This document shows, piece by piece, positions 1 to 64,000 of a stretch of DNA of 64,000 nucleotides; within the stretch, counting starts at the first letter, position 1; each line of letters opens with the position of its first letter. This DNA comes from Candidatus Woesearchaeota archaeon. GTDB lineage: Archaea > Nanobdellota > Nanobdellia > Woesearchaeales > UBA10216. Position numbers and translations under genes: made by a program. The stretch spans positions 16,687 to 80,686 of the forward strand of contig JACPBS010000010.1 in NCBI GenBank assembly GCA_016180195.1. Reading direction: 5' to 3'. Under the pieces are notes generated by a model. It saw only the letters and a program-made list of their open reading frames with translations, searched no databases and was not told the origin of the DNA.

Positions 1-3
1 TGT

Positions 4-378
4 ATGTTAACGCAATCAAGGCCGAAAAGGAGCTCTTCAGGCTCCAGGTATATCAAGGCAAGGGATAAGCGGCTGTTTGAGTCTGGTAACGTGCCCACGC
101 ACACAAGGATTGGGGACCGGCAGACCAAGCTTGTAAGGGTCAAGGGTGGGGGCCTCAAGTTTAGGACGATAAATTCTAACATGGTTAATGTCCTTGATCC
201 GAAATCGAAGTCTTACAGGAAGGCAGCGATCAAGACAGTGGTTGACAACCCTGCAAGCAAGCACTTTATAAGGAGAAACATCATGACAAGAGGTACTGTT
301 ATCGAGACTGAGCTTGGCAAGGCAAGGGTCACTAACAGGCCTGGCCAGGAAGGAATGATAAACGCAGTCCTTATATGA
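4..378 (+). CDS. rps8e: 30S ribosomal protein S8e
   Basis: Translation (SRPKRSSSGSRYIKARDKR...GKARVTNRPGQEGMINAVLI) matches the S8e family end to end. Size about 124 aa. Confidence 0.85.
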   Translation: MLTQSRPKRSSSGSRYIKARDKRLFESGNVPTHTRIGDRQTKLVRVKGGGLKFRTINSNMVNVLDPKSKSYRKAAIKTVVDNPASKHFIRRNIMTRGTVIETELGKARVTNRPGQEGMINAVLI

Positions 379-1046
379 GATCTTTTTTTATTGAGGCAAG
401 GCTGAATAATAGCATTATCCTTTCTGATGAGCATCTTAGCGTGCTTCCCGCGAAAGTTGGACTTGCAGCTTCTGTGCAGCATGTTCACAGGATTGGCGAG
501 TTGAAGAAGCAGATAGAGAGTTCTGGAAGAGAGGCTGTGCTGTTAAAAGGCTTTCATTCCTTGCATGAAGGGCAGACCCTTGGCTGTGATTTTCCGACTG
601 CTGTTGAAGGGGTTGATGCCGTTGTCTTTGTTGGGACCGGGAAATTTCATTCGCTGGGTTTGTTGAAGGCGGGAAAGGCTGTCTTCATTTCTGACCCGGT
701 AAACATGACATTTCATAAGGCTGACTTGAAGGAGCATGAGAGGCATGAAAAAAGGAGGAAGGCTGCTGCCCTTAAATTCCTGCATTCAACTGAGATCGGT
801 GTTTTGGTCTCTACAAAGCCAGGCCAGCTCAATCTCAATGCTGCAGAGGCGCTGAAGGGCGTATTCAGGGAAAAGAATTTCTATTTCCTTTTGTTTGATA
901 CGGTTGATTTTTCAGAGCTCGAGAATTTTCCTTTTATTGAGTGCTATGTTAACACTGCCTGCCCAAGGATTATGGATGATTATGGCAAGTTTCCAAAGCC
1001 TGTTATCAACCTGGTGGAAGTCCTGAAATTGGCGGATGGTGGTTAA
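375..1046 (+). CDS. dph2: Dph2-like diphthamide synthesis radical-SAM enzyme, two-domain form (N-terminal domain absent)
   Basis: Strong similarity to archaeal Dph2 domains 2-3: FVGTGKFHSLGL, ELENFPFIECYVNTACPRIMDDYGKFPKPV. The ORF cannot extend upstream because it overlaps the S8e stop. Only 223 aa against about 340 aa for canonical Dph2. Confidence 0.6.
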   Translation: MRSFFIEARLNNSIILSDEHLSVLPAKVGLAASVQHVHRIGELKKQIESSGREAVLLKGFHSLHEGQTLGCDFPTAVEGVDAVVFVGTGKFHSLGLLKAGKAVFISDPVNMTFHKADLKEHERHEKRRKAAALKFLHSTEIGVLVSTKPGQLNLNAAEALKGVFREKNFYFLLFDTVDFSELENFPFIECYVNTACPRIMDDYGKFPKPVINLVEVLKLADGG

Positions 1047-1104
1047 TCGTAGTTGAAATACGAATTGCGGGCAATAAAAAAGAGAGCAACAGAGCGTCGT
1101 TCGT

Positions 1105-1235
1105 TTTAGTCGTGCGCTGGGGAGGGTTGTTCCCCAATTTGAGCAAAGCTCAAATTGGCCCATTCAGCCGCAGCTGAATTGGGCTTCGGAAACCCCCAGA
1201 GCCTTTCCTACAGGAAAGGCGTCGCACCATAAGGA
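1105..1235. ncRNA. Structured element R1, a divergent member of the A/B repeat family (strand not determined)
   Basis: Perfect hairpins CCAAUUUGAGC-AAA-GCUCAAAUUGG, AUUCAGC-CGCA-GCUGAAU and GCCUUUCC-UACA-GGAAAGGC. They are flanked by GUGCG...CGCAC. Hairpin order and flanks parallel the insert of element A at 50040-50100, with compensatory base changes. Confidence 0.4.
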
Positions 1236-1276
1236 AAAGAACTTCAGAAAGCTAACTACTTAATTTTTATCCAAAC

Positions 1277-1288
1277 ATTTAAATAGGT
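1277..1288 (+). promoter_or_regulatory. TATA-like box (tttaaata) about 25 nt upstream of the aIF-1A ATG, consistent with a leaderless transcript
   Basis: AT-rich TATA-like motif at the canonical archaeal distance from the start codon at 1310. Confidence 0.3.
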
Positions 1289-1309
1289 ACTGCCCGGACA
1301 CGCATTCCA

Positions 1310-1654
1310 ATGGGTTTGAAAAAGCAGCAGGAGGAGCAGCAGGAGGAACTGCAGCAGGAGATTAGCAGGACCAAGCTTCCTAGGGGAAAGGAAACTTTCG
1401 GGGTTGTCGAGCAGAGATTGGGTGGCACAAGGATGAAGACCCGGTGCCTGGATGGCAAGACCCGCGTCTGCAGGATTCCTGGAAGGCTTAAGAGGAAGCT
1501 TTGGGTCAGGGAGGGTGACATTGTGCTTGTCGAGCCCTGGGAGCTTTCAGGCGATGAAAAGGGGGATATAATTTTCAAGTACAGGAAGGCCCAGATACAG
1601 TGGCTTAAGAAGCAGGGCTATCTCAAGGGTATGGAGGAGTTTGAGGAGTTCTAG
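1310..1654 (+). CDS. eif1a: Translation initiation factor 1A (aIF-1A)
   Basis: GVVEQRLGGTRMKTRCLDGKTRVCRIPGRLKRKLWVREGDIVLVEPWE is the typical eIF-1A OB-fold sequence. Confidence 0.85.
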   Translation: MGLKKQQEEQQEELQQEISRTKLPRGKETFGVVEQRLGGTRMKTRCLDGKTRVCRIPGRLKRKLWVREGDIVLVEPWELSGDEKGDIIFKYRKAQIQWLKKQGYLKGMEEFEEF

Positions 1655-1928
1655 ATTTTAAAACATAATTCACGACTGCAGTCACTAACCCCTTGATGTT
1701 TGAATCGGTGATGGGTTTATTGTTGTATTGCTCCAATATCGGACTCAAGGTGTTGTCCTTGGATTTTATGATTGTTTCAACGTGAATAACATTTCTATCA
1801 TGCATGACATCAATTCCTATAAATTCTTGATCATGATCAGTCATTATTAACTTCGGTTCTTGACAATAATCTATCGTTATTAACTCCACAAAATTATTTG
1901 TTCCACGGAATTTATTGCGTGCTGCGGA

Positions 1929-2570
1929 TTATTTGTTTAAAGCCTCATTTATGGCTTTCTCAAACACAGGGTAAGGTTGAGCCCCTTCGATTAGCTTGCC
2001 GTTTATGAAGAAAGCGGGAGTGCCCGAAACCCCGTAAGCGATGCCGTCATCAAGGTCCTTCTGCACTTCTGATGAGAATTTGCCTGAGTCAAGGCATGAG
2101 TCGAATATTCCCCCGTCAATCCCGATTTCCCTTGCGTATTTTTTCAGGTTTTCCTTGTCGAGGGCGTTCTGGTTCTCGAATAGCTTGTCGTGGTACTGCC
2201 AGAATTTTGATTGCTCGTTTGCGCAGTTTGCGGCTTCGGCTGCGATTTTTGAGTTTGCGTGAAAGGAAAGCGGGAAATCCCTAAGGACAAACCTTGCCTT
2301 GCCTGTGTTGATAAAGTCTTTCTCTATTAATGGCAGGGTTTGCTGCGAGAATCTTCCGCAGTACGGGCATTGGAAGTCAGTGAATCCCACTATGGTTACA
2401 GGTGCGTTTTTTGCTCCGAGCGCAGGATCATTATCTTCGCTTATTGTCGTTTTCCCGGAATTGTCCTCAGGACTTATCTTTCCGTAAAGCATGATGATGC
2501 CTGCTACGCTGGCTATGGAAAGGACAAGGGATATTATGATGAGCGCAATTGCAATATTGTTCTTGACCAT
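1929..2570 (-). CDS. Membrane-anchored DsbA-family thiol:disulfide oxidoreductase
   Basis: N-terminal TM helix followed by a thioredoxin fold with a CPYC active site (FTDFQCPYCGRF) and DsbA-like length. Confidence 0.75.
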   Translation of the reverse strand: MVKNNIAIALIIISLVLSIASVAGIIMLYGKISPEDNSGKTTISEDNDPALGAKNAPVTIVGFTDFQCPYCGRFSQQTLPLIEKDFINTGKARFVLRDFPLSFHANSKIAAEAANCANEQSKFWQYHDKLFENQNALDKENLKKYAREIGIDGGIFDSCLDSGKFSSEVQKDLDDGIAYGVSGTPAFFINGKLIEGAQPYPVFEKAINEALNK

Positions 2571-2620
2571 AAGCTTTACAATTATTGTAATACTTTAAAT
2601 ATTTTTTGGTTTGAGTGTTT

Positions 2621-3061
2621 TTAGTCTTTTGTTTTCAGGTAATGAATTACCAGCAGGATGATTCCTATGCTTATGCTTGCGTCCGCTACGTTGAATGCGG
2701 GCCAAAACCCGAAGTCAATGAAATCTATAACATGGCCCCGGAATATCCTGTCTATTATGTTCCCTGTCGTTCCTCCGAGGATTAGGCCAACTCCGATTTT
2801 CGCGGTCTTGCTTTTTGTTTTTCTGTAGAACAGTAGTATTGCTGCGGAAAATGCGATGCCGATGATTCCCAGGATGAGCGATGAGTTCTTGAAGAGCCCG
2901 AATGCAGCACCTGTATTTTTAACAAGTTGTATCTTGAGAAGCCCAAGATCTATTGGGTAGGAAAGCTTGTTTGCAAGAAATTTCGAAAGCTGGTCTATGG
3001 CAACTATTGCTGCGGTCAGCAAAAGCAGGGCTTTACCATCCTCTTTTCCTGAAATATTCAT
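2621..3061 (-). CDS. lspA: Lipoprotein signal peptidase (signal peptidase II)
   Basis: LspA motifs NTGAAFG, GGTTGNIIDR and FNVAD. Four predicted TM segments. Confidence 0.8.
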   Translation of the reverse strand: MNISGKEDGKALLLLTAAIVAIDQLSKFLANKLSYPIDLGLLKIQLVKNTGAAFGLFKNSSLILGIIGIAFSAAILLFYRKTKSKTAKIGVGLILGGTTGNIIDRIFRGHVIDFIDFGFWPAFNVADASISIGIILLVIHYLKTKD

Positions 3062-3356
3062 CCCCCTGCATCATGCGTTCCACGTTTGCCATCCTCTGGT
3101 TCAGGCTGTCCATTGCCGCCTTGAGGGCATCCAGCTTGGCTGACACTACCTCCAGCTGTTTGCTTGCTGCGTATGAGCTGTTGTTTTGGAAGGCGTCAAT
3201 CTGCTGGGGCATGTATGACTGTGGTTGCGGGTAGGTGCTTTGGGGTGGAACCCAGCTCTGCTGCGGGTCTGGAATTGGCTCCTGCTGGCCAACACCCATG
3301 TCCATTGTTAGCTCATCATTTTTTTTCCAGAACATCAGCTTGTTGAAAAAGCCCAT
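3033..3356 (-). CDS. Hypothetical Gln/Pro-rich coiled-coil protein
   Basis: ORF with a low-complexity P/Q stretch then a heptad-like C-terminus. Overlaps the lspA 3' end by 29 nt. No family recognised. Confidence 0.3.
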   Translation of the reverse strand: MGFFNKLMFWKKNDELTMDMGVGQQEPIPDPQQSWVPPQSTYPQPQSYMPQQIDAFQNNSSYAASKQLEVVSAKLDALKAAMDSLNQRMANVERMMQGDEYFRKRGW

Positions 3357-3368
3357 GATTTTTTCACC

Positions 3369-6300
3369 TCAAATATCTGATCTCTTGATTGTCAGTATCC
3401 TTATGATGCCATTTATAATCTTTTTGAAAAGATTCTCTTCAGCGCCCATTTCTTTTTTTTCGGGCCGGGCATGTTCCTCGGTGATGTTGATCATCACGTT
3501 GTTGGATTTTACCGTGTGTTTTTTGTTGAGGTAGGAAAAAGTAGCGGTTGCCTCAGGCAGCTCCATTTCGTTTGCCTTTATCTTGTATGAGACCTTTTCC
3601 TCTTTTCCGGGCGCGAGGGATATGTTCCATGCCCTGCCTGAGTCTTTCAGTTCAGCTTCGAGCGCTGATTCATGGGTGCTCCTTAAGGTCAGGGTGATTG
3701 TTATCTCGTCTCCTGCTTTTGCATCTTGCTTTGATGAGCTCTTTTCCAGCGATGCAAATGATTTTTCAGATACTTCAACCATGGGGCTCGTTTCTGCGGA
3801 TACTGTATAGTTGTGGTTCCCATAAACGTAGCTTGCAGTGGGCTTCTCAAGCAGTGTGCTGCCTGTTTTGGAAAGCGAGATGTTGGACTTCAGCGTTCTT
3901 TCACCTGTAAGCCCGGCAATAACCCACTGGCTTTCGCCGTCTGTTATTTTTACGTCAAGCGGGGCTTCCTGAAGGTTTATGACCCTTATGGCGATCTCTA
4001 TTGGATCTAAGTTGTTTGCCTTTTCAGGAGCTGTCTTCTCCAGCTTTAGAAGGGGTTTGCTTATAACCTCTATGGTTTTGGAGTTTGAGGCTGTGTATAG
4101 GCGCAGGTTTTGATAGGTGTACGTTGCAGTTGCAGGGGGTATTTCAAAAGGGCCTGGCTCGGGTATTGACATGGTGTCATTTCTCGAGTATTCGGAATTG
4201 GGTTGGACCTGTAAGCTGAACTTCTCGTTCCCATTGATGATCTCGGCGTTGGCAGCCTCGCTGCCTATATTCCTCACGTTAAGGGTTACATTGAACTTGT
4301 CAGTGTTGTTTGCCTTTTCGGATGAATTTTTTGTGAGGATAAGGGCAGGGCCGTAGATGGGGGTTGTCTTTACCTTCAGGGAGGTGGTGGTGTGGTTGTA
4401 AGTGTAGTTGCTTCCTTGTCCGTCGGTGTAGGTTAAGTATGGCTTTAGGAGCACGCGGGTATCATTGAGCTTGGGCCTTATCTTGTGCTTCGATGTCAGG
4501 TAAACAGATTCCCCGGGGTCTATGTCAGGGATCTCCATGCTGGTGATGCCTATGGTGTCGAATTCCGGCTGCAAGGGGAAATGCAGCACAACCCCTTTTG
4601 CGGTTCTCGTGTCGCTTGGGTTTCTTATGACATAGTTTATCTCGCTTTCGTGTCCGGTATAGAATTCAGTGTCTGGAAATGTTGATGTTACTGAAAGCGG
4701 GAATTTTGCTGGAAGCACGGTTATCTTTGTCTCTTTTGAGATATTGTAGTGGCGTATTTCGGAGAATAGGAATTCATTTCCTGAGTCTGAGTACTCTGCA
4801 TTTGTGCGGATCTGGAATGTTTTTTCCTGGTTGACTTTCGGGGCTGTCACCTCATACGTGTAGACTGTGAGGGTGTCTTTTTTTGGAATGCTGATAGATG
4901 ATGAGCTGGTTTGGCCGTATCGGTCGAATTCGGGCGGGATCGTGTCGAATACATTGACATTGTTTATCCCTGTCAGGCGTGGGTTGTTCATTGTTACGGT
5001 AAAGGTGAATGTCTCTCCGCTTTCAACCGAGGTTTTTGATGGTATGTGGTTTATGGTCAGGTCCCTGATGTTTGTTACAGATATGGTGCTCTTCAGGGAT
5101 TTGGCGAATTTTCCCCCGTTAATGTTGTATGTCATGTTGATGTCGATAGGAAAGCCTGTTGTCGAGGAGGTGTTTGGGGCGTAAATTTCCTTTTCGATCG
5201 CGAGCACCTGGACGCCCTTCCCTATCTCGCTGAAATATACATCGGGAAGGTAGCCTACTCCGGTGTATGCGGACACGAGAACATCCTTGATGGGGGCGTA
5301 TGGGTTGAGGTTCTGGACCCAGATCTTTGCCTTGAAAAGCTGGTTTGATTCTATGACTGCATCATTAATGTTTGTTCTTATGGCAACTCCGGCGTCGGAT
5401 ACCTTTACTTCCTTTTTTGTTTCCTGCATTTCAAGATTTTCCTGTGTTGTCAAGTCGGCATATGATGCCCTTATGATTATCTGGGACGCTCCAATGCTGC
5501 CGCTTGAAATGTCAAAAGTGAAAGGCTTGGAAAAGAACCTGTTATTGCTAAGGTTCCTTTTCCTGATCTCGCCAGACCACTTGAACATTCCCTTTCCTGT
5601 CTTTGTAAACTGAAGGGGAGGATAAACGGTGATGTCTGGGCTGAACTCGATTTCAACTGTTGCATTTATACTGTTGTTTCCTTTGTTCGTAATGTTTATC
5701 GTAAAATTATTTGGCTGGCCCACGTATGTTGATGTTTTCCCCACCCCTGATTCTATAAGGAGGAAGTGTGCTGCGTTGATTGTTTGCTCGGAGGAGTATG
5801 CGTTCCTGGTCACGTAACCATCAAAATAGGAAAGGGTTGCTTTTGTGACTTGTTTTGCCTGCTTCTTGGCCTTTATCTTGTATTCGATCTCTTTTGTGCC
5901 TGACCTGCCGATTATTCCTGACCAGGAGACCATGTGGTTTGAGGCGTATGCGCCGTCAACATCGTACACCTCGAACGAATCTGAAAAAGAATCTTGGAAC
6001 GAGGCGTTCCTTGCAACCCCTCCTGTATTTGTCAGGGTGACAGTGAATGTTGCCTCCTCTCCTACCACCAGCTCGCTTTTTGAAACCGATCTTGTAATTG
6101 TGATCGAGGGTATCGTTGAGATTGCCCTTATAGATATCCTTTTCTTCTTTGCGGTGTAGTCGAAGTCAATATTGTCAAGGCAGACTCTGAAATAATCCGT
6201 TGATTCGCAGCTGTTGTTCGTTATTTCCAGCGAGCCCTTTCCGTAATCGGCGATTATTCCGTTTTCCGAGAGGTGGATAAAAATGACCTGCTTGTCAACA

Positions 6301-6407
6301 GTCAGTGAATTGCCCGAATATACGTAGCCTGCGAATACCTGGGAATCAGCTCTTGCAGCGAGCGCGAGCGTGATTAGGATTAACAGGATTATTGGCTCAC
6401 GTCTCAT
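3369..6407 (-). CDS. Large (1012 aa) secreted multi-domain surface protein, S-layer or adhesin-like
   Basis: N-terminal signal peptide (ILLILITLALAARA). Long array of beta-rich T/S/N-rich segments with many N-x-T/S sequons. C-terminal hydrophobic and basic tail. Confidence 0.6.
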   Translation of the reverse strand: MRREPIILLILITLALAARADSQVFAGYVYSGNSLTVDKQVIFIHLSENGIIADYGKGSLEITNNSCESTDYFRVCLDNIDFDYTAKKKRISIRAISTIPSITITRSVSKSELVVGEEATFTVTLTNTGGVARNASFQDSFSDSFEVYDVDGAYASNHMVSWSGIIGRSGTKEIEYKIKAKKQAKQVTKATLSYFDGYVTRNAYSSEQTINAAHFLLIESGVGKTSTYVGQPNNFTINITNKGNNSINATVEIEFSPDITVYPPLQFTKTGKGMFKWSGEIRKRNLSNNRFFSKPFTFDISSGSIGASQIIIRASYADLTTQENLEMQETKKEVKVSDAGVAIRTNINDAVIESNQLFKAKIWVQNLNPYAPIKDVLVSAYTGVGYLPDVYFSEIGKGVQVLAIEKEIYAPNTSSTTGFPIDINMTYNINGGKFAKSLKSTISVTNIRDLTINHIPSKTSVESGETFTFTVTMNNPRLTGINNVNVFDTIPPEFDRYGQTSSSSISIPKKDTLTVYTYEVTAPKVNQEKTFQIRTNAEYSDSGNEFLFSEIRHYNISKETKITVLPAKFPLSVTSTFPDTEFYTGHESEINYVIRNPSDTRTAKGVVLHFPLQPEFDTIGITSMEIPDIDPGESVYLTSKHKIRPKLNDTRVLLKPYLTYTDGQGSNYTYNHTTTSLKVKTTPIYGPALILTKNSSEKANNTDKFNVTLNVRNIGSEAANAEIINGNEKFSLQVQPNSEYSRNDTMSIPEPGPFEIPPATATYTYQNLRLYTASNSKTIEVISKPLLKLEKTAPEKANNLDPIEIAIRVINLQEAPLDVKITDGESQWVIAGLTGERTLKSNISLSKTGSTLLEKPTASYVYGNHNYTVSAETSPMVEVSEKSFASLEKSSSKQDAKAGDEITITLTLRSTHESALEAELKDSGRAWNISLAPGKEEKVSYKIKANEMELPEATATFSYLNKKHTVKSNNVMINITEEHARPEKKEMGAEENLFKKIINGIIRILTIKRSDI

Positions 6408-6964
6408 TTTTTCCCTGCCAAAGCTGTAGCTTTATCGAATGTCGTTTTGATGAATCCGAATGACCCTGAGCCTGGAACGTACCGGATCAGCTTGAATGTT
6501 ATGGTTTCGGGGTATATGCGGATATCCCCTTTTTTATAGCTGGAGATGAATGATTGGGGGCTTGATAAGACTGAGGAGAGCGTTGAAGGGTCTGACGCGA
6601 AGGAGGATTTCAGCATGATGAGCTTGTAGTTGGAGCCAAGTGCCCTTGCATAATCTTTTTGTGAAATGTATCCCGAGAGATTCTGTGTTTGCTGCTCATC
6701 GAGAGGGTAAATAGACTTTCCCTTAAGGATTGCCGCGTAAATCACGCTTTCCTCCTCTTGCACCGAAACTATGCTCGGGGACTTATCAAAGTTTATCTTG
6801 AAGGTGATCGCGTCATATGCGACCGCAAGGAACAGGACTCCGATCATTATTCCTAATATGGATATCCCTATGTGAAGGATGTCGAAAGCTTCCTGAAGCA
6901 TCTTGTGCACAATAAACACTGCTGCTAGAATGATGAATACGACTATCATTATTTCTATCGGCAT
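6404..6964 (-). CDS. Hypothetical membrane protein, translationally coupled to the large surface protein
   Basis: Two N-terminal TM helices. Its stop overlaps the downstream start as ATGA. Confidence 0.45.
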   Translation of the reverse strand: MPIEIMIVVFIILAAVFIVHKMLQEAFDILHIGISILGIMIGVLFLAVAYDAITFKINFDKSPSIVSVQEEESVIYAAILKGKSIYPLDEQQTQNLSGYISQKDYARALGSNYKLIMLKSSFASDPSTLSSVLSSPQSFISSYKKGDIRIYPETITFKLIRYVPGSGSFGFIKTTFDKATALAGKK

Positions 6965-7074
6965 CAGTGCACCTCTTCCAAGGGTCTTGTTCTTTGGCAG
7001 TTAGCATATAAATTTTTCTTATTCTTATGCATGAACCGGCAGTTTTTTATTAGGAAGGCATTTAGGGTGGAATA

Positions 7075-9003
7075 ATGGTTGAACTGAAAAGAGGTTTTGG
7101 TTTCTGGACAGTTCTGTGCCTCTCGATAGGGTCAATTATGGGCACATCAATCTTCTTTGGTGCAGGGATAGGATCAAGATATTCAGGCAATCTCACAGTC
7201 ATTGCGTGGTTGTTCCTTTCGGCAATCTCGATATATATCGCTATGTGTTTCGGGGAGCTTTCAAGCATGTTTCCTAAGAGCGGAGGAACGTATGAGTTCG
7301 GCAAGCAGACTTATGGAAGGTTCATCTCTTTTATTTTAGGATGGACTTCCTGGCTTGTCGGGAACATCTCAATTGTCGTTTTGATAGTGGCTTCAACAGA
7401 TCTTCTTGTCATGGACCTTCCTGGCGACTCTTACCTGCCGATCAAGCCATTGATAGCGCTCTTCATCATTATCCTGTTCAACTTTATCGCATTTGTGGGG
7501 ATAGAGGCAACTTCCATCATGATGATACTTTTTGCGGCAATTATAATAGGGGTTATAGCTGCTATTATCGCCAAGGGGGCATTTGTTTTCAGCTTATCAG
7601 GCGATTTGTTTCTGGGGAATCCTTCGGGGATTTTCGTCACGATATTCTTCCTGCTTGAAACCTACTTTGGATGGGAGGCCGCTACATTCCTGGCTGAGGA
7701 GACCAAGGACGCAAGGAAGAACATACCGAAAGCAATCCTTATTGGAACTGTGGTAATTGCTTTACTCGGCCTTGGCATGCTCCTGGTTACCTTCTCTCTT
7801 ATTCCTGTCAATGAACTGAAAGTTATTGCCTCGCCGACAGCCGAGGTTGCAAGGATTTTGTTCGGGCAGAATGGCGGGACAATTGCCGTCGCCGGGATTT
7901 TTGCGGCTTTGTTAGGTTCAGCAGCTTCCGGAATAATCACCCTGCCAAGGCTTACGCTGGCGATGGCGAGGGACAAGATGCAGTTTGAGCAGCTTAGCGC
8001 AATACATCCAAGGTACAAGACGCCTTACAAGGCCATTTTATTCCAGACAGTTGCAACCTCAATCCTGCTCGTGATGGGTTTTGGAAATTATGGCATCCTG
8101 TTGAGCATACTCGTTCCGCTTGCCATCCTGATGTACATCCCGATCATCATGGCAGTCCCGATTTTGAGGTTTCAGAGGCCTGAGATTGAGCGTCCTTTCA
8201 GGGCGCCGTTTGGAAAGATCCTTCCATTTGTTTTGGGCGGGTTTCTTTTGGTGGCGATGATAATCAGTGTTGGCAGCATAGAGAAAGGGCCTGCTTTGCT
8301 CAATCTGAGCATTTCATTGATGGCAATGGGCCTTCCTCTTTTCCTGCTCTTTGAGCTTTATTACGACCCTAAGATGATAACCGAGGTGAATGACCTGTTT
8401 TCTTATCTTAACCTTATGACCGAGAACATCAGCTTTCCCCATAGGATCCGGAAGGACATAATGAATGTTCTCGGTGAGTTGAAGGGGAAGACTGTGCTTG
8501 AGTTTGGGTGTGGTGTTGGCACAATGACCTCAATGCTGTTGAAGGAAGTCGGTCCAAAAGGCTCTGTTTACGCAACCCATTTCTCGAAGAACGACCTTAA
8601 GATCGCGGGCAAGAGGATAGAGCAGACAAGGTGGGAGACTGAAGGCTATGTTTTCGGCACAGCACGGTTTATCCATGATTCCCAGCAGTTTTATAGGGTG
8701 CATCCGGATATAATTCGGGCGGATGTCATAGTGTCAGTTGGCATGTTAGGTTACATTCAGGATATCAAGGCGATTCTCAAGGACATGAGGGAGATACTTA
8801 CTCCTGGAGGGAGCATTTGTTTTGTGGAATACTCTGACCTTATGCATCTTCTTCCCTCTGTTAGCTGGCTGGGTAATGACAGGAAGATTGAGGAGCTTTT
8901 TAGGGAGGCGGGATTTTCAGTGAGGGTTACCCGTCACAAGGGGCTATTCTGGAACAGGATTTTCATCTATGGCGTTAAGTATAAGGGGATTGTTGTGATT
9001 TGA
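7075..9003 (+). CDS. APC-family amino-acid permease fused to a C-terminal class I SAM-dependent methyltransferase domain
   Basis: About 430 aa with 12 TM helices and a permease-like profile. The cytosolic C-terminal domain carries MTase motif I (VLEFGCGVGTMTS) and a post-I acidic residue. Confidence 0.7.
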   Translation: MVELKRGFGFWTVLCLSIGSIMGTSIFFGAGIGSRYSGNLTVIAWLFLSAISIYIAMCFGELSSMFPKSGGTYEFGKQTYGRFISFILGWTSWLVGNISIVVLIVASTDLLVMDLPGDSYLPIKPLIALFIIILFNFIAFVGIEATSIMMILFAAIIIGVIAAIIAKGAFVFSLSGDLFLGNPSGIFVTIFFLLETYFGWEAATFLAEETKDARKNIPKAILIGTVVIALLGLGMLLVTFSLIPVNELKVIASPTAEVARILFGQNGGTIAVAGIFAALLGSAASGIITLPRLTLAMARDKMQFEQLSAIHPRYKTPYKAILFQTVATSILLVMGFGNYGILLSILVPLAILMYIPIIMAVPILRFQRPEIERPFRAPFGKILPFVLGGFLLVAMIISVGSIEKGPALLNLSISLMAMGLPLFLLFELYYDPKMITEVNDLFSYLNLMTENISFPHRIRKDIMNVLGELKGKTVLEFGCGVGTMTSMLLKEVGPKGSVYATHFSKNDLKIAGKRIEQTRWETEGYVFGTARFIHDSQQFYRVHPDIIRADVIVSVGMLGYIQDIKAILKDMREILTPGGSICFVEYSDLMHLLPSVSWLGNDRKIEELFREAGFSVRVTRHKGLFWNRIFIYGVKYKGIVVI

Positions 9004-9024
9004 CTGCTACGGGGCAAAAAAGCT

Positions 9025-9354
9025 TTATGCTTGGAAAGGGCCTTGACCCATTCTTGTTTCCAGGCTCTCCATTCTTGCCTTTGCTGCCTGCCAAAAATGC
9101 CTGTGCTTTTCCATTGAATTCTCATACCAGTAACGGGCTTCTTCCAGATAGTTTTTGGCCTGGTCAGGATCTCCTGTCAGGCTTTCCTCCACTAAGTCGA
9201 GAATGCAGTTGAGGCCGAGGCCATAAGTTCCGCTGCCACACCTAATTATTTTCTTGTGCATCCTCTCGCTGTCATAGCCAACGCAGACTATTGGGCATTG
9301 CCCTTTATAGTCCTCACAGGATTTAGTGCTGACCTGCCGGGCTCTATAAATCAT
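9025..9354 (-). CDS. Hypothetical Cys-containing small protein, paralogue of 9542-9844
   Basis: Shares the C-terminal helix motif (EEARYWYEN vs AEAAYWLEN) with the upstream ORF. No family recognised. Confidence 0.35.
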   Translation of the reverse strand: MIYRARQVSTKSCEDYKGQCPIVCVGYDSERMHKKIIRCGSGTYGLGLNCILDLVEESLTGDPDQAKNYLEEARYWYENSMEKHRHFWQAAKARMESLETRMGQGPFQA

Positions 9355-9541
9355 TTCTGCAAGCTTGTTCCTGTCTTCTTCCCGAACATCCTAGTTGAAC
9401 ATCGGGTGCCCCATCATGATGGACTTTACATCGTCGTAGTGGGGGCAAAGGGTGCTGAAAATCTCCCCGAACTCATCAATCTCAGAATCAATGAGGTACA
9501 TCAGGAGCCTAATTATGGTTGGAAGTTTTATCATAAAAATT

Positions 9542-9844
9542 CTATGATGAGCTTATTTTTTCCTGAAGATAAGAAATTCGGGCTTGGGCAGTTTCTCTTA
9601 TTGTTCGGCTTCCTATTTCTCCATTCTCAAGCCAGTACGCTGCCTCAGCAACCCATTCCGCAGCCATATCAGTGTTTCCGTTGAAAAGATGAGTTTCTGC
9701 AATACCAAGTACAACCCTAAATCCGTTGCTGTAGATTTGATGGCCGTAATGGGCTATGTCTGATGCGATTTCCTCAGCGTGCCTCTCTAATGTGTATTTC
9801 CCTTCTCCTTCATGCATTTGTCTTGCTTCGAAAAGTTCTATCAC
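9542..9844 (-). CDS. Hypothetical small protein, paralogue of 9025-9354
   Basis: See the paralogue. Tandem arrangement on the same strand. Confidence 0.35.
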   Translation of the reverse strand: MIELFEARQMHEGEGKYTLERHAEEIASDIAHYGHQIYSNGFRVVLGIAETHLFNGNTDMAAEWVAEAAYWLENGEIGSRTIRETAQARISYLQEKISSS

Positions 9845-9972
9845 AGCCAGTCTCCTATGTCCGCCGTTGACGTACCATTGGACCTTATCAAGAATCCTTT
9901 CAATTTCCCTGTATTTCGGGTCTGAATTATCTTCAGCAACCAGTTGGTCTAATCGCCTTCTTTTTATTCAGA

Positions 9973-10572
9973 TCACCTGCTTGCGTCAGCTTGCCTTTCG
10001 ATTTCCAGCTTTCTGGCAATCGCGTTTGAAGCTGTGGTTTTCTGGTATGCCGCAAGTATCTCTTCAGAAAGGGTTTCTACAATTCCTTTTTTCGTGTTGA
10101 ATTTCTTTCCGTATGCGCCCTGTATCATGTGCTTTATCGCGAAATCAATCCTTCTTTGGGGTGAGCAGTCAACTGCTTTCGGGTACCTTGCTCCTCCGTA
10201 CTCAATCGAGATTATTTCCTCCCTTGGTGCGGCGTTCTCTACAGCCTCTACAAACACCTTGACAGGGTTTGTCTTTGTCTTCTGTTCGATTACCTCGAAA
10301 GATTCCTGGACTATGTCGAAAACCCGGTTGGCCTTGCCTGTGTTTGTGTAGGAGGTGTACTTGTGTTTCTTTCCCTTGTGGCCTGATACCATGAGCTTGT
10401 TCATGAGCCTTTCGACTATAAATATCTTTGACTTGTAGAACTTCTGCTTGGCATATCTTGCCCCGGTCCTTGGCACTATTGGCCCCTTCACGGTTATGTA
10501 GTTTACAAGGCCTGTGTCATTTACCTTTATGCCGTCAACACTCCACTTGCCGAATGTCTTTATCTCAGCCAT
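9973..10572 (-). CDS. rps7: 30S ribosomal protein S7 (uS7)
   Basis: The region from the internal Met (MAEIKTFGKW...) matches archaeal S7/eukaryotic S5. The longer ORF upstream is non-homologous extension. Confidence 0.85.
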   Translation of the reverse strand: MAEIKTFGKWSVDGIKVNDTGLVNYITVKGPIVPRTGARYAKQKFYKSKIFIVERLMNKLMVSGHKGKKHKYTSYTNTGKANRVFDIVQESFEVIEQKTKTNPVKVFVEAVENAAPREEIISIEYGGARYPKAVDCSPQRRIDFAIKHMIQGAYGKKFNTKKGIVETLSEEILAAYQKTTASNAIARKLEIERQADASR

Positions 10573-10773
10573 GGTGTAGCGGAAAAAGAGGAGGTATTTA
10601 AAAGTTATGAAAACTTGGGCTGTTAAGTCTGTTGGATGAATATTCAAAAAAAAAATTAGAATACTTTTAGGATTCTAAGAATAATAACAAAGATCATGGC
10701 AATTGATAAAACAACTATTATGTTAAAGTTTTTCTTCAATATATCAGTTAGAACTTCCCTGATGGTGGGCATT

Positions 10774-10986
10774 TTATTTCCCTATAAGTTCGACTTTAGC
10801 TTTGTATTCTTTGGTTACAATTAGCCTGTCATTCTTAGCTTCGCTGTTAGTTCGTCGCCTGTTTCCCAGCCCACGTTTTTCCAGTAAACCTTCGTATTTC
10901 ATCCGGGTCCTCTGAACATGTGATCTCTTCATCCATTGGTTGCCCTTTTGAATTTGGAATCTTATGAGTTTAGGCTGAAACAGCAA
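10774..10986 (-). CDS. Hypothetical basic 70-aa ORF between EF-2 and S7
   Basis: ORF only. Lys/Arg-rich. Not recognisably S12, which would be expected in this position. Confidence 0.2.
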   Translation of the reverse strand: MLFQPKLIRFQIQKGNQWMKRSHVQRTRMKYEGLLEKRGLGNRRRTNSEAKNDRLIVTKEYKAKVELIGK

Positions 10987-13165
10987 CCCCGTCCACTTCC
11001 TTGAGGCCTTTTCTTTGCCTGATTGCCTGGATGACTTTCTGCTGGAGCTCGTATGGGAGCTTCTCGAAAAGCTGGTCTATTACGTAGAAGTTTCCTCTTC
11101 CCTCTGTTGAGCTCCTTAAGTCTGAGGTCATTCCGAACATCTCAGCAACTGGCAGTTTTGCCTTTACTGATATGTGCTCGCCTTCCTGTTGCATGTCTAT
11201 CAGCTGGCCTCTCCTGTTCTGAATGAGCTTTGATATGTCTCCCATGTAGTCCATTGGGGCTTCTATCTGCAATACCTGTACAGGCTCGTAGAGGACTGGT
11301 GCTGAGTTGAGCATTGAGAGCCTTATCGAGTCCCTGACTGCTGGCAGTACCTGTGCCGGCCCCCTGTGGATTGCGTCTTCGTGCAGCTTGGTGTCCATGA
11401 GCAACACCTTTATCTTGGTGCATGGTTCCCTTCCAAGCGGCCCGAAATTCATTACGTCCTCGAATGCATCCATTACCATCTCTATGACTTCCCCTATGTG
11501 GACTATTCCTCTTGTCATGTCAATGAGGATGTTTCCGTTGAATATGTCCTTGACGCGCCTTGATACCTTGCTCTCCATTCCTGCTTCCTCGAATGCTGAC
11601 CATAGGGCTTCGTCCTTTCTCTTGACCCTCATTTCCCCTATCTTCCCTTCTTTGATTGCAAAGTATATTGGATCTTCAAGAGGCTCTACCTTGAAGTAGA
11701 ACTTGTTGTGCTTGTTCGGGCTTTTCCCCTCTACTTCAGGCCCTGGCTTTGATATTGTTTCCCTGTATACGACTATCGGCTCGGAGGTTTGAACGTCAAC
11801 ACCTTTCTCTGTCTTTATCCTGTTTTCGATGACTTCAAGGTGGAGTTCTCCCATTCCGCTCATTAGGTGCTCTCCGGTTTCCTCGTTGATCTCGATCTTT
11901 ATGGTTGGGTCTTCCTTGCTTACCTGCCTGAGAACATCGACCAGTTTTGGAAGGTCTGATGGCTTCTTTGCCTCTATTGCCTTTGTTACCACTGGCTCAA
12001 AAATGTGCTTTATTGCCTCAAAAGGCTCGAAGTCAGGCTGGTCAGATACTGTTTCTCCTGAAAAGACTCCTTTGAGTCCGACAATGCCTATGACGTTGCC
12101 TGCGCTTACCTTTTCCACAGTCTCTCTTTTCGGCCCGTTGTAGATTGAAAGCTGCTGGACCCTTACCTGTTTCTTGCCCATGATCATGTAGATGTCCTGT
12201 CCTTGTCGTACTGTTCCTGAGAAAAGCCTTCCTGCAGCAACCTCGCCTGCGTGCTTGTCCCAGACTATTTTTGTGCATACAAACGCAACAGGCCCGTTTG
12301 GGTCGCAGTTGATCAGCGACTTTCCTGCTTCGGTTTCCGGGTCACCGTGCCAGATCTTCGGTATCCTGTATTTCTGGGCTTCAAGCGGGTTAGGATGGTG
12401 CTTAACCACCATTCCGAGAACAACCTTGTGGAGAGGGGCTTTTTTTGCCAGTTCCTTTATTTTGGTGTCATCGCCTGATTCGTATGCCTCTATCACATCC
12501 TTGAATGTGATCCCTGTCTTCTGCATGTAGGGGATGTTTAGCGCCCATTTATGATAAGCGCTTCCAAAAGAGACTGAGCCAAGGTTTACGTTGGCCTGCC
12601 ATTTTTCCTTGAATTCCTTTTCAGCGATCTGGGCTATCAGCTTATTGACATCATTGATGACCTTGATGAATCTTTCCTGCATCTTGTCAGGGGTAAGCTT
12701 GAGTTCCTTTATCAGCCTGTCTGCCTTGTTGATGAACAGTACTGGCCTGACTCGTTCCTTGAGTGCCTGCCTTAGGACTGTTTCTGTTTGCGGCATGATT
12801 CCTTCAACACAGTCCACTAGCAGAATTGATCCGTCGATCGCGCGCATTGCCCTTGTCACGTCTCCGCCAAAATCAACGTGTCCCGGGGTGTCGATCAGGT
12901 TGATCAGGAATTCCTCACCCTCGAACTCATATACCATTGACACGTTTGCAGCGTCTATCGTGATGCCTCTCTGTTGCTCGTCCTCGTGGAAATCAAGAGC
13001 CAGCTGCCTGCCAGCGAGCTCTTCGCTTATCATTCCTGCTCCTGCAAGGAGATTGTCTGAGAATGTGGTTTTTCCGTGATCAATATGTGCGCTGGTGCAT
13101 ATGTTCCTGATGTGAGTGGGCTTTTCCATAAGCCTCAATACCTTATCAACCATCTTTTCAGCCAT
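10970..13165 (-). CDS. fusA: Elongation factor 2 (aEF-2)
   Basis: GTPase G1-G4 motifs (AHIDHGKTT, DTPGH, NKAD) and domains II-V. Diphthamide-site motif HEDAIHRGPAQ. Confidence 0.95.
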   Translation of the reverse strand: MAEKMVDKVLRLMEKPTHIRNICTSAHIDHGKTTFSDNLLAGAGMISEELAGRQLALDFHEDEQQRGITIDAANVSMVYEFEGEEFLINLIDTPGHVDFGGDVTRAMRAIDGSILLVDCVEGIMPQTETVLRQALKERVRPVLFINKADRLIKELKLTPDKMQERFIKVINDVNKLIAQIAEKEFKEKWQANVNLGSVSFGSAYHKWALNIPYMQKTGITFKDVIEAYESGDDTKIKELAKKAPLHKVVLGMVVKHHPNPLEAQKYRIPKIWHGDPETEAGKSLINCDPNGPVAFVCTKIVWDKHAGEVAAGRLFSGTVRQGQDIYMIMGKKQVRVQQLSIYNGPKRETVEKVSAGNVIGIVGLKGVFSGETVSDQPDFEPFEAIKHIFEPVVTKAIEAKKPSDLPKLVDVLRQVSKEDPTIKIEINEETGEHLMSGMGELHLEVIENRIKTEKGVDVQTSEPIVVYRETISKPGPEVEGKSPNKHNKFYFKVEPLEDPIYFAIKEGKIGEMRVKRKDEALWSAFEEAGMESKVSRRVKDIFNGNILIDMTRGIVHIGEVIEMVMDAFEDVMNFGPLGREPCTKIKVLLMDTKLHEDAIHRGPAQVLPAVRDSIRLSMLNSAPVLYEPVQVLQIEAPMDYMGDISKLIQNRRGQLIDMQQEGEHISVKAKLPVAEMFGMTSDLRSSTEGRGNFYVIDQLFEKLPYELQQKVIQAIRQRKGLKEVDGVAVSA

Positions 13166-13816
13166 TTATTTCACCTTGGATAATGCGTCTTCGCATTGTT
13201 TTGTTATTCTATCAATGTCCTCCATTTCGTAGTTGGAGTCAATCTCAAAGTATGATTTGCGCTTGTTGTAAAATTCTATGAGCGGCTTTGTCTGGTTTTC
13301 GTAGACATCAAGCCTGTTGGCGATGACCGATTCGTCATCATCCTTTCTTTTAATAAGCTTTCCCTTGCATGAGTCGCATATCCCTTCTTTTTTCGGCTGG
13401 CTGTATCTTATATGGTAGATAGCGCCGCATCCAGTGCAGACCCTTCTGCCTGAAAGCCGCTTTATGATTGTTTTCCTGTCCGCATTCAGGTTCAGGATTG
13501 CGTCAGGCTTTGAAAATTTGTCCATTGCATTTGCCTGCTCAACAGTCCTGGGGTAGCCGTCAAGGAAGAATCCTTTTGATGCGTCTTCCTGCAATAGCCT
13601 TTTCCTTACCACCTGGTTTACCAGCTCGTCCGGGACAAGATTGCCTGATTCGACTATTGACTTTACTCGTAGCCCTAGCTCATCGCCTTTCCGGATGGCG
13701 CCTTTGAAGATATCTCCTGTTGATATGTGGGGCAGTCCGTATTTTTTTGAAAGCAGTGATGCAATTGTTCCTTTGCCAACACCGGGAGCGCCAAGAAGGA
13801 CAATTCTCATTTTCAA
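13166..13816 (-). CDS. adk: Adenylate kinase, long form with zinc-ribbon LID
   Basis: P-loop GAPGVGKGT. LID domain CTGCG...CDSC. Confidence 0.9.
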   Translation of the reverse strand: MKMRIVLLGAPGVGKGTIASLLSKKYGLPHISTGDIFKGAIRKGDELGLRVKSIVESGNLVPDELVNQVVRKRLLQEDASKGFFLDGYPRTVEQANAMDKFSKPDAILNLNADRKTIIKRLSGRRVCTGCGAIYHIRYSQPKKEGICDSCKGKLIKRKDDDESVIANRLDVYENQTKPLIEFYNKRKSYFEIDSNYEMEDIDRITKQCEDALSKVK

Positions 13817-14304
13817 AGGACAAGCTGCTCATGGACAGTCTTGTAGGTGTGAAGCTCTTTCTTGTCAAACCATAGGTTGATCTCGTGTTCACTGTCTTCC
13901 TTGTCAGAAGATGCATGGATAACATTTTTTACCGGGGATTTTCTGCTATCAGCATGTTCGTAGCTTACATGGCTGAAATCCCCTCTTATTGTGCCCGGAA
14001 GTGCTGCTTTTGGTTCAGTTGATCCTGTTAGCTTCCTGACGTTTTCTATTGCGTTGGCGCCTTCAAGCACGATTGCAACTACAGGCCCTGAGCTGATGAA
14101 TTCAACCATCTGCTGCCTCACGTGGTCTCCCCTTCTTTTCGCAAGATCTTCGGTGTAATGCCTGAGTGCAAATGATTTGTCTGCCCATTGCATCTTCATG
14201 CCCACTATTTTCAGCCCTGCATCCTCGAATTTTGATACGATCCTGCCAATCAGGCATCGCTGGACGCCGTCGGGCTTTATGAGAACCAATGTCCTTTCAA
14301 TCAT
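13813..14304 (-). CDS. ndk: Nucleoside diphosphate kinase
   Basis: LIKPDGV, NVIHASS(D) active-site His motif. About 160 aa. Confidence 0.9.
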
Positions 14305-14477
14305 TCTTCATCAGCCTTCTCGATTTCCTGGAATTTTCCGAATGTTGATTTCCTTCCGAGCTTGACCAGGCTTTTCTCGCACTTGCTGGAGCAGAAATAA
14401 AAAATCTTTCCGGTCTTTCGGACATACATCTTGCCTGTTCCCTTTTCCATTTCCTCGCCGCAAAAGCTGCATCTCAT
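14301..14477 (-). CDS. rpl24e: 50S ribosomal protein L24e
   Basis: A 58-aa ORF not in the supplied track: [43 protein letters not shown]. This is the typical L24e zinc-ribbon. ATGA overlaps with both neighbours. Confidence 0.75.
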
Positions 14478-14773
14478 TTTCTGCCCTGTGTGAGCTTCCT
14501 TGCCTCGATCTCTGTCTCGCGAAGCATCAGTAAGTCACCGACCCTTACCGGGCCCTTGACATTCCTTCTTAATACCTTGTTGGCATCTTTTCCCTCAAGG
14601 ACCTTGCACCTTACCTGTATTGCCTCTCCCCTGACTCCGGTTCTTCCCATGATTTCCTCAACCCGGGCAGGTGTTGCGATTGAGAATGTTACCTGGCCTG
14701 CTGCAGGCTTTTTTTCTTCCTGGGCGCCCTGTTCGCGCTTCTCAGGCTTCTGCTGCATCTTTTTCTCAACCAT
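14474..14773 (-). CDS. rps28e: 30S ribosomal protein S28e
   Basis: The S28e core is [31 protein letters not shown]...[24 protein letters not shown]. Confidence 0.85.
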
Positions 14774-14774
14774 T

Positions 14775-15104
14775 TTAAGCTTCCTTTATGATTTCCTTGA
14801 TTAGTTCTTTCGCATTGCCTTCCTGTATTATGGCCACGCTGCTGGTCCCGATCCCTAGCCCTGCTGCTGCACCAAGCTCTTCCTTGCTTTGTACCTCTAC
14901 AACAGGAATGCCTTTTTCCTTTGCGATTAGCGGGATGTGCATAACTATCTCTGGCGGGTTAGTATCCTTTGCAACAACAACAAGCTTCGCCACGCCTCGT
15001 TCAATGGCCTTCGTGACCTCGTTTGTGCCCTTTCTGAGCTTGCCTGTTGTCTTCGCTATCTCAATAGCCTCAAAAACCTTCTCAGCCAATTCCTTTGACG
15101 TCAT
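14775..15104 (-). CDS. rpl7ae: 50S ribosomal protein L7Ae (K-turn binding)
   Basis: From the internal Met ([11 protein letters not shown]...[32 protein letters not shown]) it matches L7Ae/L30e. The upstream part of the long ORF is non-homologous. Confidence 0.85.
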
Positions 15105-15255
15105 TTTATCCTCCTGTGATTGAAATTGCCGAATACGCGTACCAGAAAACATCTTCGGGCAATCGCCGTCATCAGCATCGAAAAAGAATAAGGGGTTGTT
15201 TATAATGTTTATGGTTGGCGGAAGGTTTAAACAGAAGTTATTCTTTAGTATAATT

Positions 15256-15471
15256 ATGAAGGTCAAAGGGAAGATATTGAAATGGGGTAACAGCTGGGGA
15301 TTGAGGCTTGACAAGGCTGAAGCAATAAAAACAGGTTTGGCTCCTGATGATGAAGTTGAAGTTGATATTAGAAGAAAGCTGACATTGGTAAAAGATGTTT
15401 TCGGCACTTTGAAAAAGACAGTGGATACGCAAAAGGCCCTTGATGAGATTGACGAACTATTCGAGGATTGA
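15256..15471 (+). CDS. AbrB/MazE-type swapped-hairpin DNA-binding protein (orphan antitoxin-like)
   Basis: [38 protein letters not shown] is a classic MazE/AbrB N-terminal motif. No toxin partner is adjacent. Confidence 0.55.
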
Positions 15472-15720
15472 ATGTATTTTTTCGATACTCACGGTAGAAG
15501 TGTTTCTTGGAAATCCGCAATATGAAAAATATTCCGATTATCCGCTTACTGTAACATTGCTTAATATTGGAGACTTTTATATTTATTAGAACTGTGGGTA
15601 AAGAAGCGGCCGACAAAAGAATTGCTGAAATAGCTTTTAATGCTTTAGAATTTGACAAAAAAAACAATGATCGAAGATTCGAAATTCGTGGATTTATCAA
15701 ACGTTGAATTTGTTAGGTAG

Positions 15721-16044
15721 CTATCCGAAACCTAAATCCAATGGCTTGCCGCTCTTCAGGTCGTCAAATATGTCATGTATGTCAATGACAAGTCCAAGGC
15801 CGACTCCAAGCATCATAAGGGTTTGTCCTGCATCAAGGATGGTCAGGCCCAGGAAGAAAACGAGTGTCATTGTAAAAAGCCTTATTAGGTCATCTATTGC
15901 AAACAGCAACTTGAATATCCCTGTTCCCCTTCTGAAGATAAGGCTTCCTATTCCGATAACCATCTTGGCTTTGTAATGGTGTGCGAATATAATAATTTTG
16001 TCAAAAGCCCGGAAAAAGATTGCTATTGACAAGTAACGAAACAT
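15721..16044 (-). CDS. Hypothetical small membrane protein
   Basis: ORF with two to three hydrophobic helices. A competing plus-strand ORF looks less protein-like. Confidence 0.25.
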   Translation of the reverse strand: MFRYLSIAIFFRAFDKIIIFAHHYKAKMVIGIGSLIFRRGTGIFKLLFAIDDLIRLFTMTLVFFLGLTILDAGQTLMMLGVGLGLVIDIHDIFDDLKSGKPLDLGFG

Positions 16045-16074
16045 TTAAAAAAGAAGGGCGATTCCAGTAAAACT

Positions 16075-16716
16075 ATGGAAGATGTTGGCGGGTTGGAGCC
16101 CCAGAGCAATGGCATTGCTTATATGTTGGTAAGTGTTCCTCTTTCAGGGTATCAGGAACTTTTTAAAAAAATAACAAACACCTCAGTCAACAGAGGGGCT
16201 TCTGGAGAGCCTGATTATATTCCTTTTCTTCGCAAAGAATATAAAATTCCTCTTATTAGCCGACACCCGATTCCGAATAAAGTTTTCGACGAACAGGAAC
16301 TTGCAAGCTCGGGATATATTAACATTGAACCTGATGCAGAAGCTGCGAAAGCAAGAAATCTGTCGCTTGGGATTGGGCGCGTAATGGCTGTTTTATGTCG
16401 CGAATCTACGCCTAGGGGAGAAACAGTATATTCAGTTCGCGAAGGTTATATGCCTGGTAAAAGCCCTGCAAGGGAGATTGGGACAATGATTTCATTGGAT
16501 GACTGGCCTTTCAGCCTGGATGAGGTTGTTGAAAGGGCTTTAGGTCTGGAAACGCGCTCAGATGGCTGCCCTGTTGTGATCATAACGAGCCCGCGGCCTG
16601 AATTGGGCTCGGGTGTGCTTTACCCTCCGAATGCTTTTGGGGGAAGTGTTAAGCTGGCCGTACTAAATGGTAGTTCTTTAATGGGGTTTCCTTATAAGAT
16701 TAATGATGCTTTTTAG
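16075..16716 (+). CDS. Hypothetical protein
   Basis: 213-aa ORF with typical composition. No family recognised. Confidence 0.4.
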   Translation: MEDVGGLEPQSNGIAYMLVSVPLSGYQELFKKITNTSVNRGASGEPDYIPFLRKEYKIPLISRHPIPNKVFDEQELASSGYINIEPDAEAAKARNLSLGIGRVMAVLCRESTPRGETVYSVREGYMPGKSPAREIGTMISLDDWPFSLDEVVERALGLETRSDGCPVVIITSPRPELGSGVLYPPNAFGGSVKLAVLNGSSLMGFPYKINDAF

Positions 16717-16745
16717 CCTGGTCTGATACCCGCCGCTTGGGATTT

Positions 16746-18512
16746 TCATTTTACAAGAACAACGATGCTTCCTGACCCTGATTTTAGAGGGGTCATTGCA
16801 ACGCCTATGAGGTTTAGTGAATTGATCTTTTCCGGGTATCCCTTCATTCCCATCCCCTTTCTTGAACCTGCAACTACAGGATCCCCTATTCTGATCTCCC
16901 CGTTCTCATCGCTTACCTTTACAACTACCCTGCCTGCGACAGCTACGGGCGTGTCTCCGTCGGCTGAAAGCATTATTGCTGTGGAATTTGAGACAACTCC
17001 GAGGATCGGGGATTGGTAGGGCTTGGAGGCCAATGCTCCGTTTCCATCATTGCCTATTACAAGTACATCTCCGGGGTTTGCCTTTTCAGTCATGAATCCT
17101 TCGGCTATGTCAGCATAGCTTCCGCCTGGGGTGTAGAGGATTCCATCGTTGTCAAAGCGCCATCGGTTATAATCAGGGTTGCCTGGAGTTGATTTCTGCA
17201 CGACCAGCGCAATATCAGCATCCCTGCCACCCCTGCTTATGAGGTAGGTTGTTCCAATTCCGGTTCCAAATGCACCCACTGCGTTCTCAATGGTAAATAG
17301 TGTTGCATCATCGTCAAAAGTCCCGTTTGCCTTTCCAAGATATATGCCGTTTTTTGATGCTGAGTAAATGGGGATTGCGACTTTTCCGTTAAAATAACCT
17401 GCAAATTTGCTGCCTTCTCCATAAACTCCAACCGCACCCGCAGTTGGGTGTATGTATCCTAAACGGCCAAGCCCCTGCTGGATTCCGTCGTTAACCCAGC
17501 CTCTTGTGCCTGTTCCCAGTGTTGAAGAGCCATCTACGCCTATTCCTGTTGTGGCTGTGCCCGATACCCCTGAGCTAGCCGTCGCACTTCCAGAAACACC
17601 GATCGAAGTTGCGGTTAAAGCCTGTCCCCAGACTCCAATTGCTGAGTCGCCTGTCGCAACGCCCTCAACGCCCCTTCCAAAATCCCCTGATGACCAGCCA
17701 TGGACACCTGCACTGGAAAAGCCTGTGTTGGTCCCATTTACAGCAGGCTCATAGACCCCTGAATAAATAACATTAAGCCTTCCCCTGGGAGTGCCTGTCC
17801 CAAGCCCTATCTTTCCAAGGTATTGGTAAAGCTCTGAACTGCTTATTGCGCTAGGTCCTAGAAATACAGCTATCCTGTCAGCATTTCCGCTTCCGGTTAT
17901 GCCTGATGGCCAGCCTGTCCTGCAATCCCCGTTAAGGCAGAGCCCAACACTCCCCGTAGGCCCACCAGCCTCCCTATAATTTGCATCGATAATCACATTA
18001 GATCCTCCAGGAGGAGAAAGGTGAATGTTGTTGTTGGCAGACCAGATTCTTCCGTTTATTATCGAGGTGCCCCAGCCCTTTGATTCGCCCTCGATCCTTA
18101 TCATGTTTGTGACGCTTACATTCCCGTCAAAGTACCCTGAAACGCCTGTGGTTGAAGCTCCATACACGCCATAGCCTGAGCCTGAGACGCCTACAGCTCC
18201 TATTCCTTGGGTAGAGCTGCCGACAACACCGTTGCCTGTTGTTGCTTCGCCAAGTACCCCGTAACCTGAGGAATTTGTACTTCTTCCATAAACTCCTCTG
18301 CCGCTTGGTTGATTATTCTCACCCCTTACAGAAACCGCGCCGCTTCCTGAAAATAAACTTCCAGACCAACCCGGGGAACCTACCCTATATTCGGTTGTTT
18401 CTCTGAAAACGCCTCCCTGAACTTCTGCTGCAGTGTGGGTTCCCCCGCCAGCAAAAACTAATCCTATTGATAAACAAAGCATAACAGAAACTAGCAAGCA
18501 CCTCTTTAACAT
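16746..18512 (-). CDS. Secreted Gly/Ser/Thr-rich repeat protein
   Basis: Signal peptide (LLVSVMLCLSIGLVFA). Dozens of short GxGV(Y/L)G-type repeats. Globular C-terminus. Confidence 0.55.
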   Translation of the reverse strand: MLKRCLLVSVMLCLSIGLVFAGGGTHTAAEVQGGVFRETTEYRVGSPGWSGSLFSGSGAVSVRGENNQPSGRGVYGRSTNSSGYGVLGEATTGNGVVGSSTQGIGAVGVSGSGYGVYGASTTGVSGYFDGNVSVTNMIRIEGESKGWGTSIINGRIWSANNNIHLSPPGGSNVIIDANYREAGGPTGSVGLCLNGDCRTGWPSGITGSGNADRIAVFLGPSAISSSELYQYLGKIGLGTGTPRGRLNVIYSGVYEPAVNGTNTGFSSAGVHGWSSGDFGRGVEGVATGDSAIGVWGQALTATSIGVSGSATASSGVSGTATTGIGVDGSSTLGTGTRGWVNDGIQQGLGRLGYIHPTAGAVGVYGEGSKFAGYFNGKVAIPIYSASKNGIYLGKANGTFDDDATLFTIENAVGAFGTGIGTTYLISRGGRDADIALVVQKSTPGNPDYNRWRFDNDGILYTPGGSYADIAEGFMTEKANPGDVLVIGNDGNGALASKPYQSPILGVVSNSTAIMLSADGDTPVAVAGRVVVKVSDENGEIRIGDPVVAGSRKGMGMKGYPEKINSLNLIGVAMTPLKSGSGSIVVLVK

Positions 18513-18544
18513 GTTGCTTTTTTTAACACTTATATATTTAAATT

Positions 18545-19471
18545 TTACCTATTGCACTGGATATCAAACCTTGTGGGATTTGGAACAGCGGTCCTGAAAT
18601 AGTCGTATATTGTCCCATCAGAATGAAGATAGAAATAGTCGTATATTGTCCCATCAGAATGAAGATAGTATTGGGCATCTATGTATTGTGTTATTGAATT
18701 TGTACTAGGATCATAAAGTCCTATTTTTAGAATTGCTCCGTTTTTTCCTTCTAATCCAACTATCAATCTTCCCAAATCCCAGAAAGGCTTTGCAGTTTGG
18801 GAAGCATCCGTAGTTAAGCCTCCTTCACTCACCAAGTTCTTTCCTGCGGTTAATTCTCCTGCAAGTCGAGGTGTTTGTGGGTTTTGTATTCCGAAATCAA
18901 ATAATATAGTGGTGCTGTCTGTGAATAATGTAGATGGCGTAACCTTGACTACCCAGGCAGCAGCACTTGACGTTGTGATGTAATCATTAATGTTTCCTGT
19001 TGTGATGAAAACAGTTCCGTTCATTACCTTAACTTGGCCGTCAATTGCATCGGTGTATGTATCGCCGTAAACCATGATTGCTGTTGGGTTTGTTGAGTCG
19101 GCACAAACAAAGCTTGATTCAAGAAAAGCATAGTTCCTATTAGGAAGCGGTGTTGATGTAGGCGTCGCAGTAGCGGTTGGTGTATATGTTGGTATTGGTG
19201 TTGCTGTTGCGGTTCTTGTGCTTGTCGGGGTTGCTGTTGGGCTGGAATGCGGCGTTGGTGTGTCAAAATCCTTGCTTACAGAGGGGAGATATACTAAGAA
19301 CTGCTGTCCTGGCTTTTGAGTACTGTAACCCTTATTTGCGCTGTTGCTGTTCTGATAGGCCTCCACGCCTCCGTTTCCGGAAAGAGCAGCGATAACTGCA
19401 GCGGTAGCTAGGGTAGCTAAGGTAAGCCCTGCTCTCAGTTCAATTCGCCTTAATAAGTTGTCAAGCGTCAT
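18545..19471 (-). CDS. Secreted protein with a Thr/Pro-rich linker
   Basis: N-terminal anchor or signal, then a PTPTATPTSTRTATATP linker and a beta-rich domain. Contains an exact 12-aa tandem duplication (YLHSDGTIYDYF x2). Confidence 0.5.
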   Translation of the reverse strand: MTLDNLLRRIELRAGLTLATLATAAVIAALSGNGGVEAYQNSNSANKGYSTQKPGQQFLVYLPSVSKDFDTPTPHSSPTATPTSTRTATATPIPTYTPTATATPTSTPLPNRNYAFLESSFVCADSTNPTAIMVYGDTYTDAIDGQVKVMNGTVFITTGNINDYITTSSAAAWVVKVTPSTLFTDSTTILFDFGIQNPQTPRLAGELTAGKNLVSEGGLTTDASQTAKPFWDLGRLIVGLEGKNGAILKIGLYDPSTNSITQYIDAQYYLHSDGTIYDYFYLHSDGTIYDYFRTAVPNPTRFDIQCNR

Positions 19472-19664
19472 GTTTTCATCGGGAAAAAATTTGCGGGCTT
19501 ATATATTTTACCACTTTTTAATAACAATTAATGATTCAAAACAGGCCTTTTTACCATATTAATCTTGTGTTTATACGATATATATTTTATATAATATTTA
19601 TACATGAAAAGAAAAACTTTAAAAAGGACCTGCTTGACCGGAATCCGGCAAAGAGGTGAGCTGA

Positions 19665-20612
19665 ATGAAGTATTCTGGTTTCGCGCTTCTTGCACTTATT
19701 GGTTTGGCGATTGTCCAGGTTGCGTTTATTGCGCAGTCTGAAAATAAGGCAACCGTTGAAATTAGGCAGGAGGAATATTCAGGCAAAGAAGAGGCTTTAG
19801 AAAGCCGTTCCGCTGATCAGGTGGAAGTCAACGAAACACTGGTTGAGGTAGCGCATGAGGTCAGGAAGACCCTTGTAATCCATAGGAAAAAGGGGCAGAG
19901 TGAAACTGTCAGTACGGTTACTGGTTCGGTGATTGAGATACAGGCGCCAGTATCCTCGGGCGTTCAGCCAATGCAGTTTCCTGACCTTTCACCTGCAATG
20001 GTGGGTGGTAGTGCAGTTTACGCAGGGGAGCCCGTTACGTTTGCTGCGGTGATTGAAAACAATGGAAACGGCGTTTCCCTTGATTTCAACATAAAATGGG
20101 TTATGGATTCGAGTGTTGTTGGTTATGGAAGCGTTAGGGGGATTCCTGCAAATTCGCGGCGTTCACTTCAATTTCCCTGGGTTGCTACCCCGGGATATCA
20201 TAATATTACCTTGATCCTGGATACGGATGCCCATGTCAATGAGTCTGACGAGACAAATAACCATGCATCGTACATGTTCGGGGTGCTTGAGAGCAGGCTG
20301 CCTGATCTTTTGCCAACCCCTATCTCGGCTCGGATTGATGGGACTTCTGCGGAATTTGAGAGTGCAGTTTTGAATGATGGGCAAACAAATTCTTCCGCAT
20401 TCAACATAAGGTGGGTTCTTGATGGTTTAACAGTGGGCTATGGAAGCATTGGCCGGATTCCTTCCAGGTCTTCATCAATGGAAAACTCAAGGATAGGCAT
20501 TGAGGTTGAAAGGGGGCTGCATAACATCACATTCTTGCTTGATGCAGATAACCATATCCTGGAATCTGATGAAGCTAATAATCAGGTAAGCCTCCAGTTC
20601 CTGATAGAATAA
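19665..20612 (+). CDS. Secreted protein with two CARDB-like domains
   Basis: Signal peptide. Two repeats ending in the CARDB-typical ESDETNN / ESDEANN motif, each with an NITLILDTD-like core. Confidence 0.6.
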   Translation: MKYSGFALLALIGLAIVQVAFIAQSENKATVEIRQEEYSGKEEALESRSADQVEVNETLVEVAHEVRKTLVIHRKKGQSETVSTVTGSVIEIQAPVSSGVQPMQFPDLSPAMVGGSAVYAGEPVTFAAVIENNGNGVSLDFNIKWVMDSSVVGYGSVRGIPANSRRSLQFPWVATPGYHNITLILDTDAHVNESDETNNHASYMFGVLESRLPDLLPTPISARIDGTSAEFESAVLNDGQTNSSAFNIRWVLDGLTVGYGSIGRIPSRSSSMENSRIGIEVERGLHNITFLLDADNHILESDEANNQVSLQFLIE

Positions 20613-20613
20613 T

Positions 20614-20943
20614 TCATGACAGTGTGGGTATTGGTGGTGGAGCTACATCATTTCCGGCTGGTTGGCTGATTGTGGGTATTTCAGGGGGGACAGATTCATT
20701 CTTCCCTTCCTGGCGGGGAATTGGCGGAGTTTCGGTTTGCTTAACAGGCTCTATTGGCAGTTTATCGTTTTTTTCAGGAAGTTTGGGCGGGATTATTTCC
20801 GATGGTCTGTTAAAATCATCCGCTTCATTGACATAATTGGTCTTGAATAGCATGAATGCGGACAAAGCCAGGAATAATGTCACTACGGCGACGCAAATCA
20901 CCCATAATTTTTCTACTTCTCCCTTTTCATTCATTTTAATCAT
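20614..20943 (-). CDS. Small membrane-anchored Pro-rich protein
   Basis: One TM helix, then a PPxxP-rich tail. Confidence 0.4.
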   Translation of the reverse strand: MIKMNEKGEVEKLWVICVAVVTLFLALSAFMLFKTNYVNEADDFNRPSEIIPPKLPEKNDKLPIEPVKQTETPPIPRQEGKNESVPPEIPTISQPAGNDVAPPPIPTLS

Positions 20944-22169
20944 CCGAAAACGTCTATTACCATCTTAACAAATTTTCCTTCGAACCAGACCATCTTTGTT
21001 GCCCGCGCAATTACAGTTGAATTCCCGCTTCGTGATATATTCAGCTTTCCTGTCCTTGGCTCGTAAGGATCTCCTTCGCAGCAAAGAACTTCCTTTCCTC
21101 CGGGGTATGGTCTTCTGAATCCCGATTTCCAGTCATGGCATGCGTCAGCTGATGCAGAGTCGTAAAATGTGCATCCGTTTGTTCCCTGGCAGCTTTTGTC
21201 GCACTTTCCATTGCTTCGCTGCCTTGTGCAGTCCGAATTGCAGTCATTTGGGCCGTATCCAAGCAGGAAATTTACTGTTGTTGTGTTGCCGCCTTTTATA
21301 AAAAGATTCCTGATGTCAGGTGTGTATGCCCCTCTTGAGGCTATTAGGGTGTAGTTATTTTCAGGAACCGCCATCAGATAGCTTCCGTCGCTTCTTGTAG
21401 TGCTTGAATTCGCAAAGGGTATCGTTTCCACTTTTGCCCCAGTCAGGAGCCCCAGGTCTATGCCTGTGACCGTGCCATTTACGCATCCCCTGCAATTTCC
21501 TGATGGGCAGTAGCTGAAAAAGGAGGAGTTGCAATCGCTTGTGGGGCCGTCGCATCCGTCATCCACCCCGTTCCCGTCAGAGTCAAGCATCCTCCAGTCG
21601 CCTCCAACGCATTTGAATCCGTTCTCGCATGAATTTTCATAGCAGGTTGCGTTGAGGCATAAGGCATAAACCCGTCCTCCGGTTGCAGCAAGCCCGCTTT
21701 GCTTGTAGTTGAAGCAGTCCCCCACATGGGCATCGTCAAAGTCGGATAGCGAGAATGCGCATGCGTCATAGTTTGCATTCAAGCAAGTGGTGTTCGCGTT
21801 GTCCAGGACTGAAGAGGCAAGGACTGGTGAGGAAGCAATGAATAGGGACCATGTAAGGTTTATTGGGTATGCTGAAGTTGTATTTGTGGACGCGTGTCCG
21901 TTTGATGCGTCGGACAGCCATGCTATCGTGTTCCTTGACGTGCTCAGGTTAGGAGCACCCTTGCAGCATATGCTTACCTTGTTGTTTGCTCCGATTGCGT
22001 TTGGCAATGAAGGATGGGCATTTTCCCAGTCAGTCATGTTGATGAGCGTGATTTCGTTGTTGCAGAAGTCCCCTGCGGATAGGTTTGCTGTTCGGCAGGA
22101 AAGCCTTGCTGAGGCACTTGGAGTAAGAAAAACCGCAATTAACAATAACAGGGCGAAATATTTTTTCAT
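20940..22169 (-). CDS. Cys-rich secreted protein with a carboxypeptidase-regulatory-like beta-sandwich segment
   Basis: Start set at MKKYFALLLLIAVFLTPSASA (signal peptide). More than 30 Cys. The GTVTGIDLGLLTGAKVET...SDGSYLM segment resembles a CarbopepD_reg-like fold. Confidence 0.5.
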   Translation of the reverse strand: MKKYFALLLLIAVFLTPSASARLSCRTANLSAGDFCNNEITLINMTDWENAHPSLPNAIGANNKVSICCKGAPNLSTSRNTIAWLSDASNGHASTNTTSAYPINLTWSLFIASSPVLASSVLDNANTTCLNANYDACAFSLSDFDDAHVGDCFNYKQSGLAATGGRVYALCLNATCYENSCENGFKCVGGDWRMLDSDGNGVDDGCDGPTSDCNSSFFSYCPSGNCRGCVNGTVTGIDLGLLTGAKVETIPFANSSTTRSDGSYLMAVPENNYTLIASRGAYTPDIRNLFIKGGNTTTVNFLLGYGPNDCNSDCTRQRSNGKCDKSCQGTNGCTFYDSASADACHDWKSGFRRPYPGGKEVLCCEGDPYEPRTGKLNISRSGNSTVIARATKMVWFEGKFVKMVIDVFG

Positions 22170-22212
22170 ATTACCTCTTTTGTTCTGCCTTATTGTTACG
22201 TATTTATATGTT

Positions 22213-22617
22213 TTATGGTGAAAAAGATGCGGCACAGTACCTGCAGCAAAAGGAGAATGCCTTGCTTCCGAATCTTTGTTTAAAACCTCTGCCATAAACC
22301 TTGCATCCGCAGTGGGCGCATGAGGTTATGCCGTGGAAAAGGGATTCGTAAGCTATGTTTCCGAACATTGTCAGCATTTTTTTTGCAAATTCCTTGCCTT
22401 TTTTTGTCATCCTGTAGGTCTTCTTGTCGCGTTTTCCCGTGTTGCCTGCCGAAATAATGCCTTTCTCGGAAAGAAGGGTGAGGAAAGGGTACACCTGGCT
22501 CGGGCTAACTTTTCGCTCTAGCTTTTCCCTTAGATCCTTTATTATCTCGTAGCCGTGCTTTGGCCTGTCCTTCAAGAGGAGCAATGTATAGAAATTTATA
22601 AGGCTGTTAATCTGCAT
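22213..22617 (-). CDS. PadR-family transcriptional regulator with a C-terminal Cys4 zinc ribbon
   Basis: wHTH with PKHGYEIIKDL...SQVYPFLTLLSEKGII (PadR signature). C-terminal CAHCGC...CCRYC. Start set at the internal Met. Confidence 0.6.
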   Translation of the reverse strand: MQINSLINFYTLLLLKDRPKHGYEIIKDLREKLERKVSPSQVYPFLTLLSEKGIISAGNTGKRDKKTYRMTKKGKEFAKKMLTMFGNIAYESLFHGITSCAHCGCKVYGRGFKQRFGSKAFSFCCRYCAASFSP

Positions 22618-22674
22618 AAGATGGCATTTTGGACCGAAATATTTAAATATTTCTATATATCTTTTTTTAGACAT

Positions 22675-23097
22675 ATGAAGCGTAAGATGGTGATTTCCGG
22701 GGTATTGGCAGTGGTCCTTGTGGTTGCTGGACTGGCTGCTTTTACCTTGATTAGCAAGCCTGTTCCAGTCAAGTATCAGACCCTTACAAGCGATGAGAAA
22801 GGGGTGGTGATTGATGTCACCCCCCTCAGCGTGGGCACCAAGGAACCAATGAAGTTCGATTTCGTGCTTACAACTCATCAGGGGTCTCTGGATTTTGATA
22901 TGACCCGGAATACCGTGATTGTGGATTCGAACGGGAACGTGTACACGCCTACGGAATGGGAGGGAAGCCCGCCTGGCGGCCATCACAGGTCAGGCACGTT
23001 GGCTTTCCAGCCGCTTAAAGCCAAGGCTTCGGGTGTTAAATTGCTCGTTAAGGATGTGGGCGTGCCTGAAAGGTTTTTTGAATGGGTTTTGAGGTGA
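22675..23097 (+). CDS. Hypothetical secreted or membrane-anchored protein
   Basis: Start set at MKRKMVISGVLAVVLVVAGLAA (signal anchor). Beta-rich remainder. Confidence 0.4.
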   Translation: MKRKMVISGVLAVVLVVAGLAAFTLISKPVPVKYQTLTSDEKGVVIDVTPLSVGTKEPMKFDFVLTTHQGSLDFDMTRNTVIVDSNGNVYTPTEWEGSPPGGHHRSGTLAFQPLKAKASGVKLLVKDVGVPERFFEWVLR

Positions 23098-23101
23098 AAA
23101 A

Positions 23102-23371
23102 ATGAGAAATGAGCTTGATGTTAACAGGGTTGGCATAAGCGTTGCGATTACGTCAGAGATCATCTCGTTCGCTTGCCTTTTATTGGTTGTTGCCCTTCCA
23201 AGACATATTATGTTGTTCATTGCCAACAGCATGACTCATTCATTTGACTTTGAGAGCATAATGACCGCAGGCATAACATTGCAGTCTGTTGTCACTGGTT
23301 TGGTTGCAATAGGCTTTTTAAGCTACGTGTCCGGCGCGATTTTTGCCATTGTATATAACAAGCTCAGGTAA
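23102..23371 (+). CDS. Hypothetical small membrane protein
   Basis: Three hydrophobic helices. Begins 5 nt after the upstream stop. Confidence 0.35.
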   Translation: MRNELDVNRVGISVAITSEIISFACLLLVVALPRHIMLFIANSMTHSFDFESIMTAGITLQSVVTGLVAIGFLSYVSGAIFAIVYNKLR

Positions 23372-23975
23372 AAAATTGCATTCAAAATCAGAATGGAGGG
23401 TTGATTTTTTCAACAAATTTGCAGAATTCTATGATTTTACCCGGTTCTTTCTCACCAATACAAAGATCACGGTGGATAATATCCGGCGTTTCCTTCCTGA
23501 AAGGAAGGTTGGGCTGATGGTTGACGTTGGTGGAGGTTCCGGGATAATTAGCAGGGAGTTTCGCGGAAATGCGAGGAAGCTTGTTGTTTTGGACCCGTCA
23601 GAGAGGATGATCAGGAGGGCAAGGTCAAGGGGTCTGAGTGCAGTGAGGGCGTTTGCGGAGGAAACAGGGCTCAAGAATAAGTCTGTTGATGCCATAATCA
23701 TGATAGATTCTTTTCACCATTTTCGTGATCATGAAAAGGCATTGCTTGAGATGTCCAGGATACTCAAGGACAATGGGGTGATAGTGGTGGAGGAAATAAG
23801 GCCTGATTCTTTTCCTGGAAGGTTCCTGTTTTCGCTGGAATGGGCTCTTGGCTGCGGTAGCAGGTTTTTTGCGCCCGATGAGCTTCAAGGGTTGTTTGAT
23901 GATTCTGGTTTCAAATCTGAAACAGTGAAAGTTGGGTTCAGGTATTATCTGAGGGCTGGAAAATGGCGAAAATGA
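23343..23975 (+). CDS. Class I SAM-dependent methyltransferase
   Basis: Motif [14 protein letters not shown], motif II and post-II residues. The ORF begins at a TTG codon, so the true start is uncertain. Confidence 0.65.
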
Positions 23976-26383
23976 TCATACAGATAAGGGGAATGGACTG
24001 CGCAAGCTGTGCAGCAACTATTGAAAAGTCGCTCAAGCGGGTGAAGGGGGTTTCGGATGCTAATGTTAATTTTGCTAGCGGAAAGGCCATGGTAGTGTAT
24101 GATGAGTCCAAGGCAAGTGAAGAGGGGCTGAATAAGGCTGTGGAGAACTCGGGCTACACGGTAGCGAGGACCGGGGCATTGCAGGGGGTGACGTTCTCTG
24201 TAAGGGGGATGGACTCGCAGCATTGTGCTTTGATTGTGGAGAATGCACTGAGGAAAGTGGCCGGGGTTAGTGAGGCTTCTGCCAGTTATCCGGGAATGAA
24301 GGCAATGGTGAAGTTTTCTCCTCCTGCCACAGTTGATCGGCTTAAGTCTGCAATTGTTGATGCAGGCTATTCTGTGGATGAGGAACCGGGTGACATGGAA
24401 AAGGCTGAAAGGGAAAGAGATATTCTAAAGCTAAGGTCAAAGTTCTTGTTTTCGTTTATCCTTGGCATTCCTCTTGCATACATGGCGATGGGAAGCCTCC
24501 TTAATCTGCCCATGCCCGGAATTGACGAGAAGTTGCTTGCAATTTTTCAGCTGGCGTTGACTGCGCCTATCTTGATCATCAATAATGAGTTTTATATCAG
24601 GGGAATAAGGGCTGTTGTTTTTGGAAGGACTGCTAACATGGACACCTTGGTTGCTGTTGGCACTGGGGCTGCTTTTATATACAGTCTTGTTGTGACTTTC
24701 CTTATTGTTTTTGGAAATGCCGCGGTAGGTGTTCATGACCTGTATTATGAGATCGCGGGCCTTCTCTTGATGTTCATAGTTCTGGGCAAGCTGCTTGAGG
24801 CGATTGCCAAGGGAAAGACTTCCGAGGCAATCAAGAAGCTTCTTGGGTTGCAGGCAAAAACAGCAGTTGTAGTCAGGAGGGGTAAGGAGTCTGTTATACC
24901 GATAGAAGAGGTTGTGGCCGGGGATATTGTTGTTGTAAAGCCAGGTCAAAAAATCCCGGTTGACGGCATTGTTATTGATGGCCATTCTTCAGTTGATGAG
25001 TCAATGGTGACCGGCGAGAGCATTCCAGTTGAGAAAGTTAAGGGAAGCACTGTAATCGGGTCTACGATTAATACAACCGGAAGCTTCAGGTTAAAGGCAA
25101 CAAAGGTTGGTAAGGACACGCTTCTTGCCCAGATTATAAAGCTCGTTGAGGAGGCCCAGAGCAGCAAGGCCCCTATACAGAAGCTGGCAGACCAGATATC
25201 TGCATATTTTGTTCCTGCAGTGGCTGGTGTGGCTCTTGTTTCTGCAATTGCTTGGTTTGCTTTGGGGTATGGATTTGTTTTTAGCCTTTCGATATTCATA
25301 GCTGTGCTGATAATAGCTTGCCCGTGCGCAATGGGGCTCGCAACCCCCACCGCAATTATGGTGGGGACTGATTTGGGCGCGCAGAACGGGATACTTTTCA
25401 AGACTGCAGAATCGCTCCAGGTAGCCCACAAGTCAGGAGTGATTGTGTTTGACAAGACAGGCACCCTGACAAGGGGTAAGCCTGAAGTGACTGATTTGAT
25501 TGCTCGTCGTGGCGATGAATTGCTTAGGCTTGCAGCTATTGCTGAGAAAAAATCGGAGCACCCGCTCGCGAATGCAATACTGGATGCTGCCGAAAAGCGG
25601 GGAATAAAAGTGCCTGAACCATTGAAGTTTATCTCTTTAACCGGCAGGGGTGTGGATGCAACATACGGAAGCAAGAGGATACTTTTCGGCAACAAGAGGC
25701 TGATGGCTGAGAGAAAAATCAGCCTGGCTGGCTTTGGGCAGGATATAGAGCGGCTTGAGAATCAGGGAAAGACAGCAATGATCCTTGCTCATGATGGGAA
25801 AGTGGCTGGCGTGATCGGTGTTGCTGACACGATAAAGGCAGATACAAGGGAAGCGATAAGCGAGCTTAAGGGCATGGGTAAGGAAGTGGTTATGATCACG
25901 GGTGATAATAGAAGGACTGCCGGGGCGATTGCATCTCAGCTCGGGATAGATACTGTGCTGGCAGAGGTTCTTCCCGAAGATAAGGAGAAGGAAATCAAGA
26001 GGCTGAAGTCAGAGGGGAAAAAGGTTGCGATGGTTGGTGACGGCATCAATGATGCTCCTGCCCTTGCAGCAGCAGATGTCGGGATTGCAATTGGATCTGG
26101 GACTGATGTGGCGATAGAAACAGGGGATATTGTCCTTGTAAAGAGCAATTTGAAGGATGTTGCCCTTGCATTTAGGCTTAGCAGCTACACGGAAAGGAAG
26201 ATAAAGCAGAATCTTTTCTGGGCTTTCTTTTATAACACGGCAGGGATTCCGATTGCAGCCGGTTTGTTATTCCCGTTCACTGGGTTTCTCCTTAACCCGA
26301 TTGTGGCAGGAGCTGCAATGGCGTTCAGCTCTGTTAGCGTAGTTGGCAATACATTGCTTATGAGAAGATTCAGGGCGAAGTAA
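23963..26383 (+). CDS. copA: Copper-translocating P1B-type ATPase with two N-terminal HMA domains
   Basis: [12 protein letters not shown] and [12 protein letters not shown] metal-binding motifs. CPC motif ([12 protein letters not shown]), [17 protein letters not shown]. Confidence 0.9.
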
Positions 26384-26410
26384 AAAGAGTAAAGCGCATG
26401 AATCGTTTTT

Positions 26411-26578
26411 CTATTTGTTGCATTCATTGCACCAATCCTCGGAAAGCGCTTCCTGCAGGATAAGCCATGCCTCCTGGACTTTTTTCAATTCAGTGTCAGG
26501 TTGCCTGTTTGTCAGTAGATCAGGGTGCGCTCTTTCAAGGAGCCTTATTGCTTGTTTCACATATAGTTGTCTCACCAT
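26411..26578 (-). CDS. 55-aa ORF with a J-domain-like helix II-HPD-helix III segment (speculative)
   Basis: Not in the ORF track. Reads MVRQLYVKQAIRLLERAHPDLLTNRQPDTELKKVQEAWLILQEAL. This resembles the DnaJ J-domain core but lacks helix I. Confidence 0.2.
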   Translation of the reverse strand: MVRQLYVKQAIRLLERAHPDLLTNRQPDTELKKVQEAWLILQEALSEDWCNECNK

Positions 26579-26659
26579 TTGTTGATATAAGCCTGATTAT
26601 GATTTAATGTTTTTGTATATACTAATAAATGTTTTAAATATCAATTGCTCCTTTTCTGC

Positions 26660-27823
26660 ATGCCCGTATACAGCCCGGAAGAAGACACTTATATGATTCT
26701 GGATGAGGTGAAGAAGCATGCATCCGGAAAAGTCCTGGAGATAGGAACCGGCTCAGGGATAATTGCGGTTGCTGCTGCTAAAAATAAGGATGTTGAATCA
26801 GTTACAGCTGTTGACATTGACAGGGAAGCCATTGAGGCTGCTTCAGGACTGGCTAAAAGGGAAAAAGTCAGGATCAGGTTCGTTCACGGCGACTTGTTCG
26901 CGAATATAAAAGGCAAATTTGACACGATAATTTTCAACCCTCCTTATCTCCCGCAGGATGAGGGAATTGAGGATGTGGCTATTTACGGTGGGAAAAAAGG
27001 GTATGAAACCATTGAAAGGTTTCTTGCCTCCAGCAGAAGTCACCTGGCTGAAAATGGAAAAATACTGCTTTTGTTCAGCAGCCTGACGAAAAAAGAAAGG
27101 GTCGATGCAATGATCGCCGATAGCTGCCTTGAATTTCAACCCTTGTCCGAAAAGCCCCTTTTTTTTGAAAGGCTTTATGTCTATCTTATTGAAAAATCGG
27201 CGCTGCTTAAGGAACTTGAGAATAAGGGGGTCCAGCATTTGAAAAGGTTTGCAAAGGGGCATAGGGGCATAATTTACTTGGGAAGGCTGAAAGGCAGGAA
27301 GGTCGCAGTAAAGGCAGAGCGAAAGCACATGGGCGCCAGATGCAGGGTATTGAATGAGGTGAGGTGGCTCGAGAGGCTTAACAAAAAAGGAATAGGTCCT
27401 AAGCTGTTGTTCGGAAGCAATGATTATTTTGTTTATGAGTTTGTTGAGGGCAGATTTATTGAGGATTTTATTAAGGAGAGCGGCAGGAAAAAGATTGTTG
27501 CCGCAATAAAAAATTTGCTGCATCAGTGCTACTTGATGGATGCGCTAAAGGTGAACAAGGAGGAGATGCATCATCCGGTGAAGCACATCATAGTTTCAAA
27601 GGGAAAGCCTGTCATGATAGATTTTGAAAGGTGCAGGTCAACGGAGAAGCCGAAGAATGTCACTCAGTTCCTTCAGTTTTTGTCCGGCGGCCATCTGGCA
27701 AGTCTGTTGCTAAAAAAAGGAATTAATTTTGACAAGAATGAATTAAGGGATATGGCGAAGGAATATAGCCTGAAAAGGGCAGGCATAAAAAGGCTGGTTG
27801 ATGGGATATTTCATGTATTTTGA
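26660..27823 (+). CDS. HemK/Mtq2-like N5-glutamine methyltransferase fused to a Bud32/RIO-type protein-kinase-like domain
   Basis: N-terminal half has VLEIGTGSGIIAV (motif I) and IIFNPPYLP (motif IV, NPPY). C-terminal half has GHRGIIYLG, VAVK and VMIDFE, which are Bud32/RIO-like. The usual HxD catalytic Asp is not apparent (MHHPVKHII). Confidence 0.65.
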   Translation: MPVYSPEEDTYMILDEVKKHASGKVLEIGTGSGIIAVAAAKNKDVESVTAVDIDREAIEAASGLAKREKVRIRFVHGDLFANIKGKFDTIIFNPPYLPQDEGIEDVAIYGGKKGYETIERFLASSRSHLAENGKILLLFSSLTKKERVDAMIADSCLEFQPLSEKPLFFERLYVYLIEKSALLKELENKGVQHLKRFAKGHRGIIYLGRLKGRKVAVKAERKHMGARCRVLNEVRWLERLNKKGIGPKLLFGSNDYFVYEFVEGRFIEDFIKESGRKKIVAAIKNLLHQCYLMDALKVNKEEMHHPVKHIIVSKGKPVMIDFERCRSTEKPKNVTQFLQFLSGGHLASLLLKKGINFDKNELRDMAKEYSLKRAGIKRLVDGIFHVF

Positions 27824-27990
27824 TATGTCAGAAATTGCAAATAAACCTAAAGGTTTATTGCACAATAAACGCCAAGCGTTTATTTGTGCTCTCAACGCAA
27901 ACTGTTCGCTTTAGCGCGCAGTAAGGACGAGCAATTTCTGATCATGAATCAAGAACACGCCCCGGGCTTTAGCCCGGCGGTTCTTGACAA

Positions 27991-28329
27991 TCAATTCAAT
28001 CCCAGGCTTGTTCTAAGTGCTTCATCAACCTTTTCCATAAAATCAACATCCAGTTTCCCTATTTTTTTCAGAAGTCTTGTTTTATCAACGGCTCTTATTT
28101 GGTTTAAAAGGGCTTTTGAATCCTTGTCAAGCCCAAAACCCTTTGGAATCAAAACTTCAAATGGATAAGAGTAATCAGTATTTTTTGAGCTTACAGGTGC
28201 AATTATTGTTGTATCGCTGTATTTGTTTCCAAAATCATTTTGAATAATTATTGCCGGCCTTGATTTATTAATCTCATGCCCCAAAGTGGGATTAAGATTC
28301 ACGATCCATATTTCTCCTCTATTTACCAT
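27991..28329 (-). CDS. mazF: MazF/PemK-family mRNA interferase toxin
   Basis: GEIWIVNLNPTLGHEINKSRPAIIIQND...IIAPVSS...LNQIRAVDKTRL is the classic MazF fold sequence. Confidence 0.8.
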   Translation of the reverse strand: MVNRGEIWIVNLNPTLGHEINKSRPAIIIQNDFGNKYSDTTIIAPVSSKNTDYSYPFEVLIPKGFGLDKDSKALLNQIRAVDKTRLLKKIGKLDVDFMEKVDEALRTSLGLN

Positions 28330-28547
28330 TCTTCAAACTCTGAAGAGGCAGGTTCCCATTCCTTCAAGGTTTCCAGGTTGGATTTCCCCAAGCTTTTGTA
28401 GCCAGTTATTAGTTCTTTTTTCAACTCCATTTTCTTCACCTTCTTAATCAGTCCTGAGATAATCTCGTCATAAGTCTCATTATCTTTTTTTAGCTCATCC
28501 AGGGCAAATTTGGTTTTATAGTGTATTTTCACTGTTGTAACATTCAT
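28323..28547 (-). CDS. Putative cognate antitoxin of MazF
   Basis: Small ORF immediately upstream, overlapping the toxin start by 7 nt. Start set at MNVTTVKIHY, right after a TATA box and direct repeats. Confidence 0.5.
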   Translation of the reverse strand: MNVTTVKIHYKTKFALDELKKDNETYDEIISGLIKKVKKMELKKELITGYKSLGKSNLETLKEWEPASSEFEEW

Positions 28548-28569
28548 GGTATACTTTAGGTATACTTTT
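28548..28569 (-). promoter_or_regulatory. Tandem direct repeat (GGTATACTTT x2, containing the GTATAC palindrome) between the TATA box and the antitoxin start; candidate autoregulatory operator
   Basis: Repeat seen directly. The TATA-like box catataaa lies just upstream on the minus strand. Confidence 0.35.
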
Positions 28570-28690
28570 GCATATAAAAATATTTTCATTTCGAATTGCA
28601 GATTAATAAACATTAGCCAAAAAAAACCGTAAATTTGGGCTATGGAATCGGAAAAGCTTTTAAAAATGAAAACCAGTTTTTCATTCCTTC

Positions 28691-28999
28691 ATGAAAATGA
28701 CCTTCAACCGGAAAGTATACTGCCTTTGCAGGAAAATACCGAAAGGAAAAGTGACGACCTACAAGATTGTTGCAGAAAAGCTGGGCACAAAAGCGTACCG
28801 CGCAGTTGGCAATGCGTTAAACAAAAATCCGGATTCAACCACAGTTCCATGCCATCGCATTGTAGGAAGTGATGGACACCTGACAGGATTTGCAAGAGGG
28901 ATAAGAAAGAAGAAAGGGATGCTGGAAAAGGAAGGGATAAAGATAACCTGTTTTAAAGTCATGGAATTGGAAAAACATGTTTTCAGGTTCGATTTCTGA
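28691..28999 (+). CDS. ogt: Short MGMT/Ogt-family protein (DNA-binding domain with active-site Cys)
   Basis: VTTYKIVAEKLGTKAYRAVGNALNKNP...VPCHRIVGSDGHLTGF carries the PCHR motif. Confidence 0.7.
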   Translation: MKMTFNRKVYCLCRKIPKGKVTTYKIVAEKLGTKAYRAVGNALNKNPDSTTVPCHRIVGSDGHLTGFARGIRKKKGMLEKEGIKITCFKVMELEKHVFRFDF

Positions 29000-29059
29000 T
29001 TATTGGAAACCATAAGGCAGCATGCTGCTGATGAAATACAAAAGTTTAAATCATGATTA

Positions 29060-29485
29060 TTGCGTAAGAAAAGGGGTTATGAGGCCTGGGAATTAAAAAT
29101 GCAGCACTTCATAGAGAAATGGGATTCTTACCTTGGGAAGCTGTTCGCGGTACTGGTTATCGGGATGGCTTTGATCGGGCCGCAAAGCCCGGAGGTCCTG
29201 CGGTATTTCAGCTATTTTGTTTTTGCTATGATCGGTGTTGCTGCTTTTGATATCGTTGCTAACTGGATGCAGCATGAAAGCAAGTTCTGGCACCTGGCAG
29301 CAGTGCTTTCTAATATTATGATGATCGTTAGCTGCCTGTTTATTCTTCAGTTTATGTTAAGCTTTACTTTGCCTTTCCGGATTCCGCCACTTCAGATTTT
29401 TGAGATGCAGAATTTCTTTCTTTACCTGGGTATCTTTTTGTTCATCGAGAATTCAATGTGGACCTGGGTTTATGATCGCGTTTAG
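29060..29485 (+). CDS. Hypothetical membrane protein
   Basis: Four predicted TM helices. No family recognised. Confidence 0.4.
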   Translation: MRKKRGYEAWELKMQHFIEKWDSYLGKLFAVLVIGMALIGPQSPEVLRYFSYFVFAMIGVAAFDIVANWMQHESKFWHLAAVLSNIMMIVSCLFILQFMLSFTLPFRIPPLQIFEMQNFFLYLGIFLFIENSMWTWVYDRV

Positions 29486-30288
29486 AAAGGCCTGAATGCA
29501 ACATATCCCTGGCTTTTTACAGCATCAGCGATGGACGCCCTTGTCTCAACAACGCATGGCAGATCATTGATTTTAAGGCCAAGCTTCCTGAGCTGTGTGT
29601 TATCGAGGTAGCCTTGTTTAAGGTAATTTGCAACTAAGAGTGATTCATCCCCTGTTTTGGTTAAGCGGAGATCATCGTTTTGTCCCATTGGCTTAGCATA
29701 CATCGGAACCTTATCGATTACGGCCATGTATTCTTCCCTTGTATTGGCATCAAGGGTTGGAACTGAAATGCGCGCGTCTGATCTTAAATACCCGAGATCC
29801 CGTAGCTGATCCCGGCTTAGGCCTATTCCGTCTGTAAATTTGGCTACTATGCCTGACAATGGTGTCACAGTAACCCACTGATTTAAATCCAACAGGTCTA
29901 AAACATTGTACCCTGACTTTCTGACAAGACCTTCAGGCACCAAAGGTGGTATGTAATCCAGAATGACAGGGCCTACGCCCTTAATGTCTGTCTGCTCTGT
30001 TGCCCTCATGCCGATTACAGTTCCGTTATGAAGAAGATACATGTGGTGATAATTTGAAGTTCCGTCAAGAGCTCCTGGTTCTTTGCGTTCGCCAACGCTA
30101 TCCTTATATTGCAAAACCCTTTTTTCAGGGAATGAAACTCCTTTTTCTTCGAATACTGTCTTTTGGAGTTCAACCCCTTGTCTTGCTGCTTTCCTTGCCC
30201 TTATGAAGAAATCCCCTTTGCCCCATGCATTATTGACAACTAATAGCTCAAGTGGTGAGAATATTATGCTTTTATCGGACATAATCAC
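29482..30288 (-). CDS. Hypothetical protein
   Basis: 268-aa ORF with globular composition. No family recognised. Confidence 0.4.
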   Translation of the reverse strand: MIMSDKSIIFSPLELLVVNNAWGKGDFFIRARKAARQGVELQKTVFEEKGVSFPEKRVLQYKDSVGERKEPGALDGTSNYHHMYLLHNGTVIGMRATEQTDIKGVGPVILDYIPPLVPEGLVRKSGYNVLDLLDLNQWVTVTPLSGIVAKFTDGIGLSRDQLRDLGYLRSDARISVPTLDANTREEYMAVIDKVPMYAKPMGQNDDLRLTKTGDESLLVANYLKQGYLDNTQLRKLGLKINDLPCVVETRASIADAVKSQGYVAFRPF

Positions 30289-30315
30289 TAAAAAGTAACA
30301 ACTAATATAAAAATA

Positions 30316-31251
30316 TTATGCTTCCCTTTTCTTCTTGGTCTTCTTTATCTCCCTTTCAAGCTTCAGCTTGTCCAGGAGTTCCTTGTACCTGTTCCTTATT
30401 GTTACCTCTGTTACGCCTGCAACATCCGCTACCTCTCTTTGGGTTCTTTTTTCTCCGTGTATGAGTGCGCTAACGTATAGTGCCGCTGCTGCAATTCCGG
30501 TTGGCCCCCTTCCTGATGTTAGCTCTGCTTTCTGTGCCTGTTCCAGTATCTCTATAGATCTTGATTGTGTTTCTGCGCTTAGCTTTAATGCAGATGAGAA
30601 TCTTGGTATGTAGTCTGCCGGGTTGCTGGGCAGTATGCTTATCCCTAGTTCCCGGGTTACAAACCTGTAAGTCCTTCCTATTTCCTTCTTGTCTATTCCG
30701 CTTGCCTCGGCAAGCTCATCAAGTGTCCTCGGTACCTCATGCCTTCTGCATGCTGCATAAAGAGCGCCTGCAACTACTGATTCCATTGACCTGCCTCTAA
30801 CAAGTCCCCTTTGGACTGCAAGTGTATAGACACGTGCGCTTTCCTCCTCAACAGATCTTGGAAGCTTGAGGTATGATGCCACCCTTTGAAGTTCGCCAAG
30901 CGCGAGCTTAAGGTTCCTTTCTATGGCTGTGCTTATCCTGTATTGCCATTTCCTGAGCCTGAAGAACTTGTTCCTGTTTTTGCCGCCGAGCTTGCTCAGG
31001 TCTGCTTTTCTCCCAACTTCTGTTCCAAGGCCTTGGTCATACTGCGTGTATGTCATGGGCGCGCCTGCACGCCTCCTCTTGTCTCCTGACTCTGAGTCGA
31101 ATTCGCGCCATTCCTGGCCGAAATCAACCATCCTGTCTTCTACAACAAGTCCGCAGTCCTTGCAGATAACCTCTCCCTTCTCCTTGTTCCAGAAAAGATT
31201 AATGCCCCCGCACTCAGGGCATTTCTTCACGTAGTCAGGCATTTGATCCAA
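30316..31251 (-). CDS. tfb: Transcription initiation factor IIB (TFB)
   Basis: N-terminal zinc ribbon CPECGG...CKDCG. B-finger and linker. Two cyclin-fold repeats. Confidence 0.9.
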   Translation of the reverse strand: MDQMPDYVKKCPECGGINLFWNKEKGEVICKDCGLVVEDRMVDFGQEWREFDSESGDKRRRAGAPMTYTQYDQGLGTEVGRKADLSKLGGKNRNKFFRLRKWQYRISTAIERNLKLALGELQRVASYLKLPRSVEEESARVYTLAVQRGLVRGRSMESVVAGALYAACRRHEVPRTLDELAEASGIDKKEIGRTYRFVTRELGISILPSNPADYIPRFSSALKLSAETQSRSIEILEQAQKAELTSGRGPTGIAAAALYVSALIHGEKRTQREVADVAGVTEVTIRNRYKELLDKLKLEREIKKTKKKREA

Positions 31252-31372
31252 AACCCCCCATAAATTTATAAATAATAAATAACACTAATATTTAAATTTT
31301 TCTATAAAATTCGACTGAATATTGAATTATTCGAAGTATTTCACTACTTGCTAAAAGAGAAAAATTTATTAT

Positions 31373-32938
31373 GTGTTGTTCATGTTTGCAAGAAAAATGG
31401 CAATTAGGTATTTCAATACGAATGAAGCTATCTTTGGATCTTCACGATACGTTAAAACCGTTGGATTGGCTGAGGCCATTATACGTGGTCAGGCCCCTGA
31501 TGGCGGATTGTACATGCCTGCACAGTTCCCCGCCATAAGTCCGGAGAGGATAGCATTGATGGGCGGGATGCGCTACCCTCAGATTTTCGTTGAGACGATG
31601 AAGGATTTTTTTTATGAAACCCTGCATCAGGAAACGCTTGAGCGTATTGCCCATGAAGCTTATGATTTTGAGCCTTATGTCGAGCATGTTTCAGGGATTG
31701 ACAAGATAGTGAGGCTGGATGAGGGCCCTACTGCTGCTTTCAAGGATTATGCTGCAGTTGTGTTTTTCAGGATTGTTAAGGCGATTGTTGAGCAGGAGCA
31801 GGGGTTTAAAGGTTCGCTCATAAGCAGGGCAAATGACAGGTTGGATGATCTTGTTTACGGGCAATCTCTCAAGGATATTGACCTTTTTACCTATTTTACA
31901 GCAACTTCAGGCGATACTGGAAGCGCAACCGGAATGGGATGCGTGGATGTGCCTGGGATGATGATGTTCATTTTCTACTCTTCCAGGATTGGGGAACATG
32001 TCAGCGATACGCAGGCAAGGATGATGGATTTCATCGGGAAGAACGTGTATGTTATAAGGGCTGACACTGATTTTGATGGCTGTGACCTGATTTCCAAGAC
32101 CCTCCAGATGGATCCTGATCTTGCATTCATGCACAAGTCAACGGCTAATTCAGTGAGCTTGGGGAGGCTTCTTCCTCAGGTTGCATATTATTTCTATGCA
32201 TATTCAAGGGTTGCTGAGAACGGGGAAGAAATCAGGGTGTCTGTTCCATCAGGAAATTTCGGGGACGCTATGGCGGGCTTGTTTTCCATGAAAATGGGGC
32301 TTCCTATAAAGCTGATAGTTGGGGTGAACGAGAATGACGTGTTCGAACGATTCATTAGGACAGGAATGTATGCCCCTTCTGAATCCACCAAGCCATGCCA
32401 TTCGAACTCCATGAATGTGGGTTGGCCCAGTAATGTGAGAAGGGTTTTTAACCTGTATGGGGGGCAGCTGGTTGAGGGAAAAGACCCTGAAACAGGGAAA
32501 AGAATAGTCTATTCTATGAAGATTCCTGATCTTAAAAGGTTAAGGGCAGACATTGCAGCATATGCGATAACCGATGATGAAACCGATGGGCTGATCTGGG
32601 AGTTTTACAATAAGCGCCATTTGATAGATGGACGGATTCATTCAACAATCGAGCCTCATGGGGCTGTTGCTTGGGGTGCTGCAATGAAGTTCAGGCAGCA
32701 AACAGGGTATCTGGGCAGGATAATTTGCTTTGAGACAGCTCATCCCGGAAAATTTCCTGAAAGGCTTCGCACGTTCGGGATCGAGCCTGAACTGCCTGAG
32801 TGCATTTCAACAGTTTTAGAGCTTCCTGAAGGCCGGAGAAGGTTTTGGACCGTGAATAATTATCAGGAGGCAAAAGACCTTGTTGTGCAGATTTACCGTG
32901 TAGAAAGGGGAAGGCAGGGTCTAAAGCCTGTTATCTAG
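31373..32938 (+). CDS. thrC: Threonine synthase, long E. coli/yeast-type
   Basis: PLP-Lys motif PTAAFKDYAA, TATSGDTGSA, SVPSGNFGD, HSTIEPHGAVAW and ETAHPGKF. These are collinear with E. coli ThrC. Confidence 0.8.
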   Translation: MLFMFARKMAIRYFNTNEAIFGSSRYVKTVGLAEAIIRGQAPDGGLYMPAQFPAISPERIALMGGMRYPQIFVETMKDFFYETLHQETLERIAHEAYDFEPYVEHVSGIDKIVRLDEGPTAAFKDYAAVVFFRIVKAIVEQEQGFKGSLISRANDRLDDLVYGQSLKDIDLFTYFTATSGDTGSATGMGCVDVPGMMMFIFYSSRIGEHVSDTQARMMDFIGKNVYVIRADTDFDGCDLISKTLQMDPDLAFMHKSTANSVSLGRLLPQVAYYFYAYSRVAENGEEIRVSVPSGNFGDAMAGLFSMKMGLPIKLIVGVNENDVFERFIRTGMYAPSESTKPCHSNSMNVGWPSNVRRVFNLYGGQLVEGKDPETGKRIVYSMKIPDLKRLRADIAAYAITDDETDGLIWEFYNKRHLIDGRIHSTIEPHGAVAWGAAMKFRQQTGYLGRIICFETAHPGKFPERLRTFGIEPELPECISTVLELPEGRRRFWTVNNYQEAKDLVVQIYRVERGRQGLKPVI

Positions 32939-34192
32939 GATTGCCTCGATTACTTTTTCAATGGATTCCGTGTTGCCATCCACCCTTAATATCTTTCCGT
33001 TCTTTGTTCCCGTAATTGGGGGCCTTCCTTTTTTGTATGAGTCTGTAAGTACAAGCACTGTTGGTTCATCAGGGTCTATTGTGTTTCCCACCAGCCTTCT
33101 TGCTGCAGCAACAACTGCCCCGCTTACAGGCCCCGGATGAAGGTCTGTGTAGATTGATATCAGCATCATGCTCTTGCGTATCTCACTATCGTCAACAGCT
33201 GATGCTGTTCCTTCTGTTTTTTGTATGGTTTCCAGAACCTCTATGCCATTTGCCGGATCACCCACTGACAAGGTTTCAGCCAGTGATTTCTCAGAGGGCT
33301 TTACCGGGATAATTCTTAATTTTCCTGTTTGGCGATATTTTTCCCAGGAGCTAACGATTGGGCTGCATTTGGAGTTCTGGACTGCATGCATACTTGTTTT
33401 AAGTTCTCCAATAAGCCCTGCTTTCTGGAATTCCTCAAGCCCCCTGTATATTTGCCACAATGAAAGTCCTGCAGCTACAGGATAGACGATGTTTCCAGGG
33501 GCTTTCCACCCAAGCTGCTCTGCTATTTCGAACCCGATCGTCTTTGACCCTTGTGAATATATGGGTCTTAATTGCGAGTTGACCCACGCAACACCATTGC
33601 GTATCATATCATTTTCAAGAAGTATTCTTTCCAGCAACCCGCTCACTGCAGAGTAATTTTCATCAACAACAATGACGTATGCTCCGAAAGATTCTGCCTT
33701 CCTAATCAGTTCCTCTTCAGCGCCTGAATGTAGGAGCACGATTGACTTGAGGCCTATTTGGTCAGCCTTGGCTGCAACCGCGGATGAAAGGTTGCCTGTT
33801 GAAGTGCCTCCAAGTGCCCTATAATTATATCCGGAAGAATTGAATTCAATGACCTTTTGCCCGGCAACATCAACACCTCGGTCCTTGAATGTGCCTGTGC
33901 TTGGCTCATCTTCATCTTTTATGTAAAGCCTGTTTGATCCTATTGCCTTCCCCAGTCTTTGCGCCCTGGTTAAAGTTGTGAATCCCACAATTGAATCTGG
34001 GACTGAGTCTGAAGGCAGGAAATCATGGTAGCGATACATGCTTGTCGGGCCTTCCTGTATCCGTGATCTGCTTATCCGGCCCGTTTCATAAAAAGGCACA
34101 TAGGGGGCCATGCAGCAATTGCTTGTATTAACCGGAGCGAATGGAATGCGATCGCCGCAGGAATAGCATTCAAGCCCTTTTTGCAAATCCAT
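32921..34192 (-). CDS. Threonine synthase, short archaeal/Bacillus-type with an N-terminal zinc-ribbon
   Basis: STGTFKDRG PLP motif on a fold-type II core. N-terminal CYSCGD...CC ribbon. The longest ORF begins at a TTG overlapping the next gene, so an internal Met start was chosen. Confidence 0.7.
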   Translation of the reverse strand: MDLQKGLECYSCGDRIPFAPVNTSNCCMAPYVPFYETGRISRSRIQEGPTSMYRYHDFLPSDSVPDSIVGFTTLTRAQRLGKAIGSNRLYIKDEDEPSTGTFKDRGVDVAGQKVIEFNSSGYNYRALGGTSTGNLSSAVAAKADQIGLKSIVLLHSGAEEELIRKAESFGAYVIVVDENYSAVSGLLERILLENDMIRNGVAWVNSQLRPIYSQGSKTIGFEIAEQLGWKAPGNIVYPVAAGLSLWQIYRGLEEFQKAGLIGELKTSMHAVQNSKCSPIVSSWEKYRQTGKLRIIPVKPSEKSLAETLSVGDPANGIEVLETIQKTEGTASAVDDSEIRKSMMLISIYTDLHPGPVSGAVVAAARRLVGNTIDPDEPTVLVLTDSYKKGRPPITGTKNGKILRVDGNTESIEKVIEAILDNRL

Positions 34193-34322
34193 GTGAATAG
34201 GTTTTCGGCAAGCCATTAAATAATTTCCTGCATCATTTATTCCAGTAAGAATATCTGGCGTGTTAGTAAGCGACAAAGTACTGTGCGCAAAACATATATA
34301 ACTGAAAATAAAAACGCAAGGT

Positions 34323-36230
34323 ATGTCAAAGGCATATTTTGCTGAGCACATGGGGAAGGATGATTTCCTGAAGCTGGCAGTGAAGTTTAATCCGAATGCA
34401 AATGTGAATCTTATTGGCAAGGCTTTTGATTTCGCTGAGCAGAGCCATCGTGGCCAGAAGAGGCTTTCTGGAAGGGATTATTTCCTTCATTGCAAGGAAG
34501 TTGCGTACATGCTTGTTAAGCTGAGGCTGGATACAGCCACGATTTGTGCAGGACTGCTCCATGATGTTCTTGAGGATTCTGACAGGAAGGGTGAAGAGAT
34601 CAGGAGAACTTTCGGCGAGGAAATCCATTATCTTGTTGTTGCCCTGACCAAGACGAAGAACATAAGCTTGCAGGCAAGCGATGAGGAAAGGGCGGAAAAC
34701 ATCAGGAAGGTTCTTCTTGCATCTATCAAGGATATAAGGGTGATTTTCATCAAGCTTGCTGACAGGCTCCATAATATGCGCACCCTTAAGTATCAGCCTT
34801 ATGATAAGCAGGTTGCTGTTTCAAGGGAGACCCTTGATATCTATGTTCCGATTGCGTATAAGCTTGGTATGTACAGGATAAAGTCTGAGCTTGAAGATCT
34901 GTGCCTTAAGCATCTTAACCCTTCTGTGTATATGGAGCTGAAGGTGAGGATTGACAAGAAGAAGGAGGAGAGGGAGCAGGAGGTTAAGTCTGTGATCAAG
35001 ACTGTGAAGAACATTCTAAGTTCAAGGGGGATTAAGGCAAAGATCAGCGGGAGGGCTAAGAATTTTTTCAGCATCTACAAGAAGATGCTCAGGAAAGGTG
35101 TCTCGTTTGAGGAGATTCACGACCTGTCCGCGATAAGGATCATTGCTGATAATCCTGATGACTGTTACAGGATTCTCGGCATAATCCATTCGACTTGGAC
35201 TCCTTTGGTCAAGAGGTTTGATGATTATATCGCATTTCCGAAGCCGAACATGTACCAGTCACTCCATACAGAGGTTTTGATCAACAAGAAGCCTGTTGAG
35301 GTTCAGATCAGGACTTGGAAGATGCATCACATTGCCGAAGAGGGGTTTGCCGCTCATTGGAGGTATAAGGATACGGAGAGGGATAAGAGGTTCGATCGGA
35401 AAATAGCGTGGCTCAAGCAGATTCTGGAATGGAGGATGTCCTCAAATGCCAAGGAATTCCTGGAGAACCTTAAGATTGATCTTTTCAAGGACGAGATTTA
35501 CGCTATCACCCCAAAAGGGGATCCTATATCGCTTCCCGAGAAGGCAACTCCGGTTGATTTTGCCTTCGCTGTTCATACGGATATAGGCAACCGCTGTGTC
35601 AGGGCCAAGGTGAATAATGCAATCGTTCCTTTGGATCATGAGCTCAAAAGTGGCGATGTTGTTGAGATAATAACTTCAAAGAATGCCGTTCCTTCAAGGA
35701 ACTGGCTGAAGTTCGTGAAGACAACCTTGGCTAAGAGCAAGATAAGGCACGGGCTTGGTATTCTGCTTCCTGAAGCTCAGTCTGAAAAGGAAATTGCTGA
35801 TGAGGAGCAGGTGATCTCAAGGATTGATTTTGAGAAGAGCTCCATGCTGAAGCTTTCCAGGTGTTGCCTGCCCAGGTATGGTGACCAGTTAACAGGCTAC
35901 AGGATGAAGGATGGTAAGATTGCTGTTCATAAGGCAGGCTGTGATAATTTCAGGCAGCTTGATTCAGGCAGGAAGATGTTGCTGGGTTGGAAGGGCATGG
36001 AGAGCTCGGGGACCGTGAAGCTCCGTGCAGAGGTGATTGAGAGCAGTGGGATGTTCCAGGAGGTTCTTGGTTCGCTTACGAGCAGCGGTGTAAAGATAGA
36101 ATCAATCCGTGCAAAGACGAGCAAGAACAGGCTGTTGATATTGCTCGAAGTGAAGCCTGGAAGCGAGTTGGGAAAGGCGATTGACACCCTAAAAAAGGTT
36201 GAGAACGTGATTGAGGTCAGGATAGAATAG
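34323..36230 (+). CDS. Full-length RelA/SpoT homologue (HD hydrolase + (p)ppGpp synthetase + TGS + ACT)
   Basis: HD motif (HRGQKR...LLHDVLED). Synthetase motifs (RAKNFFSIYKKM, YIAFPKPNMYQSLHT, EVQIRTWKMHHIAEEGFAAHWRYK). TGS (IYAITPKGD) and a C-terminal ACT. Confidence 0.85.
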   Translation: MSKAYFAEHMGKDDFLKLAVKFNPNANVNLIGKAFDFAEQSHRGQKRLSGRDYFLHCKEVAYMLVKLRLDTATICAGLLHDVLEDSDRKGEEIRRTFGEEIHYLVVALTKTKNISLQASDEERAENIRKVLLASIKDIRVIFIKLADRLHNMRTLKYQPYDKQVAVSRETLDIYVPIAYKLGMYRIKSELEDLCLKHLNPSVYMELKVRIDKKKEEREQEVKSVIKTVKNILSSRGIKAKISGRAKNFFSIYKKMLRKGVSFEEIHDLSAIRIIADNPDDCYRILGIIHSTWTPLVKRFDDYIAFPKPNMYQSLHTEVLINKKPVEVQIRTWKMHHIAEEGFAAHWRYKDTERDKRFDRKIAWLKQILEWRMSSNAKEFLENLKIDLFKDEIYAITPKGDPISLPEKATPVDFAFAVHTDIGNRCVRAKVNNAIVPLDHELKSGDVVEIITSKNAVPSRNWLKFVKTTLAKSKIRHGLGILLPEAQSEKEIADEEQVISRIDFEKSSMLKLSRCCLPRYGDQLTGYRMKDGKIAVHKAGCDNFRQLDSGRKMLLGWKGMESSGTVKLRAEVIESSGMFQEVLGSLTSSGVKIESIRAKTSKNRLLILLEVKPGSELGKAIDTLKKVENVIEVRIE

Positions 36231-36277
36231 TTTTATTTGATTAACTTTATAAAAAGGCTTGTTTTTTCATTTGGTCA

Positions 36278-37507
36278 ATGTCAGACAATGTTCAGCCGGA
36301 AGTCAATATAGGCATGGTAGGCCATGTGGATCATGGTAAGACTACGTTGACTGAGTCCCTGACTGGAAAGTGGACTGATACTCACAGCGAGGAGATAAGG
36401 CGAGGTATAACTATCAGGCTGGGGTATGCAGACTCTGCTTTTTTCAAGTGTGAAAAATGCCCTGAGCCTGATTGCTATTCAACCGTTCCTGTTTGCAATT
36501 CCTGTGGTTCCAAGTCTGTTTTTCTTAGGAAGGTCAGTTTTATTGATGCGCCTGGGCACGAGAGCCTGATGGCGACGATGCTTTCAGGTGCAGCGATTAT
36601 GGATGGGGCATTGCTGCTTGTTGCCGCAAATGAGCCATGCCCGCAGCCCCAGACCAGGGAGCATCTTACAGCGCTTCAGATCATCGGCGTAAAAAACATC
36701 GTGGTGGTGCAGAACAAGATTGACATCGTTTCAATGGGCGAGGCTTTGAAGAATCATGATGAGATCAAGGCTTTTCTTAAAGGCACTGGTTTTGATGATG
36801 CCCCTATTGTTCCGATTTCTTCTCAGCAAAGAATCAATGTTGATGCGTTGATTGATGCCATTCAGAAGACCATTCCAACACCTTCAAGGGATTCATCAAA
36901 GCCCCCGTTAATGTTTGTTGCGAGGTCTTTTGATATCAACAGGCCAGGTATTAATCCCCTTGAGATGTCAGGTGGTGTTTTGGGGGGGTCTGTCAAGCAG
37001 GGCATTTTGAAGGTTGGTGATTCGGTTGAGATAAGGCCTGGCAGGCGTTTGGAGCGCGCAGGGAAGACCATTTGGCAGCCCATTTCAACCAAGATAGTGG
37101 ATCTGAAGACAGGCGGTGAAAGCGTTCAGTCTGTAGGTCCTGGGGGTAGTATTGGGGTCATGACCCTGCTTGATCCAAGCATAGTTAAGTCAGACGCGCT
37201 TTCCGGTTCTGTTTTGGGAACTGATGTTTTGCCTGCTGTCTGGAATGATCTTAGTCTTGATGTTTTCCTGCTGGAAAGGGTTGTGGGGGCAAAGGATAAG
37301 CTTGTTGTTGACCCGATCAGGCTTGGCGAGAACCTTATGCTGAATGCCAATTCGGCCGCAACAGTCGGGGCTGTGATTGAGCTTCAGAAAGGAGGCATTA
37401 CCTGCAGGCTTAAGCTCCCTGTGTGCGCAGACAAGGGCTCCAGGGTTACCATTTCCAGGCTTATTGGCTCAAGATGGAGATTGATTGGTTACGGGATTAT
37501 TAAATAG
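36278..37507 (+). CDS. eif2g: Translation initiation factor 2 gamma subunit (aIF-2gamma)
   Basis: GHVDHGKTT and NKID G-motifs. Zinc-ribbon insert CEKC...CNSC. Domains II and III. Confidence 0.9.
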   Translation: MSDNVQPEVNIGMVGHVDHGKTTLTESLTGKWTDTHSEEIRRGITIRLGYADSAFFKCEKCPEPDCYSTVPVCNSCGSKSVFLRKVSFIDAPGHESLMATMLSGAAIMDGALLLVAANEPCPQPQTREHLTALQIIGVKNIVVVQNKIDIVSMGEALKNHDEIKAFLKGTGFDDAPIVPISSQQRINVDALIDAIQKTIPTPSRDSSKPPLMFVARSFDINRPGINPLEMSGGVLGGSVKQGILKVGDSVEIRPGRRLERAGKTIWQPISTKIVDLKTGGESVQSVGPGGSIGVMTLLDPSIVKSDALSGSVLGTDVLPAVWNDLSLDVFLLERVVGAKDKLVVDPIRLGENLMLNANSAATVGAVIELQKGGITCRLKLPVCADKGSRVTISRLIGSRWRLIGYGIIK

Positions 37508-37510
37508 GCT

Positions 37511-37951
37511 CTATTTTTTTGATTTTTCCTTGATAAAGATTGCCGCCGCTGCTAGAACTGTCAGTCCACCTATTGCCCAGAAATAGATCTTGTAGGGCGT
37601 TTCCTGTATGAATGGTGTGCCGATTGTCAGCATCCCGAAGTTTGCTATTATTAGGTTTTTTGATATGCATTTCCCGTATTTGAAGTACAGGAATAGTGTC
37701 AGGAGGAAGAGTGAGACCCCGATCAGCCATATTGGTGTCGCTATCTGCTGCAGGAAGAGCAGCGGCATTCCGGTAACTGTTATTCCTATCACGCTTAAAA
37801 GGGAAATCGCGGCCATGCATATGCTGTGGCAGAGATTATAGGAGCTGAATATTCCGGATATCCCTGACGCGCTGCTTGCCCCGCTTATCAGTTTTTCTTT
37901 TGCTGTTTTTGTGTTTGGCATCCTTTTCCGTTTTTTCCCAGTTCGTTTCAC
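37511..37951 (-). CDS. Hypothetical membrane protein with an intramembrane CxxxC
   Basis: Four TM helices. CHSIC lies in the first helix. Last gene of the redox operon. Confidence 0.4.
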   Translation of the reverse strand: MKRTGKKRKRMPNTKTAKEKLISGASSASGISGIFSSYNLCHSICMAAISLLSVIGITVTGMPLLFLQQIATPIWLIGVSLFLLTLFLYFKYGKCISKNLIIANFGMLTIGTPFIQETPYKIYFWAIGGLTVLAAAAIFIKEKSKK

Positions 37952-38012
37952 GTTGTGAATGCCGAACTTAAGTAGTTTTAATCCATCTTTTTTCTAAAAA
38001 GTGGTGCGGGGC

Positions 38013-39182
38013 CTATTGCTGCGTTGCTGCTGGGTTTTCAATTACTTTCCCTGTTTCAAGGTCCTTGTACGGGTGTCCGGGCCATTGGTCGAACTTTCTG
38101 AATATGTATTTTCCGTCGCTTTCTATTGTTCCCACAACAGTCCATGGGGCATTGAGGTTATTGTATGCTTCGACATCTGAAAGTATTATTGTAGGTACTG
38201 ATGTTATGTTGTATTTCCTTATGAGGCTTTTCCCCTCTGTGCTTGAGATGTCAACGGTCTTTTGCGTGTCAAGCTCGATTCCGAATCCTAGCTTGAGTAT
38301 GCTTATGTGATCTGTGACGTTGTAGCATTGGCCGCATTTGCTGTCGTTTAGCATTATTGCTGATGCCAGGCCTATTGTTTTCCCGGATTCAAGCTCGTAA
38401 TATGGCGGGTTTGCTTCCCTCATCACGTATGTTCCGTCTTTTTCAATCGTTCCTATGGAATCCCATACCTCTGCTATTATTGGGTATTTTGAGGCATCGC
38501 TTGAAAGCAGCATTGCGGGCACCTTTGTTATGTTATATTTCTTGGCAAGCGCCGCACCCTGGTCTGATGATGCATCTAGCTCGTTTTCCTTGTATATCCC
38601 TATGCCTGCCGCTCTCATCTGTGTTGCCATTGAGTTCATGCTTGAGCATTTGGCACACAATTTGGAGTTCAGGTATGTTATGGTTATTCTTCCCACGATT
38701 TTCTGTTCAGCCAGGTCCCTGTATGGTGGTCCTACGCTGCCGAGAACCATGGCATTATTTTCCTTGTTGAACCCTGATAGCGATAATTTTTCTGTTTCCC
38801 CTGTAATGACTATGGTTGGTACGTTTTTTATCCCGTATTTGTTTATGATTTCCTGTGCTTCAGGGCTTGTATAGTCTATGCTTTTTTCGCTTGTTACGTT
38901 GACGTTCAATCCCTTTATGTTCTGTATTAGACCTTCAATCTGGAAGCAGTCTGTGCAGCTTTTATCTGTTATTGATGTCAGTTGGATTGCTGCTGGTTTG
39001 GCAACGTTTTTTGCTTCAGCGAGCTTGGAGCTTATTGTTGAGCTTAGGCTTGATATCTGTGCCTGGTTGAAGATCATTATTGCGAGCAGCACTGCCATCA
39101 TTGCAGGTATTATGATGTTCTTATGCGTCTTGTGGACTGGTAAGTGTTTGTGTTGTTCCATTTGTTTCACCTTAGGCTGCAT
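38013..39182 (-). CDS. Membrane-anchored protein with three thioredoxin-fold repeats (CxxC each)
   Basis: Three repeats with CTDC / CAKC / CGQC, each followed by a KYGI(K)NVPTIVI-type cis-Pro loop. N-terminal TM anchor. Confidence 0.6.
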   Translation of the reverse strand: MQPKVKQMEQHKHLPVHKTHKNIIIPAMMAVLLAIMIFNQAQISSLSSTISSKLAEAKNVAKPAAIQLTSITDKSCTDCFQIEGLIQNIKGLNVNVTSEKSIDYTSPEAQEIINKYGIKNVPTIVITGETEKLSLSGFNKENNAMVLGSVGPPYRDLAEQKIVGRITITYLNSKLCAKCSSMNSMATQMRAAGIGIYKENELDASSDQGAALAKKYNITKVPAMLLSSDASKYPIIAEVWDSIGTIEKDGTYVMREANPPYYELESGKTIGLASAIMLNDSKCGQCYNVTDHISILKLGFGIELDTQKTVDISSTEGKSLIRKYNITSVPTIILSDVEAYNNLNAPWTVVGTIESDGKYIFRKFDQWPGHPYKDLETGKVIENPAATQQ

Positions 39183-39640
39183 CCTGATAGCTGGCTGATA
39201 GCTTCCAGTGTCTGAACTTGCCTGTACATTGTTCCGTTTATCTCCCAGGTCGGGGTTATGGTTATTTGCTTCTCATCGCAGAGCGCTTTTTGCTCGTCGC
39301 AAATCACGTATTTCAGGTTTTTGAAGGATTCGCCGAACATGCTTTTCTGTCTTCCGGTGTACTTGCACCATTCATTTCCATATATGACAACGTCTTTTGT
39401 TGCCAGGCATTTTGTAAATTCATCAACCTTTGCCGCGTTTGCGCTGGATGACTTGAAAATCAGGAATATTCCGAATAGAATCATTAGTGCAACAAACCCG
39501 AGGGCTGCCTTCAGGAAAATGTCTTTCCTGTTGCTTTCCGCCTTGTCTTTTTTCCGCTCTTCCCTTGTTTGTTCCCTTTTTAGCTTTCTTTTCTCAGCCC
39601 TTGTAAGCTCTGGGCTGTCAGGGTTTGTTGGCTCTTCCAT
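39167..39640 (-). CDS. Membrane-anchored glutaredoxin/thioredoxin-fold protein
   Basis: Basic N-terminus, TM helix, then VVIYGNEWCKYTG...ITITPTWEING (Trx-fold signature). Confidence 0.5.
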   Translation of the reverse strand: MEEPTNPDSPELTRAEKRKLKREQTREERKKDKAESNRKDIFLKAALGFVALMILFGIFLIFKSSSANAAKVDEFTKCLATKDVVIYGNEWCKYTGRQKSMFGESFKNLKYVICDEQKALCDEKQITITPTWEINGTMYRQVQTLEAISQLSGCSLR

Positions 39641-39643
39641 TGA

Positions 39644-39853
39644 TTACACCGAAGGCAATGCGCTTTGGATCGTTTCTGTGTTGTCAGGCACAGCAGCTTG
39701 CTGCCCGGCAAATCTTCCGCATCCACCTGCTCCCTGTGGCTGGTTGTTTGCGCTGTATGTTGCGTATCCTGTCTGCTGCGATTTTGATTCGCATCCTGCA
39801 ACAATCAGCGATGTCAGAGCCAGCACTGCCATAACTAGTAATATTTTCCTCAT
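39644..39853 (-). CDS. Small secreted protein with a lipobox (LIVAGC)
   Basis: Signal peptide MRKILLVMAVLALTSLIVAG/C fits the [LVI][ASTVI][GAS]C consensus. Confidence 0.45.
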   Translation of the reverse strand: MRKILLVMAVLALTSLIVAGCESKSQQTGYATYSANNQPQGAGGCGRFAGQQAAVPDNTETIQSALPSV

Positions 39854-39865
39854 TTTTTTTTCCTC

Positions 39866-40066
39866 CTAGCATCCACCTACCATTGTAGGCAGCTCATTTA
39901 TGTTGTTTGTTGACTGTCCTGTGCCTGTATTCGTGGCAGCAGATCCCCCTATTTTTATTGAGCCCTCTTCGATCTTTGCTTTCAGGCTTGTAAGCTGGTA
40001 TGCTTGAACTGCCGAGGCTATTAGCAGGAAGCCCAATACTATGATCATGATAAGGTTTTTGTTCAT
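39866..40066 (-). CDS. Small secreted protein ending in ELPTMVGGC
   Basis: Signal peptide MNKNLIMIIVLGFLLIASAVQA. The C-terminal 8 residues are conserved with the upstream gene despite synonymous codon changes. Confidence 0.45.
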   Translation of the reverse strand: MNKNLIMIIVLGFLLIASAVQAYQLTSLKAKIEEGSIKIGGSAATNTGTGQSTNNINELPTMVGGC

Positions 40067-40076
40067 TTTTTTCCTC

Positions 40077-40784
40077 CTAGCATCCTCCAACCATTGTTGG
40101 CAGGTCTCCGATGTTTGACTTGTCGCCTGCTTTAATTTTTTTGAGCAGATCCTTGTCGTTAAGGACTGCGGGTGTTATCTCGATGCCGTTTTCCACTGCG
40201 GCAACGCCCTTCTCAACCATGTTCTTGGGGTAGTACAATGCTTTCCATCGTGTAAGCTCGGCGAGAACCTGCTCGTTTGTCCATTTGTCAGGCTCATTTT
40301 TCAGGAGGTATTTTGTGAGCCCCCTGAAAGATGCCGCGTGTGCGCATCCGCATGCATCCCTTCCGCTTGGGTCGACCACATATGGTGCGCCGCAGCAGAA
40401 CTCGCAGCTTATCCGGGTTGTAACGTTTATGTATCTTGTTTTTTCATCTGCACTTAGCTGGGAAGTGGGTATTTTTCTGTCAAGGTTTGCCAGGACATTT
40501 ATGCTTTGCTCAGGCGTGTCATAGCTGACTCCTATATCTTCTCCGTAGCTAGGCATTCCTTTGGGTATGATTGCCGCGATTACGTTCTGGACAACATCCC
40601 CGCCCTGCTTTACCTTGAACGACGTGTCTTTGCTGGAGCTTCCCGATCCGATGTTGAAGAATCCTGTTTTCTGCCCGCCAATGGCGGCTGATACTGATAG
40701 CACCTGCAGGCTGTTAAACACAACAAGCAGGGCCAGGATCGCTACTCCGATTAGTTCCCAGTTGTTCTTTATCCTGTCGCGCAT
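40077..40784 (-). CDS. Membrane-anchored protein with a Cys cluster (CEFCCG...CGC), ending in DLPTMVGGC
   Basis: N-terminal TM helix. C-terminal motif shared with the downstream paralogue. First gene of the operon. Confidence 0.5.
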   Translation of the reverse strand: MRDRIKNNWELIGVAILALLVVFNSLQVLSVSAAIGGQKTGFFNIGSGSSSKDTSFKVKQGGDVVQNVIAAIIPKGMPSYGEDIGVSYDTPEQSINVLANLDRKIPTSQLSADEKTRYINVTTRISCEFCCGAPYVVDPSGRDACGCAHAASFRGLTKYLLKNEPDKWTNEQVLAELTRWKALYYPKNMVEKGVAAVENGIEITPAVLNDKDLLKKIKAGDKSNIGDLPTMVGGC

Positions 40785-40958
40785 TCTGAAAGATCCCCCG
40801 ATTCAAAGATTATCAACACCTAAACTATTTTATTAAAAATTTGGGTGTTTCATTATACTTTACAGGCTTTGTAATGCTTATATTTAAATTTTTGTTTTCT
40901 GATAACCTTTACACTCCCCGTAAAATATTTATAGTTGATTCTTCATTTGCTTTTTCTG

Positions 40959-41333
40959 ATGAAGGGCATTAAGTTTAACACCGATTTCGAATCTGTTCTC
41001 AGCCCTTTGGAGAGGGATGTTCTGCAGCTTTTGTGGCCTGACAGGAGGATGAAGGTCAGGCATATTTATGAAAAGCTGAGGCCAAGGAGGGATGTTGCGC
41101 TAAGCAGCGTGGCGGTTATCCTGGACAGGCTTTTTGAGAAGGGGGTTGTTGACAGGGAGATAGAGACAGGAAGGGGCGGGATAAGATATGTCTATTATCC
41201 GCTTCATGACCGCAAGCAGTTCGAGAGATCTTTGATCGAGACAACTGTGAACAGCCTTATTGACCGTTTTGGAACAACTGCTGTTTCGTATTTCAACAGC
41301 AGGTTTGGGGATGAGGGTGAGAAGAAGAAATGA
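40959..41333 (+). CDS. BlaI/MecI/CopY-family winged-helix repressor
   Basis: LSPLERDVLQLLWPDRRMKVRHIYEKL...VAVILDRLFEKGVVDRE is the Penicillinase_R pattern. Confidence 0.65.
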   Translation: MKGIKFNTDFESVLSPLERDVLQLLWPDRRMKVRHIYEKLRPRRDVALSSVAVILDRLFEKGVVDREIETGRGGIRYVYYPLHDRKQFERSLIETTVNSLIDRFGTTAVSYFNSRFGDEGEKKK

Positions 41334-42079
41334 TCTGCAATGAGTGCGCGCCGCTTTTCTTTGGCGACCCTGTGAAGATTGTTATCGCGGTTTCATCGCT
41401 GGCTGTTGCCCTTCTGACCTTTTTGCTTATCCTGAAAAGGGACCTTTCTTATGGGGTCAGGGTGTTTTTGATTTATCTTCACGTGTTCTCGCTTGTTTTC
41501 CCTTTTGTTTTTTATCTTTTTTTCAGCGGGTGCAGCACACTTTTTTCGGGGTGCAGCAAGATTGTTCCTGTGATTTACATGCTGCTGATAACTGGCGTTA
41601 TTTCTGCCATAATCGGCTCTGTTTGCGCGCCAATCGTGTTCATGTGGAGAAGCTCGAGGTGCAGGCTCAATGATCGGGGGATTTCAAGATTTGTATGCAG
41701 GGAATCGGGTGTTGCCGGAATAAGGCCGCCATCGCTTTTCATTGTTGACTCGGCAAGTCCCTTTGCCTTCTCTTTTTCGAACATAAGGCCTGTGATTTTT
41801 GTTTCAGTCGGTCTTCTAGACCTGCTTGGGAGGAAGGAGCTTGAGGCCGTTTTGCTGCATGAGATCATGCACATCAGGAATGGTGCTTCGATTTTCAGGT
41901 TTTCTGCTTTTTTCATGAGGGTGTTCTCCCCCCTTTCTATGTTTGCTTCCCTTGGTCGCGAGCTGGATGAGGAAGAGCTCGGCGCTGACAGGTATGCGTG
42001 CCTGAGGCAGGGCACTTCAAGATTTGTTGAATCTGCAAAAAGGAAGATTGACCTGTTTTTTTACTGGAGGAAAATATAA
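41330..42079 (+). CDS. BlaR1/MecR1-like M56 zinc-metalloprotease membrane protein
   Basis: Four TM helices. HExxH (LLHEIMHIRN) in the cytoplasmic loop. Overlaps the repressor gene stop. Confidence 0.65.
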   Translation: MICNECAPLFFGDPVKIVIAVSSLAVALLTFLLILKRDLSYGVRVFLIYLHVFSLVFPFVFYLFFSGCSTLFSGCSKIVPVIYMLLITGVISAIIGSVCAPIVFMWRSSRCRLNDRGISRFVCRESGVAGIRPPSLFIVDSASPFAFSFSNIRPVIFVSVGLLDLLGRKELEAVLLHEIMHIRNGASIFRFSAFFMRVFSPLSMFASLGRELDEEELGADRYACLRQGTSRFVESAKRKIDLFFYWRKI

Positions 42080-42083
42080 ACTG

Positions 42084-43175
42084 ATGAGGAAATCTGTTTA
42101 CCTGGTCCCGTTTGCAGTTATATTTTTCCTATTCGCTCTGGCTTCGTTTTTCCGTGACTCCATTGATGTTTCGCTGATTTCGAATTTGAGGAATATTTCT
42201 TTTGCTATAGCTTTTCTCGGCGGTGTTATGAGCATATTCTCGCCTTGCTCGATTGCGGTTGTTCCTGCTTTTGTGTCCTATGCATTCAAGGAAAGGCGGG
42301 ATGTTGGAAAGATGACCCTTGCATTTTTTGTCGGTTTTTCCCTGGCTTTTGTAACCCTTGGGTTGCTGATTGCTTACCTCGGTAAGATATCTTTTGTGTA
42401 TTTCCAGAACACATCCTCTGACCTTATCCTTGCCATTGGCTTCCTTTTGGTGATATTTGGGTTTATGGCATTTCTCGGCAGGGGTTTTACTTTCATCAGT
42501 ATCGGGATGAGGCCCGGGCATGACGTGGCGGGTGTTTTCCTTTTCGGCATTCTTTTTGCAGTCGGTTGGAGTGCCTGCAGCGGGCCTATCATCGCGGGCA
42601 TAATTTCTGTTGCAGCAGCATTCAGCAATTATGCGTATTCCGCTCTTCTTCTTTTTTTCTATTCGCTTGGGGTTGCTGTTCCCTTATTCTCGATGGCCTT
42701 CGCATATGACAGGTATAATCTCGCTGAGAATCCTTTTGTGAAGGGCAGGTATTTCGGTTTTTCTGTTCTCGGAAGGGATTTCATGGTTCATTCGACGAAT
42801 GCTGTTGCAGGCATCATGCTTGCAGGGCTTGGTCTCCTGTTTATCGTCTATAGGGGGACGACTTTTCTTACAGGCCTTGATCTTTTTGGCAGGTTTTTGC
42901 TTTTTGTTTTTCTGCTGCTGTGCGCCTATGTTGTGTATGAGCTTGCAGCCAAGAGGCTTGTTTCAGGGGCTAATGGCCGGCATGTCGCGTTTGTCCTGTT
43001 GTTTTTTGTTTCCCTTTCGGTTTTCATGTACATAAACTCTAATTTTATTGTGACAACTGTTGGTTATTCCGAGCTTTTTGACAGGATAATGCTTCAGAAC
43101 AGCGCAGTTTTCAATGTTGTTGGGGTGGTGCTTCTTGCTTTTTTTGTTTTTCTTATCCTGAGGGGAAAATATTAA
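42084..43175 (+). CDS. CcdA/DsbD-family transmembrane thiol-disulfide electron transporter
   Basis: AFLGGVMSIFSPCSIAVVPAFVSY (DsbD_2 signature, Cys in TM1) and a second Cys in TM4 (WSACSGPI). Confidence 0.7.
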   Translation: MRKSVYLVPFAVIFFLFALASFFRDSIDVSLISNLRNISFAIAFLGGVMSIFSPCSIAVVPAFVSYAFKERRDVGKMTLAFFVGFSLAFVTLGLLIAYLGKISFVYFQNTSSDLILAIGFLLVIFGFMAFLGRGFTFISIGMRPGHDVAGVFLFGILFAVGWSACSGPIIAGIISVAAAFSNYAYSALLLFFYSLGVAVPLFSMAFAYDRYNLAENPFVKGRYFGFSVLGRDFMVHSTNAVAGIMLAGLGLLFIVYRGTTFLTGLDLFGRFLLFVFLLLCAYVVYELAAKRLVSGANGRHVAFVLLFFVSLSVFMYINSNFIVTTVGYSELFDRIMLQNSAVFNVVGVVLLAFFVFLILRGKY

Positions 43176-43200
43176 ATACTGCAGGTCTTACTCTTTGAGT

Positions 43201-43374
43201 ATGTTTGAAAACCTGTTCAACAAGACAAATATTCTGCTTGCCTCAATTATACTTGCCTTGTATATCGCATTCATTGTTTCGAGGTTGCTGTTCAGCGGCA
43301 AGAGCAAGTATGAGAAGGACATGGATAGGATCCTCACTTCGGATAAGCACAAGGTGAAGGGCAGGTTTGAGTAA
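43201..43374 (+). CDS. Hypothetical 57-aa single-TM protein
   Basis: Not in the track. Reads MFENLFNKTNILLASIILALYIAFIVSRLLFSG... Confidence 0.25.
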   Translation: MFENLFNKTNILLASIILALYIAFIVSRLLFSGKSKYEKDMDRILTSDKHKVKGRFE

Positions 43375-43388
43375 GGGAAGGGATTGGT

Positions 43389-44120
43389 TTGGATGCGCTT
43401 TTTTTGATCCTTTTTTCAGTTTCGATAGTCAGCCTTGTTTCGATACTTGCTGTTTTTTTTCTTAAGGTTGGCAGCCAGAGGCTTTTTTGGATAATAAGCT
43501 TTGCAGCGGGCACGATGCTTGGGGCTGCTTTCCTTGACATGCTTCCTGAGGCTGTTGAGGTTTCAGGGGGCTCTGTGCTTGTTTACAGCCTTGCCGGAAT
43601 CGCGGGTTTTTTTATCCTTGAGCATTTTATTCATTGGCATCACCACAGGCATGAGAGCAAGTCCTTGAAGTCCGCAGTGTATCCCATACTTGTGGGGGAC
43701 GCGATTCATAATTTCGTGGATGGCACAGTCATAGCTGCCAGTTTCCTCACTGATGTTCGGGTTGGGATAGCTGCAACTGCTGCCATTATCTTTCACGAGG
43801 TTCCGCAGGAGCTTGGTGACGCAGGCATCCTGATATATAGCGGTCTCAGCAGGTTTAAGGCTGCCGTATTTAATTTTGCGTCTGCGATTACTGCGTTCGT
43901 TGGCGCGCTTCTTGCTTTTTATTTCAATGCCCGGTTTGAATGGCTTAATGTTATCCTGGTTAGCTTTGCGGCCGGAGGTTTTATTTACATCGCCGCAGGA
44001 GACCTGCTTCCTGAGCTTAGGAAGGAGCTCGATGTAAAGAAGTCCGGGGTGCACATCATGCTTTTCCTGTCTGGAATCATGGCGATCTGGCTCATAATAA
44101 GGGTGGTTGGGGCGGTCTGA
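43389..44120 (+). CDS. zupT: ZIP-family metal transporter (ZupT-like)
   Basis: HHHRHE loop. GDAIHNFVDG and HEVPQELGDAG signatures. Confidence 0.85.
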   Translation: MDALFLILFSVSIVSLVSILAVFFLKVGSQRLFWIISFAAGTMLGAAFLDMLPEAVEVSGGSVLVYSLAGIAGFFILEHFIHWHHHRHESKSLKSAVYPILVGDAIHNFVDGTVIAASFLTDVRVGIAATAAIIFHEVPQELGDAGILIYSGLSRFKAAVFNFASAITAFVGALLAFYFNARFEWLNVILVSFAAGGFIYIAAGDLLPELRKELDVKKSGVHIMLFLSGIMAIWLIIRVVGAV

Positions 44121-44846
44121 ATGCTTCCTTATTTCACCTTATCATCTTTTAAGCTGGGATTTATCACGATTCATGTCTGGGGGATTTTTGCTGCGCTTGG
44201 TTTCATTGTTGGGATGTTTTTTGCTTCAAGGGAGGCTGCGAAAAGGGGGCTGGACCCTGATGCGATCCATGATTCTGCTCCATGGGTGATGCTTGGCGCC
44301 ATTGTGGGGGCGCGGATTGTTTTCCTTCTGGAGAACCCCTGGGCTGTTTCAGGCTTTTTTGATATTTTCAGTGTTTGGAATGGGGGCCTTGCTTTTCATG
44401 GGGGCTTTTTTGGGGGAGTCGGTGTTTTTTTGGCTTATATGAGGCACAAGGGCTTGAGTGTCTTAAGATATTCAGATGCGATTGCTCCTGGCATAGCTAT
44501 AGGCCATGCGGTTGGCAGGTTAGGATGCCATGTAACTGGCATGCATGTTGGCAAGGAGTCTTCGCTTCCGTGGTCAATATTTCATGAGGGGGCTGCCAGG
44601 CATCCGGTTATTCTGTATGAGATTGCGGCTTTGCTCCTCATTTTTTTTGTTCTTTTGTGGGTGAGGGAAAGGAAATTCTCCCGTGTTGATGGGCGTGTTT
44701 TCTTCATGTACATTGCATTGTATAGCTTCGCAAGGTTTTTCATTGAGTTTTTCAGGACAGACCCTGTTTATTTTGGCTTTTCAGCAGCTCAATTTATTGT
44801 CGTTGCCGTTTTTGCTGCTTCCCTGTTTTTCCTGTTTAGAAAATAG
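44121..44846 (+). CDS. lgt: Prolipoprotein diacylglyceryl transferase
   Basis: WNGGLAFHGGFFGG (Lgt GGLxxHGG motif). GRLGCHVTG is a degenerate Lgt signature. C-terminal ARFFIEFFRTDP...SAAQ. Confidence 0.75.
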   Translation: MLPYFTLSSFKLGFITIHVWGIFAALGFIVGMFFASREAAKRGLDPDAIHDSAPWVMLGAIVGARIVFLLENPWAVSGFFDIFSVWNGGLAFHGGFFGGVGVFLAYMRHKGLSVLRYSDAIAPGIAIGHAVGRLGCHVTGMHVGKESSLPWSIFHEGAARHPVILYEIAALLLIFFVLLWVRERKFSRVDGRVFFMYIALYSFARFFIEFFRTDPVYFGFSAAQFIVVAVFAASLFFLFRK

Positions 44847-45524
44847 CTATTCTATTGTTTTCAGGAACTCTATCGCCATTTCCCGGATATTGCTTTCAGT
44901 GCTTATGCCTGTCCACGGGTCTTTTTCATGGACTATGTTGACAACCACTATGTTTGCTCCGTTGAATATTGCGCTCCTTGATTCCTTGAGGTCTATGCCC
45001 CCTGCTGCCGAGATTAGCACACTGTATTTGCTCCTTATCTTGTTTATGTGCTTGTACTGTATAACCTTTCCCCGTGTTCTCTCTTCGTCCCTTCCCCTGT
45101 GCATTATAACCACATTTGGAGGTTCCTTGAGCTTTCTGATGACTGATAAGGGTTCCTGAATTCCGAGCATGTCTATCATTGAAAGCATTCCTGCATTTGT
45201 GCATGCTTTTATGAATAGGTTTGTTGTTTCTGTTGGCGCAGACCCGTGTACTGTGGCTGCATTAGCCCCTGCATCGCGGGCTTCATTCACTTCATCTTCT
45301 GCTCCGTCAAGGGTTTTCAGGTCCGCTACTATTATTCCGTCCCAGATATGTGATAGTTTCTTTATTCCCTTGAGTCCTTCCCGCTTTATGAAGGGTGTTC
45401 CTGCCTCGATCATTATCCTGCTGTCTTTTGGCAGTGTTAAGATTACCCTGGCTGCTGAGGACAAGTCGTGGTTGAATGCTATCTGCAGGTATCTTATTTT
45501 TGGGTCGAGCAAAGGATTTTTCAT
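44847..45524 (-). CDS. 3-hexulose-6-phosphate synthase / KGPDC-family (OMP decarboxylase fold) protein
   Basis: LQIAFNHD...IMIEAGTPFI...VADLKTLD pattern of HPS and KGPDC enzymes. Confidence 0.55.
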   Translation of the reverse strand: MKNPLLDPKIRYLQIAFNHDLSSAARVILTLPKDSRIMIEAGTPFIKREGLKGIKKLSHIWDGIIVADLKTLDGAEDEVNEARDAGANAATVHGSAPTETTNLFIKACTNAGMLSMIDMLGIQEPLSVIRKLKEPPNVVIMHRGRDEERTRGKVIQYKHINKIRSKYSVLISAAGGIDLKESRSAIFNGANIVVVNIVHEKDPWTGISTESNIREMAIEFLKTIE

Positions 45525-46270
45525 CTTTTGACAATCTTTCCAAGCAGGTCTCCCATGTCTGAGGGGAGGAACAGCACTATCTTTTCAGAAGGGTCTGCTG
45601 CTATGTCCCGTATTGTCTGCAAGGTCCTGAGGTGAAGTGCGCCGTGGCTTTTGGAAAGGTTTTCTGCTGCTTTCCTGAGATTATCAGAAGCCTTCAGTTC
45701 CCCGTCTGATGCTATGATCATCGCTCTTCTTTCCCTTTCAGCTTCTGCCTGCTTGGCCATTGCCCTTTTCATTTCAGATGGAAGCTCTATTTCCTGTATC
45801 TTGATTGCCTCTATATCAACACCCCATCCTGATGTTTCTGAGTCAACTATGTTTTTTATGCTCCCCGCTATCTTCTCTCTTTCCGCAAGAACGAAATCCA
45901 GCTCATAGTTGCCCATTACATCCCTTAGTGCTGCCTGCGTGTATTGCCTGACTGCGTATTCAAAATCCTCTATCTTGATAACAGCGATCTCGGGCTTTTC
46001 AACCTTGAAATAAACCACTGTATTTGCCAGCACAGGTATGTTGTCCTTGGTCATTACTTCCTGTCTGGGTATGTCGGCTGTTTTTATCCTTAAGTCAACT
46101 GTCCTTATTCCTTCTATGATCGGAATGAAGAATATAAGTCCGGGTCCTTCCACCCTTGAATACCTTCCCAGCCTGAATATGACTGCCCTCTCATATTCTA
46201 TCAGCACCCTTATTCCTAGAATGGCTATAAAAAACAGAAGTACTAAAACAGAAATCAGGAACCAGACCAT
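45521..46270 (-). CDS. SPFH/band-7 (stomatin-like) membrane protein
   Basis: N-terminal TM. Stomatin core (RLGRY...DIPRQEVMTKDNIPV...AALRDVMG) and C-terminal coiled coil. Confidence 0.8.
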   Translation of the reverse strand: MVWFLISVLVLLFFIAILGIRVLIEYERAVIFRLGRYSRVEGPGLIFFIPIIEGIRTVDLRIKTADIPRQEVMTKDNIPVLANTVVYFKVEKPEIAVIKIEDFEYAVRQYTQAALRDVMGNYELDFVLAEREKIAGSIKNIVDSETSGWGVDIEAIKIQEIELPSEMKRAMAKQAEAERERRAMIIASDGELKASDNLRKAAENLSKSHGALHLRTLQTIRDIAADPSEKIVLFLPSDMGDLLGKIVKR

Positions 46271-46373
46271 TTTTTCACCTCTATTTCATTTTGAGGAGCG
46301 TAAGTTTTTAATGTTTTTTTTTTTGCTCCCGTTATGTTTGACAAACCTGACTATTATTAAAAGCTCAGGTGTT

Positions 46374-46649
46374 TTATTTTATCTTTGATATGTCCTTTCT
46401 CAGCTTTGAAAGGTCGGTTTGCAGCTTTTCCGTGGCTTCTATTATTGCTTTTCTGGGTTTTATCTCGCCATCAGTTTCCAGCAGCATTCTTGGGATGCCT
46501 ACAAGAGGATGGTCCAGGTTGTATGTGCTTACCTTGACATGCTTGTTTGACCACAATGCAGTCTTTACGCTGTTCAATAACGAGTGCCCTTCCCCCTTGA
46601 CTTCGAGAAATATCTTTTTTGGAGTTTCCTCAACGATATTTATTTCCAT
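46374..46649 (-). CDS. rpoL: DNA-directed RNA polymerase subunit L (Rpo11)
   Basis: MEINIVEE...EGHSLLNSVKTAL...HPLVGIPRMLLETDG. A TATA box tatttaaata lies about 25 nt upstream. Confidence 0.75.
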   Translation of the reverse strand: MEINIVEETPKKIFLEVKGEGHSLLNSVKTALWSNKHVKVSTYNLDHPLVGIPRMLLETDGEIKPRKAIIEATEKLQTDLSKLRKDISKIK

Positions 46650-46673
46650 TTTTAACTTGTGTTTCACGCCTAT

Positions 46674-47282
46674 TTAAATACCTTTCGCTAGCCTGAAGCA
46701 GCTGACTTCAATTCGCTCTATCTTTTTTTTGTGAAAGCTCATTGTTTTTTTCAGCGGCATCATGAACTGGAGCTTGTCAGTGATTTTGTATTTGTTGTCT
46801 TCCGAGATCGCCTTTAGGAATCCTTCAGTCGCGGTCTTGTGGAAGCTATAGATTATTGGTGCTGTCTGGAATGCCTTTTCCAGGAACTCCCTGTCCGAGT
46901 GCCTTGTTTTTGTTCCAAATGGGGGGTTTTGGATCACGATGTCTGTTTTTTCATTGAAGCCTGAAATGTCCGAGCAGATTATTTTCGCCTTGAGGCCTGC
47001 TGATGATAGGTTTTCTCCTGCTATTTCCAGTGCTTCAGGGTCTTTGTCAACAAGCATTGCCTTTTTTGCACCGAGAAGCAGGCAGCCTATGCCCAATATC
47101 CCTGTTCCGCATCCGAGGTCCGCGATGCTTTTGCCTTTTAGGTCGCCTTTCATGTAGGCAGTCCAAATCACTTCGGCAGCTGTTTCAGAATCAGTCATGT
47201 ACTGTTCTGATGTCGCGCTTGGGGAGGAAAACCCCTTGAGTTTTGATAGGATCACTGCGAGCTGTGATTGGCTGGATATCAT
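46674..47282 (-). CDS. METTL5/COG2263-type N6-adenine RNA methyltransferase
   Basis: DLGCGTGILGIG (motif I) and VIQNPPFG (NPPF motif IV). Confidence 0.7.
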   Translation of the reverse strand: MISSQSQLAVILSKLKGFSSPSATSEQYMTDSETAAEVIWTAYMKGDLKGKSIADLGCGTGILGIGCLLLGAKKAMLVDKDPEALEIAGENLSSAGLKAKIICSDISGFNEKTDIVIQNPPFGTKTRHSDREFLEKAFQTAPIIYSFHKTATEGFLKAISEDNKYKITDKLQFMMPLKKTMSFHKKKIERIEVSCFRLAKGI

Positions 47283-47390
47283 GCTGCGATGATCAATATT
47301 GGTAATATAAAAAATATCCTTTCAATCACCAAAAACTATTTAAGCAACCCTTAACAGGTTTGTTGCTTTTGAGTTGTGGGGTGGTAATTA

Positions 47391-47921
47391 ATGCGAAAAG
47401 AGGTCTTATCTAGTTTCCTGACTGAAGCCCAGGAGGTTAGGGCTGAGCTGGGAATTGCATTGAAGGATATCTATGAAGAGTTTGATGAGCATCTTGAGGC
47501 TATAAACCAGTCAACAGAGGAGGTTCAGGCTAACCATGAATACCTCTGTAGGCTTGATTGCAAGATTGACAGGCTGGGCGAGAGGGTTGAGCAGATTGCT
47601 TTGACGCTTAAGAATGCGGGCATGAATTTTGAGGAGGCAAGGATAGAGGATATCAAGCTGAGTGAAAAGGAAAAGGATGTCTTTCTCGTGATGTACACTG
47701 CAGACAAAATGCTTTCTTATAGGGACATATCTTCAGGGATCAGGGAAAGCGAGTTTCTGGTGCGTGGGCATATCACGAACATGATCCATAAAGGCATTCC
47801 TATAAAGAAGAAATACATCAACAATGAGGTGAGGATGCACCTCGATGTCCGCTTTAGGGAGCATCAGGCCAAGACTAACTTTTTGGGGATAAGCCAGAAG
47901 ACAGTAAGGGAGTTTGGCTAA
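47391..47921 (+). CDS. Hypothetical protein with an N-terminal coiled coil and a possible C-terminal wHTH
   Basis: ORF only. Composition-based. Confidence 0.4.
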   Translation: MRKEVLSSFLTEAQEVRAELGIALKDIYEEFDEHLEAINQSTEEVQANHEYLCRLDCKIDRLGERVEQIALTLKNAGMNFEEARIEDIKLSEKEKDVFLVMYTADKMLSYRDISSGIRESEFLVRGHITNMIHKGIPIKKKYINNEVRMHLDVRFREHQAKTNFLGISQKTVREFG

Positions 47922-47929
47922 CTCCCTTA

Positions 47930-49000
47930 TTATCCCCTGCTTTGTCTGATTGCGTTGGCCCTTGAGTCAAAACAATTCCTGCTTCTGGAGTCCGCAGAGA
48001 AAATGGTTGCCTTATATCCTGAGAGGAGCCGTCCCAGAGTTTCGGGCAGCATGTTTTCTCCCCCAGTTGACCTTGCCATCTCGGACATCCTGCTTATCTG
48101 CTGTCCCATTTCTCTCGCTCCGGTCATCACGCATCTTGAAAGCTCACTGAATGCGCTGTAGACCGCATCCATTCCTATATAGCTTTCCCTGAAGAACCTG
48201 TACACCTCTTTTGTCCTGTCAACATGCTCTGCAACATCACCTACATAGTTGTTAAGCCTGTCAAGAAGAAGCACTCCGTAGTTTACCAGCTCTATATGTG
48301 TTTTCAGCAGGTCAAGTTCCGCTGACCTGAACACGATGGTCTGGTTGCATTTGGAAAGCTCGTTGTCAAGGGACATCAGCTTCCTGTGAAGTGAGCTGTG
48401 GGCCTTGTAGAGCATTGGATATTGAGGGTCATTCGGGTGCGCCTTGCTTAGCCTTGCTTCAGCTTCCTTGTAAAGCGAAAGCACTTCCTTTGATGACAGC
48501 TCTATGCCTTCATAATTCTGGATGGAGTCGAAGAATTTTGCCAGAACCGTGTCATCCCTGTAAACAACTATGTTGTCCAGCACATGCTCTGAATAGACCA
48601 GGGCTCCTGTCAGTGATGTGCTTAGTGCCCTTATGACATCCACCTCGTCCTCAAATAGCTGCTCCAGGCTTTTTGGATCCTGCCTCCTTCCGCTGATCTT
48701 TTCTATCGCAACCCTTGCCACCCTGTCTCCTATGTAAAGGATTGTTGAGTTCTCAGTCCTTATCCTGTGGTCAATTGCTGACTGAACCATCACAAGGCTG
48801 TCCAGTCCCTCCTTCACATCAAGAAAACCTGACGATCCGGCATTTTGTCTTCCTGTTAATGCTTTTCTCAGCTCTTCAGCTGTGCTTTCATGTCCCCTTG
48901 TTTCTCGATTCGCGTATCCTTGGCTTTCAAGTTTCTTTATGAATTCATCATCTGCATCATTCCCGTTCAGTCCTCCCTTTAGCACATGCATTTTTTGCAC
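47930..49000 (-). CDS. Hypothetical alpha-helical protein
   Basis: 356-aa ORF. Downstream of and probably co-transcribed with 49010-49513. Confidence 0.45.
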   Translation of the reverse strand: MQKMHVLKGGLNGNDADDEFIKKLESQGYANRETRGHESTAEELRKALTGRQNAGSSGFLDVKEGLDSLVMVQSAIDHRIRTENSTILYIGDRVARVAIEKISGRRQDPKSLEQLFEDEVDVIRALSTSLTGALVYSEHVLDNIVVYRDDTVLAKFFDSIQNYEGIELSSKEVLSLYKEAEARLSKAHPNDPQYPMLYKAHSSLHRKLMSLDNELSKCNQTIVFRSAELDLLKTHIELVNYGVLLLDRLNNYVGDVAEHVDRTKEVYRFFRESYIGMDAVYSAFSELSRCVMTGAREMGQQISRMSEMARSTGGENMLPETLGRLLSGYKATIFSADSRSRNCFDSRANAIRQSRG

Positions 49001-49009
49001 CTCGCATTG

Positions 49010-49513
49010 TTATTTCAGAAGCTTTTCCAGCTCGGCTTTCAGGATCTCATTCTTTTGCCTGCCCTCAAGCCTGTTCCATATGGATTTGGAATATTCCTTT
49101 GCATCAGCCCTGTTAAGCATGAGTTCGATCCGTTTTTCCCTGTCAAGAATATTCAATGCTTTCCCTGCATGCTCTGATGCCTGTTCATGGCTCATTGACC
49201 CGTAGTCTATGCCTCTAAGCCTGTAGTCCAGATCCCCTGCATGAATCCCGTTTTCCCCTATCCTGACAGGCAATTCCTCTTTTTTCCCATGGGATTCATA
49301 GACAAGGGTGTATTCGAGATCCCCGTTCCTTTGCGCTGCTTTAATTGAAATCTCCGGCTTTTTTTTGCCGAAGTATCTGTCAACTGAATTGTCAAAATCT
49401 GTTTTTCCGCCTATATATGCTATGGTTGAAACAGCTGCTCCAAGTACAAGCATTCTTTTTATCGGGGTGAAAAAGCCCGCATCATTTTTCCTCGTGTAGT
49501 TCTGCTTTATCAT
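49010..49513 (-). CDS. Hypothetical membrane-anchored protein
   Basis: N-terminal TM, then a charged domain. Confidence 0.4.
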   Translation of the reverse strand: MIKQNYTRKNDAGFFTPIKRMLVLGAAVSTIAYIGGKTDFDNSVDRYFGKKKPEISIKAAQRNGDLEYTLVYESHGKKEELPVRIGENGIHAGDLDYRLRGIDYGSMSHEQASEHAGKALNILDREKRIELMLNRADAKEYSKSIWNRLEGRQKNEILKAELEKLLK

Positions 49514-49576
49514 GCATCATATTATGCGGTTTGTTTTATTATCAGTATCGGGAAATAATCCGATTATTATCCGTGC

Positions 49577-49903
49577 ATGATGGAATGTCTTCGGTGCCGG
49601 TGCGAAGATTCCGAAACCGCATCCATTTGTGAGAAAATTTTTATAACAATGGAAAAAATTATAGCCATGCTGCAGTGTTATTTGAAGGGGGCTTGCCATG
49701 GACTTTATGGCCCTGGAACAGTGGTTTACGCGAGGAGAAGTGATGGTGCCGTAGTTAAGGGAGAATTCTATACCATCGAAAGCGTTATGAACGATAATGG
49801 AAGCTGCGGGAAAACCCTTGAGCTGGCACTGAGGGAAGTGGAAGGTTCGTATTCCCGAAATACGTTCAGGGTCAATGAGGAATGCCTGTCAAGGATGGCT
49901 TAG
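49577..49903 (+). CDS. Hypothetical small Cys-containing protein
   Basis: ORF only. True start uncertain. Confidence 0.3.
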   Translation: MMECLRCRCEDSETASICEKIFITMEKIIAMLQCYLKGACHGLYGPGTVVYARRSDGAVVKGEFYTIESVMNDNGSCGKTLELALREVEGSYSRNTFRVNEECLSRMA

Positions 49904-49929
49904 GGTATGTGATCCCTTGGTTAAACAAA

Positions 49930-50175
49930 GGCGAATTGGGTTTTACAAGCAGAATACGTCTTCTAACAGTTCTTCTAATAGTGCCAACAACTGTTGGCGA
50001 TCCGGGGGATGCCCCATCCGGGGTGGCGAGAAGCTCCCAAATTGAGCAAAGCTCAATTGGGCCAAATCACGCTGAAAGCGTGATTTGGGTTTTTGCCAAA
50101 CCAAAAAAGCGTCCAACCATTGTTGTTGGCACAATCAAGGAAAACAGGCAACAATTTTTTACTCATGCTGCGGAG
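49930..50175. repeat. Structured repeat element A (candidate ncRNA or MITE), 54 nt upstream of the argS ATG
   Basis: Shares two near-identical blocks (about 70 nt and 60 nt) and the ACUCAUGCUGCGGA terminus with element B. Contains an 11-bp closing helix and an R1-like hairpin insert. Confidence 0.5.
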
Positions 50176-50227
50176 ATGCTGCTGGTATGCATAACCTTAA
50201 TAAACATCATTCCTGTTTCAATCTGCT

Positions 50228-51898
50228 ATGAATGTTTTTAGGGATGCAGTTGCAAAGCTCATTTCAGATGAGACAGGTATTCCAAGGGAAGAGGCTGAGC
50301 GGCACATTTCCATTCCCCCTTCTCAGGACCTTGGTGACTTTGCATTTCCTTGCTTTTCGCTTTCAAAGAAGTTAAGGATGGCTCCTGACAGGATTGCTGT
50401 TGATTTGAAGTCCAAGATCAGCCCAGGCAGGTTTTTTGAGAAGGTTGAGGCTCATGGCCCCTACCTTAATTTCTTCATGAACAGGGCATGGATGGCTGGG
50501 AAGGTTGTTGATGCAGTGATGGTTGAGGGTAAGGATTATGGGTCCTTGAAGTCCAAAGGCACTGTTTTGGTGGAGCACACGAGCATTAACCCGAATGCAA
50601 GCCCTCATGTGGGCAGGGCGAGGAACAGCATTATTGGGGATTCCATAGTCAGGCTTCTTAGGTTTCATGGCTACAAGGTTGATGCGCATTTTTTTGTCAA
50701 TGATATCGGGAAGCAGATCGCTCTTCTTGTGCTTGGATGCAGGGGCAGGAAGCTCGCTTTTAAGGATATGCTTTCAGAGTATATCAGGATTAATTCTGAG
50801 CTTGAGGCAGACCCGGGCATTGAAAGGGATGTTTTTGCCCTATTGAAAAAGCTTGAGGATGGTGATAAGGAAGTCCGGAAGGAGTTCAGGCAGGTTGTTG
50901 AAATGTGCGTTAAAGGGCAGTCAGGAATCCTTTATGAGCTAGGCATTAGGTTTGACTGCTTTGACTATGAGTCTGATTATCTTTTCAGCCGGAAGACTGG
51001 CGAGGTTCTAGGCAGGCTTGAATCCTCAGGGAAGGTGTTTGTTGATGCTGAAGGCAGGAAAGTTCTCAACCTTGAGGGATTTAATCTGGACATGAAATCG
51101 CCGGTTCTTGTTTTAACGCGGGCGGATGGGACTTCCCTTTATGGATTGAGGGATTTGGCTTATACTGTTGACAAGTTATCGAAGGGAAGGAACATAGTTG
51201 TGCTTGGGGAGGATCATAAGCTTTATTTCAGGCAGCTTTCTGCAGCGTTATCTCTCCTTGGCTTTCCTGCTCCTGAGGCTGTGCATTACTCGTTTGTCCT
51301 GCTGGCCAGCGGGAAGATGTCAACAAGGTCCGGGAACGTTGTTTTGCTTGAGGATTTTATGTCTCAGGCGTTGGAAAAGGCGGAAGCTGAGATAAGGGGG
51401 AGGAAGAAGGCCCGTTTTTCGAAGCAGCTTGCGCGCAGCATCGGGTATGGAGCATTAAAATATCACATAATAAAGGTCAGCCCTGAGAAAAATGTAACGT
51501 TTGACTGGGATCATGCCCTTAGCTTTGAAGGCGAGTCTGCTCCTTATATCCAGTATGCCCATGCAAGGATAGCCGGTATTATCAGTAAGGCAGGCCATTC
51601 AAAAAAGGGCAAGGTTGATTATTCTCTCCTTAAGACTTCTGTGGAGCATGAGCTGGTCAAGCTGCTTGCTGATTTCCCTGATGTGGCTGAGAAGGCTGCC
51701 CTACAGTTGAGGCCTCATCTTATTGCTAATTATGCGCAGTCCCTTGCAGACTGCTTCAACAGGTTCTATCATGAATGCCCGGTTATCAGCGATGATCATG
51801 ATCTAAGCACAGCCAGGCTTGTGCTTGTCTCTGCTGCCAGGCAGGTTCTCGAAACCAGCCTTAATCTTCTCGGGATCGAGGCTGTAAGGAAGATGTAG
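50228..51898 (+). CDS. argS: Arginyl-tRNA synthetase
   Basis: Class I core with the HVGRARNSIIGD HIGH-region. Arg-specific add-on N-terminal domain. C-terminal DALR anticodon-binding domain. Confidence 0.9.
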   Translation: MNVFRDAVAKLISDETGIPREEAERHISIPPSQDLGDFAFPCFSLSKKLRMAPDRIAVDLKSKISPGRFFEKVEAHGPYLNFFMNRAWMAGKVVDAVMVEGKDYGSLKSKGTVLVEHTSINPNASPHVGRARNSIIGDSIVRLLRFHGYKVDAHFFVNDIGKQIALLVLGCRGRKLAFKDMLSEYIRINSELEADPGIERDVFALLKKLEDGDKEVRKEFRQVVEMCVKGQSGILYELGIRFDCFDYESDYLFSRKTGEVLGRLESSGKVFVDAEGRKVLNLEGFNLDMKSPVLVLTRADGTSLYGLRDLAYTVDKLSKGRNIVVLGEDHKLYFRQLSAALSLLGFPAPEAVHYSFVLLASGKMSTRSGNVVLLEDFMSQALEKAEAEIRGRKKARFSKQLARSIGYGALKYHIIKVSPEKNVTFDWDHALSFEGESAPYIQYAHARIAGIISKAGHSKKGKVDYSLLKTSVEHELVKLLADFPDVAEKAALQLRPHLIANYAQSLADCFNRFYHECPVISDDHDLSTARLVLVSAARQVLETSLNLLGIEAVRKM

Positions 51899-51947
51899 TC
51901 TGTGGTTTTCGCTACTTTTAAATATCGGGCTCATATCCCGGCAGCTG

Positions 51948-54900
51948 ATGGAAGGGCTTGATTTTAAGACTACTGCTGATATCAAGGTTCCACAGAGGAT
52001 TGTGGACCAGGTGATTGGTCAGGAGGACGCTGTCAGGACTATTAGGAAGGCTGCAAAGCAACGGAGGCATGTTCTTCTCATAGGCAATCCTGGAACTGGC
52101 AAGTCAATGTTGGGGATGGCCCTTGCTGAGCTTCTTCCTAAGGAGAAGCTTGTTGATGTAATTTCCTTTTCAAACCCTAATGACGAGAACCAGCCTTTGA
52201 TCAGGACGGTTCCGGCTGGCCAGGGCAGGGAGCTCGTGACTAAGTCCAGGCTTGAGGCGACGAATGTCTTCAAGTACCAGAACGCAATTATGCTTGCTCT
52301 TCTCATAGTGACGATCATTTCGCCATGGTGGGCATTTAACCATTATACAAACGTTGGGGGTTATCTTCTTGGCGGTTTGATGTTCATCGCTTTTTTCCTT
52401 GGAGGGATGGTTTTTTTCGCGAGCTTCATCCTGTTCATTAATTTTGGCAGGAAGGCTGATAACAGGGGCAGGATTCCGAAGGTCATAGTTGATAATTTCA
52501 GCAAGAAGCAGGTTCCTTTTTTTGACGCAACCGGGGCTCATGCAGGTGCATTGCTTGGCGATGTATTGCATGATCCTTTCCAGTGTATCCCTGGCGACGA
52601 ACTTATTCATTTGCCTAATGGAAAGCCGGTTAAGATCAAGGATCTGGTTGATCCATTTTTAGATTCAGATGGCGAGAAGGAACTTCGTGATCAGGATCAA
52701 TTCGATGTGTTGTCCGGCATAAAATCTGGTTTCGGATTCACTTCTGCGAAAGTTTTTAGGGTTTTCAGAAGATTTTTTGATGATGAACTGATTGTTTTGG
52801 AGACTTCGAGGGGTTATAAGATCAGGGTTACTCCGAACCATCCTGTTGCCATTTATTCGCCTGCGGGCCATATTGACTTCATTCCTGCAGCCTCAATTTC
52901 AAGAAAAATGAGATGTGTTGTTCCAAACAGGATTCCTATCACGGCTAGTGAAAGGTTAAGCCCTTCTTTTATTAATTTCCTTGCAGAAACCTTGTCAGAT
53001 GGCTGCATAAGGGAGAGGTCTGTTGCTTTTAAAGTTAGAACAAAATGGAAGGCAGAGGCATATAAAGCCACGATCAAGGCTATTGGTCATGTTCCGAGAA
53101 TAATAAACAGGGGCGGCGATATTGAAATTTATTTAAATTCTGCAGAACTTGTAAGAACCCTTTTAAAAATGGGGGTAAAAAAGAATGGGAAAAAAGAACT
53201 TCCTGAAGTATTATTTGGCTTGCCAAAAGAGGGCGTATTTAGATTTTTGGCCCGTTACATCTCGATAGATGGATATGTGGGTAAGCAGGGTCAGTTTGAA
53301 ATAGTTTCCAAGGAGCTTATTCCAGATATTACTGCGCTCCTCCTTAAGATAGGTGTTAGGGCAAAAATAAGGCATAGGCCTGACCACGGGTTTGGGTTGG
53401 CAAAGGGCATAATTCAGCCACGAATTATCTTTTCAGATTTTGAGTTTGCAGGAGTTTATAGGGAGTTGACGATTAATCCAACTCATAAGGCAAACCTGGA
53501 TTCCTATTTGAGTTCGACCAGTTTCAGGCATGTTTCGAAAGATGATGTGATTCCTGTTGAATTTGGCTGGATGGAAAGGATCAGGCTAAAGGCCGGGCTT
53601 AGTAAGGGTAAAACTCATGATGCATATTATGCCTTAAACCCGGAAGTCCCAAGCCATTCGGCTCCAACACGGCGTTTGCTTCAAAAGGTTTTGGATAGGT
53701 TCCTTTCTTTTACCAACGATGAAGACCTTTTTAGGCTGCGTGATGTTGTGCAGGGCACTTTTGATTTTGATGAAATTGTTTCCGTCTCAAAGGAGAAATT
53801 CTTGGGGCATGTTTATAATCTAACCACCAGTACTGGTACTTATGTGGTTGCGCAGTTGCTCACCCATAATTCCGGCGGCCTTGGAACGCCTGCCCATGAG
53901 AGGGTTGTTGCTGGAATGATCCATAAGGCGCACATGGGTGTTCTTTTTATTGATGAGATAGCAACGCTTCAGCCTTCGACCCAGCAGGAGCTTTTGACTT
54001 CGCTGCAGGAAGGCAAGTATTCCATAACAGGTCAGAGTGAGAGGTCTGCTGGCGCCATGGTCAGGACTGAGTCAGTTCCGTGTAATTTCATTCTTGTTGC
54101 TGCCGGGAATATAGAGACAATCAGGCAGATGCACCCTGCATTAAGGTCAAGGGTTAGGGGTTATGGGTATGAGGTTTTTATGAAGGAGACCATGCCTGAT
54201 ACTGAGGAAAACAGGCTTAAGATCGCGAATTTTGTTGCTCAGGAGGTGTCCAAGGACAAGAAGATACCTCATTTCAGCAGGGATGCTGTGGATCAGATAA
54301 TAATTGCTGCCAGGAGGGCTGCTAACAGGAAGGGTCATTTGACGCTTCATCTTAGGGAGCTTGGAGGGCTTGTCCGTGCAGCAGGTGACCTGGCTACAGA
54401 GGAAAGTTCCAAGTTTGTTGAAAAGAAGCACGTCCTCAATGCGAAGAAGATGGCCAGAACCCTTGAGCAGCAGATCGCTGACAAGATAATTGAGCACAGG
54501 AAGGAGTATGAGGTCATTATTACCTCTGGCAAGAAAATTGGCAGGGTGAATGGGCTTGCGGTTCTTGGGGGCGGCACATCTTATTCAGGTCTTATCATGC
54601 CTATCGAGGCCGAGGTCACGCCTGGCGGGGAGGCTAAGGAAATTATTGCTACAGGCAAGCTGGGGGAGATTGCCAAAGAGGCTGTGTTGAATGTTTCTGC
54701 TATCATAAAGAAGTTTTTCGGAGAGGATATCAGGAAGACCCGTGATATCTATGTCCAGTTCCTCCAGACCTATGGGGAGGGTGTTGAGGGGGATTCTGCA
54801 AGCATCGCGGTGGCAACAGCAATAATCTCTGCATTGAAGGGCATCCCGGTAAAGCAGGATGTTGCGATGACTGGCAGCCTTTCTGTTCGCGGAGAGGTGC

Positions 54901-55118
54901 TTCCTGTTGGAGGGGTCTCATCAAAGGTTGAGGCTGCGCTTGAGGCGGGCATAATGAATGTGATTGTCCCGAGGACTAATCTCAAGGATATCATCATGGA
55001 CAAGTCGGATTACTCTAAAATAAGGATAATTCCCGTTGATAACATCGGTGAAGTTCTTTCAGAGGCCCTTGAGTGGAAGGGTAATGAGCACATCCTGAAG
55101 AAGATCTCTTATGCTTGA
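51948..55118 (+). CDS. lonB: Archaeal membrane-bound Lon protease (LonB) interrupted by an intein
   Basis: Walker A LLIGNPGTGKS. Two TM helices inserted in the AAA module. SGGLGTPAHERV and GVLFIDEI motifs. Ser-Lys protease domain (DSASIAVATAI...K). Confidence 0.9.
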   Translation: MEGLDFKTTADIKVPQRIVDQVIGQEDAVRTIRKAAKQRRHVLLIGNPGTGKSMLGMALAELLPKEKLVDVISFSNPNDENQPLIRTVPAGQGRELVTKSRLEATNVFKYQNAIMLALLIVTIISPWWAFNHYTNVGGYLLGGLMFIAFFLGGMVFFASFILFINFGRKADNRGRIPKVIVDNFSKKQVPFFDATGAHAGALLGDVLHDPFQCIPGDELIHLPNGKPVKIKDLVDPFLDSDGEKELRDQDQFDVLSGIKSGFGFTSAKVFRVFRRFFDDELIVLETSRGYKIRVTPNHPVAIYSPAGHIDFIPAASISRKMRCVVPNRIPITASERLSPSFINFLAETLSDGCIRERSVAFKVRTKWKAEAYKATIKAIGHVPRIINRGGDIEIYLNSAELVRTLLKMGVKKNGKKELPEVLFGLPKEGVFRFLARYISIDGYVGKQGQFEIVSKELIPDITALLLKIGVRAKIRHRPDHGFGLAKGIIQPRIIFSDFEFAGVYRELTINPTHKANLDSYLSSTSFRHVSKDDVIPVEFGWMERIRLKAGLSKGKTHDAYYALNPEVPSHSAPTRRLLQKVLDRFLSFTNDEDLFRLRDVVQGTFDFDEIVSVSKEKFLGHVYNLTTSTGTYVVAQLLTHNSGGLGTPAHERVVAGMIHKAHMGVLFIDEIATLQPSTQQELLTSLQEGKYSITGQSERSAGAMVRTESVPCNFILVAAGNIETIRQMHPALRSRVRGYGYEVFMKETMPDTEENRLKIANFVAQEVSKDKKIPHFSRDAVDQIIIAARRAANRKGHLTLHLRELGGLVRAAGDLATEESSKFVEKKHVLNAKKMARTLEQQIADKIIEHRKEYEVIITSGKKIGRVNGLAVLGGGTSYSGLIMPIEAEVTPGGEAKEIIATGKLGEIAKEAVLNVSAIIKKFFGEDIRKTRDIYVQFLQTYGEGVEGDSASIAVATAIISALKGIPVKQDVAMTGSLSVRGEVLPVGGVSSKVEAALEAGIMNVIVPRTNLKDIIMDKSDYSKIRIIPVDNIGEVLSEALEWKGNEHILKKISYA
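52584..53870 (+). mobile_element. Intein (about 429 aa) with a LAGLIDADG homing-endonuclease domain inside LonB
   Basis: Begins CIPGDELIHL. Two LAGLIDADG-like motifs (NFLAETLSDGCI, FLARYISIDGYVG). Ends VVAQLLTHN followed by Ser. Extein junction restores DPFQ|SGGLGTPAH. Confidence 0.8.
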
Positions 55119-55189
55119 TCACTTTTGAATAGTAAGAAAACTATTTAAACTTTTTGTTCCTGAAATGCAACCAAAAGAGGTGCTTTGAG

Positions 55190-55849
55190 ATGGCTAACAC
55201 GGATTTTTCGTTAATGTATCCGCTGTTTGAGCTTTGGGACAGCTTCGCAAGGGCAGTTCCATCGATAATTGGCGGATTGTTTGTGATTGCAGTTGGTTAT
55301 GTTGTCGGTGCTGCGTTTGGTTTTTTGACACATAGGTTTTTGGAGAAGTCAGGCATCGATCATCATGTTAAGAGGGCAGGTGTTGCCCATTCGATCGGGT
55401 TTGTCAGCATTTCGAATCTTGCAGGTGGCATTACCAAATGGTACGTTTTTTCGTTGTTCCTTATCCCTGCGTCAGAGATAATGAGGCTTGGAACAATATC
55501 CACCCTTTTAAGGGATCTTGCGACATGGATTCCTGATCTGATCGCAGCAGTGATTATCCTGCTTGTAGGCCTTATCATTTCAGACTACATTGCTGATAGG
55601 ATGCTGCACGCAAAGAGGAAGGGAGTCAAGCTTGCAAGCTCTGCAGTCCGATGGTTCCTGATATTCTTTGTGGCAATGACAGCACTGGACCAGATAGGCA
55701 TTAACATATCGTTTGCCACGACCACCAGCTTGATCCTGGTTGCAGGTTTTGCGCTTGGCCTTGCTATCGCGCTCGGGCTAGGGTTCGGGTTTGCATTGAA
55801 AGAAGAGGCAAAGACAACGATCAAGCACATCAAGAAGAACGTGGTTTGA
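55190..55849 (+). CDS. Hypothetical polytopic membrane protein
   Basis: Five to six TM helices. Start set at MANTDF. Confidence 0.45.
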   Translation: MANTDFSLMYPLFELWDSFARAVPSIIGGLFVIAVGYVVGAAFGFLTHRFLEKSGIDHHVKRAGVAHSIGFVSISNLAGGITKWYVFSLFLIPASEIMRLGTISTLLRDLATWIPDLIAAVIILLVGLIISDYIADRMLHAKRKGVKLASSAVRWFLIFFVAMTALDQIGINISFATTTSLILVAGFALGLAIALGLGFGFALKEEAKTTIKHIKKNVV

Positions 55850-56069
55850 CGGATAGCTAATAAGACAGGTAACTGCAAGAGTGCTGTTTGCCTTATCGGT
55901 AATCAGTATATTCGGCGTGTTATTTGTTTTTTTCTTTTTTTACTGGCTTTTCTTTTTCATTGTTCCTTCTGTCGTGGGCAGGTATTATCTTCGGATTGAA
56001 GGGATTGAATTCGTCTGATCAACTTTGGCAAAGATTGGATTGGCTGAGGATAGCTCCGATTGGGATTTT

Positions 56070-56756
56070 TTATTTCCCCATCCTTCTTTCCCTTACTTCA
56101 TATTCGGCAAGGCATTGCATGATGTCTTCCTTTTCAAGTTCGGGGAACAGCTTGTCAATGAATATGAGCTCTGTGTATGCGAGCTGCCATAGGAGGAAGT
56201 TGCTCAGCCTTTTTTCCCCTCCGGGCCTTATAAGCAGGTCCGGCTCGCTTGAAAGGTAAAGGTAGCTTGAGAAGGTATCCTCGCTTATTTCGGGTTCGTT
56301 CCCTTTTTTTGCTTCGATTGCTATCCTTTTGGCAGCCTCAACTATTTCAGTTCTCCCGCCGTATGCGATTGCGAAGTTAACGGTCATCCTTTTTTGGGAC
56401 TTTGTGATTTCCTGGAGATCAGCCATTTCATTCTGCAGCTGCATGGGCAGCAGGCTTAGATTGCCTATGAACCTTACCCTTGTTCCAGTATCCTTTAGCC
56501 TGCTGTCGTTCTTTGCCTTTTTTATTGATTCGCTGAACAGCATGAACAGCGCGTTTATCTCAACAGCGCTCCTCTTGAGGTTCTCGGTAGAAAGAGTATA
56601 AAGCGTGACCTCCCTGACACCTGCGTCCTTTAGCCATCCAAGCACCTCAATTAGCTTTTTCGCCCCATATTCGTGGCCTTTGAGCCGGTTCATTCCGAGC
56701 TTTTTTGCATACCTTCGGTTGCCATCAAGTATTATTGCGACGTGTCCTGGCGGCAT
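56070..56756 (-). CDS. uppS: cis-Prenyltransferase (undecaprenyl/dehydrodolichyl diphosphate synthase)
   Basis: HVAIILDGNRRYAKK, ALFMLFSESIKK and RPGGEKRLSNFLLWQLAYTEL motifs. Confidence 0.85.
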   Translation of the reverse strand: MPPGHVAIILDGNRRYAKKLGMNRLKGHEYGAKKLIEVLGWLKDAGVREVTLYTLSTENLKRSAVEINALFMLFSESIKKAKNDSRLKDTGTRVRFIGNLSLLPMQLQNEMADLQEITKSQKRMTVNFAIAYGGRTEIVEAAKRIAIEAKKGNEPEISEDTFSSYLYLSSEPDLLIRPGGEKRLSNFLLWQLAYTELIFIDKLFPELEKEDIMQCLAEYEVRERRMGK

Positions 56757-56806
56757 TTATTATGTCAATCAACAATTATTTAAATAAGTATTGCAGAAGC
56801 TGGATC

Positions 56807-57463
56807 ATGGCTAAGGTTTCGCCTTCCATCCTTGCTGCTGATTTCAGCTCTTTGGGAAAGGAGGTGTACAGGGTCGGCAAGGCTGCTGATATGATTCATT
56901 TTGATGTCATGGATGGCCTTTTCGTGCCGAATATCACTTTTGGTCCTGCGGTTCTTGCTTCAATTCGAAGACATACGGCCTTGCCCATCGAGGCGCATCT
57001 TATGATCCAGAAGCCTTCAGGCTTTTTGGATCGGTTTGCTGTCTCTGGAGCCACGTTCATTACCGTTCATGTTGAAGCTGATTCGAGTATTCGTACGTTG
57101 AAAAGGATAAGGGAGTTGGGTGCTTTGCCTGGAATCGCATTGAACCCTTCAACCCCTGTCTCCGCGGTTAAGCCTGCCCTGGGCCATGTTTCCTTGGTTC
57201 TTGTGATGACTGTGAATCCGGGTTTTGGAGGGCAGGGTTTTATCATGTCATCCATTTCAAGGATTAGGCAGATAAGGTCCATGATCCTGGAACAGGATCT
57301 TGATGTGCTGATTGAGGTTGACGGAGGCATTAATCTTGATACGGCCAAGAAGGCTGTAGGTGCAGGGGCAGATGTTCTTGTGGCCGGTTCTTATGTTTAT
57401 GGGAGCAGAAACCCTGCTCAGGCGATAAATGCGTTGAAGAAGCTAAAATGCAAAGATATTTAA
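56807..57463 (+). CDS. rpe: Ribulose-phosphate 3-epimerase
   Basis: SPSILAADF, HFDVMDG and VMTVNPGFGGQ signatures. Start set at MAKVS, with a TATA box about 25 nt upstream. Confidence 0.85.
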   Translation: MAKVSPSILAADFSSLGKEVYRVGKAADMIHFDVMDGLFVPNITFGPAVLASIRRHTALPIEAHLMIQKPSGFLDRFAVSGATFITVHVEADSSIRTLKRIRELGALPGIALNPSTPVSAVKPALGHVSLVLVMTVNPGFGGQGFIMSSISRIRQIRSMILEQDLDVLIEVDGGINLDTAKKAVGAGADVLVAGSYVYGSRNPAQAINALKKLKCKDI

Positions 57464-57487
57464 ATAATTAATCACTATCCAGTAGTT

Positions 57488-58336
57488 ATGAATCTGGATG
57501 GGATAGTTTCAGCTTATGAAGTCAGGGATAGAGTTGCGAGGCTTGGTGAATGGCCTTTCCTGAAATGCCTGGCTTACGCTGCTGCAGTTGCGAATTCATT
57601 TTCTCCCTTACTTGTTAATGCTCTGTCAAATCAGGATTATGGGCAGGCCATGATTCAGGCTGCTGTAAATGGAGCAATATCTTTCCCTGCATCATATGTT
57701 TTTTCCCGAATGCTTGTAAGGTACCGGTGTGAATCCATGGTGGATGAGCTTACAGGCCTTCCCAATCTTAGGGCGCTGAAGCAGAGAATGCCAGAGGAAC
57801 TGAGCAGGGCATATAGGCAGCAGTCTCCTGTTTTTTTCCTGCAGATGGATCTTAAGGGGCTGAAATACGTAAATAATAATTTCGGGCTTGATGCCGGAAA
57901 TCAGCTGCTTCTGGAAGCTGTTTTGCGGATGAAGGAGCAGTTGAGGCCTTACGACTTTGTCGGAAGGTGCAGTACAACCGGGGGTTCTGATGAGTTCGTG
58001 GCAGTGCTTCCTTTGGGGTCCAATTACCCTAACAATGGCTTGTCTGGCTACGCATATTCTGTTTGCGAAAGAATAGTTGATTCAGGGAGTAGATCTCCTA
58101 TCGAATTCATGAATGGCAGGTTTTCTGAGAGGATTTCCCCCGAATTCAGGTGCGGAGCCCTCGTATACAGTCCGCCGGAGAAAAATGGGCATGCATTCGA
58201 TTCATGCGGGGAATCAGCAGAGATCCTTAAACAGCTAGGAATCCTGCTTGTAGACGTGAAGAGCCGCAACGAGATCATAGTTAGGGAATTTGGCAGAAAA
58301 GAAAATGTTCATAATTTTCCAACAGGAAAATTATGA
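57488..58336 (+). CDS. GGDEF-like domain protein (degenerate GGSDEF motif) with a hydrophobic N-terminus
   Basis: DELTGLPNLRAL, FLQMDLKGLKYVNNNFGLDAGNQLL and GRCSTTGGSDEFVAVLP are collinear with diguanylate cyclase domains. Confidence 0.65.
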   Translation: MNLDGIVSAYEVRDRVARLGEWPFLKCLAYAAAVANSFSPLLVNALSNQDYGQAMIQAAVNGAISFPASYVFSRMLVRYRCESMVDELTGLPNLRALKQRMPEELSRAYRQQSPVFFLQMDLKGLKYVNNNFGLDAGNQLLLEAVLRMKEQLRPYDFVGRCSTTGGSDEFVAVLPLGSNYPNNGLSGYAYSVCERIVDSGSRSPIEFMNGRFSERISPEFRCGALVYSPPEKNGHAFDSCGESAEILKQLGILLVDVKSRNEIIVREFGRKENVHNFPTGKL

Positions 58337-58353
58337 GCTGGTTAGAGGAAGAT

Positions 58354-58602
58354 TTATCTCCTCTTCTTCTTTCTTCCTCCTCGTGCCATCTTGGCTCTTG
58401 ACACGTCCCCTTTTCCATCTATGAAGTAAAGGTATCCTTTCTCCTTCTTGACGCCGGGCTTAGCGACTACTTCCTGCTTCTGTCTTCCCTTCTTTCCTCC
58501 TCCCCGGACCATCTTTGCCTTGGCCACGTTTCCTTTCTTGTCGACAAAGTACAGGTAGCCTGATTCCTTCTTAACTCCTACTTTTGCAACCTTTTCAGCC
58601 AT
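58354..58602 (-). CDS. Small basic protein made of two tandem about 35-aa repeats
   Basis: KKESGYLYFVDKKGNVAKAKMVRGG and KKEKGYLYFIDGKGDVSRAKMARGG. Lys/Arg-rich. Confidence 0.5.
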   Translation of the reverse strand: MAEKVAKVGVKKESGYLYFVDKKGNVAKAKMVRGGGKKGRQKQEVVAKPGVKKEKGYLYFIDGKGDVSRAKMARGGRKKKRR

Positions 58603-58690
58603 TATGTTTCACCCTTTTTAGATTTTTATCCTCGGAAAATCTGCTTTTCCTGCCTGCTCCTTCGTTAAGCTTATATTTAAATGTTGCGTT

Positions 58691-59161
58691 TTACCGACGA
58701 GAATCAGCCAGTTCATCTGTTTTTGCAAAGTATTCCTTTGCGCGCTGGACGATGCTTTGAAGCACGAATTTTTCTATTTTCTGATCATAGATCTCGTTAA
58801 GCGACATGAATTCGGTTATCCTGTACTTGTTCAGGACTTTTTCGATTATGAACAGATCCTTTAGCCTCTTTAGCTGCCTTCTGATGTTTGAGGAGGCTAT
58901 CCCGGTCAGTTGAAGCTTGTGTTTTTTCCTGTTTTCTATGACTTTCTTCTCGATTTCCGTTGCGCTCAGGGCTTTTCGCTTTTTCTTGCTCCTCAGCAGG
59001 ACTTGAAGCACGTCAACCATGACATCCCTTGAGTCGCCGGGTTGGAGCATGCCGATTGTGAGGCAGACTTTTTTTATGAGCTCCCTTTCCTTGAGGTTCA
59101 TTGGTTTCTCATACTTTCTGAGGGTAAGCTCTGAAAGCGGAGTGTCGCGCGATATGTTCAT
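58691..59161 (-). CDS. Putative wHTH DNA-binding protein
   Basis: Helix-turn-helix-like segment (LTGIASSNIRRQLKRLKDL) then a beta wing. Start set at MNISRD. Confidence 0.35.
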   Translation of the reverse strand: MNISRDTPLSELTLRKYEKPMNLKERELIKKVCLTIGMLQPGDSRDVMVDVLQVLLRSKKKRKALSATEIEKKVIENRKKHKLQLTGIASSNIRRQLKRLKDLFIIEKVLNKYRITEFMSLNEIYDQKIEKFVLQSIVQRAKEYFAKTDELADSRR

Positions 59162-59396
59162 GACAGGAATATTTAAGAAATGATTATATAAAAATTTTTT
59201 TAATGCATTGGTTTTCAAAATTTTGTTGAAATTTTGCGTCGGAAAATTTTTTGCATGAAAAAAATTTCTTTTTTCCATCCTGCGTTTTGATTTTTTTCTG
59301 AAATTTCTCGTCGAGGATTTTTTTGTTTTTTAAAAAAATAGAAAGGTTTAAATATATGTTGCAGCAATAATAATGCATCAGGTGATAATTACCAAG

Positions 59397-59888
59397 ATGA
59401 GTGAAACTGAAGAAACATCTTCTGACAAACAAATTTCAAGGCGCGGAAAATTCGGCGTTAAGTTTGGTTTCGGCCCGCACCTGACCTTGGATGCATATGA
59501 CTGCGATCAGGAAAAGCTTGATGACATGAATGTTCTTTACGGGCTGTTGGATACGCTTCCGGGAAGGATAGGCATGACCAAGCTTATGCCTCCATACATA
59601 CTTTACTATGATGGAAAGGAGAAGCCTGAGGACAGGGGATTCAGCGGAGTCGTTATAATTGCTGAATCGCATATCACTATCCATACATATCCTGAGAAAA
59701 GATTCCTTACATGTGACATTTATTCATGCAAGAATTTTGATATAGACCGCACAGTCGAGTATCTTGTCAAGGCATTCTCGATAGGGAACTTCAGCAAGAG
59801 GGTGACGAACAGGGGTAGGGAGTTTCCAAAGGACATGAACATGGTTGAAAACATAGTGAACCATGACAGGTCCAAGGCAGACCAGTAG
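59397..59888 (+). CDS. Pyruvoyl-dependent decarboxylase of the SpeH/AdoMetDC family (possible arginine decarboxylase)
   Basis: SGVVIIAESHITIHTYPE matches the AdoMetDC proenzyme cleavage and active region. Confidence 0.7.
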   Translation: MSETEETSSDKQISRRGKFGVKFGFGPHLTLDAYDCDQEKLDDMNVLYGLLDTLPGRIGMTKLMPPYILYYDGKEKPEDRGFSGVVIIAESHITIHTYPEKRFLTCDIYSCKNFDIDRTVEYLVKAFSIGNFSKRVTNRGREFPKDMNMVENIVNHDRSKADQ

Positions 59889-59921
59889 TTTGTTGCTGGC
59901 AAATTTTATATATTTCTTAAC

Positions 59922-60812
59922 ATGACCAGGAAAATGAATCCTCACTTTTCATCCCCTTTTAACTTCGGGGCAATCCCCAGGCAGCTATCGGGTTATGAGA
60001 AATCCAGAATAGTGATCCTTCCTGTCCCCTATGACGCGACAACCTCGTTTAAGCCGGGTGCAAGGGATGGCCCGTCAGCTATAATCTCCGCATCCAGGAG
60101 CATGGAGCTTTTTGACTTGGAGTCTGGGAAGAACCTTTCCGAGCTCGGGATATGTACGCTTGACGAGCTCGACATTCTTGTTGATCCTGAGAAGATGGCA
60201 AGCAGGGTTTGTGAAGCAGTCATGCAGCTTTTGCATGACAAGAAGTTTGTTGTGATGCTTGGAGGGGAGCATTCTCTAAGTATAGGCTCTGTAAGGGCAT
60301 TCAAGGACTCTTATCCTGGGTTGTCAGTTCTTCATCTCGATGCTCATGCAGATCTTAGGGACGAGAACGGGGGTTCGAGATTTGATCATGGCTGTGCAGC
60401 AAGGAGGATTTCGGAAATCTGTCCTGTTGTTCAAGCGGGAATCAGGAGCCTGAGCAAGGAGGAAGCTGATTTCATCAAAGAATCCAAGCAAAGGATATTC
60501 TTTGCAAAGGACATGGCGGAGAATGATTCATGGATGGATGAGGCAATATCCGCATTGGGGGATGAAGTTTATGTTACCCTTGATCTGGATGTATTAGACC
60601 CGGGCATTATGCCTTCTGTTGGCACTCCCGAGCCCGGTGGCCTGGGATGGTATCCCCTTCTCGCTTTCCTGAAAAGGGTGTCTGGGAAAAAAAAGGTGGT
60701 TGGATTTGATGTTGTTGAGCTTTCGCCGCAGAAGAACGTGTCTTCAGATTTCCTTGCTGCGAAGCTTGTTTACAAGATGATGGGTTACTTCAATGAAAGG
60801 AATTTACACTAA
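59922..60812 (+). CDS. speB: Agmatinase (ureohydrolase family)
   Basis: GGEHSLS, DAHADLRD and TLDLDVLDP manganese-binding motifs. Confidence 0.85.
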   Translation: MTRKMNPHFSSPFNFGAIPRQLSGYEKSRIVILPVPYDATTSFKPGARDGPSAIISASRSMELFDLESGKNLSELGICTLDELDILVDPEKMASRVCEAVMQLLHDKKFVVMLGGEHSLSIGSVRAFKDSYPGLSVLHLDAHADLRDENGGSRFDHGCAARRISEICPVVQAGIRSLSKEEADFIKESKQRIFFAKDMAENDSWMDEAISALGDEVYVTLDLDVLDPGIMPSVGTPEPGGLGWYPLLAFLKRVSGKKKVVGFDVVELSPQKNVSSDFLAAKLVYKMMGYFNERNLH

Positions 60813-61545
60813 GTTCTCGGCTAAGGGCTATCTTCAGGAGTATTTCATGGAAAATGAGTATGACTATGATGATGAGAGCAAGTTTCTCCTTCAATTCTTT
60901 CATGACACCTATTCAATGATGGGGCCCAGAAAGAGGCTTTTGGAGGTGGGGGGAGGCCCTATAATATATTCGATAATCAGCGCCAGTTCTGCCGTGGATG
61001 AGATTTTCTTCTCAGATTACCTTGAGGAAAACCTTGGCGAGGTAAGGAAATGGCTTCAGAAGAAGGACGATGCATTCAACTGGGACAAGTACTTTGAGCT
61101 GGTTTTGAGGCTGGAGAAAAAAGAAGTTACCCTTGCAGCTTTGGAATCGTGCAAGGAGAGATTAAGGCGCAAGGTAAAAAAGCTGGTCCGATGTGATATA
61201 TTGAATTCAAATCCGATCGGCGATTCCGGGAAGTTTGACGTGGTTGCAAGCAATTTTTGCGTAGAGGGGGTTGTATCAACAGCCGATGACTTCAGGCAGT
61301 CCCTTGGAAACATTGTTTCTCTGCTTGGCAAGGACGGTCTTTTGGTCATGACTTTATTGAAAAATGGCACTTCGTACAAGGTCAGGGACCAGTTGTTTTC
61401 TGTTTTTCCAGTCAACGAGGCTTTCATTGAAGCCCAAGTTAAGGCCCTGGGATTCTTTAAGATAAAAATAAGGTCAATTGACATCGAAGATAAGGATCGC
61501 GGTTATTCTGGTTTTATAGGTTTGACTGCTAAGAAAAAAAATTGA
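60793..61545 (+). CDS. NNMT/PNMT/TEMT-family small-molecule N-methyltransferase
   Basis: YLQEYF, LEVGGGPIIYSIISA, DYLEENLGEVRKWLQKKDDAFNWD and RCDILNSNPIG are collinear with the nicotinamide N-methyltransferase family. Confidence 0.7.
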   Translation: MKGIYTKFSAKGYLQEYFMENEYDYDDESKFLLQFFHDTYSMMGPRKRLLEVGGGPIIYSIISASSAVDEIFFSDYLEENLGEVRKWLQKKDDAFNWDKYFELVLRLEKKEVTLAALESCKERLRRKVKKLVRCDILNSNPIGDSGKFDVVASNFCVEGVVSTADDFRQSLGNIVSLLGKDGLLVMTLLKNGTSYKVRDQLFSVFPVNEAFIEAQVKALGFFKIKIRSIDIEDKDRGYSGFIGLTAKKKN

Positions 61546-61599
61546 ATTGGTGAGCATTGCTTAAGTACAGGCATTCAGTATCTTCAACCTAATTTGACA

Positions 61600-61870
61600 A
61601 CTATTCGCAGAATAGCCTCCTCCATAAGAGCAGCCCGGTCTAACAGTTGTTCTAATAGTGCCAACAACGGTTGGCGATCCGGGGGATGCCCCATCCGGGG
61701 TGGCGAGAGCTTTTTTCGCCCAGCAAAAAAGCGTCCAACCATTGTTATTGTTGGCACAATCAAGGAAAACAGGCAAAAATTTTCAGATAAATTTCGCCTT
61801 GGGTTCAAATCCCCACCCTTTAGGTCGAAGATTGCTCCGATCAGCGGATTTTTGTTACTCATGCTGCGGA
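61600..61870. repeat. Structured repeat element B (candidate ncRNA or MITE), 53 nt upstream of a DUF2156-like gene
   Basis: Same two conserved blocks and terminus as element A. Instead of the hairpin insert it carries a tRNA T-arm-like segment GGGUUCAAAUCCCC near its 3' end. Confidence 0.5.
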
Positions 61871-61922
61871 CCCATTTTCAAAAACTTTATTAACTTGCTA
61901 TGCAATTAACTTTTTCAGGATA

Positions 61923-62843
61923 ATGGCATCAGCTTCTATGTTGGATTACGGTGTCAAAGTTATAGAACTGTCTGATAAGCCTTTTTTTGAGAGGGCTTAC
62001 AGTTCATTGAAGATGCCTCTCGCGGATCAGGACTTTTCTATGATTTACATCTGGGATAAGCTTATCAACATTAGATGGTTCCCTCTTAATGGTAATCTTT
62101 GTGCATTTGCTGATTTCGGAGGCAGTACTGTCCTGTGGGGCCCTGTTATTGGGGGTGGAAAGCTTAAGGAAACATTGAGTGCATGCTTCTCTTTGCTCGG
62201 AAAGGACGGAAGGCTTTGCTACCTGCCCGAGGAGCTTTATGATGAGTACAGCGAGCTTGAAGGCTTCAAGCTCGTCAGTCAAAGCCAGGAGTATATTTAT
62301 TCGGTGAAGGACCTTGTCGAGCTTAAGGGTGGCAGGTACGGCAAGAAAAGGAACCTAATAAACCATTTCCTTTCGAATTACCGCCCCATGGTCGAGGTTT
62401 TTGACTCGGAAAGGCATCGTAAGGGTTGCCTTGAGCTTTTGGATGTCTGGAAAAGGCAGAAGGCCGAGTCTTCATCAATAAATAAGAGCATAAGGTTCCA
62501 GTTCAATACCGAAGCGCGGCTGGCAAGGGAGACAGTCATTCTGGCAGACGAGCTGGGTCTTAAGGGGCTTGTAGTGGTTATAGATGGCAGGATCCAGGGA
62601 ATGACCTTTGGAAGCTTGCTTAATGCGGACACATGCAGCGTTATTGTTGAAAAGACCAATCTTATGTTTAAGGGTCTTCCTGAATTCATTTTTTCTGAAT
62701 TTCTGAAGAGATGCTGGGGTTCCTGTACATTTGTGAATGCGCAGGAGGATATGGGTGTCGAATATCTCAAGTCAGCCAAGATGAGCTATCATCCTGTGAG
62801 GCTGCTGAAAAGCTATATGGTGGTTAGGGATGAAGCTGATTGA
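61923..62843 (+). CDS. DUF2156 / MprF C-terminal-like protein (putative aminoacyl-tRNA-dependent transferase)
   Basis: KKRNLINHF motif and a C-terminal GNAT-like segment. Paralogue of the next gene. Confidence 0.45.
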   Translation: MASASMLDYGVKVIELSDKPFFERAYSSLKMPLADQDFSMIYIWDKLINIRWFPLNGNLCAFADFGGSTVLWGPVIGGGKLKETLSACFSLLGKDGRLCYLPEELYDEYSELEGFKLVSQSQEYIYSVKDLVELKGGRYGKKRNLINHFLSNYRPMVEVFDSERHRKGCLELLDVWKRQKAESSSINKSIRFQFNTEARLARETVILADELGLKGLVVVIDGRIQGMTFGSLLNADTCSVIVEKTNLMFKGLPEFIFSEFLKRCWGSCTFVNAQEDMGVEYLKSAKMSYHPVRLLKSYMVVRDEAD

Positions 62844-63774
62844 GGATGTGAAGGGCAATGAAAGCCTTATCACTGGCTGTATCAAGCGGCATGGCAGCTC
62901 TCCTGAACATAATTATTTTCATTACCTTGATCTTGAGGAGCCTTCCGGGAAGAATGTGTTCATAAGCTTTGGCAGCTGGAAGGGGCTTCTTGCCCAGTTT
63001 TTTCCCAGCATGAATGAATGGGTCGTTCTGGGTAATGTGCTGGCGCCGGAGAATGAAAGGCTTGATCTCCTTGTGGAGGCTGCGGGCAGGCTTTCAGCTA
63101 AGTTTGTGGTAGAATCTTCAGATGAGTTCAGGAGGGAAGCGGCGAAACGGGAAGGGGTGAGGGTTGCTGACCCGAGATTTGCGCTTTATTGGCCTGTGTT
63201 TGATTTTTCAGAATGGTCGGGTGACAGGATGGAGGGGGGTGTTTGGAAAAAGCTTAGGAACATCAGGAATCGTTTTGCCAGGATGAAAAAGTTCGAGATT
63301 GTTGATTCTGCTGATGTTCCAAGGGAGCAGCTCAATGCCCTGGTTATGGAGTGGGTTATGCGCAGGAAGCAGAAAGGCCTTGATATAAGCAGGCGTGGCA
63401 ATAATAAGGCGTTTTATCATAGATACCTCAACATGGTTGAAAGCGGATTCAAGGGTTTCGGGCATGCAAAGACTATGATTGTTGACGGAGAGCCCTGCAG
63501 TATAATGGCTGGCTGGGATATCCCGAATTCTGAGGGCGGCTATTATTCTTCTGTTGGCATTTACAGTTATAAGCATGAGGGGTTGGGTGAATTTGCCAAT
63601 ATGCACGATCTTTCGATGATCAAGGAATGTGGCTATCGTTTTGTAGATTTTGGAGGAAGCCCAAAGCCTTTGCTTGATTACAAGCTCAAGTTCAGGCCTA
63701 CTTCCATATACAAGACCTGCACGTTTGTGTTGCAAAGCCCGAATCCCTTGGTGATTGGTCCGATTCAGGTATAG
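62830..63774 (+). CDS. DUF2156 / MprF C-terminal-like protein, paralogue
   Basis: WKKLRNIRNRFARMKKFEIVD motif. Overlaps the upstream gene by 14 nt. Confidence 0.45.
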   Translation: MKLIEDVKGNESLITGCIKRHGSSPEHNYFHYLDLEEPSGKNVFISFGSWKGLLAQFFPSMNEWVVLGNVLAPENERLDLLVEAAGRLSAKFVVESSDEFRREAAKREGVRVADPRFALYWPVFDFSEWSGDRMEGGVWKKLRNIRNRFARMKKFEIVDSADVPREQLNALVMEWVMRRKQKGLDISRRGNNKAFYHRYLNMVESGFKGFGHAKTMIVDGEPCSIMAGWDIPNSEGGYYSSVGIYSYKHEGLGEFANMHDLSMIKECGYRFVDFGGSPKPLLDYKLKFRPTSIYKTCTFVLQSPNPLVIGPIQV

Positions 63775-64000
63775 GAATCCTCGCGTTCCATTCTTTCCTG
63801 GGGGTTAGTTGAACTGTATTTCCTGAAAATCTTCTTTATAGTTTTATATTGCTCGTTTCTTTTTGGTTCTGGGCCCAGCTCTAAATCTACTTGCATGTAG
63901 AACCTTACGAATTGTCCGTGAAGGGCTTCAGCTCTTTCTTTTGCGCTAGTATGATGATGAATCAGTTCACGCAATGACGGTCTATAATGTTCAATTTGTC

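Follow-up and report, generated by a model that had tools for sequence, protein, structure and literature searches.

A conserved LPxMVGGC tail on two membrane-anchored proteins of DPANN archaea and CPR bacteria, and its possible role as a terminal-cysteine arm

The ultra-small DPANN archaea and CPR bacteria live with tiny genomes and rely on host-cell contact, and most of their conserved surface proteins are without known function. In a 64,000-nucleotide stretch of DNA from a tiny groundwater archaeon, a Candidatus Woesearchaeota archaeon (hereafter the window), two consecutive minus-strand genes encode proteins with the same short end, (D/E)LPTMVGGC. This raises the question of what is being conserved in this tail, and for which partners. 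The original prediction held that the peptide rather than the DNA is under selection, and offered as possible roles a processing, lipidation or thioester-type modification site or a recognition tag for the neighbouring thiol-redox proteins. We find a compact module common to archaeal DPANN and bacterial CPR, without family annotation and with very strong constraint on one terminal cysteine. The position of this unstudied pair beside thioredoxin-type and copper-related genes suggests a tethered cysteine arm for surface thiol or metal chemistry.

Two tail genes and the conservation of their shared end

The larger protein is encoded at 40077..40784 (minus strand; supported by the ORF, homologue alignment and an AF2 model), has the predicted length of 235 aa, ends GDLPTMVGGC followed by TAG, and is 100% identical to HYU11_04165 of Candidatus Woesearchaeota archaeon. 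The next ORF, at 39866..40090 on the same strand, ends NELPTMVGGC and again TAG, so that the shared end is confirmed both in the sequence and in the ORF list. The second protein had been put at 74 aa, a form that would need a TTG start overlapping the upstream gene. It is more likely a protein of 66 aa (39866..40066, minus strand), because a separate GGAGG precedes the ATG at 40066 and NCBI lists the protein, HYU11_04160, at this length.

At the DNA level, the two tail copies (LPTMVGGC codons plus TAG) lie at 40077..40103 in the large gene and 39866..39892 in the small one, both on the minus strand. In a pattern search allowing up to one mismatch, ATGGTNGGNGGNTGY was found at exactly two sites in the window, 39869-39883 and 40080-40094, with one extra one-mismatch site against a chance expectation of 0.55. 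Within the eight shared codons the copies differ at three third positions, all synonymous (CCA/CCT, GTT/GTA and GGA/GGT), as first described. Both are followed by TAG-GAGG, an A-run and ATG. The proposed junction of TAG, GGAGG and ATG therefore stands, but the A-runs, counting the A of ATG, are of 7 and 9 bases rather than seven in each case. The identical stretch GGATGCTAGGAGGAAAAAAA runs beyond the stop codon in both copies, and therefore the intergenic junction was duplicated too.

Other genomes strongly support conservation of the peptide. The MVGGC terminus is present in 120 of the 120 large-protein homologues listed in a database search, and dozens of archaeal and bacterial genomes encode tails of this kind. 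Invariant positions in the large-protein homologues are P229, M231 to C235, C127, E128, C130, C131, C145, G146, C147 and H149. Among 148 more divergent representatives, roughly 133 keep the terminal cysteine, while Met is replaced by Gln in many of them and the glycines can become Ser, Ala, Asp or Glu; since Met and Gly are replaceable in this way, the terminal Cys is the constant of the tail as judged from these alignments. A Gly follows the Cys in only 2 of the 148, and the protein stops at Cys in about 90% of members. Across 119 tail ORFs, all four codons are used for Val, for both Gly and for Pro, and both codons for Cys. Together with the varied stop codons (TAA 73, TGA 31 and TAG 15), this codon usage strongly supports selection at the protein level. 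The TAG that follows both window tails is not special, given that all three stops are used in other genomes, and recoding of TAG by pyrrolysine or readthrough is ruled out on the same grounds.

The same data bear on whether the tail is a local duplication, or a DNA- or RNA-level element such as the ribosome-binding region of the next gene, translated by chance. In the window the identity does cross the stop into the GGAGG-A-run junction, and GGAGGA occurs within one of the two tails. However, the peptide is invariant while synonymous codons and stops vary freely, and the gene pair is kept in dozens of archaeal and bacterial genomes. The two window genes are moreover unrelated in sequence upstream of the tail: in a profile-profile comparison of large against small, only the 15-residue tail aligns (probability 96%, E=3e-9). 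A simple local duplication, the outcome to be expected had the tail been absent elsewhere, thus fails decisively against the listed homologues, the recurring pair and the codon usage, and we regard the probability of this whole class of explanation as negligible.

Of the 1.84 billion cluster representatives (50% identity) covered by an exhaustive profile search, only 320 matched, and the tail motif is confined to two families, both encoded in the one operon. Nothing relevant came from literature searches for MVGGC, CEFCC, CDYCC, PCYCGC and LPXMVGGC, or for DPANN/CPR combined with CcdA, thioredoxin and copper.

Architecture of the large and small tail proteins

The large protein begins with an N-terminal membrane helix (residues 9-35 in the AF2 model) ending NSLQV, and continues through a disordered spacer, an all-helical ectodomain and a linker to the C-terminal DLPTMVGGC. 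The ectodomain carries the invariant motif C127-E-x-C130-C131 ... C145-G-C147-x-H149 (CxxCC...CGCxH). The all-helical AF2 model is confident (pLDDT 89.7). Its linker and tail score 84 and 77, as against 45 for the truly disordered spacer, values consistent with a tail that may be docked onto the ectodomain. The protein has no Pfam, NCBIfam or PDB match. For the window protein and one divergent member, no Pfam family was found at E<=0.01, DUF411/CopG and PCYCGC included; Foldseek of the AF2 model against the PDB returned nothing at E<1, and CsdA, at chance level (E=2.3), was the sole match when a profile was searched against PDB sequences. A confident model with no Foldseek match in the PDB makes the ectodomain a good target for structure determination.

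The small protein has a membrane helix that closes with the invariant VQAyQL, then a linker rich in Gly, Ser and Thr, and finishes as ELPTMVGGC; from this layout it looks like the large protein minus its globular domain. Pfam and NCBIfam scans of the small protein gave nothing significant, and detected in neither tail protein a signature of HMA, CopZ or cupredoxin. When the 66-aa protein was used as a single query sequence, only 3 relatives were recovered. A pattern scan of GTDB genomes was far more productive, reaching at least 120 loci, of which 73 genuine loci provide the neighbourhood counts given below. In the same gene position of other genomes it revealed about 70 small-protein homologues, 54 in a main sequence cluster and about 15 divergent singletons, some of them with a ETYEEMMARMHPDQ insert or with Met/His-rich inserts. 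The small protein was also considered as a RiPP or pheromone precursor, and rejected since no maturase or ABC/C39 genes occur among the conserved neighbours; a type IV pilin was likewise rejected, its sole support being a weak PamT match (E=0.018) arising from the hydrophobic helix.

Large-then-small gene order is found in at least 47 GTDB loci from DPANN archaea and CPR bacteria, as well as in the window. The window pair displays the defining features: an N-terminal helix ending [N/Q]xxQ[ILV] in both proteins (a shared motif recognised by motif counts and visual inspection), a flexible linker, a C-terminal (L)PxMVGGC and the large-then-small order. Two observations may connect the proteins functionally. 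In 12 of 12 loci where the ectodomain has no tail, its five cysteines are kept and a tailed small protein adjoins it, which suggests a tail able to work in trans and a site requiring one Cys in addition to the five. Additionally, 17 of 47 pairs have the same residue x of LPxMVGGC in their two proteins, where 6.1 would be expected (permutation p<1e-4, phylogeny ignored), a co-variation that would fit a shared reader of both tails. Over 302 codons, the identical stretches of the tail pairs differ at 122 nucleotides. The same pattern would also arise from gene conversion in the past with later synonymous drift.

Thiol-redox, regulatory and copper-related neighbours

The minus-strand operon continues beyond the small gene with a third small protein of 69 aa (39644..39853), identified from its sequence and its recurrence in relatives. 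After its lipobox, LIVAGC, the chain is disordered and rich in Q and G, and contains YATYS and an internal cysteine flanked by Gly, GAGGCGR; no Pfam or NCBIfam match was found for it. The same lipoprotein, with the motif (V/A)GGGCG(V/R), follows the small tail gene in ten loci. A pairing of the small protein and the lipoprotein by cysteine parity was examined and set aside, being inconsistent across loci, many of which have no lipoprotein. Next comes a membrane-anchored, monothiol thioredoxin-fold protein of 157 aa (39167..39640), a homologue of the Synechococcus VKOR Trx domain (3KP8, E=3.6e-10), with WCKYT instead of WCPHC at its active site and a conserved Cys near its C-terminus; the CKYT-type motif is conserved in 17 loci. 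It is followed by a membrane-anchored, PDO-like multi-thioredoxin protein of 389 aa (38013..39182), in which family scans and sequence reveal three CxxC motifs (CTDC, CAKC and CGQC), and by a small multi-pass membrane protein of 146 aa with an in-membrane CHxxC (37511..37951), conserved in 10 loci and with no match in Pfam, NCBIfam or the PDB. Pfam and NCBIfam scans also gave nothing significant for the 4-TM CPxC domain.

On the plus strand, the divergent genes begin with a BlaI/CopY-family winged-helix repressor (40935..41333; Penicillinase_R, PF03965, E=3.3e-15), whose likely start is the ATG at 40959 and whose relatives occur in 13 loci. The divergent promoter region contains TACAGGCTTTGTA (40861..40873), a TACA-N5-TGTA box that recurs with the same spacing upstream of the repressor gene in 7 of the 13 loci and is a candidate operator for this repressor. 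The repressor adjoins a BlaR1-like M48/M56 membrane metalloprotease with the HExxH-type motif HEIMH (41330..42079; PF01435, E=5.6e-7; PF05569, E=2e-5, under its gathering score), as in BlaI/BlaR1-type pairs. The protease is only 249 aa long, family scans detected no transpeptidase or penicillin-binding sensor domain in it, and it carries two conserved cysteines spaced C-x6-C. A peptidase was one of the associated enzymes to be sought in relatives, and it does occur there, in 14 of the 73 loci, although always alongside a BlaI-like repressor in the manner of BlaR1/BlaI; no transferase was found.

Further along the plus strand lie a CcdA/DsbD-type transmembrane thiol-disulfide transporter (42024..43175; DsbD_TM, PF02683, E=5.8e-12), a ZIP-family metal transporter (43389..44120; Zip, E=2.2e-35) and a bacterial-type prolipoprotein diacylglyceryl transferase, Lgt (44121..44846; LGT, E=8.6e-56), for which the operon's lipobox protein is a plausible substrate. 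Both membrane cysteines of CcdA are conserved in 30 sequences, and with its DsbD_TM domain and its Trx-fold partners it has the components of a CcdA/DsbD reducing pathway. The ZIP transporter adjoins the module in the window genome only and is not a conserved member of it.

The most consistent neighbour of the tail genes is the multi-thioredoxin gene, present in 52 of the 73 genuine loci. It is co-directional and within 1.5 kb downstream of the small gene in 39 of the 56 loci with enough sequence, the remaining ~30% having no multi-Trx gene immediately downstream. A CcdA-containing sequence cluster was counted in 28 loci, but as it includes a few DUF411 or Grx-DUF411-CcdA fusion proteins, CcdA itself is present in slightly fewer. 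Among the roles put forward at the outset, a tag recognised by the neighbouring thiol-redox proteins fits this distribution best. While the Trx genes are core, copper-related genes are accessory, occurring in 6 to 10 of the 73 loci. They comprise a CopA-type P-type ATPase with an HMA domain and a CPC motif in 6 loci (HMA being found only on this ATPase), DUF411/CopG directly after the small gene in some loci (E=6e-25) and, in subsets of loci, a YHS-like protein ending HHGCCH, a PadR-TRASH protein and a Met/His-rich protein.

A possible terminal-cysteine arm and its alternatives

Our leading interpretation, held at somewhat less than even confidence, is that the LPxMVGGC tail is a membrane-tethered terminal-cysteine arm, read by the thiol-redox proteins of the operon and probably completing the Cys5His site of the ectodomain. 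The N-terminal helix would hold both proteins in the membrane with the remaining chain outside the cell, and the flexible linker would present the invariant terminal Cys, preceded by two small residues, to operon-encoded partners that may be the same for both arms. This Cys would serve as a sixth thiol for the Cys5His site, donated either by the large protein itself (in cis) or by the small one (in trans). The monothiol CKYT domain and the PDO-like CxxC protein would be its partners in the exchange of disulfides or mixed disulfides, with reducing power drawn from the cytoplasm via CcdA. A point against is that one Cys alone is unable to accept two electrons, so that a redox role needs a partner Cys. 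The BlaI/CopY-like repressor and BlaR1-like protease may switch the module on when the envelope is under thiol or soft-metal stress, copper being the probable stressor. If this is correct, the arm offers a testable handle on how these cells manage surface thiol or copper chemistry, apparently without the usual Dsb or VKOR machinery.

Short mobile C-terminal thiols are not without precedent. The C-terminal Cys pair of MerA, the GCUG tail of thioredoxin reductase and the CGC tail of Erv2p are flexible redox or metal arms that link a buried active site to a partner outside by relaying electrons or metal, much as proposed here. They differ in having two redox-active residues on flavoenzymes, whereas the LPxMVGGC tail has one Cys, is attached to no detectable flavin domain and can be supplied by a separate mini-protein. 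Similarly, the operon neighbours are true homologues of CcdA/DsbD-thioredoxin pathways, including the VKOR Trx domain and archaeal PDO, but the VKOR-type domain is monothiol (CKYT), no VKOR is present, and the tail proteins that are the presumed clients belong to no described family.

A different reading of the same arm, which we consider rather unlikely, makes it a ligand for soft metal of the Cu(I) type. The terminal thiolate and carboxylate, often aided by the Met thioether, would capture metal at the surface and pass it to the Cys5His ectodomain or to other copper proteins, with thioredoxins and CcdA only keeping thiols reduced, as in Scs-type copper tolerance. Five Cys, one His and the tail Cys would suit a metal-thiolate cluster, and the copper accessory genes and Met/His-rich inserts are explained as readily by metal binding as by redox shuttling. 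Also in favour are the ETYEEMMARMHPDQ insert of some small proteins and the ZIP transporter next to the operon in the window. Two sets of copper tolerance proteins, CopG/DUF411 and Scs, share with the large tail protein an extracytoplasmic location and dense Cys motifs (CxCC in DUF411 against CxxCC and CGC in the tail protein). Vibrio copG, a DUF411 gene, is copper-induced and belongs with copA to the CueR regulon (PMC12341060); DUF411 and CopA-type genes are physically associated with the tail genes in some loci. The association is partial, however, in contrast to the core Trx genes, and neither DUF411 nor any other Pfam family matches the large protein. The absence of HMA, CopZ and cupredoxin signatures from both tail proteins weighs against a metal arm, as does the fact that many divergent members have Gln, which is no soft-metal ligand, for Met, and that the Gly-Gly pair tolerates Asp or Glu. 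As in BlaI/BlaR1 (MecI/MecR1) and CopY systems there is a Penicillinase_R repressor, an adjacent HExxH membrane protease and TACA...TGTA promoter boxes resembling the cop-box consensus, TACAnnTGTA. Nonetheless, the box spacing is N5 rather than N2, the repressor is without the C-terminal CxCxxxxCxC motif of CopY, and the protease has C-x6-C in place of a penicillin-binding sensor.

Two further roles appear improbable. A processing, lipidation or sorting signal could involve prenylation or acylation of the Cys, sortase-like cleavage, or attachment to the wall or S-layer. Short, invariant C-terminal motifs are typical of sorting signals, and the tail shares with LPXTG, PEP-CTERM and PGF-CTERM its place near the end of a surface protein; LPxM loosely resembles LPxTG, and an M48/M56 peptidase gene lies nearby, the M48 family including the CaaX protease Ste24. 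However, the motif is followed by neither a hydrophobic or transmembrane segment nor a basic tail; the chain ends with the Cys, which is not at the CaaX position (-4); both proteins already possess an N-terminal membrane anchor; two families of a single operon carry the motif; and the peptidase keeps company with its repressor. No sortase, exosortase, archaeosortase or prenyltransferase was matched among the larger conserved neighbour clusters scanned in the 73 loci. The processing, lipidation or thioester-type site originally suggested is unsupported, and nothing supports a sorting signal. We give as little credence to a SoxY-like covalent carrier, whose terminal Cys would hold sulfane sulfur or another bound intermediate between enzymes, with CcdA and Trx reactivating a wrongly oxidised arm. 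Sox clusters also encode a CcdA homologue, SoxV, and the thioredoxins SoxW and SoxS, as the tail locus encodes CcdA and thioredoxins, and an internal GGGCG motif is found in the third operon protein. SoxY carries its substrates on the cysteine of a swinging arm, Gly-flanked and at the C-terminal end of an extracytoplasmic chain, that is shown to several partners (PMC5336275). Yet the tail stops at Cys (MVGGC-COOH) rather than continuing as GGCGG, the predicted fold is all-helical and not a beta-sandwich, and there is no SoxY or SoxZ Pfam match. The arm is also borne by two separate membrane-anchored proteins, one of them without a globular domain, and no match to SoxAX, SoxB, SoxCD, SoxZ, rhodanese or another sulfur enzyme was found among the larger conserved neighbour clusters scanned.

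Returning to the terminal-cysteine arm, we can tentatively extend it to a new envelope thiol system of DPANN and CPR. Tethered disordered chains with one Gly-flanked Cys would act as mobile thiols, the mini-protein giving a sixth Cys in trans to a Cys5His ectodomain of previously unseen fold, with recharging by CcdA and thioredoxins and sensing by the BlaR1-like protease through its own Cys pair. If the arm model is true, it would add to SoxY a second natural case of a protein acting through a terminal Cys borne on a peptide arm, here with a mini-protein able to supply the arm. The Gly-flanked Cys carriers of such a system would be the two C-terminal MVGGC arms and, in some lineages, the GGGCG lipoprotein.

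A peptide tail shared by two protein families

Two successive genes on the minus strand of the window encode proteins with the same C-terminal tail, LPxMVGGC followed directly by the stop codon, where x is a variable residue. Reading the region and its ORFs places the large protein (235 aa, ending in KSNIGDLPTMVGGC-TAG) at 40077..40784, and it is 100% identical to HYU11_04165 of Candidatus Woesearchaeota archaeon. The next ORF, also on the minus strand, ends in NNINELPTMVGGC-TAG and would span 39866..40090 from a TTG start; an ATG at 40066, giving 66 aa, is the likelier start, since it has its own GGAGG upstream and the NCBI protein HYU11_04160 is also 66 aa long. A pattern search of the 64-kb window found exact occurrences of ATGGTNGGNGGNTGY at these two tail sites only. 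The shared tail of the original prediction is thus confirmed, with two details amended: the small protein, described as 74 aa, is more probably 66 aa, and the run of seven A's measures 7 and 9 bases in the two copies. The eight codons common to both tails carry three synonymous differences, and the DNA identity runs past the stop codon into the GGAGG and the A-run. The window also holds a TFIIB gene and a predicted aIF2-gamma gene, the latter recognised by sequence reading without a tool.

A GTDB scan at one genome per species with the pattern P-x-MVGGC-stop returned at least 120 loci (numbered with L below). Among the matches listed, 78 loci contain an ORF that ends in the tail and has a length of 45 aa or more, and 73 of these were taken as genuine on the criteria that the ORF is membrane-anchored and a family member. 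Tail-bearing ORFs in the listed loci belong to only two families, a few chance matches in unrelated bacteria aside. Two tail ORFs, read as a large-then-small pair, occur in 47 of the listed loci as well as in the window; they are mostly adjacent, with a few up to about 0.9 kb apart. MVGGC is terminal in 120/120 large-protein homologues among the matches listed (identity down to 33%), nearly always preceded by LPx. A local gene duplication, the alternative originally entertained, is refuted by these occurrences in other genomes.

Across 119 tails, Val, Pro and both Gly residues each use four codons and Cys uses both of its own, while the stops are TAA (73), TGA (31) and TAG (15). Selection therefore acts on the peptide, as had been proposed from the window alone, and TAG, once listed as part of the feature, is incidental. 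Conservation of the peptide across loci and the use of all stops exclude both a trivial duplication and an RNA-level element. When 57 diverse large proteins are aligned, the invariant columns are G76, G81, L110, C127, E128, C130, C131, G141, C145, G146, C147, H149, L156, K181, P186 and M189, together with P229 and M231 to C235 in the tail. The family is small: an exhaustive search by profile through 1.84 billion cluster representatives yielded only 320 family representatives at E<=0.001. Of 148 representatives examined, 79 end in MVGGC, 38 in another xxGGC (mostly QVGGC) and about 133 in Cys; the constants of the tail are this Cys, two small residues ahead of it and, before these, Val and Met/Gln.

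By depositors' labels, the genuine loci come from DPANN archaea (Woesearchaeota, Pacearchaeota, Nanoarchaeota, Aenigmatarchaeota, Diapherotrites and Micrarchaeota-type lineages) and CPR bacteria (Paceibacterota, Magasanikiibacteriota, Uhrbacteria and Peribacteria). The remainder lie on short MAG contigs labelled Methanosarcinales (L007, L014, L029, L044, L052, L056, L063, L073, L091, L098), Udaeobacter (L025), Binatia (L075) or Gammaproteobacteria (L102). These contigs measure 2 to 60 kb, most being short, and their operons are very similar to Woesearchaeota or CPR versions; that of L063 closely resembles the window operon. We treat such labels with caution because of this resemblance, and they may reflect mis-binning or mislabelling.

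Architecture of the tail proteins

The AF2 model of the large protein is confident (mean pLDDT 89.7, pTM 0.77). We read the N-terminal helix (residues 9-35) of this model as a membrane anchor, and the basic residues ahead of it would place the rest of the chain outside the cell. A disordered spacer (residues 42-49, pLDDT below 50) leads into an all-helical domain of about 155 residues, within which the CxxCC...CGCxH segment (the Cys5His site) forms short bridged loops. The linker and tail, at pLDDT 84 and 77, lie well above the spacer, a hint that the tail may pack onto the ectodomain. Searches of Pfam, NCBIfam, PDB sequences and PDB structures with Foldseek gave no match to this domain.

The small protein runs from a membrane helix through a Gly/Ser/Thr-rich linker to the tail, with Q21, P60 and M62 to C66 invariant in 40 sequences. 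In a comparison of the two family profiles the last 15 residues alone align (probability 96%, E=2.9e-9), and the membrane helix ends in [N/Q]xxQ[ILV] in both families (NxxQ in 41/57 large, QxxQ in 38/40 small proteins). On these common sequence features, the small protein is best described as a large protein minus its globular domain. Five small proteins (L027, L083, L101, L110, L113) carry a Met/His-rich linker insert, ETYEEMMARMHPDQ or AEYEKMMDEMHPG, reminiscent of Cu(I)-binding Met motifs.

Tail-less homologues of the ectodomain occur in 12 loci and retain the five Cys together with the His (CDYCCGSP...CGCAHA); in 12/12 a tailed small protein adjoins them. This retention suggests a tail able to act in trans and a site that needs five Cys plus one more. 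In several tail-less ectodomains the N-terminus carries a fused 4-TM domain with an in-membrane CPxC(G) motif (L012 2188..3456, L035 2826..4055, L055 2388..3665, L071 3761..5080, L021 6006..7316), and this fusion links the two domains functionally. The CPR loci L004, L010, L025, L027, L033 and L037 encode the 4-TM domain, which has no Pfam match, on its own in a gene of about 160 aa.

Thiol-redox neighbours, regulators and copper genes

The neighbourhood was compared by clustering ORFs from the genuine loci, 73 among the GTDB matches listed; these loci are 8 kb or shorter, so that a missing gene is weak evidence. A membrane-anchored multi-thioredoxin protein is present in 52/73, and in 39/56 loci with enough sequence it follows the small gene in the same direction at a distance of at most 1.5 kb; the window copy (38013..39182) is PDO-like with three CxxC motifs. 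A CcdA/DsbD_TM cluster occurs in 28/73 (window copy 42024..43175, both membrane Cys conserved), a few of its members being DUF411 or Grx-DUF411-CcdA fusions. A membrane-anchored thioredoxin domain of monothiol type is found in 17/73; its window copy (39167..39640) is homologous to the Synechococcus VKOR Trx domain (3KP8, E=3.6e-10) and is monothiol, the active site being CKYT in place of CPHC. Monothiol domains of this kind hold a lone client cysteine in a stable mixed disulfide. Longest-ORF selection had kept a 203-aa ORF (39258..39869, plus strand) over this 157-aa gene; it overlaps the monothiol and lipoprotein genes on the opposite strand and is almost certainly spurious.

The conserved module further includes small membrane proteins with CHxxC, ACCAHH or HAHCPLC motifs (window CHxxC copy, 37511..37951) and a roughly 200-aa protein rich in His. 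The small tail gene is directly followed, in the window (39644..39853, minus) and in at least 10 other loci (L015, L042, L052, L056, L062, L063, L075, L080, L090, L111), by the gene of a lipobox mini-protein with signal LIVAGC or LLVGC, a Q/G-rich disordered region containing Y(A/S)TY and, internally, a Gly-flanked Cys in the motif (V/A)GGGCG(V/R). It has no Pfam match and tends to co-occur with the monothiol gene. A bacterial-type prolipoprotein diacylglyceryl transferase, Lgt (44121..44846, plus; PF01790, E=8.6e-56), adjoins this lipobox-containing operon in an archaeal genome. The same Woesearchaeota genome encodes a full-length RelA/SpoT homologue (34323..36230, plus) with HD, RelA_SpoT, TGS and ACT domains; long RSH proteins are unusual in archaea.

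A BlaI/CopY-family repressor is present in 13 and a BlaR1-like M48/M56 protease in 14 of the 73 loci (window pair, 40935..42079), and this regulatory pair suggests that the module is stress-induced. The protease (41330..42079, plus) is without a sensor domain and has a C-x6-C pair at about residues 67 and 74; at least 80% of 14 homologues share these Cys, a possible site for sensing thiols or metal. In 7/13 loci the repressor gene has TACA-N5-TGTA boxes upstream of it, always with a 5-nt spacer: in the window at 40861..40873, in the divergent promoter region, and in L005, L060, L075, L109, L113 and L114. They resemble cop-box and bla operator half-sites but differ in spacing. The same intergenic region contains an imperfect inverted repeat, AACACCTAAACTATT / AAAAATTTGGGTGTT (40815..40849, 80% complementary, 5-nt loop).

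Accessory genes of some loci point to copper: an HMA plus P-type ATPase in six loci and, in subsets, DUF411/CopG (E=5.8e-25) directly 3' of the small gene, a YHS-like mini-protein with terminal HHGCCH, PadR-TRASH and a Met/His-rich protein, besides the ETYEEMMARMHPDQ inserts of some small proteins. In Vibrio parahaemolyticus, copG (DUF411) belongs to the CueR regulon and is copper-induced (PMC12341060).

Possible functions of the tail

Beside the observed conservation, architecture, synteny and homologies of the tail proteins, we infer a topology, docking and chemistry for the tail. We tentatively prefer to read it as a tethered cysteine arm. On this view a flexible linker would display the terminal Cys outside the membrane; this Cys would dock, in cis or in trans, on the ectodomain with its Cys5His site and trade disulfides with the CxxC and CxxT thioredoxin-fold proteins of the operon, which CcdA would recharge from the cytoplasm. 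Ahead of Gly-Gly-Cys, the strongly conserved L-P-x-[M/Q]-V would serve as docking determinant.

In the main rival, which we consider rather unlikely, the arm would serve as a ligand of Cu(I) type and pass metal on to the ectodomain. In its favour are the copper-linked accessory genes, but many members have Gln for Met, which argues against Met as a ligand, and thioredoxin genes are core whereas copper genes are accessory only; with copper stress as the trigger, both readings could hold together. A SoxY-like sulfur carrier would share the arm logic (PMC5336275), yet no Sox partner turned up among the larger neighbour clusters scanned and we regard it as very improbable. Equally remote is the originally suggested processing, lipidation or sorting signal, for which the expected architecture is lacking, as are the enzymes among those clusters.

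Looser parallels to a cysteine arm are the mobile thiol tails at the C-termini of MerA, thioredoxin reductase and Erv2. The closest functional precedent is the SoxY swinging arm (PMC5336275). The tail proteins fail the tested defining features of each of these families, and neither the motif nor the protein pair was found in the searchable literature. The neighbours belong to known families (CcdA, Trx/PDO, VKOR-type Trx domain, BlaI, M48/M56). Both tail proteins, as well as the lipoprotein and several membrane proteins, fall outside any described family. A tethered cysteine arm would thus place a known kind of device, in which a peptide arm bears a cysteine and a CcdA/Trx relay serves it, in new carrier protein families, and a trans-acting mini-protein with a Cys5His site, if true, may merit standing as a separate system.

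The two tails of one genome also co-vary. Residue x is the same in large and small protein in 17/47 pairs, against 6.1 expected by permutation with kinship ignored, and the ten residues upstream show 97 identities versus 77 in shuffled pairs (p=0.0035, kinship again ignored). A single reader common to both tails would explain this; recent gene conversion does not account for it, as the identical stretches of paired tails contain 122 nucleotide differences in 302 codons.

Follow-up and report, generated by a model that had tools for sequence, protein, structure and literature searches.

The DPANN archaea represent a large share of archaeal diversity, have tiny genomes and are backed by almost no experimental biology. 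Several described systems offer points of comparison for a structured repeat in such an organism. The archaeal C/D box sRNA genes of Pyrobaculum and Sulfolobus often relocate, are frequently found without recognizable promoters and have complementary flanking ends. RNP scaffold RNAs, such as the bacterial 4.5S/SRP RNA with its helix 8 and Y RNA, combine paired ends with one conserved asymmetric loop. Self-cleaving ribozymes carry their conserved core in bulges or junctions surrounded by variable peripheral stems, and occur in scattered contexts, in tandem or inverted pairs.

The element family reported here resembles archaeal C/D box sRNA genes only in its genomic behavior; it has no k-turn geometry. 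Its likeness to RNP scaffold RNAs lies in a long terminal helix and a short, nearly invariant bulged hairpin that looks like a protein-binding site, the remainder being variable; unlike them, it forms a three-way junction, displays neither an SRP helix-8 motif nor a GNAR loop, matches no Rfam SRP or Y RNA model and has no linked Ro or SRP gene. With 5S rRNA it shares a size of about 120 nt, a three-way junction with a terminal helix, co-evolving copies and tandem G·A pairs in one arm, but its arms are much shorter and are devoid of the loop C and loop E sequences. As in orphan structured small RNAs, an invariant core is surrounded by covarying helices, and the element is GC-rich in an AT-richer genome, intergenic and found in one lineage; it differs from these in having several paralogue types per genome, sometimes arranged head to head. 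Finally, like archaeal MITEs, it is a short non-coding sequence that is delimited by an inverted repeat, occurs in several copies and breaks assemblies, whereas its inverted repeat varies, its interior is conserved with compensatory changes across many species and its copy number is low in the genomes sampled.

Here, we analyzed a 64,000-nt stretch of DNA, hereafter the window, in which an original prediction made from the letters alone had singled out two copies of a structured element, A and B, as a possible new non-coding RNA family or MITE associated with translation-related genes. The window is archaeal, as its genes for an intein-containing LonB, for aIF1A and for a diphthamide synthesis protein indicate. 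The proteins closest to its aIF1A and ArgRS are named Candidatus Woesearchaeota, and one ArgRS is 100% identical to that of the window. The organism is also present in the samples of runs SRR12113385 and SRR12113422.

Repeat elements in the window

On direct sequence comparison within the window, element A (49962-50174) and element B (61639-61870), both on the + strand, are copies of one repeat. As originally predicted, they have two near-identical blocks in common, namely a 70-nt block (A 49962-50031, B 61639-61708; 97% identity) and a second block of about 60 nt (50090-50158 vs 61712-61783; 85-95% identity, with a 3-nt indel), and the number of such matches expected in dinucleotide shuffles is zero. 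Both elements also end, as had been noticed, in the 14-mer ACTCATGCTGCGGA (50161-50174 in A and 61857-61870 in B), which by itself is weak evidence, at least two matches being found in 7 of 100 shuffles when two mismatches are allowed. Other details of the prediction required correction: the repeat of A is real, but the left edge assigned to it, 49930, falls outside, and the spacers to the start codons downstream, given as 54 nt for A and 53 nt for B, measure 53 and 52 nt.

Element A starts with a 5' flank common to B, TCTAACAGTTCTTCTAATA (49962-49980), which includes the TATA-like TTCTAATA and was delimited by the repeat comparison, its promoter role being only putative. The RNA-like core that follows (49981-50132) was defined from the fold, from covariance-model matches of 50.2 and 56.6 bits and from the comparison with 40+ homologues. 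It comprises, in order, the 5' strand of the terminal helix P1 (49981-49991), GUUGG (49993-49997), the P2 arm (49998-50030), the P3 region with an insertion (50031-50109), CGUC (50110-50113), CCAAC (50113-50117) and the 3' strand of P1 (50122-50132). The P2 arm harbors the invariant 22-mer CCGGGGGATGCCCCATCCGGGG (50002-50023), in which two closing C-G pairs are followed by the bulge GGGGGAU and then by the hairpin GCCCC-AUCC-GGGG(U), a register that agrees with the variation seen among paralogues. In P1, GUGCCAACAAC pairs with GUUGUUGGCAC, so that the 11-bp helix proposed to close the core exists in A; in B, the same helix is reduced to 10 bp and a C·A mismatch. The 55-nt insertion (50035-50089) folds into two hairpins, hp1 (50036-50061) and hp2 (50062-50088), is missing from B and is homologous to positions 1134-1184, within the diverged copy R1 described below. 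A 3' tail, again common to B, begins with AAUCAAGGAAAACAGGCAA and extends over 50133-50174, with a T6 run (50155-50160) immediately preceding the terminal 14-mer.

Element B, taken up to its T-run (61639-61783), gave covariance-model matches of 51.2 and 59.0 bits. It consists of the 5' flank shared with A (61639-61657), an RNA core (61658-61757) with the 22-mer at 61679-61700, the P3 hairpin at 61709-61732 and the P1 3' strand at 61748-61757, and a tail to the T-run itself (61780-61783). Beyond this point, a B-specific insert of 73 nt precedes the 14-mer (61784-61870 in all) and contains the T-arm-like GGGTTCAAATCCCC (61801-61814) and CTTTAGGTCGAA (61818-61829); ARAGORN detected no tRNA in this insert. 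The folding energy of A is -86.8 kcal/mol (z = -5.2 vs shuffles), and B with its flank reaches a z of only -1.8. A and B may have arisen by a recent duplication of one such RNA gene together with its flanks. The elements also give rise to spurious ORF calls, for example at 49882-50241 of the window and at 12479-12793 of locus L061.

Distribution among genomes

The 22-mer CCGGGGGAUGCCCCAUCCGGGG, invariant in A and B, served as the query for scans of genome and metagenome collections. With one genome per species, 25 loci with an exact match were retrieved, of which 24 are archaeal and belong to 19 Woesearchaeota/Nanoarchaeota MAG assemblies, at 1-2 exact copies per assembly, and a metagenome collection yielded 30 further contigs; copies are found well beyond the contig of the window. 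The lone bacterial match lacks the surrounding architecture altogether and reaches a score of only 23.5 bits, and no match was obtained in viral contigs, plasmids or phages. The genomes sampled contain 1-4 copies each, and the 64-kb window contains three. Judging from these matches, the family appears to be low-copy and is present in many uncultured DPANN (Woesearchaeota) archaea.

Some loci come from records titled 'Methanosarcinales', a label that is doubtful at least for L013 and L011 because these are the same loci as those of the Woesearchaeota MAGs L003 and L018. Short-read contigs encoding the ArgRS of the window begin exactly past the 70-nt repeat block; the elements break short-read assemblies.

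Consensus fold and covariation

In every archaeal locus, the 22-mer is set in the same frame, that of an RNA of about 90-180 nt predicted to form a three-way junction with the consensus order P1 - P2 (closing pairs, G-rich 5' bulge, GC hairpin) - UA/A - P3 - G(U) - P1'. The 5' and 3' ends are joined by P1, a long terminal helix; its sequence changes entirely from one lineage to another and, measured per sequence, it continues for 12-24 bp past the core in most copies, these additional pairs being unrelated in sequence. P2 abuts P1 without a linker and is made of 3-5 covarying pairs (for instance CCGA/UCGG, CGAC/GUCG, CUGA/UCAG, CGAG/CUCG or AUCGC/GCGAU, replaced in some lineages by CGAG/CGAG with tandem G·A pairs), followed by two C-G pairs, the 7-nt 5' bulge GGGGGAU and the hairpin GCCCC-AUCC-GGGGU. 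A linker of 1-2 nt, UA or A, leads to P3, a variable hairpin that tolerates insertions and often contains an internal GA/GA motif, and a single G (or GU) connects P3 to P1', giving the conserved string CGUC after P3. At the junction, the connecting strands measure 0, 2 and 1 nt, and the loops of P2 and P3 comprise 3-11 nt.

Since MAFFT alignments of the full-length elements left P1 and P3 not structurally alignable, only the core was modeled and P1 was measured sequence by sequence. The covariance model covers 69 positions, was built from 17 seeds and gave 66 matches in the fetched loci. Covariation statistics were computed over 47 distinct sequences for the 19 modeled pairs. A standard pair is formed in 89.2% of the cells, and 16 of the 19 pairs (157 cells) display changes on both sides. 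The covariation score amounts to 0.405 vs 0.104 for shuffled alignments, none of the 500 shuffles reaching the observed value, and slid partners score at most 0.055. G·U pairs outnumber A·C pairs by 69 to 7, or by 29 to 7 if an invariant G·U is left out, and from this excess the functional strand would be the + strand of A and B. The mean GC content of the cores is 65%, vs 45.5% for the host loci. Core lengths are spread over the three classes modulo 3 (21, 12 and 10 copies), so that no reading frame is conserved and a protein-coding element was rejected. The pattern of covariation argues strongly for a structured RNA under selection for structure, which is what had been proposed from two hairpins of the window, and the identity of the 22-mer in 19 assemblies, surrounded by compensatory changes, points to long-term purifying selection.

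Variant copies and head-to-head pairs

Copies devoid of the exact 22-mer were also found by the covariance models. In these variants, the closing pairs covary, CC/GG being changed to GC/GC, GG/CC or CUG/CAG, and so do the hairpins, in which GCCCC/GGGGU becomes GGCCC/GGGCU, UCCC/GGGA or CUCC/GGAG. The P2 loop varies freely (AUCC, AUUC, UCC, UUC, UGC, UAC), and the G-rich 5' bulge is kept (GGGGGAU, GGGGGAA, GGGGGAC, GGGGAC, GGGGGUU, GAGGGUU). In silico, the canonical P2 arm can adopt three near-isoenergetic registers, at -18.9, -18.7 and -17.4 kcal/mol, of which the 5'-bulge register was taken as the fold because it alone is compatible with all the observed changes; both substitutions in the 22-mer of L061 are located in its bulge and loop. 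Two alternative pairings, isoenergetic in silico, were discarded, as neither is supported by the variation: a loop-to-bulge pairing of GGAU with AUCC is broken by the U-to-A and C-to-U changes of L061, and in the alternative GGGG:CCCC hairpin the variant bulge of L061 does not provide the complement needed. From the modeled energies, one may speculate about a conformational switch of the P2 arm.

Paralogues can be arranged in head-to-head pairs, formed by a canonical and a variant copy or by two variant types, as in the four lineages of L004, L020, L045 and L061, L064 being a fifth case. The cores of such pairs are 11-30 nt apart and the 5' strands of their P1 helices occupy the same DNA on opposite strands, which leaves no space for canonical promoters.

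A diverged third copy

The third copy of the window, R1 (1113-1227, + strand; fold z = -3.6), is a diverged paralogue assigned via an uninterrupted homologue in L064, a relative whose ArgRS is 71% identical and whose head-to-head family pair is located about 350 nt upstream of its argS. The minus copy of this pair (L064 2826-2900, - strand; 32.3 bits) is an R1-type RNA without insertion; it reads GGUGCG-CUGGGGG-AGGGUUG-UUCC-UUCG-GGAA-A-CCCCCAG-A-[P3]-GU-CGCACC, then AUUAAGAAAAGAA. R1 matches this copy down to the purine-rich tail and has an additional 51 nt between UUCC and UUCGGAAA. The helices of R1 are P1 (GUGCG/CGCAC), P2 (CUGGGG/CCCCAG, with the bulge AGGGUUG and the hairpin UUCC..GGAA) and P3 (1201-1220), the hairpin of P2 being interrupted by the 51-nt hp1-hp2 insertion (1134-1184). 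In the window, the first covariance model detected A and B only, and a second, broader model yielded a weak match to R1 (1113-1226, E = 4.5) with ends exactly as assigned. Although R1 itself scores only 9.5 bits, it displays the architecture of the family through its uninterrupted L064 homologue and, by this comparison, is a member.

The two hairpins inserted in A had been predicted to recur in R1 with compensatory changes. The recurrence is confirmed for hp1, found at 1133-1166 with 85% identity; the evidence for compensation comes down to hp2, where A and R1, two sequences only, differ by one A-U to U-A swap and a one-base-pair indel. The insertion occupies a different position in each copy, the 5' strand of P3 in A and the P2 hairpin in R1. 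No hp1-hp2 module was found in the loci of other organisms, its only other matches, L056 and L057, being re-assemblies of the same argS locus. An archaeal BHB intron was considered for the insertion; inspection by eye revealed no canonical 3-4-3 BHB motif at the edges 1134/1184 and 50035/50089.

Comparison with known RNA families

Rfam 15 gave no match over the whole window at gathering thresholds, only chance matches for A and B at E<=10 (the best one at 18 bits vs a threshold of 60) and nothing on the element in ten further loci at E<=1; the families covered include SRP RNA, RNase P RNA, 5S rRNA, riboswitches, known ribozymes and HgcC-type archaeal sRNAs. No description of the family or of its 22-mer was found in the literature searched. 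The family is thus previously undescribed in Rfam 15 or in this literature, in keeping with the first impression that it matched no recognizable RNA.

Several known classes were weighed individually, and none was retained. A tRNA or tRNA-like identity was rejected, ARAGORN reporting no tRNA or tmRNA gene in the window and the element having three helices. A substitute for 5S rRNA was likewise dismissed: no RF00001 match was obtained at E<=10, and almost every complete Nanobdellota genome has a standard 5S rRNA (203-205 of 208; bioRxiv 10.64898/2026.05.13.725050). For box C/D sRNA, a C box (RUGAUGA) and a D box (CUGA) in the correct order occur in none of 43 copies. For box H/ACA sRNA, the fold is a three-way junction with no pocket hairpin, and ACA is found within the 3' 30 nt of only 22 of the 43 copies. 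The hammerhead core, CUGANGA with GAAA, is encountered in 0/43 copies, and the short junction strands speak against this ribozyme as well. The tandem G·A pairs observed in P2, P1 and P3 are not accompanied by the 3-nt bulge of a k-turn, and many members have Watson-Crick pairs in their place.

Genomic context

BLASTP clustering of 153 flanking ORFs revealed no neighbor gene family recurring across lineages; the neighbors sampled include ProRS, a response regulator, L7Ae, lipoyl synthase, cytidylate kinase, Sua5, two integrase-family proteins and an IS66 transposase. No homologue of argS, aIF1A or DUF2156 was found in the 55 loci from the 22-mer scans. The upstream gene is on the same strand as the element in 22 cases and on the opposite strand in 18, and the corresponding numbers for the downstream gene are 25 and 14; several copies have both neighbors on the opposite strand and would need a promoter of their own.

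Relatives keep the gene order around argS and aIF1A without elements there: the orthologous sites in L058-L060 and L062-L064 contain none of A, B and R1. The spacer upstream of argS measures only 31-120 nt in L062, L063 and L064. In L063, the arginase gene is directly followed by DUF2156, whose TATA-like box TTTATTAA is conserved, and aIF1A in L058-L060 is preceded by a TATA-like box (e.g. ACATTTAAATAG in L059) with no R1. The TATA-like box originally seen between each element and the downstream start codon does exist, and those of DUF2156 and aIF1A are conserved in relatives that do not have the element. The window and L064 also have in common a small ORF before argS (35% identity, E = 9e-12), the RNAs being located on different sides of it. 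Intact synteny without the elements suggests that, over short evolutionary times, they are acquired, disappear and change position. By these comparisons, the association with argS is incidental. The broader association with translation-related genes that had been proposed is not upheld, given the diversity of the neighbors, their mixed orientation and the lack of argS, aIF1A or DUF2156 in any other scan locus.

In a simple scan, TATA-like boxes were not enriched at 18-36 nt upstream of P1, nor were sense-strand T-runs after P1, a comparison in which the antisense control is contaminated by the promoters of downstream genes. The sole TATA-like box shared by A and B, TTCTAATA, abuts P1, so that a start site dictated by it would fall inside the element. 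No target-site duplication was found at A or B, whose flanks differ once the shared block ends and contain no direct repeat; the divergence of the relatives prevents insertion boundaries from being mapped to the base. In most loci, no linkage to IS elements was observed.

Interpretation

We consider it moderately probable that these elements form a gene family for a stable, trans-acting small RNA, low-copy and often relocating, whose conserved P2 arm would be a functional, probably protein-binding, site. The RNA would be made from the + strand and act in trans, with the G-bulged P2 arm as its site of action, most likely a platform to which a conserved protein or RNA would bind, P1 clamping and protecting the ends and P3 being peripheral. 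The trans-acting reading derives from the conservation pattern and from the analogy with RNP scaffold RNAs, and we infer the strand, ends and abundance of the RNA from sequence alone. A more specific proposal, which we put forward tentatively, is that of an RNA subunit of an RNP, or of a catalytic or switching RNA, specific to Woesearchaeales/Nanoarchaeota and not recognized before, with two or three ancient paralogue types that sometimes form overlapping divergent pairs and with the G-bulged hairpin as the active or recognition site.

As the main rival, we considered a mobile element of a selfish, non-autonomous kind (MITE-, SINE- or REP-like), whose fold would help it to propagate or would stabilize its transcript rather than fulfil a role for the cell. 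Such an element would account for the 95-97% identity of A and B over about 215 nt, flanks beyond the fold included, for short-read assemblies that break exactly at the repeat, for the empty orthologous sites and frequent relocation, and for a double-hairpin module of 51-55 nt, homologous in A and R1 and inserted at a different place in each. It would also fit the integrase-family genes about 480 nt from L035 and L050, the IS66 transposase that neighbors L055 and the fact that L036 differs from L031 and L040 exactly at the 5' edge of P1. We nevertheless regard it as unlikely: copy numbers of 1-4 per genome sampled are low, viral, plasmid and phage matches are missing, and the 22-mer is identical in 19 assemblies with compensatory change nearby. 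The P1 inverted repeat is not conserved between genomes and the interior is, the opposite of what an element recognized by a transposase would show; A and B have no visible target-site duplications, and the duplicated unit exceeds the unit bounded by the inverted repeat. Given the varying ends around a conserved interior, the missing target-site duplications and the spread beyond the contig, the MITE included in the original prediction is not retained.

A cis-acting RNA, either a 5' leader or riboswitch of the downstream gene (argS) or a 3' terminator, insulator or mRNA-stabilizing structure of the upstream gene, and a new class of self-cleaving ribozyme are both less likely. The cis-acting explanation draws on the window itself, where all three copies are co-oriented with both neighbors and lie 60-95 nt past the upstream gene, on the many copies that begin with an A-run and end with a U-run in the manner of a bidirectional terminator, on the failure to detect clearly a promoter of their own and on the family members of L064, which are also near argS. 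Yet the orientation to either neighbor is near-random overall, the downstream genes have no function in common, argS is not preceded by an element in three relatives and a plain terminator would need no invariant 22-mer; moreover, the TATA-like box in the spacer places the element upstream of the promoter of the downstream gene, which argues against a 5' leader, and we hold this explanation to be quite improbable. Slightly more doubtful still is a ribozyme, even if a compact junction fold, an invariant internal bulge, a conserved CGUC at the junction and varying contexts and orientations are what one would look for, and even if head-to-head pairs without promoter space would be compatible with processing from longer transcripts: at E<=10, there is no match to any known ribozyme family, the hammerhead core is missing from all 43 copies and the junction strands span only 0, 2 and 1 nt. 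A site acting at the DNA level, be it for recombination or attachment, as an origin element or as a folded single strand like the integron attC, would be in line with the inverted head-to-head pairs, with P1 as an inverted repeat, with the integrase genes near two loci and with the tRNA-fragment-like sequence that adjoins B. This reading appears very improbable, as the strand asymmetry of G·U pairs (69 vs 7) and the tandem G·A pairs are signatures of an RNA or of one folded strand, the outer repeat has no conserved recognition sequence, and most loci have neither arrays nor a linked integrase.

The family is sharply defined and easily modeled. That a 22-nt invariant module has been kept across many DPANN species suggests a small RNA that is likely important for these archaea and has been missed by current annotation.

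Arrangement of paired copies

Two paralogue types of the RNA, the structured three-way-junction family under study, are arranged as head-to-head pairs in five loci: L004 (2319-2475), L020 (5555-5714), L045 (542-702), L061 (12637-12781) and L064 (2831-2985). In all five, the paired copies lie on opposite strands with overlapping P1 5' strands and their cores are separated by 11-30 nt, leaving no space for canonical promoters between them.

Insertions in the window copies

Copies A (upstream of argS) and R1 (a diverged paralogue) share a double-hairpin module of 51-55 nt, whose homologous copies lie at 50035-50089 and 1134-1184, respectively. Their insertion points are non-homologous, namely the 5' strand of P3 in A versus the apical loop of P2 in R1. 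The module is absent from copy B and from the homologue in the relative's locus L064, and a search of the remaining loci detected it in none besides A and R1.

Copy B carries a private 3' insert (61784-61856) containing both the tRNA T-arm-like GGGTTCAAATCCCC and CTTTAGGTCGAA. Outside B, CTTTAGGTCGAA was encountered solely in copies belonging to the AU-rich subfamily (L002, L006, L021 and L051), where it marks their 5' end. This insert may derive from a further member of the family, or it may be what is left of an attachment site.

Other genes and repeats of the window

LonB (51948-55118) is 1056 amino acids long and includes an intein with a LAGLIDADG domain; its orthologue in L064 (1066 amino acids) also contains an intein, and those in L062 and L063 (627-643 amino acids) have none. 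A GGDEF-domain protein of the diguanylate-cyclase type, unusual among archaea, is encoded at 57488-58336 and kept in L063, its Pfam tag being taken from the identical gene in L056, a re-assembly of the argS locus. Two neighbouring genes (61923-62843 and 62830-63774) feature an LPG_synthase_C domain (DUF2156, aminoacyl-tRNA-dependent transferase), preceded by genes for an agmatinase/arginase and for an NNMT-like methyltransferase, the latter missing from the relative L063.

The minus strand of a 50-nt repeat with two copies (39855-39904 and 40066-40115; 84% identity) appears to provide the 5' UTR, GGAGG motif and start codon of two adjoining genes. Each copy contains a palindrome, CCTACAATGGTAGG or CCAACAATGGTTGG, which may be an operator. 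The minus-strand ORF 18545-19471 harbors a perfect 36-nt tandem duplication (18596-18667).

GC-rich RNA elements give rise to spurious open reading frames, at 49882-50241 in the window and 12479-12793 in L061, one of which is a called gene in a public record.

Mobile-gene neighbours

Phage-integrase-family genes are located ~480 nt upstream of the RNA in L035 and L050, and an IS66 transposase adjoins the copy in L055, which hints that the RNA genes are located in mobile regions, or targeted by them.

Follow-up and report, generated by a model that had tools for sequence, protein, structure and literature searches.

The reference diguanylate cyclase is PleD from Caulobacter crescentus (PDB 1w25, 2v0n, 9g85 and 9g86), for which the roles of the pocket residues, including the guanine-specifying D344, and of R300 have been described (PMC7288161 and bioRxiv 10.1101/2025.08.22.671821, the latter for R300). 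SiaD from Pseudomonas aeruginosa (PDB 7e6g, NCBIfam NF038266) comprises a helical stalk and a GGDEF domain with a canonical GGEEF signature, and needs its partner SiaC. GSDEF domains, in which the second glycine of the signature is replaced by serine, occur in SesB (Thermosynechococcus), B2043 (Cupriavidus necator) and PFLU5960 (Pseudomonas fluorescens), the first two being GGDEF-EAL fusions from bacteria that use c-di-GMP. The reports on GSDEF activity differ, SesB being inactive (PMC13571940) and PFLU5960 activatable (PMC4395868). As for Archaea, reviews regard c-di-GMP and its enzymes as essentially absent, the few GGDEF matches in archaeal assemblies still awaiting proof of their archaeal origin (PMC5847659, PMC10086821, PMC10249747). 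The archaeal GGDEFs noticed earlier are CAJ37382 from Methanocella arvoryzae and a REC domain fused to an inactivated GGDEF in 'Ca. Micrarchaeum acidiphilum' (PMC5847659).

The locus studied here lies in a 64-kb stretch of DNA (the window), which NCBI attributes to a 'Candidatus Woesearchaeota archaeon'. It corresponds to a complete coding sequence on the forward strand (57488-58336, ATG to stop, 282 amino acids), the product of which (the window protein) is already in GenBank as "GGDEF domain-containing protein" (MBI2133871.1, found by exact-sequence look-up). This product is a true member of the GGDEF family, beyond a generic cyclase palm. It matched PF00990 (65.2 bits, E 7.7e-18; Pfam cut-off 23.8) and TIGR00254 (56.9 bits; cut-off 37.4), its profile matches being restricted to models of this type, and it retrieved 57 PDB sequences at E<=1, nearly all of them GGDEF proteins (top E 1.9e-12). 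The Pfam alignment covers aa 84-175 only, against positions 2-89 of the 161 of the profile; the C-terminal half of the domain (aa ~176-268) is unrecognisable at the sequence level, and a home-built GGDEF HMM failed to align it in glocal mode (hmmalign). A full GGDEF fold, including beta-alpha-beta elements in its second half, was predicted over aa 84-268 (57737-58291, forward strand) by an AF2 model (pLDDT 85 overall, >90 over most of aa 80-270) that was itself built from a GGDEF MSA, the single-sequence prediction (pLDDT 44) being unusable. In a Foldseek search with this model the top 50 matches were all GGDEF-domain proteins, nearly all annotated as diguanylate cyclases (TM of 0.81-0.86, normalised to isolated GGDEF structures). 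The sequence-only reading of this DNA had proposed a GGDEF-like domain collinear with diguanylate cyclases, and both points hold: the profile and PDB matches are far beyond chance; the DxLTGLxNR motif, the N335 equivalent, the RxxD motif and the signature hairpin were all matched; and the PF00990 alignment that it suggested as a check revealed GGDEF-specific residues, not a match to the generic palm only.

Upstream of the domain, aa 1-83 (57488-57736, forward strand) were modelled by AF2 with MSA, at a pLDDT of only 41-90, as three helices (7-18, 23-37 and 39-46) and a fourth, long one (49-83), which continues into the GGDEF domain and resembles those of SiaD and DgcB, the pLDDT being moderate there. 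This region is possibly a dimerisation stalk or a weakly hydrophobic two-helix membrane hairpin. We do not claim a membrane anchor, since the Kyte-Doolittle maxima over 19 residues (1.37 for aa 25-43 and 1.02 for aa 55-73, as compared to the usual transmembrane threshold of 1.6) are borderline. The layout of a helical stalk followed by a GGDEF domain is shared with SiaD, which was the top match in the PDB sequence search (E 1.9e-12), in NCBIfam (62 bits) and in Foldseek (E 1.7e-16). However, the score of 62 bits is far below the equivalog cut-off of the SiaD model (290 bits), and the window contains no SiaABC genes.

The comparison with PleD, collinear over aa 83-211, shows both the conservation and the remodelling of the domain. 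The window protein possesses the equivalents of D327, K332, N335, R300, R359xxD362, R366, E370/E371, F372 and K442, whereas it carries the D329K, D336N, H340L, D344N and G369S substitutions and a four-residue insertion, has lost Y439 and the RAD motif, and has no REC domains. First, the N-terminal DELTGLPNLR stretch (57743-57772, forward strand; translation and alignment) corresponds to the GGDEF-specific DxLTGLxNR motif, with D86, L88 and T89 invariant and G90 and N93 near-invariant in an alignment with 64 homologues (A1), and R95 aligns with R300 of PleD. Second, the pocket for the metal, the phosphates and the base (DLKGLKYVNNNFGLDAGN; 57848-57901, forward strand; translation and residue frequencies in 64 and 235 homologues) has kept D121 (D327), K126 (K332) and N129 (N335), and has been altered at K123 (D329), N130 (D336), L134 (H340) and N138 (D344). 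The D329K, D336N and H340L changes lie near D344N in the same pocket. Third, the translation shows an RxxD motif (R153-P-Y-D156; 57944-57955, forward strand) at the position of the allosteric I-site, where it aligns with R359-D362 of PleD, the Arg and the Asp each being present in 212 of the 235 homologues.

The signature itself requires a closer description. The R-CSTTG-GSDEF stretch (57965-57997) does contain the literal string GGSDEF (57980-57997) which the sequence-only reading had taken as the signature. This string exists, but it is not what the alignments support: three independent alignments (HMMER and MAFFT) placed G166-S167-D168-E169-F170 (57983-57997, forward strand) on G-G-[DE]-E-F and residues 162-165 as an insertion, so that the motif is best described, from these alignments, as GSDEF preceded by four additional residues. 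The second signature position is occupied by Gly in 231 of the 235 homologues and by Ser in the other four. The insertion (S162-T-T-G165; 57971-57982, forward strand) falls in the beta2-beta3 hairpin, just before the signature, where the pLDDT drops to ~85. It faced gaps in 64/64 homologues in A1, and the residues between the R366 and G368 equivalents number five in the window protein as compared to exactly one in 235/235 homologues. Owing to the insertion, the RxxD motif is separated from the signature by nine residues instead of the usual five. We found no literature on hairpin insertions in GGDEF domains or on Asn at the D344 position, and no hairpin insertion is described in SesB, B2043 or PFLU5960.

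With regard to ligands, the metal-binding carboxylates D327, E370 and E371 of PleD are kept as D121, D168 and E169, and the phosphate ligands K332, R366 and K442 are aligned with K126, R160 and K258, whereas the guanine recognition pair is incomplete (N335 kept as N129; D344 replaced by N138). Receptor-type degenerate GGDEF domains, unlike the window protein, often lose the Mg/phosphate ligands and the RxxD motif. At the C-terminus, where residues were assigned from MAFFT, from the secondary structure of the AF2 model and by visual inspection, K258-S-R-N (58259-58270, forward strand; translation and alignment) appears as a remnant of the phosphate-binding AKxxGRN motif. The K258 residue corresponds to K442 of PleD, in a column with Lys in 60 of the 64 homologues, and is placed by the model at the end of its last helix (239-260), and R260, as assigned by eye, may be the equivalent of R446 after a two-residue deletion. 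In A1, the equivalents of the near-invariant S221, A250/D251 and Y255 are lost, and the RAD/Y motif is gone. In total, the window protein deviates at 5 of the 16 catalytic or allosteric positions, and only 1 of the 235 nearest homologues deviates as much. The suspicion in the sequence-only reading that the protein may be catalytically altered is thus borne out, and extends beyond the signature to the four-residue insertion, D329K, D336N, H340L, D344N and the RAD/Y loss. Judging from the signature and the hairpin, which both depart from the canonical form, the window protein is not a canonical cyclase.

The proteins most similar in size and layout are small membrane-anchored GGDEFs (~284 aa) of uncultured, high-GC bacteria (P0006, P0009, P0014, P0028 and others). 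The P0006-type proteins share with the window protein a nearly identical VDELTGLPNLRAL motif, the Asn at the D344-equivalent position (GHGVGNELL) and the RxxD motif. They differ from it by a canonical GGDEF without insertion, by intact D329, D336 and H340 residues and by strongly hydrophobic transmembrane segments, and the identity to them (~41%) extends over only a third of the query. By sequence, the window protein is an orphan: no orthologue was found by exhaustive phmmer against 1.84 billion (1.84e9) representatives, in the 185,579 GTDB genomes scanned or by word-indexed search.

Homologues were detected only through synteny anchored on rpe. In the window, the GGDEF gene is located 24 bp downstream of rpe and 17 bp upstream of a conserved archaeal gene. 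The slot between rpe and a gene for a small basic protein of 82 aa (p82), which borders it on the other side, harbours GGDEF-derived genes in three related Woesearchaeal MAGs. These unannotated genes (L008:8723-9415, L013:4737-5417 and L017:1901-2719; 226-272 aa) directly follow rpe on the same strand. The slot is thus occupied in 4 of the 12 related genomes sampled, including that of the window, and is empty in the other eight, where no trace of a GGDEF gene could be detected. Scanning JGI metagenomes with an alignment of L008 and L013 found no orthologues. The slot proteins are homologous to GGDEF domains (hhalign probability 96.9%; 35 bits with Pfam for the L013 protein), and their signatures are more degenerate (GVDEF/GIDEY). 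Like the window protein, they have D327, 'GL-x-Y-x-N', a residue other than Gly at G369 and DE[FY], and have lost D329 and H340. Unlike it, they are soluble, start with a different N-terminus, lack the insertion, and have lost LTG, K332 (now His), R366 (now Val) and the second Gly while keeping D327, N335 and DE[FY]. The D121, D168 and E169 carboxylates are invariant across the four archaeal proteins, and the Asn at D344 is common to the window, L008 and L013 proteins, the L017 homologue having Asp. Identities to the window protein are 25-29% over 82-142 aligned residues (pairwise BLASTP), and bacterial GGDEFs give each slot protein a higher score than the window protein does. A tree of five flanking genes groups the window, L008 and L013 at 100% bootstrap, while L017, with two flanking genes only, is weakly placed in the genome tree. 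The slot genes are under purifying selection, the dN/dS of L008 versus L013 being ~0.22 at a dS of ~1.5. Hence, the slot family is constrained, though not for the canonical cyclase residues. Extending what the degenerate slot genes show to the window protein assumes that they have a common ancestry rather than having been captured independently. The patchy, fast-evolving and variable slot also suggested a defence system, which we rejected since neither the window protein nor its L013 and L017 homologues matched any PADLOC model.

The GGDEF gene resides in an archaeal genome. The sequence-only reading had assumed an archaeal host, in agreement with the NCBI source name and with the window genes encoding S8e, Dph2, S7, aEF-2, L7Ae, TFB, aIF2-gamma, aIF1A, Rpo11 and an intein-containing LonB, such archaeal markers standing on both sides of the GGDEF gene. 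Its GC content (0.464) is close to the mean of the window genes (0.459), its codon-usage z-score is 0.12, and the same gene call was found at this locus in three independent Logan assemblies (99.97-100% DNA identity). It is preceded by a TATA-box-like element, TTTAAATA (57459-57466, forward strand), centred 25 nt ahead of the ATG and overlapping the stop codon of rpe. The genes for LonB, UppS and SpeH and the ORF at 16746-18512 also have the perfect TTTAAATA octamer, centred 22-27 nt ahead of their ATG; it occurs 20 times in the window as compared to 3.0 expected (0/100 shuffles reach 20), and the L008 and L013 slot genes have TTTAAATA/TTTATATA at the corresponding upstream position. From its distance to the ATG and its overlap with the rpe stop codon, we infer that TTTAAATA acts as the promoter of the GGDEF gene, which would thus have an archaeal promoter of its own and a leaderless or near-leaderless mRNA.

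From these data we propose, with about even confidence, that the window protein is a clade-restricted, fast-evolving and remodelled GGDEF protein, operating as a nucleotide-binding regulator with weak or no cyclase activity. The gene, archaeal now, would ultimately be of bacterial origin, and would belong to a small set of fast-evolving GGDEF-derived genes that occupy one conserved slot (rpe to p82) in a Woesearchaeota sub-clade. The N-terminal helices, above all aa 49-83, would form a dimeric stalk, perhaps weakly associated with the membrane, and a Mg2+-purine nucleotide would be bound through D121, D168, E169, K126, R160, K258 and N129. The four additional hairpin residues, the replacement of the second Gly by Ser and that of D344 by Asn make an efficient guanine-specific synthesis of c-di-GMP unlikely, so that cyclase activity would be residual at most and we infer that the protein most likely binds a nucleotide as a sensor or regulator, in the manner of other degenerate GGDEF domains. 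The A-site might accept GTP or (p)ppGpp; alternatively, a cyclic dinucleotide might bind at the kept RxxD site. The Micrarchaeum GGDEF is comparable in being rare, in having a DPANN host and in being described as inactivated; it differs, as compared by description only, in its REC-GGDEF architecture versus the helical N-terminus of the window protein.

As part of the same proposal, and with the same even confidence, the GGDEF gene would not mark a c-di-GMP signalling network. The sequence-only reading had linked it with the RSH gene as imported bacterial second-messenger machinery, a view which these data do not favour. No Pfam match to EAL, HD-GYP, PilZ or MshEN was found in the scanned ORFs of the 64-kb window (53 ORFs of at least 120 aa, p82 with its 82 aa, and a selection of 10 smaller intergenic ORFs; the ORF at 59922-60812, outside the scan, was assigned as agmatinase via the Pfam matches of its orthologues), and no Rfam family, c-di-GMP riboswitches (GEMM) included, reached the gathering threshold in the window. 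The RSH gene is 21 kb away from the GGDEF gene and is lineage-wide in Woesearchaeota/Nanoarchaeota (>100 orthologues, 48-76% identity), whereas the GGDEF gene was found in only 4 of the 12 relatives sampled, and additional catalytic residues have disappeared from its positional homologues. The other statement of that reading, that c-di-GMP is essentially undocumented in archaea, agrees with the literature (PMC10249747, PMC5847659, PMC10086821). This locus argues that a GGDEF match alone is poor evidence of c-di-GMP signalling. The fast evolution and remodelled active sites of the archaeal copies suggest that a signalling domain imported from bacteria has been put to another use, and the four proteins, one near-canonical and three degenerate, make a short list for finding a role of GGDEF domains without a known c-di-GMP network.

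A counter-point is that the Mg/phosphate ligands, nearly all intact, and the RxxD motif look like those of an active, product-inhibited cyclase, in which the stalk dimer would join two GTP-loaded GGDEF domains to make c-di-GMP under RxxD feedback inhibition. We regard this as unlikely. The equivalents of D327, K332, N335, R300, R366, [D]E370, E371, F372 and K442 are kept along with RxxD; the top family and structure matches, such as SiaD and PleD, are active cyclases; and the gene has a promoter-like element of its own and native codon usage. The D344N change may be compatible with activity, since Asn occurs at this position in 36 of the 235 nearest bacterial homologues (15%), which have an otherwise canonical GGDEF, and the GSDEF protein PFLU5960 drives c-di-GMP-dependent phenotypes once activated by mutation (PMC4395868). 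However, the insertion in the catalytic hairpin is unique (0/235) and adds to G369S, D329K, D336N, H340L, D344N and the loss of the Y439 equivalent; the GSDEF protein SesB is inactive (PMC13571940); the positional homologues lack K332, R366 and GG; no turnover or effector genes or riboswitches were found in the window; and there has been no detection of c-di-GMP in any archaeon (PMC10249747).

It is more doubtful still that the protein is an altered nucleotidyl cyclase which, by analogy with Hypr GGDEFs, converts ATP or mixed NTPs into another cyclic or linear (di)nucleotide, a substrate use that the Asn in place of the guanine-specifying Asp and the remodelled hairpin would permit. The sequence-only reading had named a non-canonical nucleotide cyclase as its alternative, on which the data weigh neither way. 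The D344-equivalent position is a known specificity switch, from Asp to Ser in Hypr GGDEFs (PMC7288161, PMC6456294), an Asn could hydrogen-bond either purine, and the invariance of D121, D168 and E169 in the four slot proteins amid drift suggests that metal-dependent chemistry has been retained. Against this, Hypr enzymes (cGAMP synthases) require Ser/Thr and an intact GGDEF, in contrast with the Asn138 and GSDEF of the window protein; we found no characterised GGDEF with Asn at D344 in the literature; the Asn is not family-wide, the L017 homologue having Asp; and no candidate receptor was identified. We judge it improbable that the remodelled active site of the window protein, and perhaps of all slot proteins, works as a nucleotidyl cyclase of any kind, making c-di-GMP or another cyclic or linear dinucleotide. 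If true, Archaea would for the first time be credited with a second messenger made by a GGDEF domain, and the enzyme might be cross-regulated by the (p)ppGpp from the lineage-wide RSH, because (p)ppGpp binds the active site of PleD via residues that are largely kept here.

A decaying, now functionless remnant of an old horizontal transfer would account for the extreme divergence and orphan status of the sequence, for the patchy distribution (4/12 genomes) and for the disappearance of many near-invariant residues. We consider it very unlikely, given that the ORF runs uninterrupted over 282 codons and has both a promoter-like element and native codon usage, that the ligand-binding residues are selectively kept, that three other genomes carry intact slot genes, with a dN/dS of ~0.22 (L008 versus L013), and that the AF2 model is confident over the full fold.

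Finally, bacterial contamination or a chimeric assembly, a worry raised for bacterial-type response regulators in unfinished archaeal genomes, including a REC-GGDEF fusion (PMC5847659), and in line with the bacterial nature of the nearest homologues by sequence, has a negligible probability and is effectively refuted by the tight placement of the gene (24 bp separate it from rpe, and 17 bp from the conserved archaeal gene that follows) within 64 kb of archaeal genes, by the same junctions in three independent assemblies, by the native composition and by the synteny shared with related Woesearchaeal MAGs, the slot being filled by a GGDEF-derived gene in three of them. Together, the archaeal synteny, the native composition and promoter layout, and the relatives in sister genomes confirm the existence of a genuinely archaeal GGDEF gene in a DPANN archaeon.

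By profile, fold and motif, the 282-aa protein encoded by the ORF at 57488-58336 (+ strand, from ATG to stop; hereafter the window protein) belongs to the GGDEF domain family, and its gene is a bona fide, native one in a DPANN archaeon. The protein scored 65.2 bits (E 7.7e-18; cut-off 23.8) against Pfam PF00990 (GGDEF) and 56.9 bits (cut-off 37.4) against TIGR00254, and GenBank already names it by its domain (MBI2133871.1, 'GGDEF domain-containing protein [Candidatus Woesearchaeota archaeon]', 102-kb contig). Fifty-seven PDB sequences, nearly all GGDEF proteins, match it at E<=1, with SiaD (7e6g) at the top (E 1.9e-12) and PleD at 6e-8. Sequence profiles cover aa 84-175 only (profile positions 2-89 of 161); the AF2 model (65 aligned sequences; mean pLDDT 85; >90 across most of aa 80-270) predicts the whole GGDEF fold up to aa 268. 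In Foldseek searches against the PDB, each of the top 50 matches was a GGDEF-domain protein, nearly all annotated as diguanylate cyclases (TM 0.81-0.86, normalised to isolated GGDEF domains). Residues 1-83 are predicted to be helical, with a long helix (aa 49-83) leading into the GGDEF domain, as in SiaD and other stalk-regulated cyclases; the hydrophobicity of these 83 residues is below the level for calling transmembrane segments.

The window protein is an orphan by sequence. Among 5.8 billion clustered proteins, the next match after the protein itself shares 43% identity over 36% of the query, and no close relative was found among GTDB representative genomes. When 1.84 billion representatives were searched exhaustively with phmmer, the protein was its own sole match below 1e-30; at E<=1e-3 there were 65,498 others, which are far weaker (best 88 bits) and of which the top 150 have their best-scoring stretch mostly inside aa ~80-200. 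Closest in sequence come small, high-GC GGDEF membrane proteins of bacteria, which have VDELTGLPNLRAL and an Asn at D344 in common with the window protein but, unlike it, carry a canonical signature.

The active site was compared with that of PleD, the reference diguanylate cyclase of Caulobacter crescentus, with residue roles as given in PMC7288161 and in the PleD-(p)ppGpp study (PleD numbering, window residue in parentheses). The retained residues are R300 (R95), D327 (D121), K332 (K126), N335 (N129), the I-site R359xxD362 (R153xxD156), R366 (R160), G368 (G166), E370 (D168; D/E allowed), E371 (E169), F372 (F170) and K442 (K258). The changed ones are D329 (K123), D336 (N130), H340 (L134), the guanine-specificity residue D344 (N138), G369 (S167), the Ser of SxG (R221), the Ala-Asp of 'RAD' (L250-G251) and Y439 (V255). 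The motifs quoted by the sequence-only reading were recovered in place on translation. Its 'GGSDEF' string is correct, but in three independent alignments G166-S167-D168-E169-F170 falls on the GG[DE]EF signature and S162-T-T-G165 is inserted sequence, so that the string is better described as GSDEF after a 4-residue insert. These four additional residues lie in the beta2-beta3 hairpin. What is new is the unusual combination of changes: the insert is absent from 235/235 nearest homologues, Ser at G369 occurs in four and Asn at D344 in 36 of them, and five deviations at 16 key positions are a level matched by one. Two features that define a canonical diguanylate cyclase are lacking: an intact signature hairpin and the contact of D344 with guanine.

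Eleven further Woesearchaeal loci, located through the neighbouring rpe gene, were inspected. The order LonB-MscS-UppS(-)-RPE(+)-[slot]-p82(-)-p152(-)-SpeH-agmatinase-LPG_synthase_C, in which the slot is the position of the GGDEF gene, is kept in most of them; in the more distant L016 and L018 UppS-RPE-p76-p158 is the sole shared part. The slot is empty in eight genomes, where no remnants were found, and is occupied by a (+)-strand gene in three: L008 (8723-9415, 230 aa, GCA_053533055.1), L013 (4737-5417, 226 aa, GCA_053533195.1) and L017 (1901-2719, 272 aa, GCA_016188205.1). Their products (L008p-L013p, 58% identity; L013p-L017p, 40%) are GGDEF-derived and reveal a small Woesearchaeal family of such genes at one locus, which is also new. 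L013p scores 35 bits against Pfam GGDEF, and the trio aligns with a GGDEF alignment (hhalign probability 96.9%, E 1.7e-10); its matches to the window protein are weak (E 6e-7, 0.003 and 0.03), but cover the same motifs. The three proteins have degenerated further than the window protein (no LTG motif; K332 to His; R366 to Val; signature G[VI]DE[FY]), with D327, N335, the DE pair and the C-terminal Lys still present. The dN/dS between the L008 and L013 slot genes (~0.22, approximate since dS is ~1.5; neighbouring genes 0.02-0.14) shows the family to be under purifying, though relaxed, selection.

A tree of five flanking genes groups the window with L008 and L013 (100% bootstrap) and leaves L014, whose slot is empty, outside (93%). 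As the flanking proteins of the window and L008/L013 are 72-74% identical, versus ~26-29% for the slot proteins, these data fit a single acquisition followed by very fast divergence. GGDEF genes may instead have been captured independently into the same slot, because the two flanking genes available for L017 give it no firm position, and for each degenerate protein the window protein is outscored by bacterial GGDEFs.

From the following lines of evidence, we favour, at about even chances, the reading that the window protein is a regulatory GGDEF protein which binds nucleotide and has residual activity at most. First, nucleotide binding would be retained, given the conserved Mg/phosphate ligands and N335. 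Second, the hairpin insert, which is unique, together with G369S and the remodelling of the base pocket would make efficient, guanine-specific c-di-GMP synthesis unlikely. Third, as the sister proteins lack K332, R366 and the GG and yet are constrained, the selected function of the family would be other than canonical cyclase activity. The main counter-argument is the good preservation of the ligand set and RxxD, which would be unusual in an inactive domain. The activity record of GSDEF domains is mixed, SesB having no cyclase activity (PMC13571940) and PFLU5960 being activatable (PMC4395868). Among the rivals, we regard an active c-di-GMP synthase as unlikely. A cyclase with an altered substrate or product seems more doubtful still; the protein does not match Hypr GGDEF domains, which need Ser or Thr with an intact GGDEF. 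A functionless relic, set against selection that is relaxed but purifying, is very improbable.

The archaeal host, as first proposed, is borne out by the identical NCBI record, the assemblies, the composition and the archaeal genes on both flanks (S8e, S7, L7Ae, Dph2, aEF-2, TFB, aIF2-gamma, aIF1A, Rpo11 and an intein-containing LonB). The rpe-GGDEF-p82 junctions were recovered in three independent Logan assemblies (identity 99.97-100%), and both GC (0.464; window mean 0.459) and synonymous-codon likelihood (z-score 0.12) lie in the usual range of the window. The ATG is preceded by a perfect TTTAAATA box, centred 25 nt upstream, and LonB, UppS, SpeH and one further ORF carry this octamer 22-27 nt upstream of theirs; the gene is probably expressed. 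Galperin et al. 2018 (PMC5847659) had warned of contamination or chimerism behind archaeal matches of this kind; here it was dismissed as next to impossible on account of the archaeal neighbours, the three assemblies, the native composition and the octamer box. True archaeal residence is thus newly demonstrated, which answers a question left explicitly open by earlier authors, that of the reality of archaeal GGDEF genes; archaeal c-di-GMP signalling is not thereby established. Window-wide, TTTAAATA occurs 20 times (3 expected), typically 22-27 nt upstream of start codons (for example 51917-51924, 56777-56784 (-), 57459-57466 and 59347-59354), a placement that suggests TATA boxes and mostly leaderless mRNAs.

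Neither EAL, HD-GYP, PilZ nor MshEN domains were found in the scanned ORFs of the 64-kb window (53 of at least 120 aa, p82 and 10 selected smaller ones; the agmatinase ORF was identified from orthologues only), no Rfam family reached threshold in it, c-di-GMP riboswitches included, and the window protein has no PADLOC defence match. The RSH gene invoked earlier is real (34323-36230, +; full-length bifunctional type with HD_4, RelA_SpoT, TGS and ACT). Its more than 100 orthologues (48-76% identity), of which every organism-named one is from Woesearchaeota or Nanoarchaeota, point to a lineage-wide RSH in these DPANN archaea, although reviews know of no description of (p)ppGpp from archaea. The idea that it and the GGDEF gene, 21 kb apart, are shared imported machinery is not supported: the evolutionary histories of the two genes differ, and they are not parts of one module.

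Outside the GGDEF slot, too, this neighbourhood is a hot spot of variable gene content, since in some relatives additional genes (369-375 aa, no Pfam family) lie between p82/p83 and p152 at L011:9256-11102 and L013:5872-6981. The p82 gene (58354-58602, -) encodes an 82-aa Lys/Arg-rich protein built from two internal repeats, KKxxGYLYF[VI]DxKG[ND][VI]..., which has no Pfam family and is very highly conserved and syntenic at every related Woesearchaeal locus inspected. Beside it, as in all relatives, the ORF at 58691-59278 (-) is listed as 195 aa; its orthologues are all 152 aa, so translation probably begins near 59149 instead (MNISRDTPL...). No Pfam family matches it, its PADLOC match is weak (Csa3-like wHTH, 16.5 bits), and its product is possibly a small transcription regulator. 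LonB (51948-55118, +; 1056 aa) contains an intein (Intein_splicing Pfam match), as in L015 (1055 aa); it is intein-free in L008 and L013 (627-643 aa), and in L010 and L011 the gene call is split around the intein.

Two bacterial-type lipoprotein maturation genes occur in the window, Lgt (prolipoprotein diacylglyceryl transferase; 44121-44846, +; 189 bits), also found near rpe in the more distant relatives (L016:5754-6557, L018:4714-5553), and LspA (signal peptidase II; 2621-3061, -; 122 bits). A non-coding element of 150-200 nt is present in two copies of the same orientation (49962-50158 and about 61640-61800, +), of which the first immediately precedes ArgRS (ATG 50228) and the second the first LPG_synthase_C gene (ATG 61923). 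It has an 11-nt outer inverted repeat (GTGCCAACAAC...GTTGTTGGCAC), two additional internal hairpins in copy 1, a predicted RNA fold of -79 kcal/mol (z = -5.9) and no match in Rfam; it is either MITE-like or a structured leader common to two aminoacyl-tRNA-linked genes. The GC content falls to 0.40 over 28-30 kb, and this low-GC patch encodes a MazF/PemK toxin (27991-28329, -) overlapped by a VapB-like antitoxin (28323-28613, -), as well as an Ogt-like methyltransferase DNA-binding domain (28691-28999, +). Lastly, the 642-aa ORF at 7075-9003 (+) has an unusual architecture, an amino-acid permease (aa 8-400) being fused to a class I SAM methyltransferase (aa 445-608).
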